Shown here in pieces: positions 1 to 64,000 of a stretch of 64,000 bases of DNA. The position numbers and the translations under genes were made by a program. Below the pieces are notes generated by a model. It made no database searches. It saw only the letters and a list, made by a program, of their open reading frames with translations, and was not told where the DNA came from. The number at the start of each line of letters is the position of its first letter. Within the stretch, counting starts at the first letter, position 1. The stretch is from Lentisphaerae bacterium GWF2_38_69. GTDB lineage: Bacteria > Verrucomicrobiota > Lentisphaeria > Victivallales > GWF2-38-69. The stretch lies in assembly GCA_001803205.1 (NCBI GenBank), contig MHBE01000042.1:10262-74261 (forward strand). The letters are read 5' to 3'.

Positions 1-1664
1 ATTTCATAACCGGCATCCTGTAATTTTTTTAAATCATCAAGATTGTTTATAGGGTAGAATTCTATTCTCTGACAGTTAAGGTTGTCAGCCATATCAAAAA
101 TATTGTCTATATCATAGCCGACGAGGTCTCCATTTTTTCTGACATAACAAAAAGGCCACTTATTAGGTCTGAAAGCCACTTTGAGAATATGTGAATTTAT
201 TATTCCGTCAAATACATCGTTATCATCATAAATATTACCAGTTTGAATCGTATCGGGATTTTTCGACATGATTTCGTATTTTATATCCTTAGGGTATGTG
301 AAATTCAGGAATTGAAGTTCCATTTTTCCCAGGTCTTTATTAAGATTATTCTGTAAAAGAACGGGTTTTAGTACTTCTCTTATTGAAATAGCTGCTGTTA
401 TAAAAACGATTGCTGAGATTGAAAACGCTGCTAAAAGTTTTTTTGGCCTTATAGAAAATTCCTTGTTTATTAAAAGACAGCACAGGACTGTAAAAGTTAT
501 TATGAAAACAGCTCCGCACGCATTATTTAGATAGACCAGAATATTCGACGTTATGTGGAAATAATTATATGTCTGTTCAGGAAGATTAGTTATTTTTAAC
601 AGATATGGCACTATGACAGAAGTATTTCCGAAAAGAACTGGGATACCTACTATGTAATAAAAGAATTGATGAATGAAAGTAGCTGGCTGTCCATAATCCC
701 ATTTTTCAAAAATAATGAAGAATATTATCAGGAATTTATAGGTTCCAGGAAAAGACCATGCTAGAGGAACGATTATATTTATATAGTTTTGCCTGGTTCG
801 GATATTAGTTGTGTCAAGATCGTGTTTCCTGATTTTTTCTTCATCAAATTTATAAAGGGATTGGTATATAACAGGAAGAGCCAAAAAAACATTGCCGGTG
901 GCAAAGGCAATCAATGCAGCTGGAAATATAAGGCTAATTAGTCGTTTGATAGAAATATCGTTTGTGCATAAAATTATTCCTGGTAAAACAAATACAGACA
1001 TCACTATTAAATACTCTACAGAGAGCAACAGATACATCATTATTCCCTTGAGAATGTCAAAACCTATGGTTCCGAACATATACGAAGACATGATAAGAAT
1101 TCCAAATGGCAATAAGACCATGATTATGTCATTAACTTTTTTCATAATATGAGATGCAAACTCCATATGAGCTAAAAATGGATGTTTGTTTTTTTCGTTT
1201 ATCAATACTATTCCAATTAGAAGGCAGAATATTACTATTGCAGGAACATGTCCTTGTGAAATCGAAAAGAAAGGGTTGGAAGGTATAAATAGACTAAGCA
1301 TGTCAATTTCATTCGAAATACCATTAACTGATTCTGGTCTAAAAAAACCGATAGGGTATTTAGCAGGAAGTGCGAAGTAGAAAACTAAAATAAATATTAT
1401 GCTGGTTGCCCATAGAAAGACAGCTGTTTTGATAATGCTTATTCCTATGTTCTTTGCATGAGATGAATGAATTGATCCTACTGACTGAATTATAGTAAAT
1501 ATAAGATAGGGAATTATCGCGATCTGAAAAAGCCTTACGAATAACTGGTTTAATGGTTCCAGAACCGAGCATCTGTGACCAAAAAATAATCCGAAAAACA
1601 GACCAAGAAGAGTCGAAACTAATAGTTTTTGACCAAATGTCAGATTTTTATAAAACCTAATCAT
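1..1664 (-). CDS. DAACS-like (sodium:dicarboxylate symporter fold) membrane domain fused to a family-3 periplasmic solute-binding domain; C-terminus outside the window
   Basis: Absent from the ORF track because it runs off the window edge. Manual minus-strand translation from the ATG at 1664 is open to base 1. It begins MIRFYKNLTFGQKLLVSTLLGLFFG...LNQLFVRLFQIAIIPYLIF, followed by many hydrophobic segments, and ends ...KVAFRPNKWPFCYVRKNGDLVGYDIDNIFDMADNLNCQRIEFYPI (SBP_bac_3-like). The transporter motif FATSSSxATLP is degenerate (FATGNVFLALP). Confidence 0.7.
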   Translation of the reverse strand, partial: MIRFYKNLTFGQKLLVSTLLGLFFGLFFGHRCSVLEPLNQLFVRLFQIAIIPYLIFTIIQSVGSIHSSHAKNIGISIIKTAVFLWATSIIFILVFYFALPAKYPIGFFRPESVNGISNEIDMLSLFIPSNPFFSISQGHVPAIVIFCLLIGIVLINEKNKHPFLAHMEFASHIMKKVNDIIMVLLPFGILIMSSYMFGTIGFDILKGIMMYLLLSVEYLIVMSVFVLPGIILCTNDISIKRLISLIFPAALIAFATGNVFLALPVIYQSLYKFDEEKIRKHDLDTTNIRTRQNYINIIVPLAWSFPGTYKFLIIFFIIFEKWDYGQPATFIHQFFYYIVGIPVLFGNTSVIVPYLLKITNLPEQTYNYFHITSNILVYLNNACGAVFIITFTVLCCLLINKEFSIRPKKLLAAFSISAIVFITAAISIREVLKPVLLQNNLNKDLGKMELQFLNFTYPKDIKYEIMSKNPDTIQTGNIYDDNDVFDGIINSHILKVAFRPNKWPFCYVRKNGDLVGYDIDNIFDMADNLNCQRIEFYPINNLDDLKKLQDAGYE

Positions 1665-1860
1665 ATTAGTACAACATGTAGCGTTTTTTTAATTTTAATA
1701 AGCAAGTTTTCATTGATTCATGATAGATTATAAAGTCATTAATGAAAAACGAACAGTGAAATTTAAAAAGAGAGGAAAGTTTTTCTATAAAAGCTATTTT
1801 CCATGATCAAATACTTAGCTAAAATCATAGAATAAAATTTATAAAAATGGAGATTTTAAT

Positions 1861-2076
1861 ATGTTAGCTGATTTATTTGAAGTGAAAGAAACTGTAAACA
1901 AAGGGAAAGGCTTGTATGTAAAACAATTTATTCCTAAAGGCACAATAATCTGTTTTGAATCAGCGGGGTATAAAATAATCCCAGAAAGAGAATACAATCA
2001 AATGTCTGAGATAAAGAAAGAACATATTTATCGCAGAGCACGGGAAAGACGACTGTGCTACAGTGACAAAAATTAA
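1861..2076 (+). pseudogene. Short ORF resembling the N-terminal part of a bacterial SET-domain protein; probably truncated
   Basis: FEVKETVNKGKGLYVKQFIPKGTIICFES resembles the start of SET domains. It is only 71 aa, has no NHSxxPN/ELTxDY C-terminal motifs, and ends just before a hairpin shared with the convergent chitinase operon. Confidence 0.3.
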
Positions 2077-2097
2077 TGAAGTCTCATACTATAAGAT

Positions 2098-2129
2098 AAA
2101 GGTTGTAGTTTTATATTACTACAACCTTT
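2098..2129. terminator. Perfect 12-bp stem hairpin between convergent genes (bidirectional terminator candidate)
   Basis: aaaggttgtagt / tttatatt / actacaaccttt read directly. It lies between the stop at 2076 (+) and the stop at 2168 (-). Confidence 0.6.
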
Positions 2130-2167
2130 ATGCCATCAAGATATTTCTTACGGTTTCACTAGAGTCT

Positions 2168-4144
2168 TTATTCTCTATTGCCTTCAGAAGAGGGCAGGTC
2201 ACAAGTCAATATTTGATCCCTTACAGCTTTTCCACCGAATATCTGTATACCTGAATCCCATTCCACAACGCCATCTTTGGAATAGTAATAGGGTCTTCTA
2301 AAAAGACTCTGATAATCAGTTTCACCATTGTTTATTTTACTAGGTTTCAGTTGATCAACCTTATAATAATTTAGATTGGTGGACTTATCTTCTACAGGGT
2401 AAATGACTTTATCATCAAGAAGATTTCCATCTGTAGAGAATTTATTATAAGCATCTATTCTATATTTTGACCTGTCAACACTATCCTGATCTGTATGTCC
2501 GTCACATTCTGGTCCACCGTTTACAAGAAGTACAGTGAGAGGGAAATCCCTGTCATATATCTTCTTGAATTCATTAGGCGCTTTGGACTGATTAAGTTTC
2601 TTTGACCAAGAACCATCCATTACTTCTGCCAGAGAGGGATTGCCGCTTTTGGGAATAAGCGCATAAGTAATCGCGGTAAGGAAAGGAAGTAAATTCTGCT
2701 CTTCAACTAATTGCGGATATTTTACCAGTCGGAGATCTCCATATAGCAGCAAAGATGTGTTTGCATAATTTGACGGATATGAGAGCTGTTTGGCTCCTCG
2801 GCCAAAATATGAATTACCTTCTGTCAGATAGTATAAATATCCCTGAGAGCCGAAAGGCCCGCCCGCGTCAAGATATCTGCCTGGTTGTCCTGATTCACGG
2901 ACATGCCCAAAAGTTCCAGGGATTTTAGTATTGAGATCATAAGCATTTGGTCCTGTATCAGATGTCTCCTGTACAGCATGAGCAAAAGTAGTAGCAAGCA
3001 ATCTCTTTGCTATTTTATCAGGATCGTTGTTCATCAATGATGTTTTTTTTCTGTTAGGATAATCTTTGTAATCTCCACAATAGCCAGGCATTACGGCTGC
3101 GGCCTTTAAAAAGTTCAGATAAGTAAATGTTTTTCCAGGGATGAATCCGTTCCTGACTTCATTTGGTCTTGCTGTGTAAGGGAAAACTTTTTCGAATTGG
3201 GACTTGGGCATAAGTTTGATTATGCGGTTAACATTATCCGGATTATCAGAACTTTTTTCTTCTTTAATCTTTGAAAGATCTATGTTTTTGATTTTGATAT
3301 AGTATTTAAGTGTTGCAAGTTTTGGCGAAAAATCTTTTCCAGTTGTGCCTGGCACGCCGCTCTTTGCCCAGTAATTAAGCCAGCTGTTGGATGCTGTGTC
3401 TGAAGCTTTGAAGTCATTTATATGTTCTCTGTAATATTTCAGGTTTTTCATAGGCTTAAAATGCTTATAGGTTATGCTTATTTTTCCTTCCTTAAGCACT
3501 TCTCCATCTGATTTTCTCATAGCCTGATACGAGAAACTATCTTCAATAGATGAATTGTCTTTAGGTATGTATGTAAATTCATTATCTTTTACTTGCAAAG
3601 ATCCTGCCGACGGCTCGGTTGTGATTTTTAAACTGCATGGGATAGGTATGCCTTTGTCAGTTGTTACGATGAGTTCTCTGGTAATCGATGGAAGGTTTTC
3701 AGTGTCGTAACCACAATGAAAGTCCAGATTCTTTTTTTTGCCGCCGGTAGCTTCTACTGTGACATCTTCTGATCTAATGGAATCATTATGATTAAGTGTT
3801 ACATAAAAAGTTATGTGGTCTTCTTTTATCCCATTTACCAAGAATTCTCCATTGCAGCCTTCGCCCGGAGTCTGAGTCTTGTCAAAAATCTGGTCTGAGG
3901 TTAGAGATGCAATAACTTTTTTTGTTTCTTTATTATACAGTTCAGCTGTATTGGCTTTCTCACCCCAATTCGTATCCCAGTTGACTTTAAGAACACCATC
4001 TTTAAGAGAGTAGCAGCCTGGCCATACCTGAGGCGGTGAAGGGGATGCGAAAACAGAAGTAGAAAACAAGATAATAAAAAAGGTAACAACCAAGCTTAAT
4101 AATGGTTTATTTACCTGCTGATATTTTTTCATTACATTAAACAT
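2168..4144 (-). CDS. Secreted glycoside hydrolase family 19 chitinase with N-terminal Ig/cadherin-like domains
   Basis: GH19-type motifs FAHAVQETSD, YFGRGAKQLSYPSNY and LPFLTAITYALIPKSGNPSLAEVMDG. Signal peptide LVVTFFIILFSTSVFA. Start set at the ATG at 4144, which follows a GGAGGT RBS (the track's 4207 start is upstream and less likely). Confidence 0.85.
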   Translation of the reverse strand: MFNVMKKYQQVNKPLLSLVVTFFIILFSTSVFASPSPPQVWPGCYSLKDGVLKVNWDTNWGEKANTAELYNKETKKVIASLTSDQIFDKTQTPGEGCNGEFLVNGIKEDHITFYVTLNHNDSIRSEDVTVEATGGKKKNLDFHCGYDTENLPSITRELIVTTDKGIPIPCSLKITTEPSAGSLQVKDNEFTYIPKDNSSIEDSFSYQAMRKSDGEVLKEGKISITYKHFKPMKNLKYYREHINDFKASDTASNSWLNYWAKSGVPGTTGKDFSPKLATLKYYIKIKNIDLSKIKEEKSSDNPDNVNRIIKLMPKSQFEKVFPYTARPNEVRNGFIPGKTFTYLNFLKAAAVMPGYCGDYKDYPNRKKTSLMNNDPDKIAKRLLATTFAHAVQETSDTGPNAYDLNTKIPGTFGHVRESGQPGRYLDAGGPFGSQGYLYYLTEGNSYFGRGAKQLSYPSNYANTSLLLYGDLRLVKYPQLVEEQNLLPFLTAITYALIPKSGNPSLAEVMDGSWSKKLNQSKAPNEFKKIYDRDFPLTVLLVNGGPECDGHTDQDSVDRSKYRIDAYNKFSTDGNLLDDKVIYPVEDKSTNLNYYKVDQLKPSKINNGETDYQSLFRRPYYYSKDGVVEWDSGIQIFGGKAVRDQILTCDLPSSEGNRE

Positions 4145-4163
4145 TGTCTTACCTCCTAAAAAT

Positions 4164-5309
4164 TTATTTCTGAGTAGTGTATCCACGAACAGGCCATATG
4201 AAGCCATAAGTGTTACAATTAGCTTGAGATATTGCTCCTACTCTAAAATTAATTGTATAAATATTCCACATGTTAGCTAGCGGCGTGGGAGTACTTGTAT
4301 AAATGAAGCCAGAAGAATGTTCTTTAGGATTGTGCCATACAAAAGGAGGAGGAAGTATTGTTTCACCTTCTGAGTAATAATCAATAATGCTCTCCAATTC
4401 TTTAAGATTAGGCAAACGCCAGTCCTTTTTACCAGCATAGTTTAATTTATTACAATATAACAAAGCTTCTTTCCATGGTAAATATGTTAATCCAATGTCT
4501 TTTACCCACATTAATCCTGTACGGTTATCTGTGACAGTTCCGTTATGATTATCAGTAAATCTTAGTTTGTAATATGCTTCTTTTTTCAATTTGTAATCTT
4601 TGCTGTCTAATAAATTCTTTCCTTGTCCTTCAACTAATGCCTTGGCAATCTCAAAATGCTCGGATTCATCTTCCGGGAACTTATTCAAAACTGCTGTTCT
4701 TACAGGCCATACAAAAGTGCTTCTGTCCTCCGAAAAGTTATCGAAAGATCTGTTGCCATATAAGCTTGAACGCCAACCTTCTATATATGAGGAAGAAGGG
4801 TTAAAATGCCATTTTATATAGTTTGATGTCCACAAGAGAATTGCTTCATCTTCTGATAGAGGCGGATGAATGTTCTTAAAAGGGTTATTTTTGGGAAGAG
4901 TGTCAAACTTATTATTTGTATTAGATAATCTGTAAGTAATAGACTGCAAACTTGATAATTCATTTTTGCTTGGCAGGCGCCAATCATTATGGCCGGCATA
5001 ATGCAATTTGCTGCAAATATTAATAGCTTCTTTCCAGGCATTTGCTTTTCCGCAAAACTGAATATCTTTGAGCCACATTAGTCCTGTAAAATTATCAGTT
5101 ACTGTTCCGTCTTTATTGTCGATGAATCGAGGCTCAGAAGATTTTATACCTGTTTTATAATAACCGTCGTCGAAATTTGAAAGGGAATAAGTCATTCCAG
5201 TCACCATCACAGGGTAATGGCTTATCTTTGAGTGGACTTGATTGTCGTCTGAAATCATTAAAAACGAAATCAAGAAAACAGGTACAACTAGAAATATTTT
5301 TTTGATCAT
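4164..5309 (-). CDS. DUF1566 (Lcl C-terminal / C-type-lectin-like) protein with two tandem DUF1566 modules and a signal peptide
   Basis: Two copies of DGTVTDNxTGLMW...W(K)EA...C..L.YAG..DWRLP..KEL. Hydrophobic N-terminus. Sits between the two chitinase genes on the same strand. Confidence 0.8.
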   Translation of the reverse strand: MIKKIFLVVPVFLISFLMISDDNQVHSKISHYPVMVTGMTYSLSNFDDGYYKTGIKSSEPRFIDNKDGTVTDNFTGLMWLKDIQFCGKANAWKEAINICSKLHYAGHNDWRLPSKNELSSLQSITYRLSNTNNKFDTLPKNNPFKNIHPPLSEDEAILLWTSNYIKWHFNPSSSYIEGWRSSLYGNRSFDNFSEDRSTFVWPVRTAVLNKFPEDESEHFEIAKALVEGQGKNLLDSKDYKLKKEAYYKLRFTDNHNGTVTDNRTGLMWVKDIGLTYLPWKEALLYCNKLNYAGKKDWRLPNLKELESIIDYYSEGETILPPPFVWHNPKEHSSGFIYTSTPTPLANMWNIYTINFRVGAISQANCNTYGFIWPVRGYTTQK

Positions 5310-5402
5310 AACATTTATCTTTTACTTTTTTGTTTATTTACATTAACAAGCTTATTATATGGCCGGATATTTGCAAGTAGCAATATCCTACCATTTTATA
5401 TA

Positions 5403-8400
5403 TTATTTATTCATTTTTTTATGCAGCACATTGAGCAATGGAGTTGTTACTTTATCGGCTTTTGGAAGCTTTTTGATTGAAGGATTTACATAGGAAACTC
5501 CTTCTTCGAACTGCATATCGCCGAATACCTGCCAGATGATTACGCCTGCGGCGTTATTATTGTTGACATAGTCGGCTTTTAGTCCGACAGATTCCGGATT
5601 GTCAAAGCTAAGGAAATAGTAGTCCTTGGTCATGTAAGGAACCTTCTCTTCTTCATCCCAATGATAGACCCAGCCGGTGGAGGGAGCTGTATTGCTGATT
5701 ATGTATGCATAGTTTGGAACGCCTTCAAAGAGACCCCAGTTTGCAAAGTCAGCGGCAGATTTAAGCGAACCGTCAACAGAGAAAGATTTTTGGGATTTCT
5801 TTGTTTTTCCGCCAAGAGTTGCATCTGATAGAGTTTCAACTCCTCTTCCGTATGAAGCTACGCCCATATTGATCTTTTCAGGCTTGACGCCTTTTGTTTG
5901 AGTGAGGAATTTGAATGTATTGTCCCAGCATGCTGCGTCTTTATTTCCATATAGGGCTGAATTGTGTCCTGCAGTATCTGACCATCCGCCTTCAAGGTCA
6001 TAAGACATAATATTGAAGTAGTCCATATAGGCTGAAAGCTGCTCCCAGTCAAACCCGTTAAGATTGTTTGGAGCTGCGCTGAATGCGCCTGTAATGAGCT
6101 TGTCTGCGCCGATTGTAGCTCTTATGTCTCTCATTAAGGAAGCATAGTTGTCATAGTCATAAGCATTGCCTGTGAAATTCATGCCTACTGCACCAGGATA
6201 TTCCCAGTCAATGTCGATTCCGTCGAATCCCATATCCATTAACTTTTGTACATCTTTAAGGAAATTAGCTTTGAGAGACTGGCTGTTTGCCATTTCTGAG
6301 AAATGCTTGCTCATGCTCCACCCACCGATTGAAGCCATAAGTTTTACATTGTTTTTCTTGCAGAGATCGAAGAGACCGGGAGCTCCTCTTGCAACTTTTT
6401 CGATTTTTGCAGGGCTTGTGCTCCAGTTGTACTGAACATCTCCGTACAAGAGCCACATATCCCAACTGCTGTAAATGTCATCATCGAGCATTGGAGCTGG
6501 ATCTTGATTTGCTGAAGGATTATTGGCTGTCATTGCCTTGTTCCTGAAATCGGCGCTGTGGAGTGAACCATCCTTGGCTAGGCCGGAAAATGAATAGTTC
6601 AGGATTGTGTATTTTGAATAATCGACATTGAGTTGATTGAAAACTCCTTTTGCAGGCAGTCCGAAGGATTCGCCTTTCCAGGCATCCCATTGAGTTATAT
6701 ACCCAACGATCTGTTTTCTTGAAGAAATGGGAGGTTCCTGATGATCTGTATCCTGAACGACTGCTACTGTTATGTTTTTGGTACTGCAATTACCGCTTGA
6801 ATCTTCTGCATAAGCAATAATTCTGTAAGTGCCAAAGGCAGAAGGAGTCCATGAAACGCTGTTTCCATCGTAAGTTACTCCTTCTACAGTAATTGAGGAT
6901 GAACTTAAGTTTTTGTCACTAAATGCTACAGATAAATCTATTGCTGAAAGGCTCTTTAGCGTTATTGTCTGTCCATCCCAAAGAGAAGTGAAGTTTATCG
7001 TTGGAGCAGTATTGTCATCGTCCTGTGGAAGAGGAACAGGATTAAGATTTAATGCTGAGGCAACAGCTCTGCCCGTATCCCATGCTTCATGAGTGTAACC
7101 GGGAGTGAGTTGCCCGTCAGTGATCTTGAGAGCATCCCAGTCCACGCTCCAGTTCATGAAGCCTGCGAGATCTCCTCCCTGAGATTTAACCATATTAACA
7201 GCGCTTGAAATCAGTGATGGCGTGGCAATATAAGCCATTTCGCCACCGGCAGCTCCTTCAGTAGCAGGTATTCCCAGAGCAAATTTATCTGAAGGAATAA
7301 GAAGGCCCATGGAACCATTAGCCTGATAGCCTTCCTGAGTAGTTGCAGCCCAAGTCATGGCCGCCATGAATTTGTCCATACCATCAGCGGGAGTTACTCT
7401 AACATTTCCCTTGCCGATAATTCCGTTTGCCGACCCTTGGTTGTAGAGCTGCGGCCATATGTATGAGAAATTGCTTAACCCTATTGTATTAATTATATTC
7501 ATGTAAAAATCTCCTGCCAGACTGTGCGATGCCCATTGACCACTTCCCCAAGCAAAAGGAACTATATAGCACCATTCCGGCGCGGCAGTAAGGTAGAATG
7601 TCTTGCCGCTGTTCCTATACTCGCTTACAATCTTGTTTACAGCCTGACCGAGCAATGCCGGGTCTGAAGAAAACGAACCTGCCTCCATATCAAGATCAAG
7701 ACCGTCAAAGCCGTATTCATTGATGATTTTTTCAGCTTGGGAAATAAATAGCTCTTTCTGAGCCTCTGTTTTGAGAGAAAGATGGAATTTTTCTCCACCA
7801 AGAGAGACTATTACTTTTCTGCCTTCGGCTTTGGCAATGGCAATAAAGCCCTTTACCTGGTCAGGATTATAGAGTCCCTGCTGATGAGCAGGATTATTCA
7901 TGTCATATGCCAGATAGAGATTGCCGTTAGAATCAGTAATTATGAAGGCAACAATTAATATATTATATGATGAATCTATTTTATCGAGGTCGATGGCATG
8001 GGATACAATCTGTTTTCCCCCGATATTGTAAGATGTATTTCCTCCCCATAAACACCAGTATGTAGCATTGACTTTGTCTGAAGCGACCTGACTATTGACA
8101 AAAACTGTCACGAGAGCAGTAGCAGTAAGATTCAATGAATCTTTCACTGTATAACTGAAAGTGTCCTGTCCAGTGAAGCCATCAGCAGTGGTATAAATTA
8201 CCTTTCCATTTGAAATTTGGGCTGAACCATTTTCAGGCTTAGTAATTGAAGCAATAGCAAGAGGAGTTTGCTCTGATTGCGCATGTGAAAGCACATCGAT
8301 GGTTAAGGTTTTGTTCATCTGAACAGAAACCGTGATATTTTCAGCAATCGGAGCATCAGGCTTATTTACGATTATACTCACAAGAGCCGAAGCTTCCTGA

Positions 8401-9470
8401 CCTATGCTGTCTTTTACTGTATATTCAAAAGTATCTGAACCATTGTACCCTTCGACTGGAGAGTATGTGACTTTGCTGTTTTCAATTACAGCCGTGCCAT
8501 GGTTTGGAGAAGAGACCTTTGAAATTGTAAGTTCGGTGCCGGAAGCGTATTTCAGCACATCTATGACGACCGGTTCATTCTGATCAACTGAATATGAAAA
8601 ATTACTTGCAGCAACTTTATTTTCAGAAGGTTTTGATTGTCCTATATCTTTCCATACACCCCATTGGCCGCTGTTTGCCGGATTTTCTCCCTGAGTCCAC
8701 CATTTTGCTTCATAGTTATGTCCGTTGTATGAAACCTTGTCTCCACCGATGTAAGTTTCGGATGCGCTCCATTCCGGATACATTTCAGAAGGACTGGAAG
8801 ACTCTTTTACAGAAATAGTGATTTTGGCTGAGCTTTTACCACCTTTGTCATTGGCTATAGTAAAATTAAATGAATCTGTGCCTATATAATCTTTTGCAGG
8901 AATATAAGTAACTGAATCTCCGTTTTGAACAGCAGTTCCATGTGAAGGTTGTGAGATTGCAGCAAGAAACATTGCATAGCCATTGGGATTTTTGCTTTTT
9001 GAAAGCGGATTGATAAGTACGGATGTATTGGCATTTGTGTTTGCAATATCATTAACTGCAGTAGGATCAAAACTAGAAGGATCAACAGATGCCCCGTTGA
9101 ATTTAATATTTGAAAGTTTAGCAGTAGCATTCCCGGGTTGTGCTATAAAGCCAAAAGAATATTTTTCTCCTGGGGCTATAGAAGTTTTCCAGGAGGGCAA
9201 TTTGATTGAATAGCTATTGCCATTTCTCGCAAATGAAGCATCCCACACAGATGTAATAGTGTAGGGAAAATCAAATTCCAATGAAACATCCGAATAGGGC
9301 AGCGATGTCGTGTTGTTTATTGTAAATTGCCCCTGGAAGCCTGAACCCCAGTCCGAAATTACTGTATAATCTACTGCGGCAAAGGATGCCGTAGAGAAAA
9401 AGCTGATAGTAAAAAATAGCGCTATCAACATTTCTATTTTTCTTAAGTAATCTTTCATAGAGTCCTCCAT
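5403..9470 (-). CDS. Large secreted multidomain chitinase with two GH18 catalytic domains, CBM2-like and CBM5/12-like binding modules and Ig/cadherin-like repeats
   Basis: GH18 DxxDxDxE motifs FDGLDLDMEAG and FDGIDIDWEYP. Chitin-binding YNGHNYEAKWWTQGENP. N-terminal CBM2-like DYTVISDWGSGFQGQFTINN. Repeated ...HGTA...V(T)Y.P..(G)Y.G.D.F.Y(T).. modules. The alternative start MKDYLRK at 9458 is possible. Confidence 0.9.
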   Translation of the reverse strand: MEDSMKDYLRKIEMLIALFFTISFFSTASFAAVDYTVISDWGSGFQGQFTINNTTSLPYSDVSLEFDFPYTITSVWDASFARNGNSYSIKLPSWKTSIAPGEKYSFGFIAQPGNATAKLSNIKFNGASVDPSSFDPTAVNDIANTNANTSVLINPLSKSKNPNGYAMFLAAISQPSHGTAVQNGDSVTYIPAKDYIGTDSFNFTIANDKGGKSSAKITISVKESSSPSEMYPEWSASETYIGGDKVSYNGHNYEAKWWTQGENPANSGQWGVWKDIGQSKPSENKVAASNFSYSVDQNEPVVIDVLKYASGTELTISKVSSPNHGTAVIENSKVTYSPVEGYNGSDTFEYTVKDSIGQEASALVSIIVNKPDAPIAENITVSVQMNKTLTIDVLSHAQSEQTPLAIASITKPENGSAQISNGKVIYTTADGFTGQDTFSYTVKDSLNLTATALVTVFVNSQVASDKVNATYWCLWGGNTSYNIGGKQIVSHAIDLDKIDSSYNILIVAFIITDSNGNLYLAYDMNNPAHQQGLYNPDQVKGFIAIAKAEGRKVIVSLGGEKFHLSLKTEAQKELFISQAEKIINEYGFDGLDLDMEAGSFSSDPALLGQAVNKIVSEYRNSGKTFYLTAAPEWCYIVPFAWGSGQWASHSLAGDFYMNIINTIGLSNFSYIWPQLYNQGSANGIIGKGNVRVTPADGMDKFMAAMTWAATTQEGYQANGSMGLLIPSDKFALGIPATEGAAGGEMAYIATPSLISSAVNMVKSQGGDLAGFMNWSVDWDALKITDGQLTPGYTHEAWDTGRAVASALNLNPVPLPQDDDNTAPTINFTSLWDGQTITLKSLSAIDLSVAFSDKNLSSSSITVEGVTYDGNSVSWTPSAFGTYRIIAYAEDSSGNCSTKNITVAVVQDTDHQEPPISSRKQIVGYITQWDAWKGESFGLPAKGVFNQLNVDYSKYTILNYSFSGLAKDGSLHSADFRNKAMTANNPSANQDPAPMLDDDIYSSWDMWLLYGDVQYNWSTSPAKIEKVARGAPGLFDLCKKNNVKLMASIGGWSMSKHFSEMANSQSLKANFLKDVQKLMDMGFDGIDIDWEYPGAVGMNFTGNAYDYDNYASLMRDIRATIGADKLITGAFSAAPNNLNGFDWEQLSAYMDYFNIMSYDLEGGWSDTAGHNSALYGNKDAACWDNTFKFLTQTKGVKPEKINMGVASYGRGVETLSDATLGGKTKKSQKSFSVDGSLKSAADFANWGLFEGVPNYAYIISNTAPSTGWVYHWDEEEKVPYMTKDYYFLSFDNPESVGLKADYVNNNNAAGVIIWQVFGDMQFEEGVSYVNPSIKKLPKADKVTTPLLNVLHKKMNK

Positions 9471-9769
9471 AGTTTTCCTAAAATAATATGTCTGAAAAGA
9501 AGCACAAAGAAGATGTTTTTGAGTTAAAAAATGTTTTTAAACAAAAACTTGTTAAAATTTAACAGAGAATTGTTAATAAATTCTATTTTTTAGAAAGCTT
9601 CTTTGTGGTAGAAGGAATCAAATAAGTGTTTTCTATTTTTTTTCAAATTACATTGGTATGTAGATATGGCTAATTCAGTATCAGTATCTTATAATGAATT
9701 ATAAGCTTAAACATATTGAGATTATAAAAATTAACTTACAACTTATTGCCGTTATTCTTTATAAAGATT

Positions 9770-11041
9770 ATGGAAAATTTTCAGATAAAATTTGATTTGG
9801 ATAGTTTTATCAAGGTTCGCACGGGTAAAAAGATATCTACTTCCTCTTTGAGTAAGAAAGCAGATATTTCCAGAGTAACCCTATGGAGGGTGGAGAAAGG
9901 AGAAATTCAACCTAAAGAGAAACATATAAGAGCTTTAGCTAAGGCATTAAATGTTGGAGTTGAAATGATTTCCAATCTGCCTAAAGAAATTCCTCATTCT
10001 GAAAAAGATTTAAACGATGAGAAAAAATCCTTTAAGAAGTGGATTAGCTTCGAAGAAACAGATGATACTGAAAGGAAGAAATCCCATACCTCGATTATAA
10101 ATGCCTTACATGAGCATTTCAGCGAATCAACTAAAGCTGTAAAATTAATAAAAACATTGATTAACTTTTCTGATGTAATGCTTTATGTAAAAGATTATAA
10201 ACAGAAATACATGGCAGCAAGCAAAGCATTTCTTGAATTGGTTTCACTGCCTAGCGAATTATCTATATCAGGCAAAGTGGATATGGAAATATTTACCGCT
10301 GAAGAAGCTAAGAAAAATACAGAAGAAGACCAAAAAGTTATATTGAGCGGAGAAAGCATCAGAAACAGAGAAGATTACATACCAGGGAGCAGAAAAAAAA
10401 GATTTGGGCTGATTTCCAAAATACCTACTTTCGATAATGAAGGAAAACTTACTGGCCTAGTAGGTTCGTTTATGGATATAACTCATAGGAAAAAGACTGA
10501 ATTTTTGGCCAATGACCTTAAGAGATGTATTGAATTTTTGGAAAACAGAATTATTTGGCTAGGAATTGGCAAACTGACAGAGATGAAAAATAAGTCTCTA
10601 TATCCCAAAGAGATAATATACTTTTCAAATTCTCTTGTGCATATTGATTTAAGGGATAAAAATGATCCTGATTCTTATTTAAAGCAAATGGAACTAATTG
10701 ATTCTCTTAAGGAAGCTCCAATATCTTATGATATGAAAAAAGTTAAGGAAGAAGGTGTTTCAACTATTTACTACAGAATGAAAACTCCCGATATGAAGGA
10801 GATTCTAAATTGTAAATCTTCTCTATACTATATAGATAAATTTGATTTATATTTTGGGATTTCAGAACTTGATGTGATAAAAACTTATACAGATTTTTTG
10901 CTTAACGACCTTTCAGAGCTCAATCTAAATATTAAAACTTCAGAAAGGATAAATCAGATTATAACATCCTGCGAAAAAGCTATGCAGGCAAGAATTGATT
11001 ATGACAAATATATCAATATGAGGGATTCGGCACGGGATTAG
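9770..11041 (+). CDS. XRE-family HTH regulator fused to a PAS domain
   Basis: HTH LSKKADISRVTLWRVEKGEIQPKEKHIRALAKALNV. PAS-like LYVKDYKQKYMAASKAFLEL...GLISKIPTFDNEGKLTGLVGSFMDITHRKK. The ATG at 9770 is preferred over the track's TTG at 9746. Confidence 0.7.
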   Translation: MENFQIKFDLDSFIKVRTGKKISTSSLSKKADISRVTLWRVEKGEIQPKEKHIRALAKALNVGVEMISNLPKEIPHSEKDLNDEKKSFKKWISFEETDDTERKKSHTSIINALHEHFSESTKAVKLIKTLINFSDVMLYVKDYKQKYMAASKAFLELVSLPSELSISGKVDMEIFTAEEAKKNTEEDQKVILSGESIRNREDYIPGSRKKRFGLISKIPTFDNEGKLTGLVGSFMDITHRKKTEFLANDLKRCIEFLENRIIWLGIGKLTEMKNKSLYPKEIIYFSNSLVHIDLRDKNDPDSYLKQMELIDSLKEAPISYDMKKVKEEGVSTIYYRMKTPDMKEILNCKSSLYYIDKFDLYFGISELDVIKTYTDFLLNDLSELNLNIKTSERINQIITSCEKAMQARIDYDKYINMRDSARD

Positions 11042-11042
11042 G

Positions 11043-12989
11043 ATGAAAAAAATTTTATTTAGAAACAGTTTAATTACCAAAGTTCTACTCTCCTACATTA
11101 TTTGTCTTATACTCTCAGTCTCGATTGTGACTATCTACAATTTCAACACGGTAAGAGAAAAGACCATCAAGGATCTTAATGATAACGCATACTCTCAGGT
11201 AGAAAAACTTACATTTAAGTGTGATAGACTTTTTTACTGGACTGAGCAACTTTGTTATGATTTAGCCTGTATCCTTTCAGACTTGGGATCCAAACTCTCC
11301 GACAAAGATAAACAGGAATTAATGTTAGATAATCTGATATGGAATCAGACCATAAAGAATATTACCATAGCCTATTTGGAAGATAAAGATAAATCATCTG
11401 ATTTTAAAAGTGTTAAAGTGTCTCTTGATCCTAACCTTAAAATTCCACTTAACAGATTGACTTGGGAAAATTTTCCGGTTGATTGCCCTTTCGCAGTTCT
11501 TACACATGCGAATTTCTGCAAAGAAAGCTGGTTCTCTAAAGCTATAGAAAAGGAAAATCTGGATGGCAAATGGTTTGGTCAATATTTCAGCGAAAGATTA
11601 ATTACATATACATATCCATTTTATAGATACGAAGGGAAAAAGGAGATATTAAACGGTGTTATCAAGGTGGATCTTAAACTTGAGTGGTTAATAAAAATTA
11701 CCACTGAAGTGAAGGTCTATGAAGGAGGATATTGTACATTTTTATCCAGTGATGGCTATATGCTCGGGAAAAATGGAGAAATTACGAATATGTTTGAATA
11801 TGCAGATAAAACAAACAATCCTTCGATAAAAGAGACTCTAAAAAAGATTATGGTTGACGAACCTACTTTTGAAAGATATTACAATAATGCTCTTGAAGAT
11901 TGGTTTCTTATATTGACTTACCCTGCTTCTGAAGATCAGTGGTGGTTTGGGGTAGTAGTCCCAGAGGAAGAGTACTTTGAAGACATGCTTGAAAGATTGA
12001 CTAGACTTATTATAGTTGGAATTGTATGCCTTCTAATCCCGATACCTCTTATTGTATTTTTTATTTTCAGACAGACGAAGCATCTTTCTAATCTTACTAA
12101 GGCCGCCAACCAGATTGGCGGCGGCAATTTCGATGCAGAATTGCTCCCGATTACTGCTAATGATGAAATTGGAATATTGAATAATACCTTTATAAAGATG
12201 AAAGAAGATATAAAGGATTACATTGAGAATGTAAGGCTGATGACAGAGTCGAAACAGCAGGTGGAAAATGAATTAAGAATAGCCAAGAGTATCCAGAATA
12301 GCATAATCCCTCATAACTTTCCGGATGTAAATGAGTTTGAATTCAAAGCCTTTATACTGCCTGCAAAAACTGTTGGGGGCGATTTTTATGATTTCTTTTT
12401 CATAGATCAAGACCACTTTTGTTTTATGTTAGGAGATGTGTCAGGGAAAAGTATTTCAGGGGCAATTTTTATGGCCATTGCAAGGACAATGATAAGGTCT
12501 AATCTATTATCAGGTTTATCTCTAGCCAATGCTTTGAATCTTACAAACAAAAATATTTGTGCGGAAAATAGTTCAGGAATGTTTTTAACTCTTTTTATTG
12601 CTGTTTTAGATATTCGCAACGGCCAAATCCAGTTTATAAATGCAGGGCATTGCCCACCGGCTATTCGAAAGGTTAAATCCTTCATATATCTTGTTCCCGA
12701 GAAGGTGATGCCTGCCATAGGAATGATTGATTTTACATACATTGCAGGAACGCTTAGTCTTATGCATGAAGATGAACTTTTTTTATACACTGACGGTGTT
12801 ACTGAATCACAGGATATTAATCTTAACTTTTTGGGTGAAGATAAACTGCTTGAAAATCTTAACGCGAATATAGGTTGTCAGATCAATGAAACTTTGACGA
12901 AAATATATCAGACTGTCACATGTCATCAGGGAGAATCAGAGCAGAGCGATGATATATGCATGGCTATACTGAAGTACAAAGGCGTCTGA
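11043..12989 (+). CDS. Membrane sensor PP2C/SpoIIE-family serine phosphatase (extracytoplasmic Cache-like domain, HAMP, RsbU-like phosphatase)
   Basis: Two TM segments flank a domain of about 280 aa. HAMP-like LTKAANQIGGGNFDAEL. Phosphatase motifs ELRIAKSIQNSIIP, GGDFYDFF, MLGDVSGKSISGA, LYTDGVTES. Confidence 0.85.
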   Translation: MKKILFRNSLITKVLLSYIICLILSVSIVTIYNFNTVREKTIKDLNDNAYSQVEKLTFKCDRLFYWTEQLCYDLACILSDLGSKLSDKDKQELMLDNLIWNQTIKNITIAYLEDKDKSSDFKSVKVSLDPNLKIPLNRLTWENFPVDCPFAVLTHANFCKESWFSKAIEKENLDGKWFGQYFSERLITYTYPFYRYEGKKEILNGVIKVDLKLEWLIKITTEVKVYEGGYCTFLSSDGYMLGKNGEITNMFEYADKTNNPSIKETLKKIMVDEPTFERYYNNALEDWFLILTYPASEDQWWFGVVVPEEEYFEDMLERLTRLIIVGIVCLLIPIPLIVFFIFRQTKHLSNLTKAANQIGGGNFDAELLPITANDEIGILNNTFIKMKEDIKDYIENVRLMTESKQQVENELRIAKSIQNSIIPHNFPDVNEFEFKAFILPAKTVGGDFYDFFFIDQDHFCFMLGDVSGKSISGAIFMAIARTMIRSNLLSGLSLANALNLTNKNICAENSSGMFLTLFIAVLDIRNGQIQFINAGHCPPAIRKVKSFIYLVPEKVMPAIGMIDFTYIAGTLSLMHEDELFLYTDGVTESQDINLNFLGEDKLLENLNANIGCQINETLTKIYQTVTCHQGESEQSDDICMAILKYKGV

Positions 12990-13045
12990 ATTAAGATATT
13001 CGGAGTATAAGAATTTTCAGATATCATGCGTATCTTGATCTATCT

Positions 13046-13363
13046 CTATATTTCTTCAATATTAAGAACAGAGTACAAGCCGGCAAGATAGAAGATATTT
13101 TTTATTTTAGAACTTTTTTTTAAAACACATCTTAATTTTTTATTATTTACTGCCAGTTCTTTTGAGCACATTATCAAACTGCGTAAGCCGGCGCTGGAGA
13201 TGTAGTCAAGTTCAGTAAAATCCAAAATTATGTTTTTACTTGTGTCGCCGTACACCGATAAAAGCTCTTGATCGAAAGCAGCGGCATTGGAAAAATTTAT
13301 CTGTTCGGCAACCTTAACCCTTATCTCATTTCCAGTTGAAGTTATAGAGATATTAAGCAGCAT
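13046..13363 (-). CDS. STAS-domain anti-sigma-factor antagonist (SpoIIAA/RsbV-like)
   Basis: IILDFTELDYISSAGLRSLI, a typical STAS core with a conserved Ser. 105 aa. Confidence 0.8.
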   Translation of the reverse strand: MLLNISITSTGNEIRVKVAEQINFSNAAAFDQELLSVYGDTSKNIILDFTELDYISSAGLRSLIMCSKELAVNNKKLRCVLKKSSKIKNIFYLAGLYSVLNIEEI

Positions 13364-13480
13364 GAGAAGACCTATAGTTATTATTAATCTTTGTAAAATG
13401 ATTATAAAGCAAATCTATTTATGTTCAATAAACTTATTATAATCTTCACTTAATTTAGATTTCATGGCCAAGCTTTTATG

Positions 13481-14578
13481 TCAAATTTTTCTTCTTAGAA
13501 TTTCTTCCTTCAAAAGAGAAAAAGCTTCAGCTTCACTGTAAGAATTTTTAACTGTTTGACCGTTTCTAAATAGTACAAATCTGCCATCAGCTCCGGCTAT
13601 ACCGATGTCAGCGTCTCTTGCTTCTCCAGGGCCATTTACCGCACATCCCATTATAGCTATTTTGAATGGGGAGAAGCAATATCCGTCAGATTTCATAGAG
13701 GCTATCAAAGATTCTACATTTTTAGTTAAATCTATTATATCGGCAGTTGTCCTGGCGCATGTCGGGCATGAGACTATTTCAGGAGAGGGTTCCCTGTTTC
13801 CGGCAGCCTCCAGTATTGCCCGGGCAATTTTTATCTCTTCAAGCGGAGAACCTGTGACACTTACTCTAATGGTGTCTCCTATACCATTAATCAGTAGGGA
13901 ACCGATGCCGATAGAGGATTTGACACTGCTGCTGAAGAGAGTGCCAGCCTCAGTTACGCCAAGATGCAGAGGGTAATTAGTTATTGAGGCAAAATTCCTG
14001 TAAGCCAAGTATGTAGTTAAAGCATCTGACGCTTTCAAAGAAACTTTGATGTCTTTGAAATTAAATCCTTCTAGAATTTCACATTGCTTAAGAGCACTTT
14101 TAATAAGAGCATCTGCAAGAAGTTCAGCTTTCTTGAATTTGCTTGAGATATTTTTAGTTATGTGAAACTCTTTTGGCAGGCTTCCAGTATTTGCCCCTAT
14201 CCTGATGGGAATTCCTGCTTCTCCAGCGGCCTCAGCTACTGCTTTGACATTTTCTATTGCACCAATATTTCCAGGGTTGATGCGAACAGCATGTACACCG
14301 TTTTGAATAGATATTAGTGCGAGTTTATAATCAAAATGAATATCTGCCACAATAGGAAGCAGAGATTCTTGTATAATTATTTTTATGGCATTCGCCGATG
14401 CTATGTCAGGAACAGCAACTCTTGCAATCTGACAGCCTAATTTGGCAAGTTCACTAATCTGGCTGAGAGTTTCTTTGACATTTCTGGTATCAGAATTAGT
14501 CATAGACTGAATTGAAACAGGATAATCGCTGCCGATGCCGATATTTCCGATTTTGATGTTTCTGGTTTTTCGTCTCAT
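13481..14578 (-). CDS. ispG: 4-hydroxy-3-methylbut-2-en-1-yl diphosphate synthase (MEP pathway)
   Basis: RRKTRNIKIGNIGIGSDYPVSIQSMTN, RINPGNIG, and the C-terminal Cys cluster SCPTCART...GCAVNGPGE. Confidence 0.92.
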   Translation of the reverse strand: MRRKTRNIKIGNIGIGSDYPVSIQSMTNSDTRNVKETLSQISELAKLGCQIARVAVPDIASANAIKIIIQESLLPIVADIHFDYKLALISIQNGVHAVRINPGNIGAIENVKAVAEAAGEAGIPIRIGANTGSLPKEFHITKNISSKFKKAELLADALIKSALKQCEILEGFNFKDIKVSLKASDALTTYLAYRNFASITNYPLHLGVTEAGTLFSSSVKSSIGIGSLLINGIGDTIRVSVTGSPLEEIKIARAILEAAGNREPSPEIVSCPTCARTTADIIDLTKNVESLIASMKSDGYCFSPFKIAIMGCAVNGPGEARDADIGIAGADGRFVLFRNGQTVKNSYSEAEAFSLLKEEILRRKI

Positions 14579-14602
14579 ATTTTTACGGGCGATACTCCAG
14601 TG

Positions 14603-16219
14603 TTACTTCTTTGTTTCGGTTTGGGATGTTTGGCTTTTTTTAAAGAGGCTAGTGAAGTTTGTCAGTCTATTCACATCGTTGAAAGTGACGAAAAGCATTA
14701 AGGCAATAAGCAGAACTACGAAAAGAGTATACAGTGGGTTTACGATCATTTGCGGAATAGGGCGCCTTATAATTATTTCTATGAAAGACATTACGATATG
14801 TCCACCGTCAAGAACAGGGAGAGGGAGCAAATTGAGAAGAGCTAAACTGAAAGTAATTATTGTTATAATATTCAGAGCATAAAGAATTGATCCATTGTAG
14901 ACTGCCTTGCCTATGACTGTAACTATTCCCAGAGGGCCGCTCATATGTTTAGCGCTTATGGAACTGTGTTTTGAGAAAATGCCGCGCAGTGATTGATAAC
15001 TCATTTCAATAACATTCAGGAACTGTTCCCATGGTGTAAGATGGTTATAGTAGGCGATACTGAGTCCTTGAATTTCACGAGGAGTATAGAGTTCGGGAGT
15101 AATATTTAGCTCTAAGGTCTTTCCATTTCTGACAATAGTAAAGGTCGCCTGTTTACCACCTTCTTTGGTTAGGATTTCCGGGATTCTTGTATCCTTAAAA
15201 ACCAGAGTGCTGTTGACTTTTACTATAATATCACCTGGAATTATGCCTGCTTTCTGGGCAGGTGAATCAGCTCTAACTTCAGCTACTCTTAGTTCATTAG
15301 CATCGGGTTCCAGCATAACTCCGATTATATATGTCTTATAGTTTTCAATATTGCTGGATGTTAAATCTTTTAAAGTTATTATTTTGCCTTTGCGGGCTAT
15401 AGTTGCCGTAAAATCCCCTGTTTTATTGATTTCCTTAAAGAAGGTTTCCGGGTCAGCAATGGAAGTTGAGCCAATTTTTATTATCCTATCTCCTGTTTCT
15501 AAACCGTAAGAAGCTGCAGGTGAGCCTTTTTTAATATTAATGATGACAGGAATTTCAGGTTTGAAAAATGGATATGGAAGTCCTTCTTTGGCCATTCCTG
15601 CGTTATCCTGGTTTACTTCGGGCAGATAAGTGATTGAGATAAGTTTGCCGTCACGCTCAACCCCAAGATGAATCTTTCCTATGGTAAAGAGCATTTCCTG
15701 AATGACTTTTTCCCAAGAAGCATGGAATTTCTCGCTATTTATTTCAACAATTTTATCGCCCTGTCTTAATCCTGCCTTGTATTCGGGGCCGTTTTCGCTG
15801 ATGGAAGCTACTGTGAATGAGTCCATTACCGGCGAAGCAGAAGGAATTCCGTAAATCCAGAGGAAGGTTGCAAGGAAAAACCCGAATAGAACATTAAAAA
15901 ATGGACCTGCGAAAGCTACTATAATTCTATCAACAGGCTTTACTTTCGGGAGTTCTTTTTTGTTTTCATCATATGCCGGGCCTGTCACATCAAGTTGAGG
16001 AAGATCCACATAACCGCCGAAAGGCAGACAGCCTATTCTGTATTCAATCCCATTTCTTTTATAAGCCCAAATTTTTTTAAAACCGATAGAGAAAGCCACA
16101 ATGTGGAGTTTCCTCCATTTCGCGGCTAGGAAATGACCTAATTCATGGATAAATATGCAGAACCCGAAAAAAAAGAGTACAAAAAATATTACATATATAT
16201 AAAATAAAATATTCAGCAT
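14603..16219 (-). CDS. rseP: RIP metalloprotease RseP (site-2 protease, M50) with PDZ domains
   Basis: HELGHFLAA zinc motif, PDZ-like GDKIVEING/GDRIIKIG/GDIIVKVN, and C-terminal LNLLPLPVLDGGH. The ATG at 16219 with a GAGGAA RBS is preferred over the TTG at 16234. Confidence 0.92.
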   Translation of the reverse strand: MLNILFYIYVIFFVLFFFGFCIFIHELGHFLAAKWRKLHIVAFSIGFKKIWAYKRNGIEYRIGCLPFGGYVDLPQLDVTGPAYDENKKELPKVKPVDRIIVAFAGPFFNVLFGFFLATFLWIYGIPSASPVMDSFTVASISENGPEYKAGLRQGDKIVEINSEKFHASWEKVIQEMLFTIGKIHLGVERDGKLISITYLPEVNQDNAGMAKEGLPYPFFKPEIPVIINIKKGSPAASYGLETGDRIIKIGSTSIADPETFFKEINKTGDFTATIARKGKIITLKDLTSSNIENYKTYIIGVMLEPDANELRVAEVRADSPAQKAGIIPGDIIVKVNSTLVFKDTRIPEILTKEGGKQATFTIVRNGKTLELNITPELYTPREIQGLSIAYYNHLTPWEQFLNVIEMSYQSLRGIFSKHSSISAKHMSGPLGIVTVIGKAVYNGSILYALNIITIITFSLALLNLLPLPVLDGGHIVMSFIEIIIRRPIPQMIVNPLYTLFVVLLIALMLFVTFNDVNRLTNFTSLFKKSQTSQTETKK

Positions 16220-16276
16220 AATTATTCCTCTCAAGTTTTATAATACTGGCTCAATTGCCCTTAGTTTAGTTAGTAT

Positions 16277-16305
16277 TTGACAAGTATTGGCAACCAATCT
16301 AAGAT
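16277..16305 (+). promoter_or_regulatory. Sigma70-like promoter consensus with no obvious downstream gene (orphan)
   Basis: TTGACA, a 17-nt spacer, then TAAGAT, read directly. The nearest plus-strand gene starts at 16852, beyond a minus-strand gene relic. Confidence 0.25.
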
Positions 16306-16401
16306 ACGGTTATGCCAAAACTCCTACAAGAATAGCTCAAATTTAACATAAATTCCCATAAGGAAAAGCAAATCCTTCTTTTTTCTTAATTTTAGTTCTA
16401 G

Positions 16402-16652
16402 TCAGTGATCATGCCTATGATGAATATCAGGGTAATGTTTGTGTGAATGTACTTCTTCATTATGTTCATGTATATGAGAGTGTTTTACTGTGCAGGAAAT
16501 AATTTCGAAGTGCTCGTGCTGATGATGTTCATCATTGTGACTGTGCAGGTGAATATGAGTACTTTTTGTATGGGCATGACCTTGCTTAACGGTGTCGCGA
16601 TTCCAAAGAGCAGGCCGGCAAGCATACCTATAACAATTGAGAATATCTGCAA
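16402..16652 (-). pseudogene. Collapsed relic of a DMT/EamA-type transporter with a His-rich tail
   Basis: A GAGGA RBS plus TTG gives MQIFSIVIGMLAGLLFGIATPLSKV (EamA-like N-terminus). A different frame then encodes HAHTKSTHIHLHSHNDEHHQHEH...HSHKHYPDIHHRHDH*. The roughly 250-aa membrane core between the two pieces is missing. Confidence 0.45.
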
Positions 16653-16851
16653 ATCAGTTCCTCAAATTTGAGTTATTTATTAAATTGTTTTCTTAAAAAC
16701 AGATAATTCTGGCAGATAAATATTTTATATTGACATGAAAATAGAAGAAACCGTTAATGGACTTAATCATTTTTTAGGAAATATTGTAAAATATTTACAA
16801 GTAAATTAAATGCTGAAAGCAAAACTTACATAAAAAAGGAGATGCTACGAT

Positions 16852-17820
16852 ATGATTGAATCTATTTTGACTCTTGGGCCGGCGAGTTCAGACGAAGACA
16901 CGATTATATCTCTCTTGGAAGTGGCAGGACGCTTCAGGCTTAATACATCTCATATGAGCTGCGGAGAGATAGCATTATGGCTTAAGAAACTTGAAAGGCT
17001 TTTTGCAGAAAGATCCAGAAAGATAGATGTAGTAATGGATCTTCAAGGGTCGAAGATGAGAATAGGTGAAATCAAGAGTTTCGATACATTTCCAGAGAAA
17101 ATATGCTTTTTTTATGGAGTTTCATCAGATAAAGCCGATATGATTCCAGTTCCTCACACAGAGTTTTTTTCAGCGGTCAAAAAAGGTGATCATCTTAGTC
17201 TGAACGACAATAGGATTATTGTAGAAGTTACAGGAATATCCAAAGACGAGGTAACCTGCAGAGTAATAAGAAATGGAAAGCTTTCTTCGCGAAAAGGGAT
17301 AAACAGATCAAACCATCCTATTCCGTTTGAAAAGTTATCGTCCAAAGACGAAGAGATAATAAAAATATCTATGATGTTCGATTTTACACAGTTTGCTTTT
17401 TCGTTTGTTTTTGACGGAAATGAATCAGAAAAGATTAGACCTCTGGCAAAGGATAGAAAAATCATTGCCAAAATTGAAAGACCTGAGGCGATGGCAAACT
17501 TGAAAAAGATTGATCGACTGTTCGATGAAATGTGGCTATGCCGTGGTGATCTTGGAGCACAGGCTGGAATATTTCAACTAGGAAGATTGCAGGAAGAGTT
17601 TTCATCTCAGTTAAAAGAATTTAAAAAACCTTGTATCTTGGCAGGGCAGGTGCTCGAACATATGACAAATTTTCACGAACCAACAAGAAGTGAAGTAGTT
17701 CATTTGTACGATATAGAAAAAAGAGGCTACAAAGGATTTGTCCTTTCTGATGAAACCGCCGTAGGAAAAAATCCCCTGTCTATTGCAGTTTTTTTAAAAG
17801 AATATAATTCTCTGAGATAG
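16852..17820 (+). CDS. Pyruvate-kinase-family protein, barrel (A/B) domains only, lacking the C-terminal regulatory domain
   Basis: LGPAS, RLNTSH, DLQGSKMRIG, AKIERPEA, CRGDLG, PTRSEV and LSDETAVGKNP align by eye with PK active-site motifs. It is 322 aa versus about 470 aa for canonical PK. Good RBS (AAGGAG). Confidence 0.7.
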   Translation: MIESILTLGPASSDEDTIISLLEVAGRFRLNTSHMSCGEIALWLKKLERLFAERSRKIDVVMDLQGSKMRIGEIKSFDTFPEKICFFYGVSSDKADMIPVPHTEFFSAVKKGDHLSLNDNRIIVEVTGISKDEVTCRVIRNGKLSSRKGINRSNHPIPFEKLSSKDEEIIKISMMFDFTQFAFSFVFDGNESEKIRPLAKDRKIIAKIERPEAMANLKKIDRLFDEMWLCRGDLGAQAGIFQLGRLQEEFSSQLKEFKKPCILAGQVLEHMTNFHEPTRSEVVHLYDIEKRGYKGFVLSDETAVGKNPLSIAVFLKEYNSLR

Positions 17821-17826
17821 CGCGAT

Positions 17827-18123
17827 CTATTGTTTTCCTGAATCAGTATTTGGGATGAATTTATATACAGTTTCCTGCTCTTTGCATAGATTGAATTTTT
17901 CTCTGGCTATTCTTTCGACCTCTTCAGTTTTTGAAGTGATATTGCTTAAAGTCTGGCGCAGTTTTATATATTCAAGCTGTTTATCTATGAGCTTTTGTTT
18001 GGTTTCTATTTTTTGATGGACAAGATTCCTGTTTTTATGATAAGCAGGAAAAACGAGCACTGCTGACGCAACAATGATAGAAGCAAGAAGAGCTACAAAA
18101 AAGATCTGCAGAAAGCGATTCAT
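17827..18123 (-). CDS. ftsB: Septum formation initiator (FtsB/DivIC family)
   Basis: N-terminal TM segment, coiled coil, and IAREKFNLCKEQETVYKF, typical of FtsB. Confidence 0.75.
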   Translation of the reverse strand: MNRFLQIFFVALLASIIVASAVLVFPAYHKNRNLVHQKIETKQKLIDKQLEYIKLRQTLSNITSKTEEVERIAREKFNLCKEQETVYKFIPNTDSGKQ

Positions 18124-18163
18124 TTTATAGCTCCTGGTAGAATGGCATAATTTAATTCAGCCG

Positions 18164-18439
18164 TTATCTATACTTTTTGTCATCCTCATCGTCATCGTCG
18201 TAATCCTCTTCTTCATCGTCATATTTCTCATCATCGTCATCGTCTTCATCATAATCGTCATCAACATCATCGCCGTAGTCATCATAATCGTCTAAGCCGT
18301 CCTGATCATCGTCATAATCATCTGTGTAAGCAGCATCTGTAGAGATAGCTGAACCACATTCCGGGCAACAGCCCTCTTCTGCTTCAACTTGTGAGAGTTT
18401 AACCTCTGAGTCACAATAAGGGCATACGAGTATTTCCAT
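18164..18439 (-). CDS. Four-Cys zinc-ribbon protein with an extreme poly-acidic D/E/Y tail
   Basis: CPYC...CPEC, followed by a tail in which I count 36 D/E and 7 Y among the last 53 residues. Lies between rho and ftsB on the same strand. Confidence 0.6.
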   Translation of the reverse strand: MEILVCPYCDSEVKLSQVEAEEGCCPECGSAISTDAAYTDDYDDDQDGLDDYDDYGDDVDDDYDEDDDDDEKYDDEEEDYDDDDEDDKKYR

Positions 18440-18517
18440 TAATTTCTCTCCTTAGATAATATTAAGAATAAGCCTTTTTGAGTTCAAATATTACTTTTTT
18501 GAAAGATACTGACGCAA

Positions 18518-20335
18518 TTATAGATGCAATGTCATAAGAAATTCAATATTTGTTTTAATTTTTTTCATTTTACTGATGATTAGTTCCATTGCTTCTATGG
18601 GGGGGACGCCGTTTAGAGCTTTTCTGAGAGCCCAGACTTTATTGAGCTCATCAGGGTGCAGAAGTAGTTCTTCTTTTCTTGTTCCGCTCTTTTCGATATT
18701 GATTGCAGGATAAATTCGTTTATCTACCAGATGACGGTCAAGATTGAGTTCCATATTGCCTGTTCCTTTGAATTCCTCAAAAATAACTTCGTCCATTCTG
18801 CTTCCTGTATCGATGAGGGCAGTAGCAATGATAGTCAGGCTTCCAGCGCCTTCAATATTTCTTGCTGCTCCGAAGAATCTTTTGGGTTTGTGAAGTGCGT
18901 TGGCATCTACTCCGCCTGACAATATCTTCCCACTGTGAGGCTGAAGAGTATTATAGGCTCTTGCCAGCCTGGTTACACTGTCCAGAAGGATAACAACATG
19001 CTTATTATATTCCACCAGCCTCTTAGCTTTCTCAATAACCATTTCTGCAATTTGAACATGTCTTTCCGGCGGTTCGTCAAAGGTGGATGAAACAACTTCG
19101 GCGTTAACGCTTCTCTTCATGTCAGTAACTTCTTCTGGTCTCTCATCTATTAGAAGGATAATAAGAATAACTTCCGGATTGTTTTTTGTTATGCTGTTTG
19201 CAATTTTCTGCATAAGCATGGTTTTACCTGTTCTGGGGGGAGCTACAATGAGTCCGCGCTGTCCTTTTCCTATAGGCGTAATCAAGTCAACTATGCGGGT
19301 AGAATATTCATCTGGAGCGCGCTCAAGTACTAGCCTTTCTGTAGGAAAATAAGGAGTAAGCTCTTGGAAAGGAATAATTTCTCTTTTTCTTTCTGGAGGT
19401 TCATTATTAATAGCTTCAACTTTAAGCATGGCAAAGAAACGCTCTTTTTCCCTTGGCTGTCTTATTTGTCCGCTGATGAAATCGCCAGTTTTCAGAGAAA
19501 ATCTTCTGATTTGGGACGGGCTTAGATAAATATCTTCAGGGCAGGGCAGATAGCAGTAGGTAGGAGACCTCAGGAAACCAAATCCATCTTGAAGGACTTC
19601 GAGATAGCCGCTTCCGTACATAAGGCCGTTTTTTTCTGCATTAGCTTTTAGAATTTCAAATATCAGTTCAGGTTTTTCCAGAGCTCCTATGCCTTCTATC
19701 CCAAGAGAATTTCCCATAACAGCCAAATCCTGCATCTTCATTGCCTGGAGTTCTGTCAGGTTCAGACTTGGAGCAGTTCTATCCTTTCTGGAGAAATCGT
19801 CTCTAAATTTGTTGCTGCCGTTTCCATTTTTGAATTCTCTGTCTTTGCGGTAGTAAGTACCACTGTTGTTACGGTCACGATCTCTGTCTTTGTATTGCTG
19901 CTCCTGTCCTTTATTGCTGTTTTGTTCAGAGGGAGTTTGAGTAGATTGAGCGGCAGTGTTTGATTGCTGTTCATTTTGTATTTGTTGAGGTTCTTTAGTC
20001 GATTCTTGTTCGAGAATATCCTTACGCTCTTCTTTGTGCTCGGGAGGAGTTTGATAATGATGGTCTTCTGCTACATCGGGGGGAATTTCGCCCATGAGTT
20101 CTGCATTATTGATCTCAGGAGTTTCTATTAATTCTTCAGGCGCTGCCTGATGAGCTGGGATATTTTCAGAGAAAAGTTCCTGAGGGAGTGGCAGGCTGCC
20201 CTGATGAGAATCTTCGTCATTATTTGTTTTTTTTGGTTTGCTCTTAGGTCTGCCCCTGTGAGGTTTATGCTCAGTATAATTTTCTGGAGGAATATTATTT
20301 CCTATGTCTTTTTGCGGAATGTTATCTTCTGTCAT
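18518..20335 (-). CDS. rho: Transcription termination factor Rho with an N-terminal low-complexity extension of about 190 aa
   Basis: The canonical Rho sequence starts around residue 190 ([25 protein letters not shown]...[17 protein letters not shown]). Walker A PPRTGKT and the C-terminal RecA-like core are present. The preceding region is rich in Q/N/E/P/K and RD. Confidence 0.93.
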
Positions 20336-20994
20336 TATTTTCCGTCCTTCTGGTTTATTTTTTTAGTTATTTTAATTAAGATTTGTTTGCATTGTTCTTT
20401 CAGGTAATTTAAATCACCTGTGTTTATTATTCCGTATGAGGCTCTTTCAAGTTTGATATCAGGAGTCAATTGGTTTTTTATTCTTTCATAGATTTCATGC
20501 TCAGTCCAATTCCTGGCTTTAAGTCTTTTAGTTTGCTGTTCCTTGTTTGTCCAAATAGCTATTGTTGAAGAAAAATCCTTTTCTATTCCTAGTTCAAATA
20601 GCAGAGGGATGTCAAAAATTATTATTCTGCTCTTTGGAGAAGCTTTAATAATCATTTCAGCTCTGGAAAAAACATAAGGATGAGTATTGGAGTTTAACCA
20701 TTCAAGAGCATTTTTATTTGTAAAGACTATTTTTCCTATTTTTTTTCTATCAAGGTTTCCTTCGGTTAATACTTCATTTCCCCATTTGTCAGTCAATATT
20801 TTTCTGAATCTGGCAGAATCTTCACTATTCTCTTCATATAGCTCATGAACGATTTTGTCAGATTCAATTATAGTGCATTCAAGCTCTGAAAATATTTTCA
20901 AGGCTGTGGATTTACCGCAACCGATTCCTCCTGACAGTCCTATGACTGAAGAAGGATAATTAAAAGTCATTACGACTTCGTAGTTTTGGAACAA
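20335..20994 (-). CDS. coaE: Dephospho-CoA kinase
   Basis: [15 protein letters not shown]-loop and DIPLLFE. The stop overlaps the rho start by 1 nt. The start may be the TTG at 20994 or the ATG at 20970. Confidence 0.88.
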
Positions 20995-21077
20995 ATCAAA
21001 TCTCCGAATAATTCAAAATTGAAAACAAGTTTTAAATCATCAAAAAAAGCAGTGATTAATATGATGAATGGGAATTA

Positions 21078-21382
21078 ATGAAATCAGTTTATCGAATTGG
21101 CCAACATTATAGAATTGTATTTAAGCTAAATCAAGACCTTTTTGCTAAAGAATTAAAAAATGTTCGGAAATATCCCTTTTTCAGAAACACTTTTTGCTAT
21201 CCTTAATCAGATGAAGTACAATCTCTGATATAATAAGATTTTCTGCAAGCTTGGTATTTAAGGGTAATAAAGCACTTCCTATTGATTTTGACATGGAATA
21301 TGATACCATTTCGAAATGTGTTGATTTTATGGCTGAATCAAGCAATATATATCAAACTGTGTATTGGAAATCATTTGAATAA
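21078..21382 (+). pseudogene. Possible frameshifted XRE-type HTH gene remnant
   Basis: Three consecutive frames read IGQHYRIVFKLNQDLFAKELKN / FGNIPFSETLFAILNQMKYNL / DIIRFSAS...YWKSFE*, loosely resembling an XRE HTH broken by two frameshifts. Similarity is weak. Confidence 0.2.
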
Positions 21383-21427
21383 AAACCTAGAAAACTCAAG
21401 TAAATTTTATATTATTGGAAAGAACTG

Positions 21428-21997
21428 ATGTCGAGAAATGTACCAACTGTTTTGAAACGGACGAGCAAATTTAAAGGTAAATGGCTGGAATTTGAAGAGG
21501 TCGAATATGTTGATGCTTTTAATAAAGTCAGAACCTGGGAGAATGTTGTCAGAACTACAGAGGGCGGCGCTGTAGCCATGATTGCCACGACAGTCGGCAA
21601 GCTTATACTTGTTAGGCAATTCAGACCTCCGATAGGCAATTATATAATAGAATTTCCGGCTGGACTTGTGGATAAAGAAGAATCTTATATAGTTTCCGCC
21701 TTACGGGAATTGAAAGAAGAAACAGGATACACAGGAAAAGTAACAGGCGTTACCTGTCCTGTTTATAGTTCTCCAGGGATGACTGATGAAACAACTGCTC
21801 TTGTTTCTATTGAGATTGATTCATCTCTTGCTGAAAATAGAAATCCCAAACCGCAGCTTGAACAGACCGAGAACCTTGAGGTTCTCGAAGTTGAAATAAA
21901 AAACCTGAAAAACTTCCTTGAAGAACGCTCAAAAGCAGGCGACTATATTGACGCGAAAGTCATGAGCTTTGTTTCAGGTATAAATTTTAAAGATTAA
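21428..21997 (+). CDS. NUDIX hydrolase (ADP-ribose pyrophosphatase-like)
   Basis: Nudix box EFPAGLVDKEESYIVSALRELKEETGY. Confidence 0.85.
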   Translation: MSRNVPTVLKRTSKFKGKWLEFEEVEYVDAFNKVRTWENVVRTTEGGAVAMIATTVGKLILVRQFRPPIGNYIIEFPAGLVDKEESYIVSALRELKEETGYTGKVTGVTCPVYSSPGMTDETTALVSIEIDSSLAENRNPKPQLEQTENLEVLEVEIKNLKNFLEERSKAGDYIDAKVMSFVSGINFKD

Positions 21998-22032
21998 ATA
22001 TTTTGACAATTTGATAAATAGGAGAAAATCAG

Positions 22033-22671
22033 ATGGCTAAAAATAACAAGAAACTTTTTAACTCAGTCGATGTTATTTCTAAAGAGCTCGATGCAGTTGA
22101 TAATTTTGTGCTTAAATATTGGAAGAAATATGTATATATAGCCATTGGGGTAATAGTAGTAGTAGCGGCAGTGACAATATTTATAAGAGTTTTTGAGCAT
22201 AATTCTACTTCAGCAGCAAGAGAGATCTCTGGCGCATTGTCCCTCGAACAACTGCAGACTGCGGTAAGTAAAAATCCAACAAATGTTCTTACTCCTTACG
22301 CTGAGCTTGAAATGGTGCCAAAACTCCTGGAGAAAAAAGATATTGATGGAGCAAAAAAAGTATGCAATAAAGTTATTTCTTCTAGGCAGGATCCTTATGC
22401 TCTTGCCCAAGCAAAAGTTGACCTTGGATATATTGCGGAAATTCAAGGCAACAATGATGAGGCCATAAAAATCTTCACACAGCTTGCCTCTGATCCTGAA
22501 TCTACTGAAAGTGTGAAGGCTGAAAGCTTTTATAATGCGGGAAGGATTTATCTTGCCATGGGAAAAAAGACACAGGCCATAGAGGTTCTCAAGAAGTGTT
22601 CGGCCATATCTGATTCTTCTTCGATGGGCTGGCAGGAGTTTGCCAACAATTTGATGAACGCTGCAAATTAG
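22033..22671 (+). CDS. YfgM-like single-pass membrane TPR protein
   Basis: N-terminal LDAVDNFVLKYWKKYVYIAIGVIVVVAAV membrane anchor followed by TPR-like helices. Good RBS. Confidence 0.6.
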   Translation: MAKNNKKLFNSVDVISKELDAVDNFVLKYWKKYVYIAIGVIVVVAAVTIFIRVFEHNSTSAAREISGALSLEQLQTAVSKNPTNVLTPYAELEMVPKLLEKKDIDGAKKVCNKVISSRQDPYALAQAKVDLGYIAEIQGNNDEAIKIFTQLASDPESTESVKAESFYNAGRIYLAMGKKTQAIEVLKKCSAISDSSSMGWQEFANNLMNAAN

Positions 22672-22687
22672 ACAGGCGATATTTCAG

Positions 22688-23461
22688 GTGAACATTTATT
22701 CTCATAATGCGTTCACAAAAAATATGGAGAAGTTCATTCTTTCTCTCTATGACAGAAAGAATAGGTATGAAGCAAATCAGTGTGTATGTGAAGGACTGAG
22801 AGCCTCACAGGAATTGTATTCTATAACTCCTGAGCTGATAGAATACGCTGTAGTCACTAATAAAGCAGACTCCTCCTTTCTCAAAGGAATAAAGATTTTT
22901 GAGGCTGATGAGAGAGTATTCAATAAGATTTCATCTACAGTCAGTTCTCAAGGCATTCTTCTTGTAGCGAAAATTCCTAAACTTTCTGACAGGCCTCTTC
23001 AAGATACACCGTTTGCTTTAGTGCTTGACAGGATTGCTGATCCTGGCAATTTTGGCACAATACTTAGAACATGTGTTTCTGTTGGGCTTAAAGATGTCTG
23101 GTTTTCATCTACATCAGTAGATCCTTATTCAGAAAAGACTATCCGTTCAGCCCTATGTGCCCAGTTTTCTTTGAACCTCCATGCATACAACAATGTAAAC
23201 ACTCTTGTGGATAACCTTGAAAAAGAAGGCTTTCAACGTATTTACAGGACAGACCCTTCCGGAGGTAAAAATTGTTTTGAAACAGGAAAACTTTTTGAAA
23301 AAAGCATAATTGTTTTTGGCAATGAGGCTAATGGAATCAGTGATGTAAAGGATTCAATTCCTGTAAATATCCCTATGCCTGGGAAATTTGAATCTCTGAA
23401 TGTAGCCCAGGCAGTTACAGTTATTCTTTTTGAAGCAGTAAGACGAAAAATATTGAGGTGA
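22688..23461 (+). CDS. TrmH/SpoU-family RNA 2'-O-methyltransferase
   Basis: LVLDRIADPGNFGTILRT, IVFGNEANGIS, IPMPGKFESLNVAQAVTVILFE. Confidence 0.85.
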   Translation: MNIYSHNAFTKNMEKFILSLYDRKNRYEANQCVCEGLRASQELYSITPELIEYAVVTNKADSSFLKGIKIFEADERVFNKISSTVSSQGILLVAKIPKLSDRPLQDTPFALVLDRIADPGNFGTILRTCVSVGLKDVWFSSTSVDPYSEKTIRSALCAQFSLNLHAYNNVNTLVDNLEKEGFQRIYRTDPSGGKNCFETGKLFEKSIIVFGNEANGISDVKDSIPVNIPMPGKFESLNVAQAVTVILFEAVRRKILR

Positions 23462-23946
23462 AAATGGAAGAAAGCAATGCAAAAATAATTATTGAAAATT
23501 TAGGTTTGAGGCCTCATCCTGAAGGAGGGCATTACCGTCAGGTTTTCAAGGACAGTGTAAATGTAACTATAGAGGATGGCACGAAAAGATTCAGGACGGC
23601 TCTTACAGACATTTATTTTCTTCTTGCCAAAGGAGAAAAGAGTCGTTTCCATAAAGTCAGGCAAACTGAGATATGGCATTTTTACACAGGCGCTCCTCTT
23701 ATGCTTTACGATTTATCGGAAGATCTGCAAAAACTAGAGATAATAGAACTGGGGAAAGGCATGAATTTTAAGCATACGGTCAAGGCCAACCATTTTCAGG
23801 CGGCGGTTAGCGCTGGTGATTATACTCTTGTCGGTTGCAGCGTTGCCCCTGGATTTGAATTTGAGGATTTTTCTTTTCTTAGCGATGATGAAAATTTAAT
23901 TCAGTTTGTTGCTGCAAAGTATCCAAACTTAAAATATCTGATATGA
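23458..23946 (+). CDS. Cupin-fold protein (DUF985 family)
   Basis: LGLRPHPEGGHYRQVFKD and VGCSVAPGFEFEDF, typical of DUF985 cupins. Overlaps both neighbouring genes by 4 nt. Confidence 0.75.
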   Translation: MKMEESNAKIIIENLGLRPHPEGGHYRQVFKDSVNVTIEDGTKRFRTALTDIYFLLAKGEKSRFHKVRQTEIWHFYTGAPLMLYDLSEDLQKLEIIELGKGMNFKHTVKANHFQAAVSAGDYTLVGCSVAPGFEFEDFSFLSDDENLIQFVAAKYPNLKYLI

Positions 23947-24569
23947 ACTTTAAACTCAGATACTGGAAAAGGATTTTTATCTCTGGTATTTTTGCTCTCT
24001 ATCTTTCTTCATGTAATTCCCCGGAAAACCAGATGCCCCCAGCTTCAGAATCTTACAGAACTGTAAGGAACGAACCTATTATGGGGCATGGGGAAGCTAA
24101 TGTATATCAATTGGAAAAATTCTTTCTTAAATATAATCCAAAAATAAATCGCACATACCTCAGAAATGTTACAAATGCTTATTTAAAGCAGTGCTCTTAT
24201 GAAAGAGTTAACTCTGATGTGGCTTTTATTCAGATGTGTCATGAGACTAATTTTCTGCGTTTTGGGAATCAGGTAAAACTGTATCAGAATAATTTTGCAG
24301 GTATCGGCGCAACTGATAATGGAGCAAGAGGCGCGTCATTTAAAACCATAGATGAAGGCGTGCGAGCTCAGGTTCAGCATCTTAAGGCCTATGCAAGCAC
24401 TGCAAAACTCAATGGCAGATGCGTTGACCCAAGGTTTAACGAAGTAAAAAGAGGTTCGGCCGTCTATGTTTCCGAATTGGGTAACGGCAGATGGGCAACT
24501 GATCCTGATTACGCAAAGAAACTTTTAGCAAAAATAAATGAACTCTACCGTCTAAACTCAATCAACTAA
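23943..24569 (+). CDS. Lipoprotein with a glucosaminidase-like peptidoglycan hydrolase domain
   Basis: Lipobox LYLSSC. AFIQMCHETNFLRFGNQVKLYQNNFAGIG resembles the mannosyl-glycoprotein endo-beta-N-acetylglucosaminidase family. Confidence 0.5.
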   Translation: MNFKLRYWKRIFISGIFALYLSSCNSPENQMPPASESYRTVRNEPIMGHGEANVYQLEKFFLKYNPKINRTYLRNVTNAYLKQCSYERVNSDVAFIQMCHETNFLRFGNQVKLYQNNFAGIGATDNGARGASFKTIDEGVRAQVQHLKAYASTAKLNGRCVDPRFNEVKRGSAVYVSELGNGRWATDPDYAKKLLAKINELYRLNSIN

Positions 24570-24627
24570 TTTACCATATCTATAACTGGAATCCGGAGGA
24601 TTATAGCAGAAGTTAAAACAAAAGAGA

Positions 24628-25071
24628 TTATTTTGTGATAGTTATTTCTCTTTTTGTATCTGAAATTCTTTTTATTTCAACTTGAATAATTTCTTTAGGA
24701 AGAATGTCATAAATTCTTTCCGGCCATTCAATTAAAGTTATTGCATCGGGTCTGCTAATATATTCCTGTATTCCGAAGTCTAAGGCTGTGGCTGAATCAT
24801 TGATTCTATATAAATCCATGTGGTACATCCATTTTGAATTCTTGCAGGGATATTCTCTGATTATGCTGAAAGTAGGGCTGCATATTATATCAGTTATACC
24901 TAATCCTCTAGCAAAACCGCGAACAAAAACTGTTTTTCCAGCTCCAAGATTGCCGACTAAGGCTATCATCGATCCTAATTCAATATTTTTAGCGAAATTT
25001 GAGGCTAAATCCTGAGTATTTTTTTCGGAATCTGTAAAATATTTTGTAATTTCTTGCAATTCGAACCTCAT
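24628..25071 (-). CDS. tsaE: tRNA t6A37 biosynthesis ATPase TsaE
   Basis: VGNLGAGKTVFVRGFARGLG, SPTFSIIREY, HMDLYRI. The ATG at 25071 is preferred; the track's TTG at 25110 is possible. Confidence 0.88.
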   Translation of the reverse strand: MRFELQEITKYFTDSEKNTQDLASNFAKNIELGSMIALVGNLGAGKTVFVRGFARGLGITDIICSPTFSIIREYPCKNSKWMYHMDLYRINDSATALDFGIQEYISRPDAITLIEWPERIYDILPKEIIQVEIKRISDTKREITITK

Positions 25072-25245
25072 GTTGATCTTATAATCTAAAAAGATAGAGC
25101 TAAAAAACAAAAACTCAAAAGTGCTTTGTTAGTTTTGGATTAGTAATATTTACCAGAGTTGCTTCAGAGATACGGCAAATGTATTTTAAAACATGATACA
25201 AAACAAGTGTCATAAATATCTATCACTAAGATATGGAGGAATTAT

Positions 25246-25440
25246 ATGAAAAATGATACTGATGAAATAAATAGATGTTTAACTATAGATGATAGCGACT
25301 GTTATAAATATTCTTCAGGCTCAGAAGCTGGTAATGAGGTATATTACATAGCATCCAGAGATGATAAAGGAAAAATCTTGCGTAAGAAAGTATCTAAGGC
25401 TGATTTTTTAGACAGTAAGTGCAGATTCGTTTATATATAA
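25246..25440 (+). CDS. Small hypothetical protein (64 aa)
   Basis: Strong RBS (TGGAGGA), followed by an intrinsic terminator. No recognisable motif. Confidence 0.5.
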   Translation: MKNDTDEINRCLTIDDSDCYKYSSGSEAGNEVYYIASRDDKGKILRKKVSKADFLDSKCRFVYI

Positions 25441-25468
25441 TAAAAATATTAAATCTGCTCTGTACCAG

Positions 25469-25496
25469 GCTGAACTTTTTGTTCAGCTTTTTTTTT
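25469..25496 (+). terminator. Rho-independent terminator
   Basis: gctgaac-ttttt-gttcagc followed by a run of 9 T. Confidence 0.8.
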
Positions 25497-25613
25497 ATAA
25501 AAAATATCAAATTTGTTGCAGAAGCTGAATACTTTGATAGAATCGAGCTCTATATATGCAAATGAATAAGAATTATGATTGCATAATAATAAAATCAACA
25601 AAAAGGAGTTGAT

Positions 25614-26390
25614 ATGGGCTCTGAAAACTTATCTCAAAATGAAGCTGTCGACCTGAAGATAGCCGAACTACAGTCGAAACTGGAAAAAATTAACAAAAAC
25701 AGGAAAATTTCAGCCTTGGTTTCTTTTGTCGGCATAGTGCTGATTGTCATTGCGCTGATAGCTTTTGTAAGCAGGATATATAAGTTTGTTGAGCATTATG
25801 ATACTAGAGCACTTCTTCATGAACTGCAGGAATGCTCTGGGCGATTTGCTTCTTCTGAAGAGGTTAAACAGCTAGTCGAAGCATTAAAGCAGGATTTGAT
25901 ACCTTCGTACCAGGTAGCTCTGAACTTAGAGATGAGAAGTTCAGCTCCTCAGTTCCAGAAAGATTTCGAGGCGATTCAAGATGAAATTGCGCTTTATCTT
26001 ACACAATCTATTAAGCCTAGGATAGAACAAAACCTAGTAGAGCAAATGGTTAATTCAGAAGCTACCTCTCTTGCAAATAACCTTACATCAGAGCAATCCC
26101 TTGCGAAGATTAACAATGTTGTAATGATTACAAAAAATCATGTAGAAGAAAAAATGCCTGGGTTTTTAGATGCTAGAATGGATCCTATAATTGTTCAGTT
26201 AGACAGTCTAAATGGTAGTTTTTATAAGGTTTATGACAATATGGTTAAAGCTGGAGAATTCAATGGTATTACTCCTGATATGTCAGGAGAGATAGAAAAC
26301 AGGCTGATCGAAAATGTACTTGAAATGATCATATACCAGCTCGATCCGAAGAAAGGGTTAGAAAAAGCTAATTTAGGCAGGAGGGACTAA
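25614..26390 (+). CDS. Hypothetical single-pass membrane protein (N-terminal coiled coil, TM, helical domain)
   Basis: AAGGAG RBS. TM segment ISALVSFVGIVLIVIALIAFV. Same architecture as the next gene. Confidence 0.6.
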   Translation: MGSENLSQNEAVDLKIAELQSKLEKINKNRKISALVSFVGIVLIVIALIAFVSRIYKFVEHYDTRALLHELQECSGRFASSEEVKQLVEALKQDLIPSYQVALNLEMRSSAPQFQKDFEAIQDEIALYLTQSIKPRIEQNLVEQMVNSEATSLANNLTSEQSLAKINNVVMITKNHVEEKMPGFLDARMDPIIVQLDSLNGSFYKVYDNMVKAGEFNGITPDMSGEIENRLIENVLEMIIYQLDPKKGLEKANLGRRD

Positions 26391-26391
26391 A

Positions 26392-27099
26392 ATGAACGAT
26401 ACTACATCAAGGATAGAGTCTTTAGAAAAAAGCATTGACAGCCAGCTCAAAAAATCAAAAACCAGTCTTATAGCTGTAATAGCTGTTTATATTGTATTAG
26501 TGATTATTGTCTTGGGATACACTACATTTATTGTTACTTATACAAAAGCGTTAGCAAAACCGCCTGTAGTTGCTGAATTTATTATTAGCAATATTCAGAC
26601 AAAAGTTCCTGCTTTAACCCAAACTCTTAAGGATAATTCCAAGGCTTACGGAAGTTTTCTTGCAAAGCAAACTCTTGCCTATATAAAATCATTCATACCA
26701 TTACTTGCAAATATGGCAAGAGGTCAGCTTGATAACACTGTTGAAGTTATAAATAGCCAAATGAATGAAAATTATCTGCCGTTAATTAATGAATATTTTA
26801 AATTAAATAAAGATAAGATCAATGAAATGTTCAGGGATATGACTGATGAGCAGATAGCTACACAATTAAATGAAATGATGTATGAAGAACTTGATAGAAA
26901 CGCAGAATTGCTCAATGCCCCGATTGGAGATTCAATAAATCAGCTCAAGGCTAGGATTGACAAACTTGCCAATACGCCTAATTCTCAGCTGAACAATCAG
27001 GAGCTAGCACAAAAGAGAGTTATTGCATATTGGATATATCTTGTGAAATATCAAGAGCTAACAGGGTTTAAGGCCTTGAAGCTGAATAACGATAATTAA
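26392..27099 (+). CDS. Hypothetical single-pass membrane protein, architectural twin of the upstream gene
   Basis: AGGAGGG RBS, 1-nt gap after the previous stop. TM segment LIAVIAVYIVLVIIVLGYTTFIV. Confidence 0.6.
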   Translation: MNDTTSRIESLEKSIDSQLKKSKTSLIAVIAVYIVLVIIVLGYTTFIVTYTKALAKPPVVAEFIISNIQTKVPALTQTLKDNSKAYGSFLAKQTLAYIKSFIPLLANMARGQLDNTVEVINSQMNENYLPLINEYFKLNKDKINEMFRDMTDEQIATQLNEMMYEELDRNAELLNAPIGDSINQLKARIDKLANTPNSQLNNQELAQKRVIAYWIYLVKYQELTGFKALKLNNDN

Positions 27100-27120
27100 T
27101 TATATCTAAAAAAGTTCGAA

Positions 27121-27152
27121 GGCTGAAACTATAAAAAGTTTCAGCCTTTTTT
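27121..27152 (+). terminator. Rho-independent terminator
   Basis: ggctgaaact-ataaaa-agtttcagcc followed by tttttt. Confidence 0.85.
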
Positions 27153-27232
27153 CTTAATAGAGGCATAAAATTTTGCGGCGTTTTACAGTTTGGCTATAAT
27201 TTTTATTAAGTCAAAAAAAGGAGATAAAGAGT

Positions 27233-28504
27233 ATGGCAAAGGCTGCAGGAAGCAAGTCGAATTCAAACCAGATCCTATTCGCAATGGGTTTGGCTATAGT
27301 TATAGGTCTTTTAATTAATTACTTCGGGCATAAATATAATTTTATACCTCAATATCGAATGATTGAGAAATATTCAATAGGGCCTATTGGAGATGCATTT
27401 CTCAAGTTGCTTCTTATGGGCGTACTGCCTATTGTATTCCTCGCTATTGTAGGCGGTATTGTTGAGCTTGGACAGGATAAAGGGAAACTCAAAAGAGTGA
27501 GCATCAAAGCGGGACTCTACTTTTTTTTCACCACCTTTGCAGCTTTGATAATTGGCCTTTGCGTATCTTTTGTTATTAACCCTGGGAAAGTTGGAAATCT
27601 CGGAGAGGGACTGGACCTTTCGAAGGGTGTGGCATCTATGAATATAATGGATGTTTTTCTTAATATGTTTCCAAAGAATCCTTTTGCTTCTTTTGCTGAA
27701 GCTAATATGCTTCAAATCATTTTTTTCGCAATATTTATGGGCGTAGCTATCGTTATGGTAGGCGGGGAAAAAATGAAAAAAGTTAATGAAATATTACACT
27801 ACATAATGCAGATTATGATAGAAATTATAAAGATTGTTATGAAAGTTGCTCCAATCGGAGTCTTCTGTCTTCTTCTGAAAGTAACTGCGACCCAGGGATT
27901 CTCAACAATTATTGGACTTTTACTTTATGTCATTGCCATAGTAGTGGGATTGCTTCTTCAGTTTATTATTGTTTACTGTCCTGTTCTATATGTCACAACA
28001 GGCCTGAAGCCTATAAAATTTATAAAAAAATTCAAGGACATTGCCATTGTTGCTTTTGCTACTTCAAGCTCAAAAGCTACTTTGCCGTTCGCGATGGAAG
28101 TCTGCGAGGAGAAATTTGGAGTGGAAGAGGATTTTTGCAGATTTATTCTTCCTCTTGGCGCATCGATCAATATGAACGGATCGGCAATAATGCAGAGTGT
28201 GGCGATTGTTTTTATTTCGCAGATTTATCATGTTAATCTCACGGTACCGATGCTTTGCGCGATTCTTTTTACAGCTGTTTTTACTTCTGCCGGAGCCGCC
28301 GGTATTCCGAGCGGAGCGACAATTACTCTTACGACGATTTTACTGATGGTTGGTATTCCAGCCGAAGGAGTTGCACTTATTCTTGGAGTGGACAGAATAG
28401 TTGATATGTGTAGAACAGTTGTGAATGTCTCTGGGGATGTAGTTTGCACCATTTCAATAGCCGGCAGCGAAAAAGCAATAGATAGAACTGTCCTCCTTTC
28501 ATAA
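27233..28504 (+). CDS. Dicarboxylate/amino acid:cation symporter (DAACS family)
   Basis: FATSSSKATLPFAMEVCEE and ILPLGASINMNGSAIMQ. Multiple TM segments. Confidence 0.88.
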   Translation: MAKAAGSKSNSNQILFAMGLAIVIGLLINYFGHKYNFIPQYRMIEKYSIGPIGDAFLKLLLMGVLPIVFLAIVGGIVELGQDKGKLKRVSIKAGLYFFFTTFAALIIGLCVSFVINPGKVGNLGEGLDLSKGVASMNIMDVFLNMFPKNPFASFAEANMLQIIFFAIFMGVAIVMVGGEKMKKVNEILHYIMQIMIEIIKIVMKVAPIGVFCLLLKVTATQGFSTIIGLLLYVIAIVVGLLLQFIIVYCPVLYVTTGLKPIKFIKKFKDIAIVAFATSSSKATLPFAMEVCEEKFGVEEDFCRFILPLGASINMNGSAIMQSVAIVFISQIYHVNLTVPMLCAILFTAVFTSAGAAGIPSGATITLTTILLMVGIPAEGVALILGVDRIVDMCRTVVNVSGDVVCTISIAGSEKAIDRTVLLS

Positions 28505-28595
28505 TGAAGGAAGTTAGTCTATGCAAATCATATTAACATGAGTTGTCTGTTTGATTACAAGATGCACCAACTATAAAACTTGATTGGAGGAAGTT

Positions 28596-29414
28596 ATGAT
28601 AAAACTTAAAACATTGGTTAATTTTCTTAATGAAACCCTGGATATTAAGGCTGTTCACAACGATGTCTCAAATAACGGGCTTCAGATACAGGGATGCAAA
28701 GATATTGAAAAGGCTCTTTTCACCGTGGATTTTTCTCTCGAACTTGTGGATTATGCCATAGATCATGATGTTCAATTTATCTTTGTTCATCACGGACAAA
28801 GCTGGGGAAACAGTATGAAATACATCACGGGAAGCAATTACAATAGGATTAAGCCCATGATTGACCATGGCATTTCATTATATGCCGTTCACCTTCCTTT
28901 GGACAGGCATCCAGAGTATGGGCATAATGCTGTTATGTCGAAGATGATAAATTTGCATAATGTTCAACCTTTCTGCGAATACGAAGGGATTAATATCGGG
29001 TTCAAGGGAATTCTATCAGGCGGAATGAGTTTTGACGAATTATCCAAAAAACTTAGATTCGAACTCAATGAGTATATACTGAAGAATTCCAAACCATATC
29101 TTTATAAGCTTGATAACTTTGTTTCCTTGAGTATAAATAACTCAAAAGGTCAGAAATTATCTAAAATAGGGATAGTCTCCGGCGGCGGAAGCAAGGATTC
29201 TGTTTATAGCGCAATATCTGATGGGTTGGACTGTCTCATAACAGGTGAATTCACTCATTCGTCATTCTTCACAGCTAAGGAATCCGGACTTTCTGTTATA
29301 GCTGCGGGCCATTATCTGACTGAGACCCCAGGAGTGATTAGAATGATGCAGCTTGTGGAAAAACACTCACCTGGAATTGAAGTTGAGTTCATCGACATCC
29401 CGACAGGTTTGTAA
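28596..29414 (+). CDS. Nif3-like dinuclear metal centre protein (GTP cyclohydrolase 1 type 2 family)
   Basis: NGLQIQG, FIFVHHG, LYAVHLPLD, and a C-terminal ...AAGHYLTE motif. ATG at 28596 after GGAGGA. Confidence 0.8.
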   Translation: MIKLKTLVNFLNETLDIKAVHNDVSNNGLQIQGCKDIEKALFTVDFSLELVDYAIDHDVQFIFVHHGQSWGNSMKYITGSNYNRIKPMIDHGISLYAVHLPLDRHPEYGHNAVMSKMINLHNVQPFCEYEGINIGFKGILSGGMSFDELSKKLRFELNEYILKNSKPYLYKLDNFVSLSINNSKGQKLSKIGIVSGGGSKDSVYSAISDGLDCLITGEFTHSSFFTAKESGLSVIAAGHYLTETPGVIRMMQLVEKHSPGIEVEFIDIPTGL

Positions 29415-29529
29415 TTTTGAATTGATAATGCAATAATTAAAAAGTTATTAAAAATTGTTTATCTTTTTCGTAAGTTGTAGGATTTATGTATAGTTTAAGA
29501 TAATCAGTTTTAAGACTAAGGAGTCGTGT

Positions 29530-29976
29530 ATGGATTGGAAAGCAGAGTATATCTGGTGCATATTGGGGATATTAATGCTCCTGGCAGAGTTTGCCAACCC
29601 CGGATTTGTAATAATGTTTTTTGGGATAGGGGCACTGGTTGTATCTTCTATTCTTATATTTATCGATTTATCTATCAATGCCCAGATAATCCTTTTTCTT
29701 GTATTCTCTCTTCTTTCCCTCTTTCTTCTAAGGAAATGGGTCAAATCCATTTTTAAAGGAATATCTTCTTCGAAAAATAAAATGCCGGTAAACAGCGAAT
29801 CATTTATCGGTGGAAAAGCCATAGCTGACGGAGATATAATTCCGGGAACCATCGGCAAAGTGGAATTTCACGGAACGAAGTGGAATGCTATATCAACTGA
29901 AAAAATCCTTTCCGGAACAACCGTGATTATAGATAAGCAGGATAATCTCACATTAGAAGTTAAACAAATTAAATAA
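29530..29976 (+). CDS. NfeD-family membrane protein
   Basis: Three TM segments plus a C-terminal OB-like GKVEFHGTKWNAIS. Immediately upstream of an SPFH gene. Confidence 0.8.
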   Translation: MDWKAEYIWCILGILMLLAEFANPGFVIMFFGIGALVVSSILIFIDLSINAQIILFLVFSLLSLFLLRKWVKSIFKGISSSKNKMPVNSESFIGGKAIADGDIIPGTIGKVEFHGTKWNAISTEKILSGTTVIIDKQDNLTLEVKQIK

Positions 29977-29986
29977 AGGAGTTCGT

Positions 29987-30946
29987 GTGAACATTAACCC
30001 TAATACCATCGTCTTATTGGTAATTGTAGTATTTATAATAATACTGCTAGCTAAATGCATCAGAATTGTACCTCAGAAATCAGCTTATATCGTAGAAAGA
30101 CTCGGCAGATACAGAGATACACTTGAAGCCGGTCTCCATGTTCTTCTTCCTATAATGGACAGGATATCCTATATTCATACCCTTAAGGAACAGGCTATTG
30201 ATGTGCCTCCTCAATCATGTATTACAAAAGACAACATAGTTGTAGAAGTTGACGGAATACTGTACATGCAGGTAATTGATCCTAAACTTGCTTCATACGG
30301 GATAAATAACTATGCTTGGGCCTCTATACAGCTCTCACAAACTACTATGAGAAGCGTAATGGGAAAACTCGAACTTGATAAAACTTTTGAAGAAAGAGAA
30401 ACTATCAACAAAAGTATCGTCGAAGCCATAGACAAGGCATCCGAACCATGGGGTGTAAAAGTCACAAGATATGAAGTAAAGAATATTACTCCCCCTCAGA
30501 GCATCAGAGACGCTATGGAAAAACAGATGAGGGCTGAAAGAGAAAAAAGAGCCATTATCGCAGAATCAGAAGGACAGAGACAATCTCAGATTAACAGAGC
30601 TGAAGGTGAAAAGCAGGCAGCGATTGCCAATTCAGAAGGTGAAATGCAGAAACGGATCAATCTCGCTGAAGGTAAATCCATTGAAATAAGGAAGGTCGCT
30701 GATGCCACAGCTACAGGTATTAGAGCTATAGCTAATGCTATTAATGACAAAGGCGGTATGAACGCGGTTAATCTCAGAATCGCTGAACAGTACCTTACAG
30801 AATTCGGAAAGATGGCGAAAACGAATAATTCTATGATTATACCTGCTAACCTTGCTGACATTGCTTCAGTTGTCAAGGTTGCCACAAGCGTTCTGAAAGA
30901 CCAGACAGTTTTAAACGCGTTACAGACTAAAGAGGAACAAGCATAA
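29987..30946 (+). CDS. SPFH/band-7 (stomatin/paraslipin-like) protein
   Basis: IVPQKSAYIVERLGRY, ITKDNIVVEVDGILYMQV, WGVKVTRYEVKNITPP. GTG start after AAGGAG. Confidence 0.88.
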   Translation: MNINPNTIVLLVIVVFIIILLAKCIRIVPQKSAYIVERLGRYRDTLEAGLHVLLPIMDRISYIHTLKEQAIDVPPQSCITKDNIVVEVDGILYMQVIDPKLASYGINNYAWASIQLSQTTMRSVMGKLELDKTFEERETINKSIVEAIDKASEPWGVKVTRYEVKNITPPQSIRDAMEKQMRAEREKRAIIAESEGQRQSQINRAEGEKQAAIANSEGEMQKRINLAEGKSIEIRKVADATATGIRAIANAINDKGGMNAVNLRIAEQYLTEFGKMAKTNNSMIIPANLADIASVVKVATSVLKDQTVLNALQTKEEQA

Positions 30947-30969
30947 TCATAAACTATTAATTTGTATTT

Positions 30970-31377
30970 ATGCTATTTTTGGTACTCGGCATAGTTCTTT
31001 TTGCCATATTTAATGTGCTCGGTTTTCTTTTTGTCAGGAAAGCCGGGTTTTTTATTGGTGTGGAGAGAAAACTCGACTTATCCAAACTCTATTCCGAACT
31101 CAATAAATATTTTGTCAGCGCTATTGTCGTATATTGCGTTTTGACTCTTTTTATTTTGAAAAAATTTCATTTGGGATTGATCGAGTTAACTTTCTGGTAT
31201 CTGATATTTTCAATAATATGTGTCGCCCTTCTCCTTTACTGGCTCTATATTGAGATGGTCAGAAGGAGCTATACAATTCAGGCTGTCAGATTTATGATTT
31301 TATCGAGTGCGATGAAGAATCTGGGGTTTATCTCAATAATTTTCGGAATAGCGCAATATTTAGAAAAATTCAGGTAG
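30970..31377 (+). CDS. Hypothetical polytopic membrane protein
   Basis: Four hydrophobic segments. No motif recognised. Confidence 0.45.
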   Translation: MLFLVLGIVLFAIFNVLGFLFVRKAGFFIGVERKLDLSKLYSELNKYFVSAIVVYCVLTLFILKKFHLGLIELTFWYLIFSIICVALLLYWLYIEMVRRSYTIQAVRFMILSSAMKNLGFISIIFGIAQYLEKFR

Positions 31378-31381
31378 CTGT

Positions 31382-31888
31382 ATGTATTGTCCAAAGTGCG
31401 GAAAACAAAACTTTATTGAGGATTCGTTTAAATCCTTCAAATGCAAAGATTGTTCCTTCAGTGTTTTTATGAATGCCGGAGCAGCTGTTGTAGCTATCAT
31501 AAGAAACGAGGATAATGAAGTTCTCTTTACGGTAAGAAAGCATAACCCTTTTGCGGGGATGCTTGATTTGCCAGGAGGTTTTGTTGATTATGAGGAGAAT
31601 GCTGAAGATGCCTTAAAGCGAGAAGTTAAGGAAGAATTGAATCTTGATATATATGACATTAAGTATCTACTTTCACTTCCAAATATTTATGAATTTGAAG
31701 GAATAGCCTACCATACTTTAGATTTGGCTTTTACCTGCAAAGTTAAGGACTTTCTTACTATCAGGACAGACGACGATGTTTCCGGATTCAAATTCATTTC
31801 GAGGAAAATGGTTCTAATTGATGATATAGGCTTACGATCTGTGAAGGAAATCGTCGGAATTCTGAAAGGTGTTACTAGAGAGATTTAA
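31382..31888 (+). CDS. NUDIX hydrolase with N-terminal zinc ribbon
   Basis: CPKCG...CKDC, then Nudix box GGFVDYEENAEDALKREVKEELNL. Confidence 0.85.
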   Translation: MYCPKCGKQNFIEDSFKSFKCKDCSFSVFMNAGAAVVAIIRNEDNEVLFTVRKHNPFAGMLDLPGGFVDYEENAEDALKREVKEELNLDIYDIKYLLSLPNIYEFEGIAYHTLDLAFTCKVKDFLTIRTDDDVSGFKFISRKMVLIDDIGLRSVKEIVGILKGVTREI

Positions 31889-32201
31889 GAGCCAGTTCCT
31901 TCGTCTCATATATTTTGAATATTTTGTCAAATCCTGAAACTTTGAATATTCCAAAGATAGATGGAGACATGGATGACAAGACTATCTGTCCACCTGTTTT
32001 CTGGAGCTTTTTGGCTAATGATAATATTATTCTAAGACCGAAACTCGAGATATACTCTGTTTTTGAGAAATCGCACAGAACTTTATTTGTACCGTCTTTA
32101 ATACAGTTCATACAGCATGTTTCTATATCCATTGCTGCGGCAGTATCAAATTTTGATGGAAGCAATATACATTTTACATTGTTTTCAGAAGTAACTTTCA
32201 T
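31875..32201 (-). CDS. STAS-domain protein (anti-sigma-factor antagonist-like)
   Basis: VLCDFSKTEYISSFGLRIILSL. Lies 9 nt downstream of the CDF transporter gene on the same strand. Confidence 0.75.
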   Translation of the reverse strand: MKVTSENNVKCILLPSKFDTAAAMDIETCCMNCIKDGTNKVLCDFSKTEYISSFGLRIILSLAKKLQKTGGQIVLSSMSPSIFGIFKVSGFDKIFKIYETKELALKSL

Positions 32202-32210
32202 ATTAATTCC

Positions 32211-33158
32211 TCAATTATTTTTATAAGGGCATACCAGACTGTTTTTTTCATAAACACAGTCCATGTCGCACGGTTCCATTTTGATAATAACTTCGCAGTC
32301 TTGGATATCAGCTTTGATATCTTTTTCAATGTCAGAGATAATCTTATGTCCAGCTGCAATAGGAATATCATGAGGCATTACAAGTTTAAATTCTACAAAG
32401 TGTTTCCTGCCTGCACAACGGGTTTTTATGTCTTTAAAATCACAAAACTTATCGGTATAGGAAGAAAGCATTTTTAATATTCCCATTTGTCCTTGTTCTT
32501 CTATGGAAGAATCCAGAAGCTTAAAAAATGCTTCTTTTGCTAAATGGAAGGAAGGAATCAGAATCATTACGCTTGCTATAATAGTAGCCAGAGAGTCCAC
32601 ATAAAAATCCAGATGTTCAAGTTTAAAAAATCTAAGGAATAAAACTATGACAAATGAAATAGCGATTGCCAGTGAGATGTACCCTTCAAGTTTGTAATGA
32701 AGCCCTTCTGCTTTTATAGCAGGGGATTTACTCTTTTCACCTAGCTTAATGATAAAATGAGCTCCAAACAAGTTAACCAGCACGCTTATGATACTGCATA
32801 TAAGCCCTACGCTAAGGATTTGGTGGCGCATTGGATGATCGAACAAATTTGTGATTGCCTGAACAATCATGAATAAGCCTAATCCAGTTAAGGCTATTCC
32901 TTCCATGGCTTCGCAAATATTTTCTATTTTCCCGTAACCATAATTGTAAAGTACATCAGCCGGCTTATTAGAAACTTTTACGGCATGATACAGAATTATT
33001 GAAATGATAAGGCCGACAAGAGATATGCCTAAATCGGTAAGTATTGCTAATGAATTTATAATAAATAGAGTAGCTGTTTTTACAAGAAACAGAAAGATAT
33101 TCCCGAACAGACTGATTTTTGCAGCCTGCAACATGTATACTTCATTGTTTTCGGCCAT
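32211..33158 (-). CDS. Cation diffusion facilitator family transporter
   Basis: Six TM segments, with LAILTDLGISLVGLI and HYKLEGYISLAI in CDF-typical positions. C-terminal cytoplasmic domain. Confidence 0.8.
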   Translation of the reverse strand: MAENNEVYMLQAAKISLFGNIFLFLVKTATLFIINSLAILTDLGISLVGLIISIILYHAVKVSNKPADVLYNYGYGKIENICEAMEGIALTGLGLFMIVQAITNLFDHPMRHQILSVGLICSIISVLVNLFGAHFIIKLGEKSKSPAIKAEGLHYKLEGYISLAIAISFVIVLFLRFFKLEHLDFYVDSLATIIASVMILIPSFHLAKEAFFKLLDSSIEEQGQMGILKMLSSYTDKFCDFKDIKTRCAGRKHFVEFKLVMPHDIPIAAGHKIISDIEKDIKADIQDCEVIIKMEPCDMDCVYEKNSLVCPYKNN

Positions 33159-33368
33159 AGAGGGGGAAAGATTTTATTAAATTATAACTAATTTTAAGTC
33201 AGGTAAAAACTATAATTTAAAAGTTATTTTTCAATGATTTTTTGTTAAATTGAATGAATATTAACTGGATAACGCTTTGACTCTGATCAGTTCTCTCGTA
33301 GACTCAATGAAATTAGCCATATACATTAAAGATGCGAGTCTTAAATTCCTTATCGCCATTAATTTCTG

Positions 33369-33632
33369 TCACATATAAATGACTGTTACTCCGCTGTCGC
33401 CTGGTATATTCATATCTTCTCCATAAATTGTTCCCTTAATATACTCAGAAGCAGCTAGATGTTTTCTTATACCGTTTCTTAAAATTCCTTCTCCGTGACC
33501 ATGAATTATCATAATGCTGTTGTACTTTCCGGAATAAAGGGCTTTTTCAATATTCATCAAAGCTTCATCAAGGTTTTGCCCATGAAGATCAAGGATACAA
33601 TCATAATTGAATTTGCGCGTATTCTTTTTCAT
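33369..33632 (-). CDS. Smr-domain protein
   Basis: LDLHGQNLDEAL...IIHGHGEGILR. Confidence 0.8.
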   Translation of the reverse strand: MKKNTRKFNYDCILDLHGQNLDEALMNIEKALYSGKYNSIMIIHGHGEGILRNGIRKHLAASEYIKGTIYGEDMNIPGDSGVTVIYM

Positions 33633-33774
33633 AAAGCATTCTGAGTTATAAGGCTATTTTCTTTTATTATGTTAAGTTAAGCTATTGTAAGAAACCGTTT
33701 TTTTCCTTATCATTTCTATATATTGTTCGTTTATTTAAATAGAAAAACATCAAAAAAAACAAGGGTAAAGGGAA

Positions 33775-35136
33775 ATGAGTACAAAGACAAAAACAACTAC
33801 TGCCTACGACGAATTTGTAAGTTACCTTGAGAAGATCTTCGCTGTTTCGACTGATGAGGTAAAAGTTATAATCAAGGATTTTCATTCTGAAATGCAGAAA
33901 GGCCTTTCGGGCTTTGAAAGCTCTCTCAAGATGCTTCCTTCATTTACAGATAGAGCAAAGGGAATTGAAAAAGGAAAATTTATAGCTTTAGACCTTGGGG
34001 GAACAAACTTCAGAGTTATCGCAGTCGACCTCGATGGCAAAGGCGGAACTACTATAGTAGGCGTAAATAAATATGTTATAGATAAACAGTATATGGAAGG
34101 TTCCGGAGAACAGCTTTTTGATTTCATCGCAAACTGTATAAAGGGTTTCATGGAAGGGAAAAATATTCCTTTAGATAAGAAATTGGAACTTGCTTTTACT
34201 TTCTCATTTCCTGTAGAACAGACTAATGTTGCTGCTGGAAAACTTCTTACATGGACAAAAGGTTTTACAGCTTCAGGTGTAGTAGGCGAAGACATAGTGG
34301 TACTTCTGAATGAAGCGTTAAGAAAGATAGGAATCAAAAACTTGAAAGTTGCAGCTTTGGTCAATGACACTGTCGGAACCCTTGTGGCTAAAAGTTATAC
34401 AGAACCATCTTGCGATGTGGGAGTGATTCTGGGAACCGGAACAAATGCCTGTTATCCTGAAAAAATAATTAATATCAGGAAATGGAGAGGCATGCCGCCA
34501 AAAGGCAACATGATTATCAATATGGAATGGGGCAATTTTGATAAGCTGTTTGTCTCTCCTTATGATAAGGACATTGATGCAGCTAGTCCGAATCCCGGAA
34601 AGCATAGGCTTGAAAAAATGGTTTCAGGAATGTTCCTTGGTGAAATTCTGAGAGTTGTTGTAAGAGATCTTATCAAGAGAGATTTGATATTCAAAGATGA
34701 GAGCGCGACGAACCTCTTTTCCAAAAACGGTTCACTTAAAACTGAAAATATGTCAAATATCGAAGCTGATACCAGCGATAATCTTGGCGAAGTAGAAGCT
34801 TTTATTTCCAAACATAATGTAAAAAATATTGATCAGAACTCCAAGGATCTTCTAAAGCATGTAAGCAAACTCGTTTCAAAAAGATCAGCCAGACTTTCGG
34901 CTGCTGCAATAGCGTCAGTCGTACTCTGGATGGATCCAGAGCTTAAGAATAAACATGTCATTGGTATTGACGGTTCTCTCTTTGAAAAGTATCCGGGTTA
35001 CAAGGATATGATGGAAGAAGTATTTATTGAGCTTTTCAAGACGCATGCAAAAAACATAGTATGCGAACATGCCAGAGATGGTTCAGGCGTAGGCGCAGCT
35101 ATTATAGCAGCTATAGCAGCTTCAACTGAAGGCTGA
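33775..35136 (+). CDS. Hexokinase (eukaryote-type hexokinase family)
   Basis: ALDLGGTNFRV, TFSFP, LVNDTVGTL, GTGTNACY, INMEWGNF, DGSLFEKYP. Confidence 0.88.
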   Translation: MSTKTKTTTAYDEFVSYLEKIFAVSTDEVKVIIKDFHSEMQKGLSGFESSLKMLPSFTDRAKGIEKGKFIALDLGGTNFRVIAVDLDGKGGTTIVGVNKYVIDKQYMEGSGEQLFDFIANCIKGFMEGKNIPLDKKLELAFTFSFPVEQTNVAAGKLLTWTKGFTASGVVGEDIVVLLNEALRKIGIKNLKVAALVNDTVGTLVAKSYTEPSCDVGVILGTGTNACYPEKIINIRKWRGMPPKGNMIINMEWGNFDKLFVSPYDKDIDAASPNPGKHRLEKMVSGMFLGEILRVVVRDLIKRDLIFKDESATNLFSKNGSLKTENMSNIEADTSDNLGEVEAFISKHNVKNIDQNSKDLLKHVSKLVSKRSARLSAAAIASVVLWMDPELKNKHVIGIDGSLFEKYPGYKDMMEEVFIELFKTHAKNIVCEHARDGSGVGAAIIAAIAASTEG

Positions 35137-35167
35137 ATATAATAAAGTCCGAAACATGAATATCGAA

Positions 35168-35200
35168 ATTCTAAACAAATTCATTGAGTTTGTTTAGAAT
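35168..35200. terminator. Perfect 12-bp stem hairpin between convergent genes
   Basis: attctaaacaaa-ttcattgag-tttgtttagaat, followed by tttgtgcttt. Confidence 0.6.
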
Positions 35201-35213
35201 TTTGTGCTTTGTA

Positions 35214-35903
35214 TTAGACGCTGAACATTATTTCGATGATTTCAAAAGGCTGGATTTTATAGTCGCGATTTACAGCTCTTACCAGTCCCTTGGCCTTGCA
35301 GTCGTTGAAATTGTGGCACTTTAGATAATCTTCAAAAGAAACAATGTCGGCTCGTATAAATCCTCTTGCTAGGTCTGTATGTATTTTTCCGGCGCAAATG
35401 ACTATGTCAGAATCCTTCTTAATTATCCAGGCGTGAGATTCCTTTGGGCCGGTTGTGTAGAAGAAAGTATAGCCGGCCTTGTCAAATGCTTTTGTTATGA
35501 TTGCGTTGGGGTCTTCTTCATTGTTAACTTTAAGAATTGGTTTCACAGAAATTAAGGCTGAAAGCTGAAGAAACGCAAGCTCTTCTTCCGTGAAATTCAT
35601 ATCACAGAGGGGAATTTCCTGCTCCAGAGAAGTCTGGCATTGTGCCAGGAGTTCTTTTTCTTTAGTGTCGTTGGTCCTTGTAAGTCTTGTTTCTATTTTT
35701 TCCATGTCCAGAATGAGTATATCAAGAATTTTGTCTGACGGGACTACTATGACATCCGCATGAGTGAATTCATCTTTAATGAATTCTACAAAATATGGAG
35801 ATACTTTCTTGGGTTTGTCCTTCTTCTCAAGTGCAATTAAGTTCTGGTCGATATACTTGAGTTTCCCTTCCTGTAGAGTTATTCCTGTGAATCCTATTTT
35901 CAT
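35214..35903 (-). CDS. YchF-related protein retaining the coiled-coil and TGS/DUF933 C-terminal domains but lacking a functional G domain
   Basis: GKIHTDLARGFIRADIVSFEDY...DYKIQPFEIIEIMFSV aligns by eye with the E. coli YchF C-terminus. The N-terminus MKIGFTGITLQEGKL replaces GLPNVGKST. It is 229 aa versus about 363 aa. Confidence 0.7.
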   Translation of the reverse strand: MKIGFTGITLQEGKLKYIDQNLIALEKKDKPKKVSPYFVEFIKDEFTHADVIVVPSDKILDILILDMEKIETRLTRTNDTKEKELLAQCQTSLEQEIPLCDMNFTEEELAFLQLSALISVKPILKVNNEEDPNAIITKAFDKAGYTFFYTTGPKESHAWIIKKDSDIVICAGKIHTDLARGFIRADIVSFEDYLKCHNFNDCKAKGLVRAVNRDYKIQPFEIIEIMFSV

Positions 35904-35989
35904 TTTTGCCTTATTATATTATTGTTTAAAAGTATTTATAAAAACTATATAAAACTAATCGCGCTTGCGAAAATGGCCAGTTAAACCAT

Positions 35990-36496
35990 ATGGATAAGTT
36001 TAATAATATTAATTTGCTGGATATAACATCTGATGACGAGTACTTCATGCTTCTGGCTATCAAGGAGTCTCTGAAAGCTTATGAAATAGGGGAAGTGCCG
36101 GTAGGAGCCGTTGCAGTTAAGGAAGGCAAAGTCATTGCCAGAGCCTATAACCAGATAGAAAAGCTCAAAGATGCTACTGCCCATGCGGAAATGCTTCTTA
36201 TCACTCAGGTCTCTTCATACCTGGGAGACTGGAGATTAAATGATGTAACTATTTATGTAACAAAAGAACCATGCCCAATGTGCGCGGGAGCGATGGTTAA
36301 TGCTAAGTTGGGTAAATTAATTTATGGCATGAAAGATCCTAAGTATGGAGCCGCCGGGACGGCTCTGGACATTACAAATTTCCCGACAGCTCTTCATAAA
36401 GTTGATGTTCTGGGAGGTTTTTTGGAAGATAAATGCCTGGAAATATTCCAATCTTTCTTCAGAGAACTGAGAAAAGAGAACATTTCCAGGCCGTAA
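35990..36496 (+). CDS. tadA: tRNA adenosine(34) deaminase
   Basis: HAEMLLI and PCPMCAGA deaminase zinc motifs. Confidence 0.9.
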   Translation: MDKFNNINLLDITSDDEYFMLLAIKESLKAYEIGEVPVGAVAVKEGKVIARAYNQIEKLKDATAHAEMLLITQVSSYLGDWRLNDVTIYVTKEPCPMCAGAMVNAKLGKLIYGMKDPKYGAAGTALDITNFPTALHKVDVLGGFLEDKCLEIFQSFFRELRKENISRP

Positions 36497-36545
36497 AAAG
36501 AACTAGTTTCCTTGAGGTTTTTCGTAACTTTGGAGCTTGCCGTAA

Positions 36546-36577
36546 TATCCTGCATCTTTCAGGAAGGATGCAGGATA
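36546..36577. terminator. 11-bp stem hairpin between convergent tadA and pruA
   Basis: tatcctgcatc-tttcaggaag-gatgcaggata. No strong T-run on either side. Confidence 0.4.
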
Positions 36578-36623
36578 ACTTATAAGTTTAGAATTTCCCT
36601 TCTCAGAAATTATGTACTGAAAA

Positions 36624-38261
36624 TTATACTTCTTCTTTCATATGGGGATATCTGAAATCAACGGGAGGCTCGAAAGTTTCTTTGAGGGTTCTGATAGTTA
36701 CCCATCTGAGAAGATTAATTTTACTTCCTGCCTTGTCATTAGTTCCGCTTGCTCTGGATCCTCCGAACGGCTGTTGCCCGACTACTGCCCCGGTTGGTTT
36801 GTCATTGATATAGAAATTTCCGGCAGCATGCTCGAGAGCTCTAGCCATCTTGTTGATTACATTTCTGTTTTTTGCAAAAATAGCTCCTGTAAGGGCATAA
36901 GGACTTGTTTTGTCAATCAGGGTAAGGGTTTCATCAAGTTTTTCATCATCATAGATATAGCATGTCAGAACGGGTCCGAATATTTCTTCTGCCATAGTTT
37001 TGAATCGCGGGTTTGAAGTGAGAATGACTGTAGGTTCAATGTAATAACCTTTGCTGTCATCATAGTTGCCACCGCATAGGATTTCAGCATCAGAAGCATC
37101 TCTTGCAAAGTCAATGTAGGATTTGATGTTGGCAAAAGAGTTTTTGTCTATTACAGCGCTCATGAAGTTAGTGAAATCTGTGACATCGCCCATTTTGATT
37201 TCCTTTATCATCTTAAGCATAGCCGTCCATATTTCATTCCACTGTGATTTCGGGAAGTAAGCGCGGCTTAGGGCTGAGCACTTCTGTCCCTGATATTCAA
37301 AAGCTCCTCTTACGCATGCAGTAGCAAGGGCTTGAATGTCGCAGTCGTTATGGGCAATCAAAAAGTCTTTTCCACCTGTTTCCCCGACCAGTCGTGGGTA
37401 AATCCAGTATTTTCTGATATTTTCGCCTATTGTTTTCCAGATATGTCCAAAAGTTTCTGTAGAACCGGTAAAATGCACTCCAGCCATGCTTACATGTTCA
37501 ATAGCTACTTTGCTGAGAGTGGCTCCGCTGCATGGGATGAAATTGATTACACCATCAGGAAGACCGGCATCCATGAGAAGTTTCATGAAGTAGTAGGAGG
37601 AGAGAATAGATGTACTGGCAGGTTTCCACAAAATTACATTCCCAAGCATGGCAGGAGAAGTTGGGAGATTTCCCGCGATTGCCGTAAAGTTAAAAGGTGT
37701 AATGGCTACAACAAACCCCTCCAGAGGCAAATATTCCAGTCTGTTCCAGACGCCCTTTGGGCTGATAGGGGGCTGTTCGCTGTAGATTTCGTGCATGTAC
37801 TTGACATTGAAGTTCAGGAAATCAGTAAGTTCGCATGCTGCATCTATTTCTGCCTGATAGACTGTTTTTCCCTGTCCAATCATCGTGGCAGCATTAAGTT
37901 TATAGCGCCATGAAGAGCTGATCATTTCGGCTGCTTTGAGGAATATAGCAGCTCTCTCCTGCCAAGGAAGGGCAGCCCATTTTTCTCTTGCTTTCAATGA
38001 AGTCTCGATAGCAAGTTCGACCAGTTCGGGTGAGGCAATATGATAGTGTCCCAATTTTCTTGAGTGATTTGAAGGTGACTTTAGTTCAGCTGTTTGATTG
38101 GTTCTATACTCTTTTCCTCCGATAATTACAGGTATATCAATTTGACTGGAACAAATTTCATCCAGTGCCTGTTTCTGGAGTTTTCGCTCGATAGATCCTG
38201 GAGCGTAACTTTTTACAGTTTCGTTTTTTGGGGGAGGCGGGACAAAGATACCGTTAGCCAT
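36624..38261 (-). CDS. pruA: L-glutamate gamma-semialdehyde (1-pyrroline-5-carboxylate) dehydrogenase
   Basis: Aldehyde dehydrogenase motifs VGETGGKDF and FEYQGQKCSA. The length and N-terminus are typical of PruA/RocA. Confidence 0.85.
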   Translation of the reverse strand: MANGIFVPPPPKNETVKSYAPGSIERKLQKQALDEICSSQIDIPVIIGGKEYRTNQTAELKSPSNHSRKLGHYHIASPELVELAIETSLKAREKWAALPWQERAAIFLKAAEMISSSWRYKLNAATMIGQGKTVYQAEIDAACELTDFLNFNVKYMHEIYSEQPPISPKGVWNRLEYLPLEGFVVAITPFNFTAIAGNLPTSPAMLGNVILWKPASTSILSSYYFMKLLMDAGLPDGVINFIPCSGATLSKVAIEHVSMAGVHFTGSTETFGHIWKTIGENIRKYWIYPRLVGETGGKDFLIAHNDCDIQALATACVRGAFEYQGQKCSALSRAYFPKSQWNEIWTAMLKMIKEIKMGDVTDFTNFMSAVIDKNSFANIKSYIDFARDASDAEILCGGNYDDSKGYYIEPTVILTSNPRFKTMAEEIFGPVLTCYIYDDEKLDETLTLIDKTSPYALTGAIFAKNRNVINKMARALEHAAGNFYINDKPTGAVVGQQPFGGSRASGTNDKAGSKINLLRWVTIRTLKETFEPPVDFRYPHMKEEV

Positions 38262-38278
38262 AGTTATACCTCTGTAAT

Positions 38279-39112
38279 TTATAGTGTTTTTATTTTTTCT
38301 GAAATTAGGGTCTTAATTTCACTGTCTTTGGCAATCGCATTGGCGACTGCTGAATCAAATACAGGCGGAAGCTGGACATCAATAATATTCAGTGAAGCTT
38401 CCGTAATTCCGCCTTTTGTAGCAACTTTATCTGTTAGTTCTCTGAAGGATATATTGTTTTCCCATAACATTTTAATAGTGCCGAAAATAGTTCTTAGAAG
38501 AAGCCTGTCTGATACTTCCTTGGGAATTCCGGTATTGCGGATGGCAGAGTGAGAGTAATTGTCGAAAATAGCAGCAAGTATGCCCGGAGCGCTGCTGGTA
38601 ATATTAACGGCTGAAGCATAGTCATTTTCACTGATTGGAACAACATCTCCAAGGGATTTGAGTATGTTTTCAATTTCTATTACCGATGCCATGCATACGG
38701 ATTTGTTGTGAGTAATAAAGGTTGTGCCGTTACCGGATTCGGAAATAACTGTCGGGAGAGTTCTTGTTATTCTACCTTTAAAGAATTTTTCTATAGCAGC
38801 GATTTCCACGCACGCGGCGATCGAAACAAGATGTTGTTTTTTTGCATTTAGAACGCCTTTTATCTCATTTATAACTTCCGGAACTGCAAGTGGTTTTACG
38901 CAAAGAAAAAGAATGTCGGAGTTCGATGCGGCTAACTTGTTATCGCTGACTATGCTGCAGCCCTGAAATTCTGCGCTGTTTCTTATTTGAGAAGCCCGTT
39001 CTGGAGTTTCTGATATTATAATCTGAGATGGCTGGAAGATTTGCTGGGACAGAAAAGTGTTGAGCATCGAGGATGCCATATGCCCGCACCCTATAAAACC
39101 TATTTTTTTCAT
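38279..39112 (-). CDS. proC: Pyrroline-5-carboxylate reductase
   Basis: MKKIGFIGCGHMASSM Rossmann N-terminus and C-terminal VATKGGITEA. Confidence 0.85.
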   Translation of the reverse strand: MKKIGFIGCGHMASSMLNTFLSQQIFQPSQIIISETPERASQIRNSAEFQGCSIVSDNKLAASNSDILFLCVKPLAVPEVINEIKGVLNAKKQHLVSIAACVEIAAIEKFFKGRITRTLPTVISESGNGTTFITHNKSVCMASVIEIENILKSLGDVVPISENDYASAVNITSSAPGILAAIFDNYSHSAIRNTGIPKEVSDRLLLRTIFGTIKMLWENNISFRELTDKVATKGGITEASLNIIDVQLPPVFDSAVANAIAKDSEIKTLISEKIKTL

Positions 39113-39316
39113 GATGTATATGGTTGTTAAAGATTAAACTTGTGGCAGAAATCTATAGACTAATTCCGAATATTCAATTCGAAGACTTTACAAAGCTACC
39201 AAACTGTAAAAGTTTATGATATTTAATAGCGTTCTATATATATGAACGATATAATAAAAATAGATAATCTACTGAATTAATATGTCATTTAAATTACTAT
39301 AAAAACTGTTACTTCC

Positions 39317-42300
39317 ATGGCTAATTTTATTACAAATAGCGGGGTGAATGACCTTAAAAAGCGGATAGTTGAGCTTCTTAAGAGAAGCGATGAATTGAAG
39401 TTCTTAGTCGGATTCTTCTATTTTTCTGTAATAAGGGAGCTTTATGAGGGACTGAAATCAAATCCTGAAACCATAACAAAGATCCTTGTTGGTTTAAGCG
39501 TCGACCATTCCAACTTAGGGATGATTGAATTCTCGGAAAACGAGCAGCTATCAGATGAAGAAACGACATATAAGTTTTTTGAGTCAGTTAAAAAATCCTT
39601 GAACACAGAGAATTTTGATACGAAAGAGTTTTACGAACAGATACGGTTTTTCATCGAACTCATCCAGAAAGACAAGTTGATTATCCGTAAGACCTATAAA
39701 CCCAACCACTCCAAGTTATATCTTTTCAAACTTGAGCAAAGTCAGGTTGGCAAGAAACAATTGTTTATAACAGGCAGCAGCAACCTGACAAAGGCCGGGC
39801 TTTACACTCAGAATGAATTTAATGTGGAGATTGGCGACTATGGATTTGAAGATGCGGAAAAATATTTTGACGAACTTTGGGGAGATGCAGTAAAAATTAC
39901 GGAATTCAATGATACTAAAAAGAAGCTTGTTGAGGTGATTGAAAAGGAAACTCTTATTAAAGATATTTCGCCGTTTGAAGCTTTTTGCCTAGTCTTAAAA
40001 ACCTATTTGGACTCGTTTGAACAAAAAGATATAGGTGAATCTCTGAAAAAAACAATGGAAGAAAATGGCTACACTCCATATCTGTATCAGCTTGATGCGG
40101 TAAAACAGGCCTTAGCCATTATTGAAAACAATAACGGCGTAATAGTAGCTGATGTGGTAGGTTTGGGGAAAACTATTATTGCCTGCGCCATTGCCAAGCA
40201 GCTTAAAAAACGGGGCGTTATTATTTGCCCACCCGGTCTTGTCGGAGACAAAAATAAAAATTCAGGCTGGAAGAAATATACAGAGGAATTCGGGCTTTAT
40301 GAATGGGAGGTGCGTTCTCTTGGCGATCTGGAAAATACTTTGGAATTTGTTCAGAAATTCAGAGACATCGAGGCAGTGATTGTTGATGAGGCGCACCGTT
40401 TCAGGAACCAGGATACTCAGGATTATGAATTCCTTAAAAATATCTGCAGGGAAAAGCAGGTTATCTTGCTGACTGCCACTCCTTTTAACAATCGCCCAGG
40501 CGACATTCTTTCACTTCTCAAGCTATTTATTACGCCCAAAAAATCGTCAATCACTTTAGAAAGCAACCTTGTTGACCAGTTCCATGGATTTAAAGGCACT
40601 TTTGACCGGCTTGGTTACATAAAGAAATACTGGAAATCATCTGACAACTCAAAAAGAACCAAAGCCCAAACTTATTACAAGGCATTATTTGAAGAAGACA
40701 AAGTTGATTTAAAGAAAGTTTCCGGCAGGGCGCGCTATCTAGCCAGGCAAATCAGAGATGTTATTGAACCTGTGACTATCAGGCGAAACCGTTTGGATCT
40801 TCATAATAATCCTTTGTATAAAAATGAGGTAAAAGAGCTATCCAAGGTAGCTGACCCCATTGAATGGTTTTTTGAATTAAGCAAAAAACAATCTGAATTC
40901 TACTCTGAAATAATTGAGAGCTATTTTGGCGACCACGATGAGTGCGGACGCTTCAAGGGCGCTATATACCGCCCCTTTGAGTATGAAAAAGATATTAAAG
41001 GAAAGATAAACGAAGAAGATAACAGACAGCTCCAGCAGCAGCGAAACTTGTTTGATTTCATGCGTCGATTGCTGGTTAAGAGATTTGAAAGTTCTTTTGG
41101 CGCCTTTATGCAAAGCATTAGGAATTTCAAAAAGATTACTTTGAATGCGCTGACTTTCATAGAGAAGACCGGCGAATATATTCTGGATCGGGGACTGCTT
41201 GAGAAAATCTATGAACTCGGCGAGGATGAGATAGAAAAGTATCTTGCCGAATATGAGGATAAAATAAACAAAGGCGAGTATCCAAAGAATCATAAACGAT
41301 ACAAAATAAAGAACTTTGATTTGAGAGACGAGTTCCTTGCTCATATTCAATCCGACCTTGATTTATTTGATGAGATACTAGACAGGCTTTCTAATCTGGA
41401 TTTAGTAAAGAATGATCCTAAAACAGATTGCCTTATTGAAAATATAAAGAAGGAATTTGCAGGAAAACCGAACAAAGGCGAGCCAAGGCGAAAGATAATT
41501 ATTTTTACAGAATATGTTGATACTGCTAACTATATAGAAAAAGCTCTAAGGAATAATTTTGGCGACAGGATACTGGTGGTTGCCGGTGATTTGCCGCCAT
41601 CGAAGATTATTCAGATAAACAAAAACTTTGATGCTTCCTATTCTGAGCAGGAAAATTATTTCGACTTGCTGCTTGCTACAGATAAGATTTCCGAAGGGTT
41701 TAACCTTAATCGCGCCGGGATGGTTATAAATTACGATATCCCCTGGAATCCGGTGCGGGTTATCCAGAGGCTTGGCCGTATTAACCGTATCAGCAAAAAA
41801 GTTTTTGATGAACTTTATATCGTGAATTTCTTCCCTACCGAAAAGGGAGCGGAACTGGTGCAATCCCGCGAAATTGCAGCCAATAAAATGTTCCTTATCC
41901 ATAATGCACTGGGCGAAGATTCAAAGATATTCGATATAGACGAAGAACCGACTCCTGCAGGTTTATTCAGGCGCGTCCAACAGAATCCTGACGAACTGGA
42001 GGAAGAGAGTTTTTATACCAAAGCTTTCAAGGAATATTTGAGGATCAAAAAAGAACATCCTGCATTAATTGAAAACCTTAAAAACTATCCACCTCGAATA
42101 AAGGTGGCAAAGCTATACAGTGAAAATGAACTTCTGGTGTTCTTCAAAAAAGGCCGTTTATATGTAAGCGCTGCTAAGACTCAAACAGATAAAGTTGCAC
42201 CATACCAGACTGTGTTTGAAGATGTCTTTGAGAAAGTTGCCTGCAAGTCAGATGAAAAATCGCTTAATTGGAACACTGATAAATTCTGGCAGGCATATCA

Positions 42301-42637
42301 GACAATTCAAGATTTTAAAAATTATCGCCTACTCCCAACCAATGAACAAAGTTTAGAAATTAAAGCATTGAACAATCTTGCTTTTCTTATCAAAAACGCA
42401 AAAGAAGAACTGATGCCTCACAAGGATTTTCTGCGCACTCTTAAAGAAGATATATTAGGTTATGGTACCCTGGCTGATTATACACTGCGCAGGATTTCTA
42501 ATTTTAAAGAAGATTCCATCAAAGACCTTCAGGAACTAAAAGATGAATTGGGCGAAGATTATCTGATCAAAGAAAAGAATCACCTGAAAGACCAGAAAAA
42601 GGAAATAATTATAGCTATACAAAACCTTAAGGAATAA
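39317..42637 (+). CDS. PLD-family (single HKD motif) nuclease domain fused to an SNF2/DEAH-box helicase-translocase
   Basis: HKD motif NHSKLYLFK...FITGSSNLTKAG in the first 170 aa or so. Helicase motifs ADVVGLGKT (I), VIVDEAHRFRN (II), LLTATPFNNRPGD (III), and KIIIFTEY...LLATDKISEGFNL...INYDIPWNPVRVIQRLGRINRI (IV-VI). Uninterrupted 1106-aa frame. Confidence 0.85.
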   Translation: MANFITNSGVNDLKKRIVELLKRSDELKFLVGFFYFSVIRELYEGLKSNPETITKILVGLSVDHSNLGMIEFSENEQLSDEETTYKFFESVKKSLNTENFDTKEFYEQIRFFIELIQKDKLIIRKTYKPNHSKLYLFKLEQSQVGKKQLFITGSSNLTKAGLYTQNEFNVEIGDYGFEDAEKYFDELWGDAVKITEFNDTKKKLVEVIEKETLIKDISPFEAFCLVLKTYLDSFEQKDIGESLKKTMEENGYTPYLYQLDAVKQALAIIENNNGVIVADVVGLGKTIIACAIAKQLKKRGVIICPPGLVGDKNKNSGWKKYTEEFGLYEWEVRSLGDLENTLEFVQKFRDIEAVIVDEAHRFRNQDTQDYEFLKNICREKQVILLTATPFNNRPGDILSLLKLFITPKKSSITLESNLVDQFHGFKGTFDRLGYIKKYWKSSDNSKRTKAQTYYKALFEEDKVDLKKVSGRARYLARQIRDVIEPVTIRRNRLDLHNNPLYKNEVKELSKVADPIEWFFELSKKQSEFYSEIIESYFGDHDECGRFKGAIYRPFEYEKDIKGKINEEDNRQLQQQRNLFDFMRRLLVKRFESSFGAFMQSIRNFKKITLNALTFIEKTGEYILDRGLLEKIYELGEDEIEKYLAEYEDKINKGEYPKNHKRYKIKNFDLRDEFLAHIQSDLDLFDEILDRLSNLDLVKNDPKTDCLIENIKKEFAGKPNKGEPRRKIIIFTEYVDTANYIEKALRNNFGDRILVVAGDLPPSKIIQINKNFDASYSEQENYFDLLLATDKISEGFNLNRAGMVINYDIPWNPVRVIQRLGRINRISKKVFDELYIVNFFPTEKGAELVQSREIAANKMFLIHNALGEDSKIFDIDEEPTPAGLFRRVQQNPDELEEESFYTKAFKEYLRIKKEHPALIENLKNYPPRIKVAKLYSENELLVFFKKGRLYVSAAKTQTDKVAPYQTVFEDVFEKVACKSDEKSLNWNTDKFWQAYQTIQDFKNYRLLPTNEQSLEIKALNNLAFLIKNAKEELMPHKDFLRTLKEDILGYGTLADYTLRRISNFKEDSIKDLQELKDELGEDYLIKEKNHLKDQKKEIIIAIQNLKE

Positions 42638-42648
42638 TTTTGTGAGAT

Positions 42649-44118
42649 ATGAGCGAAGCAATTGAAAATATTCTGATTCTTCCTGAAGGTAAAACTCTGG
42701 AATTTAAAAGAGATATATCTTCCCCAAAGCCTATTTTGAAAACCTTAACTGCGTTTGCAAATACCGCAGGAGGAAAACTTATCATCGGCATAAGCGATTC
42801 AAAGACAGTTATCGGTGTCGAAAACCCTCTTGACGAAGAAGAAAAGCTCTGCAGTATAATTGCAGACTCTATTGCTCCAAAATTAGTTCCTAATGTTGAA
42901 TTAGTTACATATCAGGATAAGACTTTGCTGGTTGTTGAGGTATTTTTGAGTTCATTGAGACCTCATTATTTAAAAGCAGAAGGATCCGATAGAGGGGTTT
43001 ATGTCAGGCTTGGTTCTACTAACAGGTTGGCGGATAAGGAATTAATAGAAGAGCTTCGCCGTTCTGTAGATGGTGTTGCTTTTGATGAGATGCCTATGCC
43101 TGGTCTGAAAGTTGATAATCTGGATTTAAATGCCGCAACTGAATTATTCGGAAGGAATGATGAACTGACTGAAAAGGAACTGCTTACTCTAAAGATTCTG
43201 ACGAAATATCAAGGCAGGTTGATACCTACCAAAGGGGCTGTTCTGTTATTTGGAAAGGAAAGAATTTCACATTTTCCTGACGCATGGATACAATGCGGCC
43301 GTTTCATAGGAAAGGATAAATCAGAAATCTTCGACCATACCGATATCTATGATCCTCTTCCATTAGCAGTCGAAAGCATAATGCATTTCCTAAAGAAAAA
43401 TGCTATAAAAGGGGCAGATTTCTCAAAAACTCGCCGACAGGATGTCTGGAGTATCCCTCTGACAATCTTGAGAGAGGCTGTAATTAATGCCATTGTTCAT
43501 TCAGACTACTCCCAGAGAGGCGCTCCCATCAGGATTTCATTTTTCGACGACCGCATTGAGGTCGAAAATCCAGGAATCTTATTGCCTGGCATGACCATAG
43601 AAGATATGAAGCAAGGCATTTCCAGAATCCGTAATCCTGTTATAGCCCGTATCTTCCGCGAACTTAACTTCATTGAACAATGGGGAAGCGGAGTACGAAG
43701 AATATTTAAAGAAGCAAAAGAGAAAGGACTTCCCGAACCCCAGATAATAGAAATCGGCATGCGTTTGCGCTTTATAATTCCATTTGCTGAACTTCATACG
43801 ACACAAGTTGAAGCACAAGTTGAAGCACAAGTTGAAGCACAAGTTGACATAGATATACTTTCTGTATGCTCTTCTAATCCCATTTCCTCCGCTGAATTAG
43901 CAAAGGCTCTTGGTCATAAACAGTTAAGCGGCAACATTAGGAAAGCTATTCCCAGACTGAGAGAGACTGGCTTATTAGAATATACTATACCTGATAAACC
44001 CAGGAGCCGTAATCAGAAGTACAAACTGACTCAGAAAGGCCAGAACATGAAAATAGCAATAACTAACAGAGAGATAGCAAATGAGCGAGGCAAGACAGAT
44101 ATTAGAAACGATAATTGA
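42649..44118 (+). CDS. Schlafen/AlbA_2-type domain + HATPase_c_4-like domain + C-terminal winged-helix protein (often auto-annotated as RecG-like ATP-dependent DNA helicase or transcriptional regulator)
   Basis: LPEGKTLEFKRDISSPKPILKTLTAFANTAGGKLIIGI (AlbA_2), REAVINAIVHSDY...IRISFFDDRIEVENPG (HATPase-like), and C-terminal LRETGLLEYTIPDKPRSRNQKYKLTQKG (wHTH). Starts 11 nt after the upstream stop. Confidence 0.8.
   Translation: MSEAIENILILPEGKTLEFKRDISSPKPILKTLTAFANTAGGKLIIGISDSKTVIGVENPLDEEEKLCSIIADSIAPKLVPNVELVTYQDKTLLVVEVFLSSLRPHYLKAEGSDRGVYVRLGSTNRLADKELIEELRRSVDGVAFDEMPMPGLKVDNLDLNAATELFGRNDELTEKELLTLKILTKYQGRLIPTKGAVLLFGKERISHFPDAWIQCGRFIGKDKSEIFDHTDIYDPLPLAVESIMHFLKKNAIKGADFSKTRRQDVWSIPLTILREAVINAIVHSDYSQRGAPIRISFFDDRIEVENPGILLPGMTIEDMKQGISRIRNPVIARIFRELNFIEQWGSGVRRIFKEAKEKGLPEPQIIEIGMRLRFIIPFAELHTTQVEAQVEAQVEAQVDIDILSVCSSNPISSAELAKALGHKQLSGNIRKAIPRLRETGLLEYTIPDKPRSRNQKYKLTQKGQNMKIAITNREIANERGKTDIRNDN
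43804..43847 (+). repeat. 12-bp tandem repeat (caagttgaagca, about 3.7 copies) encoding (QVEA)n in an interdomain linker
   Basis: Read directly: caagttgaagca x3, then caagttga. Translated as QVEAQVEAQVEAQVD. Confidence 0.9.
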
Positions 44119-44276
44119 TGATTTTTCCATCGATAAGTTCAGTCGTTTTTTTCGTAAAAAGAGCCGTCAGTTTGCAGAGCGGACAGAAAATTATTCTCAC
44201 TACAACGATGAATGGTTTACAAGCTCTACGCCTGACTCCCGAAGAAATCCGCATCATCGAAGGCGTGGATAAATGA
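44081..44276 (+). pseudogene. Collapsed relic of a type IIG-like (Eco57I/TaqI-C-type) methyltransferase/restriction gene: N-terminal about 46 aa joined out of frame to the C-terminal about 22 aa
   Basis: The N-terminal piece MSEARQILETIIDDFSIDKFSRFFRKKSRQFAERTENYSHYNDEWF overlaps the upstream gene by 38 nt. A second frame (44208-44276) reads MNGLQALRLTPEEIRIIEGVDK*, the ...L(Y)GLTxEEIxIIEG tail typical of such enzymes. The family assignment is from memory only. Confidence 0.5.
44244..44263 (+). repeat. Left copy of a perfect 20-bp direct repeat gaaatccgcatcatcgaagg
   Basis: Identical 20-mer found at 46298-46317. The flanking bases differ. Confidence 0.9.
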
Positions 44277-44377
44277 TAATCAGATATTTAGATTGTATCG
44301 AATTAGAATTAAGGTTTAATAAAATATAAATTGATGTTGAATATATTATCTTTTGATAATTACAAACGGAGGAACAA

Positions 44378-45457
44378 ATGATATCAAAACTGTGTATCAG
44401 CCGATTTAAGGGCTTTGAACATCTAGAATTGTCAAAACTTACAAGAGTTACGCTACTAGGCGGCAAAAATAATGTCGGGAAGACTACTATTCTGGAAGCC
44501 CTTTTCATGTTTTTTGATAGGTTTAACCCTCAGATGATACTGCGTCAGTTTGCACTTAGGGGCGTAAATGTCATTCCGATGGAACCTGAGTCTATGTGGG
44601 CTCCAGTTTTTAATAACTACGAACTTACGAAGTCAATTATAATTTCCGGCTTAGTGGACAGGAAAGAAGAAAAAATGACAGTTAAATTCAATCCAAACTA
44701 TATTGCATCCATTCCTGCAGATATTCCCAAGTCGGGAGAAAGATCATTACAGATTAGAACCGACCAGAAGCCTGTCCCATCCTATGCTCTGGATATAACT
44801 TATGACAATAAGGAAATGAAAAACCAGACAGCACACCTTCTGATGAGCCAAAGCGGTATTGGAATACAAATTGACAATGCAAAAATGAAAAAAAACTATC
44901 AGATAACTTTTATAGGAGCAAGAGGCTCGGGGAATCCATCTGAAGACGCTGTTCGTTTTGGACAATTAGATATATTAGGCATGCAGAATAAGATACTGGA
45001 TTTGCTAAAAATTGTAGAACCTAACCTAAAAAGCCTCTCTTCAATATCAATGGGTGATACTTCTATGGTTTACGGAGATATCGGGCTTTCCAGGAAGATA
45101 CCAATATCATATATGGGTGATGGCGTGTCTCGCCTTTTAACGATTATTTTAGCTATTGCAACTGCAAAGAATGGCATTGTTGCTATTGATGAGTGCGAGA
45201 ACGGTATTCACTACTCGGTAATGCCAAAAGTATGGAAAGGAATTGTTCATGCCGCAAATGAGTTTAATTGTCAGGTCATAGCTACCACGCATAGCGATGA
45301 GTGTTTAAGAGCTGCTTATGAAGGGCTTTCAGGAGAATTTGAAAAAGATCTTAGTTTTACTCGAATTGACCGTCTTCCAAATAGACAAACATTAGCAAAA
45401 ACTTTTGACTATGAGATGCTCAGAGTTGCTTTTGAAACGAATATGGAGGTGCGTTGA
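44378..45457 (+). CDS. ABC/SMC-type (AAA_15/AAA_21-like) ATPase
   Basis: Walker A LLGGKNNVGKTTILEAL, Walker B IVAIDECENGIH, and ATTHS H-loop. Strong RBS (CGGAGGA). Confidence 0.8.
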   Translation: MISKLCISRFKGFEHLELSKLTRVTLLGGKNNVGKTTILEALFMFFDRFNPQMILRQFALRGVNVIPMEPESMWAPVFNNYELTKSIIISGLVDRKEEKMTVKFNPNYIASIPADIPKSGERSLQIRTDQKPVPSYALDITYDNKEMKNQTAHLLMSQSGIGIQIDNAKMKKNYQITFIGARGSGNPSEDAVRFGQLDILGMQNKILDLLKIVEPNLKSLSSISMGDTSMVYGDIGLSRKIPISYMGDGVSRLLTIILAIATAKNGIVAIDECENGIHYSVMPKVWKGIVHAANEFNCQVIATTHSDECLRAAYEGLSGEFEKDLSFTRIDRLPNRQTLAKTFDYEMLRVAFETNMEVR

Positions 45458-45458
45458 A

Positions 45459-46106
45459 ATGCCTCTTAATAAAGATAAAAAGACACGGATTGAGCGAAGC
45501 AAGCTTATTTTAGCCGAGGGCTTGGATGCATACTTTTTTTGCATATGGGCATGTAATACTTACAGACCGGAAACTATCCAAATTCTTGATTTTGGTGGTA
45601 TAGGTGACTTAAGCAAGTTCATTGCAGGAATAAAACTTCTGCCAAATTATGAACAGGTAGAAACAATCGTAATACTTCGGGATGCCGAAAAGGATGCTAA
45701 GTCAGCTATTGACAGCATAAAAAGCTCATTAAAAAAAGAAGGGTTTTCCATACCTAAAAAGCCTTGCGAATTTACTTCTTCCTCTCCGCGTATTGCCTAT
45801 ATGGTGTTACCAGGGTTTGGTAAAGATGTTGATGGGATGAATTATCTTCCTGCTGGCACTCTTGAAGATCTTTGTATCGAGATTGTTAGTAACGATCCGA
45901 TCATAGAATGCGTAGATCAATATCTGCAATGCGTGCAATCTAAAAACACTAAGCTGACACATCCTCACAAAGCAAAGCTCCATGCTTATCTTGCAGGTAA
46001 AAATGAGTATGTTGGATTGAAAATTGGAGAAGCTTCCAAAGCAGGAGTATGGAACTGGGAGCATGAAAGGCTTAAGCCCTTTAAAGAAGTAATAATGGCG
46101 ATGTAG
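45459..46106 (+). CDS. TOPRIM-like partner protein (DUF3226/DUF4276/RloB-like class; exact family unresolved)
   Basis: LILAEGLDAYFF (conserved Glu), IVILRDAEKD (acidic cluster) and GTLEDLCIE. The ATG at 45459 follows GGAGGTG and lies 1 nt after the ATPase stop. Confidence 0.6.
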   Translation: MPLNKDKKTRIERSKLILAEGLDAYFFCIWACNTYRPETIQILDFGGIGDLSKFIAGIKLLPNYEQVETIVILRDAEKDAKSAIDSIKSSLKKEGFSIPKKPCEFTSSSPRIAYMVLPGFGKDVDGMNYLPAGTLEDLCIEIVSNDPIIECVDQYLQCVQSKNTKLTHPHKAKLHAYLAGKNEYVGLKIGEASKAGVWNWEHERLKPFKEVIMAM

Positions 46107-46115
46107 AAGATGATT

Positions 46116-46181
46116 CTATCAACAATCTAGCGTGAAATAAATGGAGTTTTGTTGATAGTTGTCGATAGAAAATGTTGATAG
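46116..46181. promoter_or_regulatory. Cluster of four copies of a 9-bp motif TGT(T/C)GATAG (one inverted, three direct): candidate operator upstream of the AbiE module
   Basis: ctatcaaca at 46116-46124 (inverted). tgttgatag at 46150-46158, tgtcgatag at 46160-46168, tgttgatag at 46173-46181. Confidence 0.45.
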
Positions 46182-46330
46182 AACTAAAATTATCAGTAAT
46201 GGAAATGACAAAAAAGGCGTTTGATATTGTCAAACAAAAGGGATCAACTGCTCCAAATCCCGTTTCAATCACCATGGAAAGACAGAAATCTGTTCCTGAA
46301 ATCCGCATCATCGAAGGTACTTCAAAATGA
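46172..46330 (+). CDS. Small ORF (52 aa) translationally coupled (ATGA overlap) to the AbiEi-like gene; may instead be a leftover gene tail
   Basis: MLIELKLSVMEMTKKAFDIVKQKGSTAPNPVSITMERQKSVPEIRIIEGTSK*. Below the track's size cut-off. Contains the right copy of the 20-bp repeat. No clear RBS. Confidence 0.3.
   Translation: MLIELKLSVMEMTKKAFDIVKQKGSTAPNPVSITMERQKSVPEIRIIEGTSK
46298..46317 (+). repeat. Right copy of the perfect 20-bp direct repeat gaaatccgcatcatcgaagg
   Basis: Identical to 44244-44263. In both places it encodes EIRIIEG near a stop codon. Confidence 0.9.
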
Positions 46331-47052
46331 AGATAACAACATTAGAACATCTTAATAGTTTTATAAAAAAAGCGGGGCAATATTTCCGATATGCCGATGT
46401 GAAAGCATTTCTTATTTCACAAAATACCAAAGTGTCTGATTCTACACTTCAAACTTATCTGAGTAGGGAAATAGCTAAAAAAAACATTTTCAGCGCAGGG
46501 AAAGGATGGTATTCAAAGCAGGAAAAAGAATTTAGACTGAATGTCGAACCCATTCAGAAGATAATTGGACTGATAAAACAAAAGTTTCCTTTGCTGGAAA
46601 TTTCCTGTTGGAGCACTGAACAAATAAACTCATTCACTCACCATATGCTGGGAAAGCATATAACTTTTATCTATGTAGATATTGATGCGGTCAATTCAGT
46701 GCATGAATTTCTACTTGATAATGGATATAATTCTTATGATAATCCTACGAAAAAGGAAACACAAAAGCATTTCAGGGCAACAAACAACACTGTAGTTTTA
46801 AGAGCTTCTATAGCAAAGCAGCCGGAAGATCTAAGCGGAGCTTCTTCTGTTGAAAAATTACTCGTCGATCTAATTTTTGAAAACAGGAAATTACATATTA
46901 TGCCAGAAGATGAGATAGAGAACATTTTTGAAAGTATTTTAAAATATGAAAGAATTAATGTCTCTACTCTTTTTTCGTATGCCAAGAGGCGTGAAATGGA
47001 TATCCAAGAAATCAAGAAATTCCGGATTTTTAATTTATCCGGAAATCCTTGA
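46327..47052 (+). CDS. AbiEi-like antitoxin/transcriptional regulator (type IV TA / abortive infection)
   Basis: N-terminal wHTH-like FRYADVKAFL...LQTYLSREIAKKNIFSAGKGWYS (compare the AbiEi ...rG.Y motif). Sits directly upstream of an AbiEii-family gene. Confidence 0.6.
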   Translation: MKITTLEHLNSFIKKAGQYFRYADVKAFLISQNTKVSDSTLQTYLSREIAKKNIFSAGKGWYSKQEKEFRLNVEPIQKIIGLIKQKFPLLEISCWSTEQINSFTHHMLGKHITFIYVDIDAVNSVHEFLLDNGYNSYDNPTKKETQKHFRATNNTVVLRASIAKQPEDLSGASSVEKLLVDLIFENRKLHIMPEDEIENIFESILKYERINVSTLFSYAKRREMDIQEIKKFRIFNLSGNP

Positions 47053-47075
47053 TATAATCACCTATAAAGCTAGAT

Positions 47076-48155
47076 ATGATAAAGCGTAAATATTTTCAAG
47101 AAGAAACTATAAGAGCTAAACGAAATGAGTTAAAAGTCGCAGATCCCGGCTTATTTGAGAAAGCTATTCATGCCTTTGAACTATTAGGCTGCCTTGCGGA
47201 ATCAGGGTTGGATTTTATATTCAAGGGCGGCACTTCTCTTATGCTTCATATTCCCGAACCTCAGAGATTATCTATAGATATAGACATATTGTCAGGAGAA
47301 AAACCTGATAACCTCGACTCAAAGCTAAAAAGCATTAGCATGATGTATCCATTTTTAAGATGTTATGAAGACGAGAGAGGGCACAGAGGTTTGCCAAATC
47401 GCAGGCATTTTAAATTTTTCTATAACTCTCAGATATCTAAAAGGGAAGATAGTGTTCTTCTTGATATAGTTGAAGAAAATAAATGTCTTTTGCCTATACA
47501 GGAAAAGGTCATTAAATCCACTTTTTTTGAGACAGATAGAAATGTAAAAGTAAAAGTTCCAATACCCGAAGGGCTTCTTGGCGACAAGTTGTCGGCTTTT
47601 GCTCCCAATACTCTTGGAGTGCCTTTCTTAACAAAAAGCGGGCATCTCCATTCTCTTCAGGTAATCAAGCAGATGTTTGATATTGGACAGCTTTTTGATA
47701 TAGTCGCTAACTACAAAGAAGTATTTGCCGCCTATCTTGCTTCTTATAAACAAGAAAATGAATATAAAAAAGGTATTTATACACTAGAACAAGCTCTTGA
47801 TGATTCAGTAGAAACAGCTCTCGAGGTTTGCCGGATGGGGTTACGAGGACATAAGGCTTCAGATATTTCTGGTTATTTAGATGATGGCATTAGAAAACTT
47901 CAAAATCATTTAATATCAAATCCATTTAGACCAAATATTGAAGCGAAAATATCAGCATCAAAAGCATTTGCTCTATTTAAAATGATAAGAGGAAACTCTT
48001 TTGATTTAATGACAGAATACGGGTTATATATTCAGTCGGAAAAACAGATAGAATTGATAAGAAGTAATTCGATAGACTCAACTATCGACAGGCTGAAGAA
48101 AACTAATCCCGAAGCCTACTACTACTTGCTTCTTGGTATTTTATCTTCACAATAA
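47076..48155 (+). CDS. Nucleotidyltransferase AbiEii/AbiGii toxin family protein
   Basis: FIFKGGTSLMLHIPEPQRLSIDIDIL matches the DUF1814/AbiEii signature (KGGTAL...R.S.DiD). Confidence 0.8.
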   Translation: MIKRKYFQEETIRAKRNELKVADPGLFEKAIHAFELLGCLAESGLDFIFKGGTSLMLHIPEPQRLSIDIDILSGEKPDNLDSKLKSISMMYPFLRCYEDERGHRGLPNRRHFKFFYNSQISKREDSVLLDIVEENKCLLPIQEKVIKSTFFETDRNVKVKVPIPEGLLGDKLSAFAPNTLGVPFLTKSGHLHSLQVIKQMFDIGQLFDIVANYKEVFAAYLASYKQENEYKKGIYTLEQALDDSVETALEVCRMGLRGHKASDISGYLDDGIRKLQNHLISNPFRPNIEAKISASKAFALFKMIRGNSFDLMTEYGLYIQSEKQIELIRSNSIDSTIDRLKKTNPEAYYYLLLGILSSQ

Positions 48156-48182
48156 AATGAAGAGTAACATTAAAGGACTATT

Positions 48183-48410
48183 ATGGGCATTGAATCTTTT
48201 TTGAAATGGGCAGCTAACTACGGTATCCAAGAAGTTGACGAAGCAATAAAAAACTGCAAAGTTGCGACATTATCATTTATGTGCAACTACTTAGAAGAAA
48301 AAACAAGAGTTCACAAGCTAAAAAGGGAAATTTAGTTTATGCTTATTTGTTCGCTTTATGGATTAACGAAAGAAGAAACCGAGTTTATTAAGAATTATGA
48401 GATAGAATAA
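48183..48410 (+). pseudogene. C-terminal fragment of a methyltransferase/restriction-type gene with an in-frame TAG
   Basis: ...CNYLEEKTRVHKLKREI*FMLICSLYGLTKEETEFIKNYEIE*. The LYGLTxEE tail motif is in the same frame across the TAG at 48333-48335. Confidence 0.45.
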
Positions 48411-48564
48411 AGGCTAAGCGAGACTGAAGAGGATGAATAGACCAGAAGGAAAGTTTACCGCGCACTCTGCCGTTTGGTATGGAACCGCATCTCTAAAGCA
48501 AACAGCTTATGAAGGCTAGCCGGACAATTAATAAATTCCTTTTATATCTGGAAGGATGAGAGTT

Positions 48565-48681
48565 ATGCATCTTGCATATTTTGATGAAAACAAATTTGCA
48601 GAGAACAATCCATTTTTTTGGATAGGAGGCTTTCTTATGTCTGATAAGAAGGCCATAGAGTTTGAGAAGACTCTTAGCTAA
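48565..48681 (+). pseudogene. N-terminal fragment resembling a DUF3800 protein
   Basis: MHLAYFDENKFAENNPFFWIGGFLM... resembles the DUF3800 start (Y.DES.....f.lGG). Only 38 aa. Confidence 0.35.
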
Positions 48682-48718
48682 ATGTAATCACAATTAATGG
48701 GTATGTTTTAATAAAAGA

Positions 48719-51700
48719 ATGAATTTATTGAGTTTAGGAAAAAATTATTTTAGAAATCTGATCAGGTTATTTTTTTTACTTCTAATTATTTATAATGCCA
48801 ATCTAATGGCTGCGGATGCCAAAGAATCGGGGGATGTGTGGTTGTCTGCCTATGAGATATACGAAAAAGCGGAAGGTTTTTATGAGAAAGAAGACTATTC
48901 ATCGGCGATGGTGTATTACGCTAGAGCTCTAACTAAATTTGAAGAACTCAAGGATAAATATCCTGACTGGAATTCAGAATTGGTTGAATACCGCATTACA
49001 TATTGTGAAGAAAGAGACACTCTGATAAGAAATAAACTTTCTAATAAGAAGAAAAGACTTCCCGAAGACGAGTTAGTCAAAGAAAATATTGACATGCATT
49101 CAAAGCTTGTCGAATATCAGGATGAGCTTTATTCCGAACAGAAAAAGTTAAAGGATGCTCTTAGAAAAATAGAAACAGGCAATAATGAAATAAGCAAAAA
49201 CTCTGCCGCCGCTGAAAAGCTAAGAGAAGTTCTCAAGGAAAAGATTGAACTCGAAAAAAAATATAATTTTCTGAATGAGCAGTACTCTTCCGAAGAGAAA
49301 AGCAAAGAAGTTCAGCAAATGCGTTCCAATCTTGAAAATCAGCGCTTTGAAATAGAAAACCTCAGACAAGAGAAAAGCAAAATGTCAGCTGACCTTTCTG
49401 CTCTCAATAAGAAATATCTGGAACTTTCAACACAAAAAGCTGATATCGATTATATGTACAAAAGCGCTTTAGGAAAAGCTAAAATGTCTGAAGAAGAAAA
49501 GCAGAAAGTAGCCGCAAAGCTTGATGCAGTTTCAGGAGAGCTTGAAAATGTCAGGACTGAAAAAGAAAGAATAGGTGAGCGAGCCAATAAACTTCAGGAA
49601 TTGCTTGAGAACATTAAGGAAACAGCACCGAAAGATACCGATTCACCGGACGAAATAGCCCTTAGAAATGAAAACGAGGCGTTGAAAAGACAGTTAAATG
49701 GATTTCAATCCGAAATTGATAAACTCTCTCAGATTCGGGATTCTTATAGTTCGCAGCTTAAAACAATTCAGGACTCATACGAAAGCTCTACGAAGAACAT
49801 CTCTGCCTTGAACAGCAGGTACCAGGCGCTTAATAGTGAATCTGAATTACTGAGAAATCAAATAAAAGGAAAAACCGAGGCTGAACTTTCTGCAACCCGG
49901 AAAATAAACGAACTTGCTTCCAGCCTGGCTGACAGCAAAGAGTCCTATAATCTTCTAAGCGATAAGTATAAAGCGCTTGAGAAAAATCAGGCCGTTCTAC
50001 CTGAACTTCAGCAGAAAAACCAGTCATTGGAGACACAAAAAAAAGATCTGGAAAATTTGCTCGAAAACTATCAGAAAAACCTGGAAAGTATCAAACAGGA
50101 AAGAGACTCACTGGAAATGTCCAGAAAAGCACTCGAAGAGGAAAAGAGCAACCTAATCAAAGATCATCTAGCATCCAAGAATGCAGATGATGAAAAATAC
50201 AAAGCCAGACTAACTGAGCTGGATGAAGCAACTGGCAAACTTAAAACCCTTGAAACGGCCAAACTTGATCAGCAGAAAAAGATTGAAGATTTGATAAACG
50301 AATCAGCAAAGAAAGAACAATCATATAATAAACTTTCAGAAGAGAACCTGAAACTAACAAACAAGGCTATGAGCGCGGATAAAATGTTGCGTCAGCTTCA
50401 GGAAGAGTACAATAAGAATTCCAGCGCTTACTCGGATTTAAGTCAGAAATTAAATCAGAATAATGTTAAGCTCCAGGAATATGAATCAGCAAGGGGAAAT
50501 CTGGAAAATCTACTCAAGAACACGACTGAAGCAAAAGAAAATGCAGAAAAGCTCAGCAAAGAACAGATTAAGAAATATGATGAGCTAAACAGCAAATTTA
50601 CGGAGAAAGAGAAGTCCATTGAGGACTTTCAGAATAGGTTGTCGCAAAAGGATGAAGAACTAAGTCAGTCACTAAAGAAAGCTGAAGAACTTAAGAACTT
50701 TTCAGCCAAGGATAAAGAAAAAATCGATTCCCTGCTTGATTCCATAGGTAATTTATCAAAGGACATTGAATCAAAGAATATCGACAAAAAAAACCTCGAA
50801 GAGAAACTTGCAACAGCAGCGGACAAGGCATCAGCAATGGAACTGCATAATAAAGCTCTTGAAGACAAATTCAGTGATTTGCTTAAAGGTTCAAAGAAAC
50901 TGAATGAAGAACGCGCTTCCGTAGAGAGAGAACGCAATGAAGTTATCAGGAAACTCGCAGAGGCAAATGAAAACTTGAAGAAATCGCGTTCGGACCTCGA
51001 TGAAAGTTCTGAAAAAAGGAAAAAGCATCTTGACGAGATAGCTTCTCTTAAGAGTTCACTTGAGGCCATTCAGGGAAAACTGGACGCTCTTTCCAATGAG
51101 AATGATCAATTGAGACAAAATCTTGACGACTCAGCTAAAAAAGCGGAGGCTTTTGAAGATGAAAAAACTCAATATTTAAATCAAATTAAAGAGCTTGTGG
51201 GTAATCTTGAAAATGCTGAAAAGAGAAATGAATCTTCAGAATCAATGCGTTCACTTACTGAAGAAAGATTTATATCTATTAATAACAGAGTAAACGACCT
51301 GGAAAAAATCCGCCAGGATCAGAGCGCTCTGATACAGAGCCTTCAGGGACAGTTAGAACAGGTCACTAAGGAATCTCAAACTGAAAATACCGCTGACGAC
51401 CTCTCTGAACTTACATCAGAACTTACCAGAGCAAATGAGAAAATCAGCAGTTACGAAACTCAAATCGCAGAAAGCTCTGAAAATATCCTTAAATATCAGT
51501 CAGAATACGCATCAATGAAGTTTGACCTGGATAAGGAAAGAAATGCCAGAGCTCAACTTCAAAATAGATTCGATGAAGCAAGTAGACAGCTTGACGCTAT
51601 GAAGAACCAACTAGACGCGCAAAAAGTTAATACAGACAAAATGATCTCAAACATGAATTCTATGAGTGAAAAATTAAGGCAGTCTGAAGAGAGTGCCGAA

Positions 51701-54451
51701 AAATTACAGAACGATTCACTTAAGGCTGCAGAGGATTTTGAACATGCCAAAAAGAATTATGAAGAGAAAGTTTCTTCTCTGAATTCCCAGATTGAAGCTC
51801 TTACAAATGAAAAATCAGAACTCATTTCAAGTACCGCGGAGAATGCAAAGCTGAACTCTGAACTCAATTCTGCAAACCTTAAAGTTGACGCTCTGGAAGG
51901 ACAGCAAAAAGAAAATATATCTAAAATAGAAAATCTTCTTGCTCAGCTAGATTCCGAAAGACAGCTTTCTTCAGGCAGCACTACAGCAAACAGTGAAATA
52001 GCTCAAGAGATAGACAGTTTTAAATCCCAATTGTTATCTTATGAGTCTGAAAAAAAATCAATTAAAAGCCAGATAGATAACCTAGCTGCCGCAGTTGATG
52101 AAAGAGATAAGAAAATAGAAGAACTTGAAACAAATCTTAAAGAATCCAATGATAAACTCACCTCAGCTTTAGATGAAAAAGAAAAACTCAAAGAGGCTTT
52201 CAATGGGACTTCTGAAGAATTATCTCAGGCTAAAAATGCTGTGACAGGCCTAAAAACAGAGCTTGCCCAAAATTCCTCTAACTTATCCGAACTCCAGAAG
52301 AACCTCGATAATTCAAAGAAAGCATATTCTGACAGCACGCAGAAAGTTAAAGAACTTTCACAGATTGTCCAGAAAGCAGAATCTGAAATAGAGGATTATA
52401 AGAAACAGAAATCTGATTATGACACGAAAGTCCAATCGCTTAACTCTGAACTATTATCTGCTGTTTCCAAAACCCAGGAGCTAGAGAAAAATGAAGATGT
52501 AATTCAGATGGAAAATGATACTCTGAGAACCCTTCTTAATACGCTTGAAGCAGACAATAACTCCAAGGACGGCAAAATCCGTGAATTAAGTGGAATAGTT
52601 GACTCTTCGCAAACGATAACTGATTCCCTGTCAGATGTAAAATTAAATCTAGAAGCACTCTCAAAAACTTCAGAAAAGGAACTTAAGGAGCTAAGAAGCA
52701 AGTATGAGAAACAGTTAGAGATTAATAATGCCCTTGTTAAAGAACTGGAATCTTATAGAAATAAAGGACAGCAACTGGATAAAGCCAATTCTGATATGAA
52801 TTCAGACCTTGCAAAAACAAAAAGAGATCTTAGCGAAACTCTATCTAAAAATGAACTGCTCAAGGAAAATCTTGATTCGATATCAGCCGAACTTGAAAAA
52901 GCTAAATCAGATTCTGCAAATTATCAGAGAGAGTATGACAAGCTTTCAGCTATATTCAATAGTATCCAGAAAGAACTTGAAGCTGCTAAAAATGAAAAAT
53001 CAGCTTTACAAGAAGAGTTTACAAAAGCAAAAAATGATTTTGCCGCACTTAGAAATCTGGAAACGGATAAGAAACTTACAAAGATTCAGCTTGAATACGA
53101 CCAGCTCTTTAAAAGAAATTCTGATACTGAAAATGAAGTGACTGAAACCAAAAATAAACTAAATTCTGTTTCCCTGAAACTTAAGGAATCTGAACTGCGC
53201 AAAAAAAACCTTGAAGAAATCAATGAATCTCTGCAGAAAAAACTTATTGATGCTAATTCCAAAAATCAGGAACTTTCCAGAGTATACTCAGAAAAAGAGA
53301 CTATCATTATCGAACTTAGTGACGAGCTTAAGACTCTAAAAGAGGATCTTAAGGATAAAACTTCTAAAAACCTCCTTCTTTCTGAAAATGTTGAAGCCCA
53401 AAAAGAAACTGTTTCTATCATTTCAAACGAAAATGCTGATCTCAAACAGCAAGTAACGGATGCGGAACTTAAAAATTCAGAGCTTCTCAAATCTTTTTAC
53501 GAGAAAGAAACCGCATCATTGGAACTCAAAGATGAAATCAGAAGTTTGAATGATGAACTTAGAACTGAAATATCAAAGAGCGCTGTTTTGGCTAATGAAC
53601 TAAATGATCAAAAAGAGCAAGTTTCGAAAACCCAGACTGAAAAAAGGCTTCTTCTTTCCAAAATAGCTTCTTATGAGACTCTCGTATCGGTTATTAAAAA
53701 AGAGAAAAATGACATTGAAGGCAAATATAAATTACTTCTGCAGAAAATTCAGGATTTTACCAGAAAGCTTAAAGAACCTGCAATAACAAATAAGGATGAC
53801 ACTGAGAAAATCGCTCAGTTGAGATCTGAAAATGTTTCTTTAAATCGTGAAATCCTAGCTCTTAATAGGAAAATACAGACACTCAAGTATAAAAAGATTA
53901 ATCCACAGGCAATACTGTCAAAAGAAGATAAAGAAAGACTCATGAAGCTTGTCAAGTCTGCCAGAATGTCAATAGCCCAAAATGACTTCAGCTCAGGGTA
54001 TAAGTATCTGGGTATGGCTGCAGATATTGCGCACGATAATTACCAGATACAGAAAAACGCAGGTCTCCTGGCCATGACCAACAGCGATTATTCTGCCGCC
54101 TTAAAATATCTTAGCAACGCTAAAAGCATTTCCATTAATGACGATGAAAATAATTCCATTCTACTTGCTTTGTGCCATATCTATATTGGAGACTATAGTA
54201 AGGCTTTGATAGAGTTTAATAATGCAGCTGAACTCGAAAAAAACACAAAACTTGGCAAAGCGCTGGATGCTTACTGTCTGGATCTGATTTCAGGAATGAA
54301 GAGCACGAAGAATTCAGAAAAATCGATGAAAGAGTTTATCCATTCCCCTGAAATGGCTTCGAAACTTTCTTCTATCTTGCTTCTCTGTAATCCTCCAAAA
54401 ATTCAGGAAGCTGAAAGATGGAACTCCGTGAGCCCTAAAGAAAATAATTGA
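48719..54451 (+). CDS. Giant (1910 aa) exported coiled-coil protein with TPR-like caps at both ends
   Basis: Signal-peptide-like LFFLLLIIYNANLMA/AD. N-terminal TPR-like YEKAEGFYEKEDYSSAMVYYARAL. About 1600 aa of uninterrupted E/K/L/Q/N/S-rich heptad-like sequence. C-terminal TPR-like AQNDFSSGYKYLGMAADI...GDYSKALIEFNNAAEL. Confidence 0.85.
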   Translation: MNLLSLGKNYFRNLIRLFFLLLIIYNANLMAADAKESGDVWLSAYEIYEKAEGFYEKEDYSSAMVYYARALTKFEELKDKYPDWNSELVEYRITYCEERDTLIRNKLSNKKKRLPEDELVKENIDMHSKLVEYQDELYSEQKKLKDALRKIETGNNEISKNSAAAEKLREVLKEKIELEKKYNFLNEQYSSEEKSKEVQQMRSNLENQRFEIENLRQEKSKMSADLSALNKKYLELSTQKADIDYMYKSALGKAKMSEEEKQKVAAKLDAVSGELENVRTEKERIGERANKLQELLENIKETAPKDTDSPDEIALRNENEALKRQLNGFQSEIDKLSQIRDSYSSQLKTIQDSYESSTKNISALNSRYQALNSESELLRNQIKGKTEAELSATRKINELASSLADSKESYNLLSDKYKALEKNQAVLPELQQKNQSLETQKKDLENLLENYQKNLESIKQERDSLEMSRKALEEEKSNLIKDHLASKNADDEKYKARLTELDEATGKLKTLETAKLDQQKKIEDLINESAKKEQSYNKLSEENLKLTNKAMSADKMLRQLQEEYNKNSSAYSDLSQKLNQNNVKLQEYESARGNLENLLKNTTEAKENAEKLSKEQIKKYDELNSKFTEKEKSIEDFQNRLSQKDEELSQSLKKAEELKNFSAKDKEKIDSLLDSIGNLSKDIESKNIDKKNLEEKLATAADKASAMELHNKALEDKFSDLLKGSKKLNEERASVERERNEVIRKLAEANENLKKSRSDLDESSEKRKKHLDEIASLKSSLEAIQGKLDALSNENDQLRQNLDDSAKKAEAFEDEKTQYLNQIKELVGNLENAEKRNESSESMRSLTEERFISINNRVNDLEKIRQDQSALIQSLQGQLEQVTKESQTENTADDLSELTSELTRANEKISSYETQIAESSENILKYQSEYASMKFDLDKERNARAQLQNRFDEASRQLDAMKNQLDAQKVNTDKMISNMNSMSEKLRQSEESAEKLQNDSLKAAEDFEHAKKNYEEKVSSLNSQIEALTNEKSELISSTAENAKLNSELNSANLKVDALEGQQKENISKIENLLAQLDSERQLSSGSTTANSEIAQEIDSFKSQLLSYESEKKSIKSQIDNLAAAVDERDKKIEELETNLKESNDKLTSALDEKEKLKEAFNGTSEELSQAKNAVTGLKTELAQNSSNLSELQKNLDNSKKAYSDSTQKVKELSQIVQKAESEIEDYKKQKSDYDTKVQSLNSELLSAVSKTQELEKNEDVIQMENDTLRTLLNTLEADNNSKDGKIRELSGIVDSSQTITDSLSDVKLNLEALSKTSEKELKELRSKYEKQLEINNALVKELESYRNKGQQLDKANSDMNSDLAKTKRDLSETLSKNELLKENLDSISAELEKAKSDSANYQREYDKLSAIFNSIQKELEAAKNEKSALQEEFTKAKNDFAALRNLETDKKLTKIQLEYDQLFKRNSDTENEVTETKNKLNSVSLKLKESELRKKNLEEINESLQKKLIDANSKNQELSRVYSEKETIIIELSDELKTLKEDLKDKTSKNLLLSENVEAQKETVSIISNENADLKQQVTDAELKNSELLKSFYEKETASLELKDEIRSLNDELRTEISKSAVLANELNDQKEQVSKTQTEKRLLLSKIASYETLVSVIKKEKNDIEGKYKLLLQKIQDFTRKLKEPAITNKDDTEKIAQLRSENVSLNREILALNRKIQTLKYKKINPQAILSKEDKERLMKLVKSARMSIAQNDFSSGYKYLGMAADIAHDNYQIQKNAGLLAMTNSDYSAALKYLSNAKSISINDDENNSILLALCHIYIGDYSKALIEFNNAAELEKNTKLGKALDAYCLDLISGMKSTKNSEKSMKEFIHSPEMASKLSSILLLCNPPKIQEAERWNSVSPKENN

Positions 54452-54537
54452 TAAATCTACATAAAATAATTCTAACTTATTGCTTGTTCACACCAGCTCA
54501 GAAAAAGAACCGTCTCAATTTTGTTGTGTTTTAAAAA

Positions 54538-57261
54538 TCATAAACCGTAACCTGTAATTTTGGCTTCAGTAATTTCATGGATTTGATTTGTTAAATCATA
54601 AATTCCAGGGTAGGTGGAAGCTATGTCTTCATTGACTGAGTAGCACAGTTTCAAGATAAAACCCAAATCCGCATCGACTTTTAGAACGGAACAGATTCTT
54701 TCAATTGATGATTCTGGAATTAACTCAGGTTCTTTTTCAAGAAGACTTTCATTCGCCAGAATAAATAATGCTTTAGCCGCAGATTTGATTGAGTCTATAA
54801 GTGGTTTTCTGTACTCTTCGTCAAATCCTCCTTCTTTTAGAAGCCGAGCCATTTTATAGTCACGGGAGGCTTTTTTGTAAATTGAGGCTGCGAGAACTTT
54901 TTTCTTTTTCCATACAGGTTCTTCTTCTACCTGCGTTTCCTTTGTTTTATAAATTTCGCTTAAATTTGAGCTATTGAAGGAGATGATTCCCATGCTTGAA
55001 AGTTTCTGCAGGAGGGCATAGGTCTCTTCATTTATGAGGAGAACTCCTTCATCGCTGGAAATATTAGATTTTTTAGCAATATCGTTGAGTTTTTCTTTAG
55101 TTTCCGGATTGTTGGAAACGGCAAATAAGCCTTTCAAAGCGCCTGTTTTTGAATCAATCAGACCATTGCATATTTTCAATTCAGGAGGAGTTGCGACACT
55201 TAGTTCCTGTTTCATTTTTTCTTCACAGGGAACTTGCTCTTCATTGTTCTGGAGCGGCTGTTCTTTATTATCTTCTTGCCCTGGAACTTCAACGAATGAA
55301 GTATTCATTATCGATGCCAGGCGTTCCATGAACTTATTTCTGTTATCAGGTTTCTCTATTTCGCCGAAGTCTGCCCTGGCGTCAAGTATTCCATCTGCAA
55401 GTTCCCTTTTAAAACCGAGAGTTGCAAGCATCCTGTGTTCTATGGTGTTTTCTGATATAAGATTAATAACATTTACGCTGTTTTTCTGATGTTTTCTCCA
55501 TGCCCTGGCGATTCTCTGTTCAAGTTTTGCCGGGTTCCATGGCAGATCCATGTTGATGACTACGCTGGCGGCCTGAAGGTTAAGGCCTACACCGCCTGAG
55601 TCGGAAGATAAAAAGACTTTGCATTCCGGATTATTTTTGAAGTTATTGATTTCGTCTCTTCTTTTTTCCTGAGGGACAGTTCCGACATGCCAGCTGAAGA
55701 TGACTTTATTGTCCACAAGCTGATTCATCATGAGTTCAAGGATTTTGACCCATTCTGAGAAAATTATTACTTTCCTTTCCGGGTTATTGTCCCATATGTC
55801 ATTTAATATCTTAATAACTTCATCGACTTTTGGCGAGTCTGTAATTGTCTGATCTAGAATATATACTGTGTCACAGAGCATCCTCATGCAAGCAAGGCGT
55901 CTCTGAAGATCGTCGTGCTCTTCGGGTTTTAAAGGTCTGCTTTTAGCTATTGACATGAGGATTGAAACTCTGTACGCATGTTCTTCATATCTTTTCAGCT
56001 GTTCCGGAGTCATCTGGACGAAGTAGTTATTGTCTATTCTCTCGGGAAGCTGTTCAGCGATTTCATCTTTCCTTCTACGGAGCATGATAGGTTTGATTGT
56101 TTCATGCAGTTCTCTTAGATTTTTGAACCCAAAAGTTTTTCCTTCCGCATCAAAATTGTAATATTTTCTGTTGAATCTGAATAGGCTTCCGAAAATTCTT
56201 GGATCTATAAACTCAGTTAGGGAATAAAGTTCGTCTATTTTATTTTCTATTGGAGTGCCAGTGAGGATGAAAGCAAATTTTGAATTGAGTTTTTTGATGT
56301 TAGAGGCTGTTTTAGTTTTCCAGTTTTTTATTCTCTGTGCCTCGTCGAGAATTACCAGATCAGGCTGTAATAGATTGTTAATATCCTCGTAATCTCTAAC
56401 AATTTGTTCATAGTTTGTCAGGATAAAAAACGCTTGTGTCTCCCGATATGCTTTAAGTCTTTCTTCGCGAGGACCGAATAATACGAGCGTACTTAAGTCC
56501 GTAAATTTTCTGATTTGTTCTTCCCATTCGGTTTTCAATGAAGCAGGACTTACGACAAGTACTTTCTTTACATTCAGATACTCTTTCATCAACGCTGCAG
56601 CGGCTACAGCCTGAACAGTTTTTCCCAGACCCATTTCATCGGCAAGCATGGCTCTTCCGCTGAAGGCCAGATGAAGCATGCCGTCTATCTGATAGTCGTA
56701 AACAGGGAACTTAAGGAATTTTCCGCTCAGGGCATTTTGCCTGATTGATTCTTTATGGCTGGTTTGAATTCTATTTATATTTTCCTTAATGATATTTTCT
56801 CTGTTAAGCTCTGCAACGGCATCTGATATTCTTATATAGTTGAAAATCGAAGGGTCGGCGCCGCTCTCCATATCTCTCATAAATACCTGAAGAACATCGT
56901 TGTGGGGGCTTTTAAACTCCTTATTAGCATCAAGGTATTTCAGCATGAAAAGTTTAGCTGCCGGATCGATTTTCTGAGGGAAGGCAACTTTTAAATTGAT
57001 GTCATCGGAATAGTCCAGAAAGATTTCAATATAAGGGGAATTGAGGTTTCCGGAGGGTTTTTTAAAGTTAACAATCTTTTCGATATGCTTGCATGTACCC
57101 AGAAAATTCTTTTTAAAGTCGGGGCAGTCGCAGTAGTTTTGCAGTTTTTCGTAGGAGCGGATTTCGACTTTGTATTCAGAGGCATCAATTACACCTTTCC
57201 TTTTGACAAGAAAATCGGCAAAATACTTTGAAATCTGATTGCCTTTACAGGTAATATTCAT
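54538..57261 (-). CDS. SWIM zinc-finger + SNF2-family helicase with a C-terminal extension of about 250 aa
   Basis: SWIM CDCPDFKKNFLGTCKHI. Helicase motifs LADEMGLGKT, ILDEAQRIKN, LTGTPIEN, and C-terminal DLPWNPAKLEQRIARAWRKHQ. Confidence 0.85.
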   Translation of the reverse strand: MNITCKGNQISKYFADFLVKRKGVIDASEYKVEIRSYEKLQNYCDCPDFKKNFLGTCKHIEKIVNFKKPSGNLNSPYIEIFLDYSDDINLKVAFPQKIDPAAKLFMLKYLDANKEFKSPHNDVLQVFMRDMESGADPSIFNYIRISDAVAELNRENIIKENINRIQTSHKESIRQNALSGKFLKFPVYDYQIDGMLHLAFSGRAMLADEMGLGKTVQAVAAAALMKEYLNVKKVLVVSPASLKTEWEEQIRKFTDLSTLVLFGPREERLKAYRETQAFFILTNYEQIVRDYEDINNLLQPDLVILDEAQRIKNWKTKTASNIKKLNSKFAFILTGTPIENKIDELYSLTEFIDPRIFGSLFRFNRKYYNFDAEGKTFGFKNLRELHETIKPIMLRRRKDEIAEQLPERIDNNYFVQMTPEQLKRYEEHAYRVSILMSIAKSRPLKPEEHDDLQRRLACMRMLCDTVYILDQTITDSPKVDEVIKILNDIWDNNPERKVIIFSEWVKILELMMNQLVDNKVIFSWHVGTVPQEKRRDEINNFKNNPECKVFLSSDSGGVGLNLQAASVVINMDLPWNPAKLEQRIARAWRKHQKNSVNVINLISENTIEHRMLATLGFKRELADGILDARADFGEIEKPDNRNKFMERLASIMNTSFVEVPGQEDNKEQPLQNNEEQVPCEEKMKQELSVATPPELKICNGLIDSKTGALKGLFAVSNNPETKEKLNDIAKKSNISSDEGVLLINEETYALLQKLSSMGIISFNSSNLSEIYKTKETQVEEEPVWKKKKVLAASIYKKASRDYKMARLLKEGGFDEEYRKPLIDSIKSAAKALFILANESLLEKEPELIPESSIERICSVLKVDADLGFILKLCYSVNEDIASTYPGIYDLTNQIHEITEAKITGYGL

Positions 57262-57393
57262 TGGCTCTTCATGAGCTCTTTTGCGCCTTAGTTCAATTTC
57301 ATATCTATCAGTAGTCAGCCAGCTTGGGTACTTTGATTTACGGACTTTTCAGATTTGATTAATTTTTGCATGTTGTTTTAAATAATTATTTGG

Positions 57394-59547
57394 TTAATAA
57401 ATTGATACTTCGACAAAGGAGCTGTGAGTGCGGGAACCCTGGCTGGGAAAGGTAGGCTCATTGGAGGTTAGGAAGTTTGCTGAATTATTTTCAACGATTA
57501 TTGAGCCTTCGAATTTTGGCCAGATACCATTATTGAGAGAAACAACTCCCGGCATGATATCCTCCGTGACAAGAACTTTTGTTTGCATCAGTCCAATCTC
57601 ATTGAAAATTTTTACAATATCGTCATTCTTTATATTTCTTTTGGCCGCGTCAATAGGATTAATCCATAAATAGTCTTCTTCTCCGCCGTCAAAAAAAGGT
57701 ATATTTGAGTTTGTTGAATTAATTCTTTTTCTGTAATGAGGAGTCACCAGTCTCAATGGAAAGTTAATGTTTATTAAAGGTTCTTGAGGCTTAGGGTAGG
57801 GGGAATGGCCTGTTTTTTCAGAATAAAGCTCTGATGATATCTCGATTTTTCCTGATGGAGTATTTAACGGGTATTTATGGGGATCTGATATAAAATCAGA
57901 AAAAGCGATCCGATTATTTTCTTTTCCTGTAAGAATGCCGGTTCTCCTGAAAGACTCAACATCTTTCACAGCGGATTGAGCAATAAGAGTATTTATCCAT
58001 TGTTTCGAGTTTTTCCCTTCTGAAAATTCATCCGCAAAACCGAGTTTTTCAGCTAAAGCGCAATAAATATCATAGTCGTCTTTGACTGATTCAGGAGGCT
58101 TGACTGCCTTGTTTGAATAGAGCAGGCAATTGTCTGGACCTGAAGTGATATCATCTCTTTCCATCCACATTGTGGCAGGGAAAATGATGTCGCTAAATCT
58201 TGCGGTAGGTGTCAGGAAGTGTTCGTGAGTGATGATAAAATCAAGTGTATTGAACGCTTCAATGTTTTTATTCAGATTGGCTCCCTGAACAAGTAAATTA
58301 GAGCCCGGGCTATATAAAAGCTTTATTTCAGGATACTTGTCAAAAGGCTTATTCTTAAGTATTCTGTCAGGCCATCTATAAACAGGAAAACTTGTCGGGT
58401 TCAGGAGGGCAGGAAGTGGGAGGCTCGGGCAATGTGGAACAGGCAGTTTTCCCCAGAAACTTCCGCCGCTTGAGCCACCGATTTTTCCGACATTGCCTGT
58501 AACTGTTTGCAATATCATGCTAAACCTGTAGGCATCTTCTCCTCCCAAGGTTCTTTGTATTGAAAGGCCAGGAAGGACGGCCGCAGGCTTTGTTCTGGCG
58601 TATTGAAAAGCCAGTTCTGATATTGTTTTTCTGTCAATTCCGCATATCTTTTCAGCCCATTTCGTGTTTTTAGCTGTTCCGTCGATGTTTCCTTCTATAT
58701 AGGCTGATAGAAGATCGAAACCGACTGAATATTGATGGATGAATTCAGGATCAATTAGTTTATTGGAGATTAACTCATGAAGAACCGCGCACATCAGGGC
58801 TGAGTCTGTCCCGGGACAAATAGGAATCCATTGAGTGGCAAAAGCCTTTACCGTCCTTGTCCTTCTCGGATCAATAACGATAATTGGGATTTTGCCATCT
58901 TTTTTGATTTTGAAAAGAACAGATTCTATTTTTGTGCTGAAACGGGTGTCAAGTGCATTTGATCCCCAGAGAATTATGAGTTTCGAACTGAAAAGAGTTT
59001 CAATATCAAGACCGCAATCGAGAGTTCCAAATACATAAGGTGTTACAAAAATAGAGGCAGCGGCACTATAAGATGATGTGGTTTCCGCGCACGGTCCGAA
59101 AAGACGACCAAATCTTCTTGAGAGCAAATAAGTATTATGGAAATGTCCCCTGCAGGAACCGCTTGCGTTGAAAAACAGTATAGAATCAGTCCCGTATAGT
59201 TTTTTGCAGTCAGCAAGCTTCTCCGATGCCAGAGATAATGCTTCGCCCCATGTTGCTTCCCTGAAATTCCCGTCACCTCTTTTGCCGTTTCTGATGAGAG
59301 GTTTAATCAGGCGCCCTTCGGCATAGAGTTGTTTTTCAGCATTAAAGCCCAAAAAGCAGCCTGACATATGCTCAGGGGCGAAAGGACTGTTGGTAATTTT
59401 TATTATTCTGTTTGCTTCACTGTCTACATGAGCGGTCAAAGCACATGCTCCGCCGCAGTCCCTATTGCAGGAAACAGAAACCTTTTTTAAGTTGGAAGTC
59501 GAAAGTGGGAAATGGGAAGTGTTTTTACTTTCGATTTCCGATTTCAT
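57394..59547 (-). CDS. Molybdopterin (bis-MGD) oxidoreductase, DMSO-reductase superfamily, cytoplasmic type
   Basis: N-terminal Cys cluster SCNRDCGGACAL. No twin-arginine signal. Size and motif order are typical of BisC/DMSO-reductase relatives. Substrate unknown. Confidence 0.75.
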   Translation of the reverse strand: MKSEIESKNTSHFPLSTSNLKKVSVSCNRDCGGACALTAHVDSEANRIIKITNSPFAPEHMSGCFLGFNAEKQLYAEGRLIKPLIRNGKRGDGNFREATWGEALSLASEKLADCKKLYGTDSILFFNASGSCRGHFHNTYLLSRRFGRLFGPCAETTSSYSAAASIFVTPYVFGTLDCGLDIETLFSSKLIILWGSNALDTRFSTKIESVLFKIKKDGKIPIIVIDPRRTRTVKAFATQWIPICPGTDSALMCAVLHELISNKLIDPEFIHQYSVGFDLLSAYIEGNIDGTAKNTKWAEKICGIDRKTISELAFQYARTKPAAVLPGLSIQRTLGGEDAYRFSMILQTVTGNVGKIGGSSGGSFWGKLPVPHCPSLPLPALLNPTSFPVYRWPDRILKNKPFDKYPEIKLLYSPGSNLLVQGANLNKNIEAFNTLDFIITHEHFLTPTARFSDIIFPATMWMERDDITSGPDNCLLYSNKAVKPPESVKDDYDIYCALAEKLGFADEFSEGKNSKQWINTLIAQSAVKDVESFRRTGILTGKENNRIAFSDFISDPHKYPLNTPSGKIEISSELYSEKTGHSPYPKPQEPLININFPLRLVTPHYRKRINSTNSNIPFFDGGEEDYLWINPIDAAKRNIKNDDIVKIFNEIGLMQTKVLVTEDIMPGVVSLNNGIWPKFEGSIIVENNSANFLTSNEPTFPSQGSRTHSSFVEVSIY

Positions 59548-59556
59548 ACTTCATAA

Positions 59557-60360
59557 TTATCTATAGACCATCTGCTGCTTTGGCTTTGGAATCTTTGGTT
59601 CTTCAAGGAAGAGAGAATACCAGATATCTCCGAAGTCAGCATTCGAGAAGCGTTTTTCTTTACCGTTCACCAGTGCTTCGAGGTTCTGTTCAATAACTTC
59701 ATTTTTGGTTTTATCCTTTCCCTGCTGAAGCACTTTTATAGCTTCTTCAATCTGCCCGTTTTTTACAAGAATCCACGAGTAGAGGGCGTAGAGAAGCGCG
59801 CCATTTTCATTTTTTGCAAATTTCTTGGCTTTTTTTCTGAAGAGTTGCTTATAGGAAGTATCGCCTTTTTTATAGAGCCTTACCATTTTCATTGCAACGG
59901 ACATAGGATCCATGAAGACCGATTTGGACATCAGCTCATCTACCTTGTTGAATTCTTTAAGCTGGAAATAGAACTGCATTCTCATTGTGTTGACTTGTTT
60001 TGGCAACATCAGGTTCCATGAATAGAGCTTCTCAAATCTTTTTGTTTCTTCAATAGCCTGGCGGATAAAAACATGTTGGTCTTTCTCAAGGATTTTCTGC
60101 ATGTTTTTTATTCCTCCCTGAGGTTTTTGCTGGAAGAATTGAATCTTTTTATTGAGTTTTGTCTGAGCTCCCTGAATAACAGCCTGAATTTCATTCGTGT
60201 ATTTTTTTACGAGTTTCCTCATTAGAAGCCCTGTTCCTATCTGGCATGCGGCGAAGACTATAAATCCTACTGTAATATAAACTGCAGAACCGAACCCATT
60301 CCAGAAAAAAATAATCCCGACTGCTGCCCCGATGCCCAGAGAAATAATAATTGCCAACAT
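59557..60360 (-). CDS. Hypothetical membrane protein (two N-terminal TM segments, helical repeat C-domain)
   Basis: MLAIIISLGIGAAVGIIFFW...ITVGFIVFAACQIGTGLL. Lies 9 nt upstream of the oxidoreductase gene. Confidence 0.5.
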   Translation of the reverse strand: MLAIIISLGIGAAVGIIFFWNGFGSAVYITVGFIVFAACQIGTGLLMRKLVKKYTNEIQAVIQGAQTKLNKKIQFFQQKPQGGIKNMQKILEKDQHVFIRQAIEETKRFEKLYSWNLMLPKQVNTMRMQFYFQLKEFNKVDELMSKSVFMDPMSVAMKMVRLYKKGDTSYKQLFRKKAKKFAKNENGALLYALYSWILVKNGQIEEAIKVLQQGKDKTKNEVIEQNLEALVNGKEKRFSNADFGDIWYSLFLEEPKIPKPKQQMVYR

Positions 60361-60493
60361 GTAGCGCTCCTGAAAAATTGAAAGTTAAGTTTAAAACTAA
60401 AAGAATTCCTAAATTAACATTGTTTTGGCAAGTTTAAATCTTAATCGCTAACTTCAACATTTATTTTTTATAAATTTAGTATGGAGATTCTCA

Positions 60494-60553
60494 TTGACAT
60501 GAAGAAGGCATCCTTTAAACTTTTGTATTAAACAAATGTTTTAAATATTTGTT
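60494..60553 (+). promoter_or_regulatory. Candidate promoter (TTGACA, 16-nt spacer, TAAACT) and 7-bp inverted repeat (aacaaat-N9-atttgtt) upstream of the TetR/RND operon
   Basis: Read directly: ttgaca at 60494-60499, taaact at 60516-60521, inverted repeat arms at 60531-60537 and 60547-60553. Confidence 0.3.
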
Positions 60554-60593
60554 CTATCAAAATATTCAGACTAAAAACTTATATGGAAAAGCC

Positions 60594-61229
60594 ATGCATG
60601 AGACCAAGAGAAAGATTCTGACAGCCGCAGCGCATGAATTTGCATTAAATGGATATAATGGAGCTACTATCAGGGATATATGCCGAAGAGCAGGAGTAAA
60701 TCTTGCTTCAATAAATTATCACTTCAAGAGCAAGGAATCTTTATACAAGGAGATGTTTGAATTTCTTTTCTGTGAAACAGAGAAAGAAAATGTTTTTGAT
60801 AAAGAATCGTATGAAAGCTTTTCTGAATGGAGATATGTATTAAGGAAATGGGTAGAAAACATTATTCTTGACATTATACAGAAAAATCCTTTAAGTGAGG
60901 CTAAATGGAAGATATTCGGATGGGAAATTCAGGATCCATCCAGCATATTTCCCAGTATTTGCGAGACTTTTCTGAAACCAAGACTTTCAATCCTGGCATC
61001 TCACTTCAGGAAAGTGCTTCCTGACGATACAAGTGAAGATGATATTTACATAAGAGTGTTTTCTGTGATATCAATATGTGTTTTTTATTTTCGTGACAGG
61101 GAGATTATAAAAACAGTTTTTCCGGGACGGAACTTTGTATCTGAACAGATAGAAAAAATTATTAAAAATATTACTGATGTAGCCTGCATGGGTATCAGTT
61201 ATCAGAATGAGGAGAATATTAAAAGATGA
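60594..61229 (+). CDS. TetR/AcrR-family transcriptional regulator
   Basis: RKILTAAAHEFALNGYNGATIRDICRRAGVNLASINYHFKSKESLY. The ATG at 60594 is preferred over the track's TTG at 60549. Confidence 0.85.
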   Translation: MHETKRKILTAAAHEFALNGYNGATIRDICRRAGVNLASINYHFKSKESLYKEMFEFLFCETEKENVFDKESYESFSEWRYVLRKWVENIILDIIQKNPLSEAKWKIFGWEIQDPSSIFPSICETFLKPRLSILASHFRKVLPDDTSEDDIYIRVFSVISICVFYFRDREIIKTVFPGRNFVSEQIEKIIKNITDVACMGISYQNEENIKR

Positions 61230-62428
61230 ATTCGTTTAAGTCTTTTGGAAAGTTCATTCGTATTGCCTTTTACAATATAGCTCTTTGCTTTGTTATAGTG
61301 ATTGCCGGTTGTGAAAAACAGGAAGAAGCTCTTCATCCAAAAACGCCTGAAGTAGCATATATTCCTGTAAAATATGAAAAAGTACTAATAACTACAAGAC
61401 TGCCGGGCAGAACCCATGCATACCTTGTTGCGGAAGTTCGCCCAAGAGTCGGAGGAATAATCCAGAAAAGGTTTTTTGAGGAAGGAGCTGATGTAAAAGA
61501 AGGACAAATTTTATACGAAATAAGCTCGGCAACCTATAAGGCGCTAAGCGATAAATGCAAGGCTTCCCTGGCAAGAAGTGAAGCTCGGGCAGTCGCTCTT
61601 AAATATAAATACGAGCGAAACAAAAATTTATACAAGACTAAAGCTGTCAGCAAACAGGACTATGAAACTTCAGAATCAGCTTACCTTGCTGCTAAGGCTG
61701 AAATTGAAGCATGCAAGGCTGAGCTTGAAACATCTGATATAAAGCTTGGCTACACTCAGATTCTGGCTCCCATTTCAGGGAGAATAGGTAAATCAGACAT
61801 AACCATAGGATCACTGGTTACCGCAAATGACCCAGTCCCTCTTGCTAGAATACAGCAGATTGATCCGATATTCGTAAATGCTGTCCAGTCAAGCATTGAT
61901 CTCCTCAAAAATAAAAGAGAAGTTGAAAGCGGTTACATACAGAAGAATGATAACAAAATTGTAAAGGTAAAACTCTATTTTGAGGACAATTCGCTTTATG
62001 ATCTTGAAGGAGAACTTAAGTTTCGCGATATAACAGTCGATCAAAGCACCGGATCCTTCATCCTTAGAATTGTTTTTCCCAACCCCAAAGGTACGCTTAT
62101 GCCTGGAATGTATGTAAGCGTAGTAATTGAAGATGGGACAGTCAATAATGGCATATTGGTGCCTCATCAGGCAGTAAAGAGAAATTTCAAGGGAGAACCT
62201 ATTGCTTATATTGTTGATGCTTTAGGTAAAGTAGAGGAGAGAAAGCTTATCATAGTTCGCTCAATGGAGGATAAATGGCTAGTTAGAGACGGGCTTAAAG
62301 AAGGAGATAAACTTATTGTCGAAGGTTTTCAATGGATAAGGCCTGGAATGTCTGTTACTGCTGTGCCATTTAATTTTCAAAATGAAAATCATCTTGTAGC
62401 TAATACGAAAGAAACCAGCAAGGAATAA
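61226..62428 (+). CDS. RND efflux periplasmic adaptor (membrane fusion) lipoprotein
   Basis: Lipobox VIAGCE. RVGGIIQKRFFEEGADVKEGQILYEI, coiled-coil hairpin, GYTQILAPISGRIG. Confidence 0.88.
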   Translation: MNSFKSFGKFIRIAFYNIALCFVIVIAGCEKQEEALHPKTPEVAYIPVKYEKVLITTRLPGRTHAYLVAEVRPRVGGIIQKRFFEEGADVKEGQILYEISSATYKALSDKCKASLARSEARAVALKYKYERNKNLYKTKAVSKQDYETSESAYLAAKAEIEACKAELETSDIKLGYTQILAPISGRIGKSDITIGSLVTANDPVPLARIQQIDPIFVNAVQSSIDLLKNKREVESGYIQKNDNKIVKVKLYFEDNSLYDLEGELKFRDITVDQSTGSFILRIVFPNPKGTLMPGMYVSVVIEDGTVNNGILVPHQAVKRNFKGEPIAYIVDALGKVEERKLIIVRSMEDKWLVRDGLKEGDKLIVEGFQWIRPGMSVTAVPFNFQNENHLVANTKETSKE

Positions 62429-62440
62429 AGGAGCAAAAAT

Positions 62441-64000
62441 ATGTCTCATTATTTCATAGAAAGACCTGTTTTTGCATGGGTAATAGCTTTGGTGCTGATG
62501 CTTTCGGGAATAGTTTCAATATTTACTCTTCCTGTTTCACAATACCCTGCCATAGCTATGCCTGAGATAACAATAGAAGCTGTATATCCGGGAGCTTCTG
62601 CCAAAACGATAGAAGATACGGTTACTCAGATAATTGAACAAAAGATGGTAGGGCTCGATAACCTCTGCTATATAGCCTCGAGCAGTGATGCCGCGGGTTT
62701 TGCCACTATTACTCTTACTTTTAACAGCGGTACAAATCCAGATATTGCCCAGGTGCAGGTTCAGAACAAACTTCAGCTTGCTATTCCTCAATTGCCTCAG
62801 GCTGTCCAATTGCAAGGGCTGAGTGTTTCAAAATCCTCTGCTTCATTTTTGATGGTAATTGGTTTTGTGTCAGAGGATGAGAGCATGGACAGAAATGACC
62901 TTACAGACTATGTAGTAGGCAATGTACAGGAACAGCTGAGCAGAGTTCAGGGTGTAGGAGAAGTCCTCACATTCGGTTCTCAGTATGCTATGAGAATATG
63001 GTTAGATCCCGACAAACTAAATAACTTTGCCCTTACTCCGTCAGATGTAAAAGACGCAGTAAGATCCTATAATGTGGAGGTTTCGGCAGGGCAGCTTGGT
63101 GCAAATCCTTCTACCGCCGGGCAAAGGCTTAATGCCACAGTCAATATTCAATGTCTTCTTCAGACTCCTGAGGAATTCGGCGAGATTATCCTGAAAACTA
63201 ATCCCGATGGTTCGTATGTGACCTTAAATGAAGTAGCAAGGATAGAACTAGGCAGTGAAAGTTATGACACTTCAGCATATTACAATGGAAAGCCTGCCGC
63301 TGGAATGGCTGTTAAGCTTGCTTCAGGAGCAAATGCTCTGCTCACAGTTAAAAACATCAAGACCAAACTTTCCGAACTTTCAGAATACTTTCCTTCAGGA
63401 ATGCGAATTGTTTATCCATATGATACTACGCCTTTCGTGAGGATTGCCGTAAAAGAAGTAATTATTACATTTATAGAAGCGATAATTCTGGTTTTTTTAG
63501 TGATGTACTTATTTCTCCAGAATTTCCGCGCCACTCTGATTCCGACAATAGCTGTACCGGTAGTTCTCCTTGGGACATTCACTGTTCTAAATCTTACTGG
63601 ATTTTCGATAAACATGCTTACTATGTTTGCCATGGTACTTGCCATAGGACTTCTTGTAGATGATGCGATAGTAGTAGTTGAAAATGTGGAACGATTGATA
63701 AAAGAGGAGAAATTGACTCCGGTTGAGGCCACAAAAAAATCAATGAATCAGATTACCGGCGCACTCATAGGAATAACAATGGTGCTTACCGCAGTATTTA
63801 TTCCAATGGCATTCTTCAGCGGTTCTACAGGAGTCATATACAGACAGTTCTCTATAACGATGGTATCGTGTATGGTATTGTCAGTCATAGTTGCCATTAT
63901 TTTTACACCTGCCTTATGCGCTACTATACTGAAATCAGAAAGCCGGCAAAAACCGAAAATCCATTTTTTAAGTTCATTTTTTAATATCTTTAATCGTATA
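62441..64000 (+). CDS. RND efflux permease (AcrB/MexB-like); 3' end outside the window
   Basis: Absent from the ORF track because it runs off the window edge. Manual translation from the ATG at 62441 gives [69 protein letters not shown], closely parallel to the AcrB N-terminus. RBS AAGGAG. Confidence 0.9.

Follow-up and report, generated by a model that had tools for sequence, protein, structure and literature searches.

Two long genes and a short third reading frame lie in tandem on the forward strand of the 64 kb stretch of DNA analysed here (the window), and raise the question of whether they constitute a dedicated defence system or the remains of another one. The sequence-only reading took the two uninterrupted genes for a candidate uncharacterised restriction-modification (RM)-like module descended from a three-gene operon. 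We regard the locus as quite probably derived by decay from a two-gene, ATP-dependent RM-like module that is widespread, and the Schlafen gene as cargo that was inserted into it. The genes do not make up a new three-part defence system.

A nuclease-motor fusion outside the named systems

Gene 1 (39317..42637, + strand; 1106 aa), which we call the 'R' subunit from the ORF listing and its domain and family matches, begins with a single-HKD PLD nuclease domain (approximately residues 1-200), in which the HKD motif reads H131-x-K133 followed by GSSNLT (153-158) and which is matched by PLDc_2 of Pfam (residues 117-188; 1.7e-6, exceeding the gathering score). An SNF2-type SF2 motor occupies approximately residues 250-870, with GLGKT (282-286) as Walker A, DEAH (357-360) and QRLGRINR as motif VI, and was detected in Pfam by SNF2-rel_dom (7e-13) and Helicase_C (6e-18) as well as by ResIII and DEAD. 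A helicase with an N-terminal HKD domain and a complete Swi2/Snf2 core is thus present, as had been proposed from the motifs. The structure model of gene 1, which is poor (pLDDT <50) in the HKD and motif V-VI regions, retrieved SNF2, RapA and Hef translocases as fold matches. The C-terminal domain (approximately residues 900-1106) is conserved and had no family match in the Pfam and family searches, and no DUF3427, SRA or other reader domain was matched in gene 1 by Pfam.

The homologues of gene 1 share 60-84% identity across phyla, and 411 of the 412 columns that are near-invariant among 120 homologues are kept in the window copy, G38V being the sole visible decay. The earlier claim that gene 1 belongs to no named system held up, as PADLOC and NCBIfam yielded only partial matches: gene 1 scored 153 bits against the DrmD equivalog NF038317 (cut-off 610) and 83 bits against NF038318 (cut-off 950), both below the thresholds, the candidate model 'C3a139 HKD+Snf2' was matched in part, and the PADLOC HmaA match was confined to the helicase C-lobe region.

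A two-gene unit in the relatives of gene 1

Among the gene 1-related loci with enough downstream sequence, a methylase directly follows the gene 1 homologue in every case (29/29), which bears out the RM-like origin assigned to the locus. These loci represent at least 12 phyla. The partner methylase ('M') is an Eco57I/Cj0031-like N6-adenine enzyme of 1110-1260 aa (Eco57I/MmeI_Mtase/TaqI_C) that matches REase_MTase_IIG models (1e-222) and REBASE-derived type IIG models (740 bits), with further matches to CamA, BseCI, BrxX and MmeI methylase domains. R and M overlap by 4 nt in 16 of the 29 loci, among them those of the three nearest gene 1 relatives (79-83% identity). No third gene is conserved: none of the families found in 90 ORFs flanking the related loci occurs in more than four, and the 25 families listed as commonest in these ORFs do not include DUF499, DUF3780, DUF1998 or PglZ.

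The alignments show a conserved R next to a variable M, a pattern shared with type I systems. The mean identity of the M body is 34%, compared with 56% for the first 190 residues, which form a conserved N-terminal domain. This domain may represent a PD-(D/E)xK nuclease in degenerate form, and candidate D...ExK positions in it are not conserved across the family; should it indeed be such a nuclease, it would be uncertain how M and R share their tasks. While all 29 related loci place the nuclease-motor fusion beside a methylase with a target-recognition region, the window retains only a 63-codon methylase stub, and its copy is therefore a remnant.

The methylase remnant in the window

The third reading frame (44081-44272, + strand; 63 aa) overlaps gene 2 by 38 nt, and genes 1 and 2 are both uninterrupted and 11 nt apart, as noted before. 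Alignment to gene 1-linked methylases confirmed that this frame joins the two ends, head and tail, of what was a large methylase (the stub as a whole, 44081..44276, + strand). Its head, codons 1-44 (44081-44212), aligns to the conserved N-terminus of those methylases, with up to 70% identity over 46 aa. Its tail, the last ~22 codons (44211-44276), is shifted by 1 nt and reads MVYKLY[G]LTPEEIRIIEGVDK before the stop codon, which corresponds to their C-terminus. Approximately 3.6 kb of M is missing between the two parts, with L119 as the reference. The same arrangement, including the 63-aa ORF, was found in an independent metagenome contig (L035), so the stub is not an assembly artefact. No other methylase of the gene 1-partner kind was found in the 64 kb window. 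The module thus cannot be called intact, since the gene responsible in such systems for target recognition and self-protection has been deleted.

Three further methylase-tail scars lie downstream on the + strand. The first of them, 'PEIRIIEGTSK' plus stop (46295..46330), emerged from repeat analysis and contains a perfect 20-nt direct repeat (46298-46317, identical to 44244-44263 in the stub), so that the repeat brackets an AbiL/PDC-M38-type two-gene cassette. This cassette (44378..46106, + strand) comprises an AAA_15/AAA_21 ATPase at 44378-45457 (PDC-M38A 8e-56, AbiLi 2.5e-50) and a DUF3226 protein ending at 46106 (8e-22), and is a separate neighbour outside the module. Comparison of tails revealed 'ICSLYGLTKEETEFIKNYEIE' plus stop at 48336-48410, and, at 48411-48512, '..RKVYRALCRLVWNRISKANSL' plus stop, whose tail is of the alternative type found in L008, L010 and L012. 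A separate AbiE system (46327..48155, + strand) lies between the scars, with AbiEi (DUF6577) at 46327-47052 (1.7e-38) and AbiEii at 47076-48155 (2.8e-89).

The R-Schlafen-stub layout also occurs in L036, with an independent head-tail junction and an R gene already split in two; to judge from this sequence, R appears to decay following the loss of the methylase. The near-intact state of gene 1 in the window could be due either to a recent deletion or to a function that R retains in the absence of M. Another version takes gene 1 for an autonomous, modification-dependent type IV enzyme that needs no methylase, with the locus still active against modified phage DNA. SauUSI has such a layout, with PLD and SF2 helicase domains in one polypeptide, and gene 1 has stayed intact despite the methylase loss. 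Nevertheless, the strict coupling to a methylase in 29/29 loci, the lack of any reader-domain match in gene 1 and the decay of R in L036 make this version extremely improbable, and we rejected SauUSI-like membership because the family is always methylase-paired and no DUF3427/SRA-like reader was matched.

A Schlafen gene of a published class

Gene 2 (42649..44118, + strand; 489 aa) is a prokaryotic Schlafen (pSlfn) of the HisKinase-HTH class, as judged from domains, fold search and comparison with homologues. The earlier assignment of an AlbA_2/Schlafen domain, a GHKL-like ATPase and a winged helix is supported in full by Pfam, which detected SLFN_AlbA_2 (RNase-type; residues 13-128, 1e-24), HATPase_c_4 (residues 291-376, 4e-29) and Fic-like_C (residues 403-461, 4e-8), and by the fold search with the AlphaFold model, which matched 3lmm, 2kyy, human SLFN12/14 and the SAMD9 tRNase, along with histidine-kinase CA domains (HK853) and PadR wHTH proteins. 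The ExxxxExK motif is whole (E13-x4-E18-x-K20), and its three residues vary little or not at all among 34 homologues. An in-frame 12-nt tandem repeat, (EAQV)n (43802..43847, + strand), lies in the linker that joins HATPase_c_4 to the winged helix; it is shorter by one unit (4 aa) in the L035 allele (P0121, 485 aa vs 489 aa). The 13 final codons of gene 2 coincide with the methylase head, which is read in a different frame.

Gene 2 belongs to the published Schlafen-HisKinase-HTH class (PMC13056530, PMC12839542). Sections of PMC13056530 show prokaryotic Schlafens to be phage-activated tRNases, 19.2% of which belong to this class; phage-triggered tRNA cleavage and defence are demonstrated there for other fusion classes only, the experimentally dissected proteins being Ig-like and DUF262 fusions, and those sections report no protection by HisKinase fusions. 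Schlafen-HisKinase-wHTH genes are closely linked to BREX or BREX-related loci in at least 1017 taxa, and have been proposed to be backup effectors (PMC12839542).

Cargo, partner or guard

The Schlafen gene could be a dedicated third component, in which case PLD-SNF2, Schlafen/AlbA_2-HATPase and methylase would form one system with its first two genes still functional as a module. The short gap between genes 1 and 2, in which no terminator-like site was found, the intact state of both genes and the repetition of the R-Schlafen-stub order in L036 are in keeping with this. Moreover, Schlafen-HATPase genes adjoin PLD-SNF2/methylase pairs in three independent places, namely the lineage of the window and L036, L012 and L122, and this recurrence could reflect more than chance hitchhiking. 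We nevertheless consider a dedicated three-part system very unlikely on four grounds: (i) approximately 25 of the 29 R-M loci carry no Schlafen gene, and the closest three relatives have R and M directly overlapping; (ii) seven other unrelated families fill the same slot; (iii) none of 80 gene 2 relatives from other lineages (57-74% identity) has a PLD-SNF2 neighbour; and (iv) the position of the Schlafen gene shifts, being upstream of R in L122 and between R and M elsewhere. The ancestral three-gene operon postulated previously is not supported, as the conserved unit is R plus M; of the two linkages expected for gene 1 homologues, that with an Eco57I-like methylase was found throughout, whereas that with an AlbA_2 partner was not.

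The R-M junction, where an insert or gap is present in 10 of the 29 loci, is a cargo slot, comparable to those that hold accessory genes in type I RM operons. Its inserts are AlbA_2-HATPase, DUF3800, YhcG/DUF1016 (three loci), Bro-N, PDDEXK_3, RhuM and Abi_2, and the Schlafen gene is one of at least eight alternative cargo genes. The relatives of gene 2 themselves adjoin type I/BREX-type methylases: the upstream neighbour is an N6-methylase in 16/45, PglZ lies downstream in 6/43, and one relative is located inside a type 1 BREX operon (L037). Given the two-gene R-M unit, the cargo alternatives and the absence of PLD-SNF2 beside gene 2 relatives, the sequence comparisons identify gene 2 as a rider, or cargo, rather than a committed partner of gene 1.

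It is attractive to speculate that the rider is a PrrC-like guard, a tRNase held latent on the RM complex that fires when a phage anti-restriction protein disables the complex. The pairing would then be functional, yet generic to methylase-based systems. Translational coupling to an upstream N6-methylase, or embedding in BREX, is very common among gene 2 relatives; PrrC and RloC are precedents for RM-embedded tRNases (PMC1484252, PMC2610378); and the backup-effector proposal (PMC12839542) points in the same direction. Against this stands the window itself, in which the methylase is gone and the Schlafen catalytic motif is intact, evidently without being lethal, so that silence does not need this RM complex. 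We thus find a guard of this kind rather unlikely. Still less probable, in our estimation, is a methylation-independent defence pair formed by the intact PLD-SNF2 and Schlafen-HisKinase-wHTH proteins after the loss of M, with the R-M junction serving more broadly as a docking slot for PrrC-like guards. One possibility for such a pair would be that the translocase is sensed or guarded by the Schlafen protein; another, that the Schlafen wHTH licenses the translocase-nuclease in place of M.

Proposed function and decay of the module

Returning to the decayed RM module as the preferred reading, we infer its biochemistry, in all steps, from what was observed, i.e., the domains, gene order, R-M linkage, cargo slot, deletion and intact motifs. 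In the intact module, as seen in relatives, M is translationally coupled to R and carries its own target-recognition region. By analogy with type I, type III, ISP and CglI/NgoAVII systems, the target of M on host DNA would be a short, asymmetric site, which it recognises and methylates. Where the DNA is unmethylated, R may be recruited or licensed by M and then translocate along the DNA at the expense of ATP. As R has one HKD motif only, two R molecules would be needed per PLD active site, and the cut would presumably follow when they meet.

In the lineage of the window, the Schlafen-HisKinase-wHTH gene would first have been inserted exactly at the start of M, with duplication of the first four codons (MSEA), and the ~3.6 kb deletion would have reduced M to its stub later. 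With so much of the methylase deleted, restriction-modification at this locus is probably dead. R is probably inert in this genome, because once M was lost there was nothing left to target or license it; this would account for the toleration of an intact nuclease gene whose methylase has gone. The Schlafen protein probably continues to act alone as an abortive-infection tRNase, with the HisKinase-like and wHTH part as the putative sensor. The window copy mainly documents decay: the methylase was lost first while the nuclease-motor gene is still intact, and this order points, indirectly, to a dependence of R on M.

Comparison with known systems

The module is unnamed, as the sequence-only reading supposed, although its parts were already in the literature: HKD-SNF2/SF2 restriction subunits (PMC12839542, PMC10853773, PMC2292703), Schlafen-HisKinase-wHTH riders (PMC12839542, PMC13056530) and what appears to be the same gene pair, Cj0031-like type IIG genes with an adjacent PLD+SNF CDS (PMC9881135). 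Table 3 of the last study lists the pair in passing, without a name, as genomic context of phase-variable methylases. The pair is nonetheless very common and horizontally mobile across phyla including CPR bacteria. It could serve as a model for methylase licensing of SNF2 motors and HKD nucleases, and its junction could be mined for new abortive-infection genes.

As in type III (Res/Mod) and type ISP (LlaGI-like) systems, a fusion of nuclease and SF2 motor would act with a methylase bearing a target-recognition region, R is conserved and M variable, and R is presumably harmless without M. Unlike in those systems, R has an SNF2-family motor and, in place of PD-(D/E)xK or Mrr, an N-terminal single-HKD PLD domain as its nuclease, and M is of the Eco57I/Cj0031 lineage, 1100-1260 aa long, with an extra conserved N-terminal domain. 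Gene 2, in turn, shares the Slfn fold, ExxxxExK, HisKinase-like domain and wHTH with prokaryotic Schlafens of the HisKinase-HTH class (PMC13056530), and its embedding in a methylase-based defence operon with PrrC/RloC.

BREX-related type 2 (Hma-like) systems likewise pair an effector consisting of an N-terminal HKD endoDNase and Swi2/Snf2 with an N6-methylase, and Schlafen-HisKinase-wHTH riders are frequent there (PMC12839542). The HKD-Swi2/Snf2 feature alone, however, does not define them; they are defined by the DUF499 ATPase and DUF3780 (PMC12839542), neither of which was found among the window neighbours of gene 1 or among the 25 commonest flanking families listed. Class 1 DISARM (DrmD SNF2, DrmMI, DrmA/B, DrmC PLD) also combines an SNF2 helicase, a PLD nuclease and an Eco57I/PglX-like methylase in one locus, and the DrmD and DrmMI models gave the best partial matches among named systems. 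DISARM was ruled out, in agreement with the earlier judgement, because the DrmD threshold was missed and no DrmA/DrmB-like (DUF1998) gene was found among the window ORFs scanned (~36.6-62.4 kb). ARMADA and BREX type 3 have an SNF2 and PglX-like methylase core in common with the R-M module. What sets the latter apart from DISARM, ARMADA and BREX type 3 is the fusion of PLD and SNF2 and the lack of DrmA/DrmB (DUF1998/YprA), BrxC and PglZ. DISARM, BREX type 3, ARMADA and the BREX-related/Hma systems all elaborate an 'SNF2 helicase + PglX-like methylase' core, and the pair of PLD-SNF2 and Eco57I-like methylase looks like that core in its minimal, self-contained form.

Organization of the locus and gene 1

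The PLD-SNF2/Schlafen locus in the GWF2_38_69 genome is a decayed module of two genes to which a Schlafen gene has been added as a hitchhiker. The sequence-only reading had taken the locus for a candidate uncharacterised RM-like defence module; its RM-like origin and its lack of a name are upheld by a methylase remnant and by the failure of any named system to match, but the module itself comprises two genes, does not include the Schlafen gene, and has decayed in Lentisphaerae bacterium GWF2_38_69. ORF calling recovered the three reading frames on the forward strand at their expected positions, namely gene 1 for the PLD-SNF2 protein, hereafter R (39317-42637, 1106 aa), gene 2 for a protein of Schlafen/AlbA_2-HATPase_c_4-wHTH architecture (42649-44118, 489 aa), and a third ORF, the stub (44081-44272, 63 aa). 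Genes 1 and 2 are 11 nt apart, and gene 2 overlaps the third ORF by 38 nt. The window is 100% identical to a Lentisphaerae MAG (P0001). The R-Schlafen-stub arrangement is not an assembly artefact, as an independent metagenome contig (L035) has this layout too, stub included. A promoter scan gave nothing above shuffled expectation, and a terminator scan was marginally above it.

A profile search confirmed that gene 1 joins a single-HKD PLD domain to an SNF2/DEAH core in one polypeptide: PLDc_2 (aa 117-188), SNF2-rel_dom, ResIII, DEAD and Helicase_C all scored above the Pfam thresholds, and the catalytic motifs are intact (H131-S-K133 ... G153-S-S-N-L-T, GLGKT and DEAH). A PDB sequence search with gene 1 retrieved generic SNF2/DEAD cores alone. 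The protein agrees with the family at 411 of 412 near-invariant columns, the sole exception being V38 (codon at 39428-39430), where the family has G (117/119 homologues). This substitution might be an inactivating change that let the methylase be lost.

A methylase as the partner of gene 1

Homologues of gene 1 number about 6,900 proteins at E<=1e-10. Contexts of such homologues were collected from ENA, JGI and NCBI contigs together with 28 GTDB genome loci, and their ORFs were labelled by BLAST. In every one of the 29 non-redundant loci having enough downstream sequence, the PLD-SNF2 gene was followed by a same-strand gene for a methylase of 1110-1260 aa (M), which carries Eco57I, MmeI_Mtase and N6_Mtase domains and often TaqI_C. 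This strict linkage is accompanied by translational coupling: R and M share a 4-nt overlap in 16 loci, among them all three with the nearest relatives of gene 1 (79-83% identity), and are separated by a small gap in three and by an insert or a gap of more than 100 nt in ten. No Pfam family was seen in more than four of the 90 flanking ORFs, and the 25 commonest families did not include DUF499, DUF3780, DUF1998 or PglZ. As the methylase is present in all 29 loci and no flanking family recurs in more than four ORFs, the conserved unit is two genes, and the real partner of gene 1 is the methylase; the ancestral three-gene operon envisaged earlier is not supported.

R keeps a strikingly high identity of 60-84% across phyla, its homologues being found in Lentisphaerota, Patescibacteria/CPR, Nitrospirota, Desulfobacterota, Elusimicrobiota, Planctomycetota, Spirochaetota, Ignavibacteria and Gammaproteobacteria; in the close relatives L119 and L120 it is 79-82% identical. 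The body of M, in contrast, has a mean pairwise identity of 34% and at least three unrelated C-terminal types. The same pattern of a conserved R and a variable, specificity-bearing M is seen in type I and type III systems. The first 190 aa of M are better conserved than its body (mean identity 56%, minimum 46%; alignment A3 of L001-L032), and we infer that this N-terminal domain docks to R. The first ~190 aa are a candidate R-docking domain or, alternatively, a candidate degenerate nuclease; partner methylases match REBASE-derived type IIG models strongly, and the candidate D...ExK residues of the N-terminal domain are not conserved. A single methylase query matched nothing among PDB sequences. 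A profile of 16 partner methylases matched PDB entries over the methylase and target-recognition part, leaving the N-terminal ~350 aa unmatched except for weak hits to MglA (E about 7e-4), a likeness that we judged to be due to chance.

In some CPR and other genomes (L004-L006, 4436-9997; L120, 4142-7996), the module lies directly after a small MerR/HTH_17 (excisionase-like) gene with a large serine recombinase nearby. The two-gene module may travel on a small integrative element.

Loss of the methylase

The third frame had been read as the head and tail of a methylase, and alignments to the partner methylases agree. Codons 1-44 of the stub align with the conserved methylase head (e.g., that of L012 and L032, at 70% identity over 46 aa), and from 44211 the sequence corresponds to the last methylase codons, MVYKLY[G]LTPEEIRIIEGVDK, apart from a 1-nt deletion, the stop being at 44274-44276. 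On the related locus L119, the head falls at 11318-11461 and the tail at 15028-15066, so that ~3.6 kb of the methylase is missing from the window. No other methylase of the kind partnering gene 1 was found anywhere in the 64 kb, ruling out its relocation within this stretch.

A second, independent stub was found in L036 (4616-10768), which has the same R-Schlafen-stub order as the window and a gene 2 of 81% identity. This stub is in frame, combines 30 head and 31 tail codons, and has a different tail type; the PLD-SNF2 gene is split into two ORFs. A second copy of the tail follows a gene for a 331-aa membrane-like protein in L036.

The Schlafen gene as cargo

Profile matches to SLFN_AlbA_2 (1e-24), HATPase_c_4 (4e-29) and a winged helix (4e-8) confirm the AlbA_2/Schlafen, GHKL-like ATPase and winged-helix parts proposed for gene 2. 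In a fold search, its model (pLDDT 78) matched the uncharacterised structures 3lmm and 2kyy, human SLFN12/14 and the SAMD9 tRNase, as well as histidine-kinase CA domains and PadR-type wHTH proteins. Prokaryotic Schlafens were shown by Taboada et al. (PMC13056530) to be phage-activated tRNases with an Ex4(E/D)xK site, which in gene 2 is E13-GKTL-E18-F-K20. Among the pSlfn proteins, gene 2 is a typical representative of the HisKinase-HTH class, which accounts for 19.2% of 5,930 prokaryotic Schlafen proteins (PMC13056530).

The Schlafen/AlbA_2 gene had been regarded as a linked partner of gene 1. In a neighbourhood survey of 80 metagenome loci with relatives of gene 2 (57-74% identity), none (0/80) had a PLD-SNF2 neighbour, and this view was abandoned. 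The upstream same-strand neighbour was an N6-adenine methylase gene (N6_Mtase, Eco57I or HsdM_N) in 16/45, often with a 4-nt overlap, PglZ lay downstream in 6/43, and in L037 a type 1 BREX operon has a relative of gene 2 lying between its PglX and PglZ genes. At least 1017 taxa have Schlafen-HisKinase-wHTH genes in close linkage with BREX and BREX-related loci (PMC12839542).

The R/M junction is a cargo slot, occupied in about a third of the loci. In the ten loci with an insert or gap, it carries an AlbA_2-HATPase gene distinct from gene 2 (L012), DUF3800 (L013), YhcG/DUF1016 (L014, L018 and L021), Bro-N (L020, and after R in L030), PDDEXK_3 (L022), RhuM (L027) and Abi_2 (L033). The set is a familiar one, carried by type I RM operons as hitchhiking genes. 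The start of gene 2 (ATGAGCGAAGCAA, MSEA; 42649-42661) nearly duplicates that of the stub (ATGAGCGAGGCAA, MSEA; 44081-44093), and the last 13 codons of gene 2 are the methylase head in another frame; the duplicated start and the overlapping end fit an insertion exactly at the start codon of M. Schlafen homologues elsewhere have other N-terminal starts. The linker of gene 2 contains a 12-nt in-frame tandem repeat, (EAQV)n, at 43802-43847, whose length is not the same in two assemblies from one species, gene 2 coding for 489 aa in the window and for 485 aa in L035.

A Parabacteroides distasonis plasmid (NZ_OY725763.1; L122, 5207-13658) carries a distant PLD-SNF2 gene (33% identity) paired with an Eco57I methylase gene and preceded by genes for an HTH regulator and an AlbA_2-HATPase_c_4 protein. 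Here, for the third time independently, a Schlafen gene co-occurs with a module of the PLD-SNF2/methylase kind, and it does so in another position.

Surroundings of the module

Upstream of gene 1 lie housekeeping genes for pyrroline-5-carboxylate reductase and aldehyde dehydrogenase. Downstream, we found two complete small defence cassettes, an AbiL/PDC-M38-like pair of an AAA_15/21 ATPase and DUF3226 (44378-46106) and AbiEi/AbiEii (46327-48155). These are followed by a gene for a 1910-aa coiled-coil protein with weak SMC/JetC/LmuB-like matches only (48719-54451, forward strand) and, convergent with it, a gene for a second SNF2 helicase of 907 aa (54538-57261, reverse strand), which has a ZorD/DpdE-like motor core and no match to a nuclease domain. 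No tRNA genes marking the island borders were found.

Besides the stub, three scars of the methylase C-terminal tail lie between the defence cassettes (46295-46330, 48336-48410 and 48411-48512), and the AbiL-like cassette is flanked by a 20-nt direct repeat without mismatches (44244-44263 and 46298-46317). The scars and the repeat suggest that the island grew by repeated cassette exchange, with turnover by recombination at methylase 3' ends. A 52-aa ORF (46172-46330) ends in a methylase tail and overlaps the AbiEi start by ATGA. A programmed on/off switch was also weighed as an explanation of the head-tail stub and was rejected because the junctions and tail types differ between the window and L036, and all scars are direct, none inverted.

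Proposed mode of action

By analogy with type I, III and ISP enzymes and with CglI/NgoAVII, M would methylate an asymmetric site and target or license R on unmodified DNA, along which R would translocate, driven by ATP. Since only one HKD motif is present in R, two copies of the protein would have to join to form one PLD active site, as happens in Nuc and BfiI. This need suggests cleavage on collision or dimerisation, in the manner of type III, type ISP or CglI-like enzymes. That a lineage persists after losing M while its R gene is still intact speaks for R being inactive in the absence of M. Alternatively, G38V, the one departure from the near-invariant columns, could have inactivated R. As for the Schlafen protein, it most likely acts alone as an abortive-infection tRNase, with the HisKinase-like and wHTH part presumably sensing its trigger; it may also stand in a PrrC-like guard relation to the RM complex.

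Comparison with known systems

PADLOC, NCBIfam and Pfam scans gave partial matches alone, over the helicase lobes, to DrmD, BrxH, DpdE, ZorD and HmaA, and membership in the systems of these proteins was rejected on this ground; the locus keeps the lack of a named-system assignment noted from the sequence. DISARM was excluded by the lack of DrmA/B among the ORFs scanned between about 36.6 and 62.4 kb and by a DrmD score of 153 against a cut-off of 610. Nor is the locus a type 2 BREX-related (Hma-like) system: there the effector is an HKD-endoDNase with a Swi2/Snf2 helicase, and DUF499 and DUF3780 are required as well (PMC12839542); neither is present here. A type IV SauUSI-like enzyme was rejected as well, as there is no reader domain and the gene 1 family is always paired with a methylase. 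Literature searches on PLD-SNF2, and on SNF2 with PLD and type IIG in defense, returned no match. The parts of the family are already in the comparative-genomics literature: Milman et al. (PMC9881135, Table 3) gave a PLD+SNF CDS and methylase pair without further analysis, which appears to be the same pair as R-M, and a core of SNF2 and a PglX-like methylase is common to ARMADA, class 1 DISARM and BREX type 3 (10.1101/2025.09.15.676423). The description that suits the PLD-SNF2/methylase family best is a variant of ATP-dependent RM made up of two genes and as yet unnamed.

Follow-up and report, generated by a model that had tools for sequence, protein, structure and literature searches.

Methyltransferase gene ends stranded between defence cassettes: a probable recombination scar in a Lentisphaerae genome and related loci

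The P2/P4, E. coli and Pseudomonas core hotspots each provide a fixed slot, beside conserved genes, in which the anti-phage systems change and no recombinase is found inside. At such hotspots, homologous recombination in the flanks is credited with exchanging the cargo (review PMC12707154, which cites Rousset 2022; see also PMC13586616). Abortive-infection and type IV restriction genes are further known to ride in or beside a restriction operon, as do PrrC in EcoprrI and BrxU in BREX (PMC12707154). The loci described here resemble the P2/P4-type hotspots, but the conserved sequence at their border is the terminal ~35-70 codons of a single gene, and copies of this gene end remain in the array as internal homology blocks. 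Likewise, PrrC and BrxU are single embedded genes, whereas here we see arrays of several cassettes separated by relics of a methylase 3' end.

Specificity domains shuffle between conserved regions in type I HsdS, in type IIG enzymes, and in Helicobacter "domain movement." The methylases considered here also hold a hypervariable recognition block between conserved recombination arms; unlike in HsdS and type IIG shuffling, the downstream arm also borders a cargo slot, so that a swap can take whole defence genes along or strand them, and orphan arms stay behind. At rhs and cdiA, orphan toxin-tip modules pile up downstream and retain a conserved stretch that enables later recombination. Here, too, dislodged 3' segments collect downstream of the main gene, but in rhs/cdiA the variable part is the 3' tip, whereas here the 3' tip is conserved and has a variable part on each side. 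As in islands at the 3' ends of tRNA, tmRNA, and protein genes and in integrons, direct repeats of a 3' end flank the insert, and tandem arrays are possible; unlike those elements, the present loci have no integrase, tRNA, or attC-like structure, their repeats vary in length, and copies in the same locus are diverged. Neither methylase 3'-end arrays nor a system combining PLD-SNF2, Eco57I, and AlbA_2 proteins were described in the literature searched. Such gene-end orphan slots are a variant of the known defence-island hotspots.

The window, by which we mean the whole 64,000-nucleotide stretch of DNA analysed, contains the 20-mer GAAATCCGCATCATCGAAGG in two exact copies on the + strand (copies 1 and 2; Table 1), whose starts are 2,054 bp apart, leaving 2,034 bp in between. 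It is the sole perfect repeat of such length within 38-56 kb, and a scan of the window allowing up to 3 mismatches found no third copy. Shuffles of the window gave an expectation of 0.01 matches to the 20-mer, with two or more copies in 0 of 100, which rules out chance as the source of the pair; the sequence-only reading of this DNA had already judged a chance match very unlikely. A dispersed genomic repeat, too, is ruled out: all copies outside the window were found at methylase 3' ends. Three other points of that reading stand in part. The flanks, described as unrelated, mostly are, as none of the 7 bases directly 3' of the 20-mer match and the upstream sequence is unrelated; yet AAATGA occurs at an equal offset 3' of both copies (26 of the 33 terminal nucleotides match), and an upstream TCC is also common to both once a 3-nt indel is allowed. 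EIRIIEG is read in frame in both copies near a stop codon, but not immediately before it, as three codons intervene (VDK in copy 1 and TSK in copy 2; the methylase family consensus is GLDK before the stop). Finally, the 2,034 bp do hold the two-gene cassette, but the 191 bp from the AbiLii stop to copy 2, taken for a spacer, are part of an older orphan module.

Both 20-mers come from the 3' end of a gene for an Eco57I/TaqI_C (type IIG-like) N6-adenine methyltransferase, which agrees with the earlier suggestion that each is the tail of a methylase-type gene. The full-length methylases (1180-1340 aa) have Eco57I and TaqI_C domains, match PADLOC type IIG models, and end in PVSIAMExQKTVPE[VI]RIIEGLDK; five unrelated loci or lineages (L088, L096, L099/101/102, and L124, in our numbering of related loci) carry the exact 20-mer at this end of the methylase gene. 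Copy 2 matches an nhmmer model built from 21 methylase tails with E=2.9e-12, and by eye 26 of its last 33 residues are identical to the L088 methylase tail, while the match of copy 1 is limited to the last ~12 codons, including the exact 20-mer. A PLD-SNF2 helicase adjoins the tail-bearing methylase in every locus with enough upstream sequence, and in L088, L091, L099, L103, and L131 an AlbA_2 winged-helix gene, a frequent companion of restriction and BREX loci, lies between the two. Methylase and helicase are thus predicted to form a restriction-like system, with the methylase as the methylation and specificity subunit. No ORF between 39.3 and 57.3 kb of the window has an Eco57I or N6_Mtase domain; therefore, both copies are relics, with no methyltransferase catalytic domain attached.

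Table 1. Features of the island around the two repeat copies (window positions)
Feature	Position	Strand	Remarks
PLD(HKD)-SNF2 helicase-nuclease, 1106 aa, first island gene	39317..42637	+	Pfam PLDc_2, SNF2-rel_dom, Helicase_C
AlbA_2/HATPase_c_4/Fic-like_C winged-helix protein, 489 aa	42649..44118	+	Pfam
Gene X, first 47 codons	44081..44221	+	Called 63-aa ORF runs to 44272
Copy 1, methylase 3'-end remnant, ending PEEIRIIEGVDK-stop	44236..44276	+	20-mer 44244-44263; stop 44274-44276
AbiL cassette (putative)	44337..46167	+	Limits from 85% nt homology to L138
AbiLi	44378-45457	+	PADLOC AbiLi 2.5e-50 (full length), PDC-M38A 8e-56; Pfam AAA_15/AAA_21
AbiLii	45459-46106	+	PADLOC AbiLii 8.1e-7; Pfam DUF3226
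Copy-2 module, 5' part	46112..46198	+	Apparently decayed methylase 3' region; methylase match judged by eye
Copy 2, 43-codon orphan ORF, MEMTKK to PVSITMERQKSVPEIRIIEGTSK-stop	46199..46330	+	Methylase C-terminus homologue; 20-mer 46298-46317
AbiEi (DUF6577), antitoxin-type	46327..47052	+	Pfam 3.5e-38; PADLOC AbiEi 1.7e-38
AbiEii nucleotidyltransferase, toxin-type	47076..48155	+	Pfam 5.7e-18; PADLOC AbiEii 2.8e-89

The helicase that opens the island matches the PADLOC models "HKD+Snf2" and DrmD-like, with no NCBIfam model at its cutoff, and is 64% identical to the L005 helicase and only 26-27% identical to the helicases beside tail-bearing methylases. DISARM class 1, which requires DrmD with DrmMI, DrmA, DrmB, and DrmC, was rejected as an assignment, since the DrmD-like score of 153 bits falls short of the cutoff (610) and genes for DrmA and DrmB are absent. 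Judging from profile matches, the two genes bracketed by the repeats are a putative AbiL system, and the AbiEi-AbiEii pair directly 3' of copy 2 is a putative AbiE (type IV toxin-antitoxin). Because AbiL adjoins AbiE with no tail between them in a Geobacter metagenome-assembled genome, the pair may also travel together by other routes. There is no composition shift across the AbiL cassette, and searches of the island for integrase, transposase, and tRNA genes found none.

Copy 1 is a ~40-nt remnant that follows the head of gene X in another frame. A 14-nt stretch (44222-44235) links the two, and the called 63-aa ORF and the tail are in different reading frames. It matches the short tail of L138 at 25 of 28 nt. 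N termini like that of gene X may belong to Eco57I-family enzymes, but gene X is not demonstrably a methylase head: two protein searches returned short ORFs only, of 61-82 aa and truncated at differing points; comparison with an HMM of methylase N termini gave 3 bits, with no significant similarity; and hhalign against the same N termini gave 1.6% probability. A PDB profile search yielded weak matches only, judged to be noise (best E=0.19), and tblastn against plasmids yielded no match; the pN/pS of gene X is 0.22-0.31. Since the window helicase is only distantly related to those of tail-bearing loci, an origin of copy 1 solely from internal deletion of a resident methylase is weakened. With gene X not demonstrably methylase as well, copy 1 may be either the resident gene's own end or an imported one.

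We compared about 50 related loci. Among the 29 distinct loci that extend 2 kb or more downstream, an nhmmer tail model finds two or more tails in 4, in addition to this window. Tail-cargo-tail arrays occur in at least four other loci, the cargo between tails being DUF1016 and AlbA_2 in L088, Bro-N/GIY-YIG in L094, a 151-aa ORF in L113, and a 279-aa ORF in L124, where GmrSD follows. The gene directly 3' of the tail varies in nearly every locus. These genes include AlbA_2, GmrSD, KAP NTPase, SIR2-HD, AIPR, AbiEii, PDDEXK_3, AAA_13, Bro-N, DUF1016, and FRG/RhuM, as well as genes without a known family (L105, L111, L124, and L128). The arrays and the differing genes behind the tail support what the sequence-only reading had proposed, a hotspot for exchange of defence cargo, and the alternative cargo that it called for is seen at the copy-2 module, which in L088/L086 has different neighbours on either side. 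The check for an empty site, which it also asked for, came out negative: near-identical contigs with identical flanking proteins all carry the same arrangement, with no single-copy or alternative allele among them.

Orphan tails range from ~25 to ~250 nt, and copies within one locus are 70-96% identical. The three short stumps (window copy 1, L088 7291-7328, and L138) start within a few nucleotides of one position, between PE and [VI]RII, and random breakpoints do not predict such a common 5' start. The L138 stump arose from the long module by deletion; in that locus, AbiL at 85% nt identity is followed by the copy-2 5' element and then the short tail. In L139-L141, an AbiL homologue lies between hsdM and hsdS, and no duplication of the hsdM end around AbiL was found in type I loci (L139). 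Apparent orphan tails of 62-88 aa in L111 and L121 were rejected as frameshifted full-length genes, and a 55-nt perfect repeat in L137, which touches the contig end and is likely of assembler k-mer length, was treated as an artefact.

In an alignment of 13 methylases, identity is 0.5-0.9 in the core, 0.06-0.29 in the variable block, and 0.47-0.72 in the tail. The tail is thus a conserved block 3' of a hypervariable specificity domain and can serve as a homology arm. L100 shows a swap of the specificity domain. Compared with L124, its core is 70.6% identical, nothing is shared in the specificity region, and the last 140 nt are 87% identical; the L100 ORF ends at the junction, and the old L100 tail, stranded by the swap, is an out-of-frame orphan.

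Taken together, we consider it probable that the gene-end orphans arise from homology-driven exchange at the methylase tail and that, in the window, the methylase was lost and its tails came to flank swapped defence cassettes. The methylases of this family have a conserved core, a hypervariable target-recognition block, and a conserved tail of ~35-70 codons, with accessory defence genes directly behind the tail's stop codon. The tail would then be a homology arm between two zones of variation, with the specificity domain on its upstream side and the cargo slot on its downstream side. A segment brought in from elsewhere, at another locus, could recombine with an imprecise right-hand join, pushing the old 3' end downstream and orphaning it, and orphan tails could provide portable homology for further gain, loss, and exchange of cassettes, giving rise to tail-cargo-tail-cargo arrays. 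In the window, the methyltransferase would have been lost and the copy 1 stump fused out of frame to the head of gene X, with AbiL lying between this stump and the older orphan module of ~215 bp that contains copy 2; this module abuts abiEi and may provide a promoter, a Shine-Dalgarno-like sequence, and an overlapping stop and start. The reading of the repeats as a recombination scar is therefore supported, while for the type of event we infer homologous or homology-facilitated illegitimate recombination, along with the order and direction of events.

The ~215-bp copy-2 module is 87% identical to its counterpart in L088/L086, another organism in which both neighbouring genes are different, and so it is older than the present arrangement. 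Its 5' part, 88.5% identical to L088/L086, is also found 3' of AbiLii in L138. This part folds with z=-3.2, for which inverted 10-mers account; no Rfam match was found in 43.5-47 kb, and the element had no matches in viruses and plasmids. It is possible that the module has been kept because it is useful, either as an expression adaptor (a promoter or operator with a coupled leader ORF) or as a small functional peptide, although we find this doubtful, and it would supplement rather than replace an origin as a scar. The 5' part is more conserved than the ORF part (75% nt identity to L088) and carries four GTYGATAG motifs (46116 on the - strand; 46151, 46161, and 46174 on the + strand) and a promoter-like TCGATA-17-TAAAAT at 46162-46190, but a promoter scan did no better than shuffles. 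The ORF has homologues (P0003, 43 aa; P0006, 47 aa) and a pN/pS of 0.42, a value that counts for little in an ORF of 43 codons and may date from its past inside a working methylase. ATGA joins its stop codon to the start of abiEi, the GAAGG within the 20-mer is placed 9 nt upstream of that ATG, and other tails lie 12-15 nt upstream of the next start codon; against this, the ORF itself lacks an obvious ribosome-binding site, and copy 1 is coupled to nothing more than a 19-codon ORF.

It is also unlikely that the methylase 3' end, with its stop/RBS/start junction, is a dedicated docking and expression adaptor, the arrays being integron-like without a cis integrase and the copy-2 module a promoter/operator portable across phyla. 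If this were true, the copy-2 module would plug new cargo into the regulation of the system, and the shared stump start would be a real crossover site.

Alternatively, the tail end might be an att-like core at which a site-specific recombinase acting in trans inserts cassettes, as in integrons and in islands inserted at gene 3' ends, making the repeats duplications of the attL/attR type. Direct repeats do flank the cassette, the three short stumps start nearly alike just 5' of the 20-mer, and cargo begins immediately 3' of the stop codon. We nonetheless regard this as very unlikely. Neither the arrays (L088, L094, L113, and L124) nor the window island contain an integrase, transposase, or tRNA, the orphans vary in length and are diverged within loci, and one of the three stumps, in L138, was derived from a long module by deletion. 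In addition, third-codon positions of the tail motif vary freely across the family, hence there is no conserved DNA core. An integrase-mediated island at a gene 3' end was rejected for want of a recombinase domain and of repeats of fixed extent. Integron attC sites have the core consensus GTTRRRY, which GTYGATAG does not fit; there is also no IntI, and the junctions are coding-derived direct repeats, so an integron cassette array was rejected as well. Target-site duplication by a transposon was rejected for lack of a transposase and of inverted repeats at 44264 and 46297.

A fresh local duplication at the insertion of AbiL, whether by target-site duplication or by a single crossover that integrated a circle, is most improbable despite the 20 perfect bases and the cassette exactly between the copies, as identity stops abruptly on both sides of the 20-mer, copy 2 sits in a module shared with another organism and thus predates the arrangement, the 20-mer is intact in five other lineages, so that perfect identity need not mean recency, and the AbiL boundary set by L138 (44337) is 60 nt past the end of copy 1. 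The copies are homologous but differ in age as relics, and the arrival of AbiL did not recently duplicate one from the other.

Defence islands are known to build up around restriction systems by a route that is mostly unexplained, and exchange at the methylase tail, which we favour, would leave a sequence-level trace of it here. The methylase gene end, which recurs as orphans between defence cassettes, would also act as an arm for specificity-domain swaps. This predicts RecA-dependent loss or exchange of cassettes between tails, with breakpoints clustered in the tail. Orphan gene ends may also serve as a search handle for cargo slots and new defence genes in metagenomes.

The defence island occupies 39.3-57.3 kb of the window, which belongs to a Lentisphaeria MAG (GWF2_38_69 / DOAR01000058). 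It is bordered by housekeeping genes, proC-like and aldehyde dehydrogenase to its left and a molybdopterin oxidoreductase to its right, and contains no integrase, transposase or tRNA. The AlbA_2 gene harbors a perfect 12-nt tandem repeat, CACAAGTTGAAG (~3.8 copies), coding QVEA repeats; this repeat type has more copies in the homologue in related locus L005, so its copy number is variable. At the right end, the 1910-aa protein (SMC/Rad50-like coiled coil, weak JetC and LmuB matches) and the convergent 907-aa, ZorD/DpdE-like helicase may form a further unnamed defence system.

Features of the window's island, in island order, followed by other features and by genes at related loci
Locus	Feature	Position
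Window	PLD-SNF2 helicase	39317-42637
Window	AlbA_2/HATPase_c_4 protein	42649-44118
Window	63-aa ORF	44081-44272
Window	AbiLi	44378-45457
Window	AbiLii	45459-46106
Window	Small ORF	end 46330
Window	AbiEi	46327-47052
Window	AbiEii	47076-48155
Window	1910-aa SMC-like protein and second SNF2 helicase (opposite strand), right part of island	48719-57261
Window	12-nt tandem repeat	43802-43847
Window	Gene X head	44081-44221
L004	Gene X head	307-531
L005	Gene X head	3144-3329
L137	Gene X head	165-413
Window	19-codon ORF behind copy 1	44274-44333
Window	GTYGATAG element	46112-46198
L088	GTYGATAG element	9902-10001
L086	GTYGATAG element	885-984
L138	GTYGATAG element	1802-1877
L137	55-nt direct repeat	342-396 and 1483-1537
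L143	AbiL-AbiE genes, Geobacter MAG	8001-11661
L144	AbiL-AbiE genes, Geobacter MAG	3922-7582
L139	AbiL cassette between hsdM and hsdS	2400-10978
L088	Genes between/after tails: DUF1016, AlbA_2, Bro-N	
L094	Genes between/after tails: Bro-N fragments, GIY-YIG gene	
L113	Genes between/after tails: 151-aa ORF, then FRG and RhuM	
L124	Genes between/after tails: 279-aa ORF, then GmrSD	

The sequence-only reading placed an exact 20-bp repeat around an ATPase/TOPRIM-like two-gene cassette (AbiL), and we find GAAATCCGCATCATCGAAGG on the + strand at 44244-44263 (copy 1) and 46298-46317 (copy 2) and nowhere else in the window with up to three mismatches allowed. Shuffled sequence gives a chance expectation of 0.01 matches, and this is the only perfect repeat of such size within 38-56 kb. 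Both copies do encode EIRIIEG in frame, but not directly before the stop as had been claimed; three codons intervene (VDK* in copy 1, TSK* in copy 2). Likewise, flanks described as unrelated are so upstream, except for a TCC that aligns given a 3-nt indel, but not downstream, where AAATGA stands at equal offset 3' of both 20-mers and 26 of the 33 terminal nt are identical. Behind each copy, at the same offset, stop codon and ATG overlap (ATGA): the ATG of copy 2 is the abiEi start, and that of copy 1 leads into no more than a 19-codon ORF, which agrees with abiEi at 16 of its first 30 nt and could be the relic of a coupled downstream gene.

The proposal that each copy is the end of a methylase-type gene was borne out. 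In an exhaustive search, the 52-aa ORF that ends in copy 2 had two small homologues, P0003 and P0006. The P0003 contig (L085/L088) carries an intact system of PLD-SNF2 helicase, AlbA_2 protein and 1320-aa Eco57I/TaqI_C methyltransferase, and the C terminus of the latter in L088 (...PVSIAMERQKSVPEIRIIEGLGK*) contains the exact 20-mer. L096, L099/101/102 and L124 have it at the methylase 3' end as well. A metagenome scan gave 48 loci aligning to this 3' end (the tail), in which proteins of 1180-1340 aa terminate PVSIAMExQKTVPE[VI]RIIEGLDK*. Tail-bearing methylases adjoin PLD-SNF2 helicases wherever upstream sequence exists and match PADLOC type IIG models; no NCBIfam model scored above cutoff for the helicase or methylase protein. 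Because third-codon positions vary in other family members, the motif is conserved at the protein level and the 20-mer represents the codon choice of one sub-lineage. That the two window copies match perfectly is not by itself a sign of recent duplication.

Of 29 distinct loci in which downstream sequence extends for 2 kb or more, 4 have at least two tails by the nucleotide tail model (L088, with three, L094, L113 and L124), and so does the window. Within a locus, tail copies share 70-96% identity and measure 25-250 nt. Different loci almost never have the same gene immediately after the tail stop (AlbA_2, GmrSD, KAP NTPase, wHTH-DUF4325, SIR2-HD, SEC-C, AAA_13, AIPR, AbiEii, PDDEXK_3, Bro-N, DUF1016 and several without family), and this gene often starts 12-45 nt past the stop or overlaps it. 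In L137, a 364-aa REase-ARP gene lies between the copies of a perfect 55-nt direct repeat that reaches the contig end; this repeat was set aside as probably an assembly loop, its length being a usual metaSPAdes k-mer.

Copy 2 closes a ~215-bp module (46112-46330) with 87% identity to one in L088/L086. The 3' part of this module, a 43-codon ORF, is a homologue of the methylase C terminus (75% nucleotide identity, pN/pS 0.42). The 5' part is more conserved (88.5%), bears four GTYGATAG motifs and a promoter-like TCGATA-17-TAAAAT, and by eye looks like a decayed ..NNLPE.K.DWS.. gene region plus an inserted motif cluster. The motifs, one inverted and three direct, lie with 10-nt inverted arms (CTATCAACAA/TTGTTGATAG) in a ~87-nt non-coding element that looks like a putative operator/promoter. 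The module's left neighbor is AbiL in the window and L138 and AlbA_2 fragments in L088 and L086; its right neighbor is AbiE in the window and a DUF1016 fragment in L088 and L086. The abiEi ATG lies 9 nt downstream of the 20-mer's GAAGG, its start overlapping the stop of the copy-2 ORF, and the module may help abiE expression. It is possible that an orphan (displaced) tail is purely a functional leader or adaptor, although such a role would supplement a scar origin and not replace it.

Copy 1 is a ~40-nt stump (44236-44276) joined out of frame, via 14 nt, to the first 47 codons of gene X. Homologues of this head (MSEAxQILxxIIxDFSxxKFSRFF..HYND..F..G.KLGEI.FS) are only truncated 61-82 aa ORFs with differing cut points, including that of L005, and no full-length parent was found; they lie behind different cargo genes, and pN/pS of 0.22-0.31 indicates purifying selection. 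Since the head has no significant similarity to those of tail-bearing methylases, and the window helicase is nearer to that of L005 (64% identity) than to their partner helicases (26-27%), copy 1 may be either the resident gene's own end after internal deletion or an import with foreign DNA. Three short stumps (window copy 1, L088 7291-7328 and L138) start within a few nucleotides of each other, which suggests a site-specific recombinase acting in trans, but no recombinase was found in the island or the arrays, orphan lengths are variable, tail copies have diverged and third-codon positions vary freely. Two findings contradict a recent local duplication: identity is lost abruptly at both 20-mer edges, and the copy-2 module is old and widespread.

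AbiL also occurs elsewhere. In L138 it shares 85% nucleotide identity with the window, with homology from 44337 to 46167, beyond which lies a shortened module terminating CTGAAGTGCGCATCATCGAAGGCCTGGATA. In a Geobacter MAG, AbiEi-AbiEii directly follow AbiLi-AbiLii (66%, 47%, 35% and 54/32% protein identity to the window) with no methylase tail in the 109-nt spacer, and AbiL-AbiE pairing may recur for reasons of its own. In L139 (also L140 and L141), the cassette sits within a type I restriction operon, and the hsdM end is not duplicated around it; L139 AbiLi is 74% identical to the window's.

Among the closest known comparisons are defence hotspots whose content is exchanged by way of conserved flanks, and accessory genes embedded in restriction loci (PrrC and BrxU; compare the AbiL homologue in L139), as well as specificity-domain shuffling and the orphan toxin tips that lie behind rhs and cdiA genes. 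The literature searched described neither cargo arrays punctuated by methylase 3'-end relics nor a named defence system with this helicase-AlbA_2-methylase make-up.

Why the tail should serve as a boundary is suggested by the methylases themselves. Across 13 aligned full-length proteins, identity is 0.5-0.9 in the core, 0.06-0.29 in a block of several hundred columns that we take to be the target-recognition domain, and 0.47-0.72 in the tail. Between L100 (10-1675) and L124 (1676-3491), nucleotide identity is 70.6% in the core and 87% over the last 140 nt, with nothing shared in the recognition region; the L100 frame stops exactly at the junction, leaving the old tail as an out-of-frame orphan. 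The comparison indicates that the recognition region was replaced and the old tail stranded in L100. A segment from a related locus would recombine in with one crossover inside conserved methylase sequence; should the other join fall upstream of the resident 3' end, that end would be displaced and retained. Staggered double crossovers, the left in methylase or tail and the right in the orphan, could then insert, delete or exchange cassettes. Recombination between the 20-mers of the window would excise the cassette, as the sequence-only reading suggested; the deletion would span 2,054 bp and bring copy 1 right up to abiEi. Taken together, the conserved tail behind a variable block and the L100/L124 swap point to specificity swapping that uses the tail as its downstream homology arm, and the tail doubles as the upstream edge of a cargo slot.

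Follow-up and report, generated by a model that had tools for sequence, protein, structure and literature searches.

The window, by which we mean the whole stretch of 64,000 nucleotides that was analysed, contains two adjoining genes on the forward strand, one encoding an ABC ATPase of 359 amino acids (44378–45457) and the other a DUF3226 protein of 215 amino acids (45459–46106). The junction reads GGAGGTGCGT-TGA-A-ATG, in which the ATPase stop codon (45455–45457) is separated from the partner ATG at 45459 by a single base, exactly as the initial annotation had read it for a gene of about 215 amino acids. A Shine-Dalgarno sequence, GGAGG, lies within the end of the ATPase coding region (45445–45449), and the segment 45445–45461 has the layout of a translational-coupling junction. 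Among relatives, the two genes either overlap, by up to 4 nt, or are set apart by a few bases. The pair is preceded by an AT-rich leader (44277–44377, forward strand) that includes sigma-70-like hexamers at 44331–44360 and a GGAGG Shine-Dalgarno sequence at 44368–44372, followed by the ATG of the ATPase. These leader elements are consensus matches only, and promoter-like sites showed no enrichment over shuffled sequences. Searches of the window for tRNA genes and Rfam families returned none.

The upstream protein carries the three motifs by which it had been recognized as an ATPase, namely GKNNVGKTT (residues 29–37), IDECENGIH (270–278) and ATTHS (302–306). The nucleotide-binding elements comprise a Walker A motif (28–36), the Q-loop glutamine Q57, an MGDG signature (246–249), the Walker B residues DE (271–272), a D-loop ENGIH (274–278) and the H-loop histidine H305. 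The catalytic motifs are invariant in 45 homologues, with no variation at any of G28, G29, N31, N32, G34, K35, G247, G249, D271, E272, E274, G276, H278 and H305. The Pfam families AAA_15 (E = 1.4e-26) and AAA_21 (1.6e-18) were both detected. Among the PADLOC models, PDC-M38A matches residues 1–359 over profile positions 1–383 of 383 (8.2e-56), and AbiLi (PDLC02336) also matches over its full length (2.5e-50). The AF2 model of the ATPase (pLDDT 88) contains a short helical pair at residues 187–210 alone and no long coiled coil. A Foldseek search with this model revealed Ts OLD (6p74; E = 1.6e-12) as the nearest structure, with PtuA, retron Eco8, GajA and the SMC/Rad50 heads also among the top matches. 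The N-terminus gives weak matches to RecF, Rad50 and SMC models; that to NCBIfam recF (TIGR00611) covers only the N-terminal 45 residues and reaches 25.8 bits, where the cut-off is 172.

The downstream protein belongs to the Pfam family DUF3226 (PF11536), which it matches with an E-value of 6.3e-22 and 78.8 bits (cut-off 27) over residues 15–211 and profile positions 2–202 of 208. The same family was found in 30 of 30 partner relatives in a Pfam scan. The initial annotation had placed the partner with DUF3226, DUF4276 or RloB rather than with DUF4435 or HNH, and the profile search it proposed bears this out, with AAA_15 and AAA_21 on the ATPase and DUF3226 on the partner. Zero DUF4435 matches were obtained with Pfam for the window protein and 29 relatives at E-values up to 10, a range in which the HMMER filters remove most hits weaker than about 0.1, and the Pfam scan gave neither HNH nor UvrD matches for the partner. 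PDB sequence and profile searches returned nothing for the partner, and BFVD nothing significant. The PADLOC model PDC-M38B matches residues 47–210 with about 75% coverage (5e-7), which is weak for the window member; it is matched by 19 of the 30 partner relatives, with E-values down to 5.7e-24. AbiLii (PDLC02338) matches at 8.1e-7 over profile positions 24–102 of 125 alone, and 6 of 30 relatives match it.

The motifs pointed out earlier in the partner, LAEG (E20), LRDAEKD (R74, D75, A76 and E77) and GTLEDLC (G133, E136 and D137), are present and are invariant or nearly so in 30–32 homologues. E20, G21, D75, G133 and E136 are conserved in all 32 sequences, D23 and K171 in 31, and E77 in 30. 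In 30 of the 32 sequences, DxE stands as the second acidic motif instead of the canonical DxD, which is found in the Klebsiella plasmid copy. The TOPRIM-like character proposed for this protein is supported by its AF2 model (pLDDT 94), which displays a β-α-β-α-β-α-β core followed by helices, with strand β1 (residues 15–20) ending at E20 and strand β3 (69–75) ending at D75-A-E77. Its best Foldseek matches in the PDB are the C-terminal catalytic regions of class 2 OLD proteins (6njx, 6njv and 6nk8); the similarity is weak, with a probability of 0.99 for 6njx, a best E-value of 3e-3, TM-scores of 0.44–0.54 and no match at E ≤ 1e-3. Of 30 members of the partner family, 11 also give matches to the Pfam family OLD-like_TOPRIM (best E = 2.9e-4). 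In Bp OLD, metal site A is formed by E400, D455 and D457 and metal site B by E404, T506 and E508, with K562 in addition (PMC6755086). The conserved residues of the partner run in the same order as E400, E404, D455, D457, T506, E508 and K562 of this enzyme, an equivalence defined by order, spacing and secondary structure only. E20, D23, D75, E77, T134, E136 and K171 are the candidate metal-binding or catalytic residues, and the protein is predicted to be a two-metal nuclease composed of a TOPRIM and a helical domain.

The two genes are strictly paired. The ATPase lies directly upstream of the DUF3226 gene in 36 of 38 genome loci, across unrelated phyla, and no third gene is conserved beside the pair in these loci; in one locus (L018) the 759 nt that could be read upstream of DUF3226 contain no ATPase. 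The pairwise identities of the two proteins are correlated (r = 0.93; Mantel 0/2000), and the two proteins co-evolve. The DUF3226 branch comprises 4336 clusters at 50% identity, and the distribution of the pair over phyla is patchy; the copies in L027, L031 and L038 are degraded. A search of 50,697 phage records and 72,556 plasmid records by tblastn with the partner returned nothing; the plasmid copies of the partner are too divergent, and were found through the ATPase. The pair constitutes the sole non-replication cargo of about 139 small, non-mobilisable ColE1 plasmids of Klebsiella (pKpn114-like, 4.2 kb), and another copy resides on an Acinetobacter plasmid. With either protein as query, tblastn found no Lactococcus plasmid. 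Phage and viral collections hardly contain the pair, with a single occurrence in 2.9 million viral contigs.

In the window, the pair sits in a defence island next to the remains of a restriction-modification (R-M) gene. Upstream, on the same strand, lie a PLD(HKD)+SNF2 helicase of 1106 amino acids (39317–42637) and a protein of 489 amino acids that combines Schlafen/AlbA_2, HATPase_c_4 and winged-helix regions (42649–44118). The helicase is homologous to the one that, together with a type IIG gene, precedes the pair in two relatives (L001 and L004); its assignment to MANTIS/Gao_RL was set aside, since that is a four-gene system. Directly downstream, also on the forward strand, is an AbiEi (DUF6577)/AbiEii type IV toxin–antitoxin pair (46327–48155), and the same order is conserved in L022. 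The closest relatives are nested in type I or type IIG R-M loci, with the pair placed between type I hsdM and hsdR in L002, and following the HKD-SNF2 helicase and type IIG gene in L001 and L004. Elsewhere the pair adjoins PDC-S02 and hsdR (L021) or HigBA (L012). The expectation that such pairs lie near defence genes is borne out by the R-M, AbiE and PDC-S02 neighbours of relatives, but the majority of the flanking genes over the 38 loci are non-defence genes. There is a genuine link to defence genes, but a partial one, because many relatives sit amid housekeeping genes.

The likeliest function of the pair is that of an ATPase-controlled TOPRIM nuclease in abortive-infection or toxin–antitoxin-like defence. 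We consider it probable that the two genes form a self-contained anti-phage module of the split-OLD type, with the ATPase as sensor and regulator and the DUF3226 protein as toxic nuclease effector. For this module we infer a physical complex, a trigger, a substrate, toxicity and a phage phenotype along the following lines. By analogy with PARIS and P2 OLD, an oligomer of the ATPase (44378–45457) would hold the translationally coupled two-metal nuclease (45459–46106) in an inactive state. A phage-derived signal, read by the ATPase through ATP binding or hydrolysis, would then free or open the nuclease, which would cut host nucleic acid, with tRNA a somewhat likelier target than DNA, and growth would stop. 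The module reading draws on the identity of both domains, the fold of the partner, the conserved catalytic residues, the strict pairing with co-evolution, and the mobile and defence-linked settings of the pair. Against it stand the weak structural match to OLD, the prevalence of DxE over DxD, the mostly non-defence flanking genes, the near absence of the pair from viral collections, the L018 locus and the study in which HEC-01 showed no defence.

The pair could also be read as primarily an addiction or stabilisation module for mobile DNA, with the DUF3226 protein acting as toxin and the ATPase as antitoxin, whose main role would be the maintenance of small plasmids and islands. On the Klebsiella plasmids the pair accompanies nothing but replication functions, its neighbours elsewhere include RelE/ParE (on the Acinetobacter plasmid), HigBA (L012) and AbiE (in the window and in L022), and PARIS itself behaves as a toxin–antitoxin pair (review). 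We regard addiction as the main role as unlikely, given that the closest relatives are nested in R-M loci and that the related OLD, PARIS and AbiL are phage-defence systems. The addiction and anti-phage roles are compatible, and the two readings therefore differ in emphasis more than they constitute true alternatives.

On either side of the cassette stands a copy of a perfect 20-nt direct repeat, GAAATCCGCATCATCGAAGG, the left one at 44244–44263 and the right one at 46298–46317, both on the forward strand. The repeat is the sequence with which a type IIG R-M gene ends at its 3' side. The left copy lies inside a 3' remnant of such a gene (44217–44276) that ends in LTPEEIRIIEGVDK and a stop codon. 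The right copy lies in a second remnant (46256–46330, forward strand), which reads NPVSITMERQKSVPEIRIIEGTSK up to a stop codon that overlaps the abiEi ATG, and which can be compared with the ending in L099, HPVSIAMERQKSVPEIRIIEGLGK and stop. A further comparison, L073, is of the Eco57I/N6_Mtase/TaqI_C type, in support of the type IIG identity of the remnants. Further upstream, the segment 44081–44239 (forward strand) is the N-terminal remnant of a longer gene and forms the start of a 63-aa open reading frame (44081–44272). This frame shares 65% identity with the first 60 amino acids of the 113-aa fragment P0307; no family was found for it, nor did P0307 yield a match in Pfam, PADLOC, the PDB or the plasmids. 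The frame may conceivably encode the N-terminal part of a type IIG methyltransferase. Two 52-aa open reading frames (44118–44276 and 46172–46330) were considered as a small-protein family and rejected, since their common part is limited to the last 10 residues; these residues are the type IIG C-terminus, and the frames are therefore better read as gene remnants.

In the window and about 10 relatives, the pair is enclosed by direct repeats of 20–330 nt with identities of 84–100%. Such flanking duplications occur more often than in shifted controls (6 of 23 versus 8 of 438; p = 1.8e-5), and enclose neither an integrase nor a transposase. The repeats of L014, which are dispersed hairpin repeats, are probably not insertion scars. 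We tentatively propose, with considerable doubt, that the pair is an integrase-free mobile defence cassette that spreads by insertion-duplication at short homologies, notably at the conserved type IIG 3' end (E[IV]RIIEG and stop), at which one defence cassette after another would be captured and stacked. If general, duplications of R-M gene ends would explain the nesting of defence genes inside R-M systems. In a bolder form of this proposal, the TOPRIM nuclease and the ATPase may themselves stimulate such recombination. The repeats would also be expected if the pair were a selfish element that drives its own movement, the nuclease and ATPase processing DNA for insertion with target duplication, and the use of a non-defence target, the SBP_bac_5 gene in L024, fits that idea. 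We nevertheless hold self-movement to be very unlikely. The repeat-bounded unit at times holds extra genes, DUF4238 in L001 and HigBA in L012, for which general host recombination is a better fit than a cassette-encoded function, and the range of repeat identities is that expected from homologous (Campbell-type) recombination. To our knowledge, no TOPRIM/OLD-type protein acts as a transposase. A housekeeping role in DNA repair or recombination, analogous to that of RecF (an SMC-like ATPase) and RecR (a TOPRIM protein), would account for the weak RecF, Rad50 and SMC matches of the ATPase N-terminus and for the TOPRIM-like fold of the partner, but is most improbable in view of the recF score far under its cut-off, the patchy distribution, the varying neighbours, the plasmid and pseudogenised copies, the insertion scars at the flanks and the placement of the nearest relatives of the Lentisphaeria gene in Desulfuromonadales and Brocadiaceae MAGs.

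Modules that combine an ABC ATPase with a TOPRIM protein, such as OLD, Gabija, PARIS and AbiL, are among the most widespread bacterial immune architectures. To these, the present analysis adds a confident fold for the DUF3226 partner and a concrete set of residues in it (E20, D23, D75, E77, T134, E136 and K171), evidence for the mobility of the cassette, and a tractable natural model in the 4.2-kb Klebsiella plasmids. The family has already been catalogued as the phage defence candidate PDC-M38 of PADLOC (Payne et al., bioRxiv 10.1101/2024.01.29.577857), which was derived by "guilt-by-embedding" from cassettes lying within loci of the BREX, DISARM or type I R-M kind. PDC-M38 provides the best PADLOC model for both window proteins and shares the two-gene layout, and nothing substantive distinguishes it from the window pair; the occurrence of relatives in R-M loci corresponds to the way in which these candidates were defined. 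It is a catalogue entry only, and its B model is matched weakly by the window member. The literature that was searched holds no mention of DUF3226, PF11536 or PDC-M38, in agreement with the initial annotation, which was aware of no clear experimental characterisation of such a pair.

The kinship to split-OLD, AbiL and PARIS that had been suggested from the sequence stands, PDC-M38 being a relative of AbiL and PARIS, but PARIS, Septu and Gabija do not include the pair, which shares with these three systems only the general ATPase-plus-nuclease layout. Septu and Gabija are excluded because the partner is a DUF3226 protein, neither an HNH protein (PtuB) nor a UvrD-like helicase (GajB), and because there is no conserved third gene. 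[quoted passage not shown] These matches are partial and far under the family cut-offs, the partner has no HEC-01B match, and mad4 is touched by only 1 of 30 relatives. HEC-01, as a related pair, showed no defence in one study and defence in another.

PARIS represents the best-understood mechanistic model for the window pair, with which it shares a split arrangement of ABC ATPase and TOPRIM effector and a toxin–antitoxin-like logic. In PARIS, a hexamer of AriA sequesters AriB, which is freed by a trigger and cuts tRNA-Lys (PMC11464382). AriB is a DUF4435 protein, whereas the window partner gave no DUF4435 match in the Pfam scan, and the pair is excluded from PARIS on this ground. AriA models match the window ATPase partly (E = 9.9e-27, best stretch 205–309), AriA being a protein of about 55 kDa with coiled-coil insertions where the 359-aa ATPase has the short helical pair at 187–210. 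PARIS is also common on phage satellites, in contrast to the single viral contig that carries a window-type pair.

[quoted passage not shown] The AlphaFold model of AbiLii superimposes on OLD 6NJV (review), and AbiLii and the window partner match the same PDB family; the AbiLii model, however, covers the window partner just partly. The superimposition of AbiLi on PARIS-i extends over 212 out of 453 amino acids (review), from which AbiLi appears longer than the 359-aa window ATPase. AbiL-type systems have been annotated with RloB or DUF4276, not with DUF3226 (Burman et al.).

The OLD proteins (P2 Old and Ts OLD of class 1; GajA, Bp and Xcc of class 2) are single polypeptides, whereas the halves of the window pair are separate genes, and class 2 enzymes work with a UvrD-like helicase, of which none is conserved near window-type pairs. 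P2 OLD acts as a tRNase. The fold of the window ATPase, with its motifs intact, is nearest to class 1 Ts OLD, and that of the partner to the class 2 TOPRIM and helical catalytic region, with the acidic residues and the lysine in the same order.

The ATPase ORF (44378–45457) encodes 359 aa on the + strand, and the partner ORF, on the same strand, runs from an ATG at 45459 to 46106 and encodes 215 aa. At the junction (...ATGGAGGTGCGT TGA A ATG...), the stop codon at 45455–45457 is separated from the partner start by a single base, and the GGAGG ribosome-binding site of the partner lies within the final codons of the ATPase gene. The latter has its own GGAGG 6 bases 5' of its ATG and is preceded by an AT-rich gap of 260 nt. 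The two-gene arrangement reported in the initial annotation, a 359-aa ATPase with a partner of about 215 aa starting 1 nt after its stop, is confirmed; the motifs quoted there were all found in place, and are invariant or nearly so in the homologue alignments.

Across 185,579 species genomes scanned, 38 loci with a DUF3226 relative were recovered, and in 36 of these an ATPase relative lies immediately upstream. One exception (L021) is truncated by the contig end, and no ATPase was found within the 759 nt of upstream sequence present in another locus (L018). At the junctions, the two genes overlap by up to 4 nt or are separated by at most a few bases; three loci (L027, L031 and L038) hold degraded copies, and no conserved third gene surrounds the pair in the related loci. 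The pairwise identities of ATPases and partners correlate strongly across 32 pairs (r = 0.93; Mantel, 0 of 2000), which indicates joint inheritance and joint divergence of the two genes. The partner family is large, comprising 4336 clusters at 50% identity (E <= 1e-3), with hosts scattered among the Desulfobacterota, Nitrospirota, Brocadiaceae, Negativicutes, Synergistota, Bacteroidota, Spirochaetia and Gammaproteobacteria, in addition to the Lentisphaeria MAG of the window.

The ATPase is of the ABC type (Pfam AAA_15, 1.4e-26; AAA_21, 1.6e-18). It matches end to end the PADLOC model PDC-M38A (8.2e-56) and one AbiLi model (2.5e-50), and only partially the AriA, GajA, PtuA, HEC-01A and MAD3 models. 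The PDC systems are 145 candidates defined by nesting in BREX, DISARM or type I R-M loci (bioRxiv 10.1101/2024.01.29.577857). The nearest fold to the structure model (pLDDT 88) is Thermus OLD (6p74, 1.6e-12), followed by PtuA, retron Eco8, GajA and SMC/Rad50 heads. The model has no long coiled coil, just a short helical pair at residues 187–210, where a coiled coil would emerge. Because all catalytic motifs are invariant in the homologue alignment, the ATPase is very probably active.

Pfam places the partner, as a full-length member, in DUF3226 (6.3e-22, 78.8 bits versus a cut-off of 27). It also matches PDC-M38B (5e-7) and, partially, AbiLii (8e-7), models that are matched by 19 (down to 6e-24) and 6 of 30 relatives, respectively. 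No NCBIfam model matches the partner, and no mention of DUF3226, PF11536 or PDC-M38 was found in the literature searched. An AlphaFold2 model built with 30 homologues (mean pLDDT 94) displays four strands alternating with helices (β1, residues 15–20; β2, 40–46; β3, 69–75; β4, 111–117) and, after this core, a helical domain at residues 135–214. The top PDB matches in Foldseek are the C-terminal TOPRIM and helical catalytic regions of class 2 OLD nucleases from Xanthomonas and Burkholderia (6njx, 6njw, 6njv and 6nk8; probability 0.89–0.99, TM-scores 0.42–0.54), with weak E-values of 3e-3 to 0.1; next in rank are retron Eco2 and topoisomerase II. Pfam OLD-like_TOPRIM is touched by 11 of the 30 relatives (best E = 2.9e-4). 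The Pfam assignment and the nearest folds bear out the earlier proposal of a TOPRIM-like partner resembling DUF3226, DUF4276 or RloB.

The Bp OLD site comprises E400, D455 and D457 for metal A, E404, T506 and E508 for metal B, and K562 from the helical domain (PMC6755086). The conserved residues of the partner are E20 at the end of β1 (32/32), D23 three residues further (31/32), D75-x-E77 at the end of β3 (32/32 and 30/32; the Klebsiella copy has DxD), T134-x-E136 at the start of the first helix past β4 (27/32 and 32/32), and K171 in the helical domain (31/32). Their order, spacing and secondary-structure positions agree with those of the Bp OLD site, from which we infer a one-to-one equivalence.

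The best-supported reading of the pair is a split OLD-type module, in which the ATPase would sense infection and control the predicted DUF3226 TOPRIM nuclease, whose activity would arrest the cell. In PARIS, AriB is held by an AriA hexamer, is released upon Ocr binding, and tRNA-Lys is cleaved (PMC11464382), and the P2 OLD tetramer opens before tRNA cleavage (bioRxiv 10.64898/2026.07.10.737580); class 2 OLD and Gabija cleave DNA (PMC10568477). Purely as an analogy, PARIS, the one split system whose mechanism was considered here, and P2 OLD slightly favour tRNA over DNA as the substrate.

On the + strand of the window, the pair is preceded by genes for a PLD+SNF2 helicase and then an AlbA_2/Schlafen protein, and is followed by AbiEi/AbiEii. 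AbiEi/AbiEii likewise follow the pair in L022. In other related loci the pair is found with type I hsdM on one side and hsdR on the other (L002), after a homologous HKD-SNF2 helicase, PDC-S02, a type IIG enzyme and DUF4238 (L001), after helicase fragments and a type IIG enzyme (L004), or upstream of PDC-S02 and hsdR (L021). Several relatives thus have R-M or AbiE neighbours, but numerous other loci have ordinary ones, e.g., glycosyltransferases and response regulators, and the association with defence genes is therefore real but partial.

At 39317–44118, a gap of 12 nt separates the PLD(HKD)+SNF2 helicase from the downstream Schlafen/AlbA_2-HATPase_c_4-wHTH protein, whose (VEAQ)n stretch is encoded by tandem repeats of a 12-nt unit (CACAAGTTGAAG; 43802–43847). 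Each of the homologous helicases in L001 and L004 has an intact type IIG methyltransferase as its partner. Between helicase and pair, the window has remnants and no intact type IIG gene; judged from this region, its helicase may be an orphan. Directly after the island, 48719–54451, a region of marked AT skew (0.25–0.40), encodes a strongly coiled-coil protein of 1910 aa with a signal-like N-terminus and a TPR-like C-terminus.

Plasmid matches comprise 139 Klebsiella records, most of them non-mobilisable ColE1 plasmids of 4.2 kb (e.g., pKpn114), whose sole contents are Rop, an HTH protein and the ATPase-DUF3226 pair. The proteins of the Klebsiella pair (plasmids p48896_6 and pKpn114) are 29% and 23% identical to those of the window. 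pKpn114 is among the small ColE1-type Klebsiella plasmids, with no resistance gene recorded (PMC6764390). In an Acinetobacter plasmid the pair adjoins RelE, and among 2.9 million viral contigs a single one carries the pair. As cargo of small plasmids, the pair could also be a plasmid or island addiction module, which is compatible with a split OLD-type module; the small Klebsiella plasmids provide a ready natural model for function tests.

Less expected than the family assignment is a pattern of putative insertion scars. A perfect 20-nt direct repeat (GAAATCCGCATCATCGAAGG) at 44244–44263 and 46298–46317, with 0.01 matches expected by chance, exactly brackets the cassette at a spacing of 2054 nt, and both copies encode, in frame, ...PE(E)IRIIEG..K and a stop. 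A metagenome scan returned 76 hits, a subset of which, upon ORF extraction, proved to lie at the C-termini of type IIG restriction-methyltransferases of ~1160–1335 aa (e.g., the enzyme of contig L073, with Eco57I, N6_Mtase and TaqI_C domains). Since these C-termini carry the motif, the stretches holding the left (44217–44276) and right (46256–46330) copies are read as 3' remnants of type IIG genes, so that the pair, and then AbiE, would each lie just past an R-M 3'-end remnant. A putative N-terminal remnant of a longer gene (44081–44239) is contained in a 63-aa ORF (44081–44272) that overlaps the 3' end of the AlbA_2 gene. Over its first ~53 residues this ORF shares 65% identity with the beginning of a metagenomic protein fragment of 113 aa (P0307); the similarity ends there, as if the ORF were the N-terminal stub of a larger gene that has been deleted. 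On metagenome contigs, the genes that begin at or overlap the stop of type IIG enzymes ending E[IV]RIIEG (L053, L050, L056, L062, L099, L048 and L090) are mostly defence candidates, namely PDC-S02, PDC-S60, PDC-S13 and ABC ATPases of 560–710 aa.

Flanking direct repeats of 27–330 nt (84–100% identity), copies of the neighbouring gene's end, occur in about one-third of the related loci. In L001, the 3' end of the intact type IIG gene recurs just past the pair as a copy of 88 nt with 97.7% identity (7745–7832 / 10706–10793). In L042, an independent contig whose cassette is 85% identical, the type IIG C-terminal motif likewise lies downstream. The repeats are of 155 nt (100%) in L012 (7086–7240 / 10763–10917), of 247 + 87 nt from the 5' part of an SBP gene in L024 (8131–8457 / 10808–11370), and lie at 8320–8405 / 10825–10912 in L037; these repeats are lineage-specific, as are those in L003, L023 and L011. 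They are enriched at the pair (6/23 versus 8/438 for shifted control placements, p = 1.8e-5). Pattern and enrichment suggest insertion-duplication by a cassette that carries no integrase, most simply by single-crossover integration of a circular cassette carrying a copy of its target. Flanking repeats would also suit a self-mobilising element, but the repeat-bounded units sometimes include extra small genes, which speaks against it. If insertion-duplication is true, R-M gene ends would be capture sites. Genes directly downstream of motif-bearing type IIG genes match PADLOC models in seven of nine cases, and the 3' end of this type IIG family seems to be a hotspot at which the defence cargo varies.

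A RecF/RecR-like repair pair is argued against by scores, distribution and mobility, all of which are contrary to it. By its sequence, the pair belongs to DUF3226 and to the PDC-M38 candidate family. Of the systems with which the initial annotation saw a shared layout (PARIS, AbiL, Septu and Gabija), AbiL is a distant relative of the pair. The pair does not belong to PARIS, whose defining DUF4435 AriB is missing, the partner being DUF3226, nor to Gabija and Septu, whose defining partners are absent; the likeness to PARIS and OLD would be one of mode of action, by analogy. With DUF3226/PDC-M38 membership and without the hallmarks of PARIS, Gabija or Septu, the pair is therefore a further member of an established kind of system, in a family already catalogued as a candidate.
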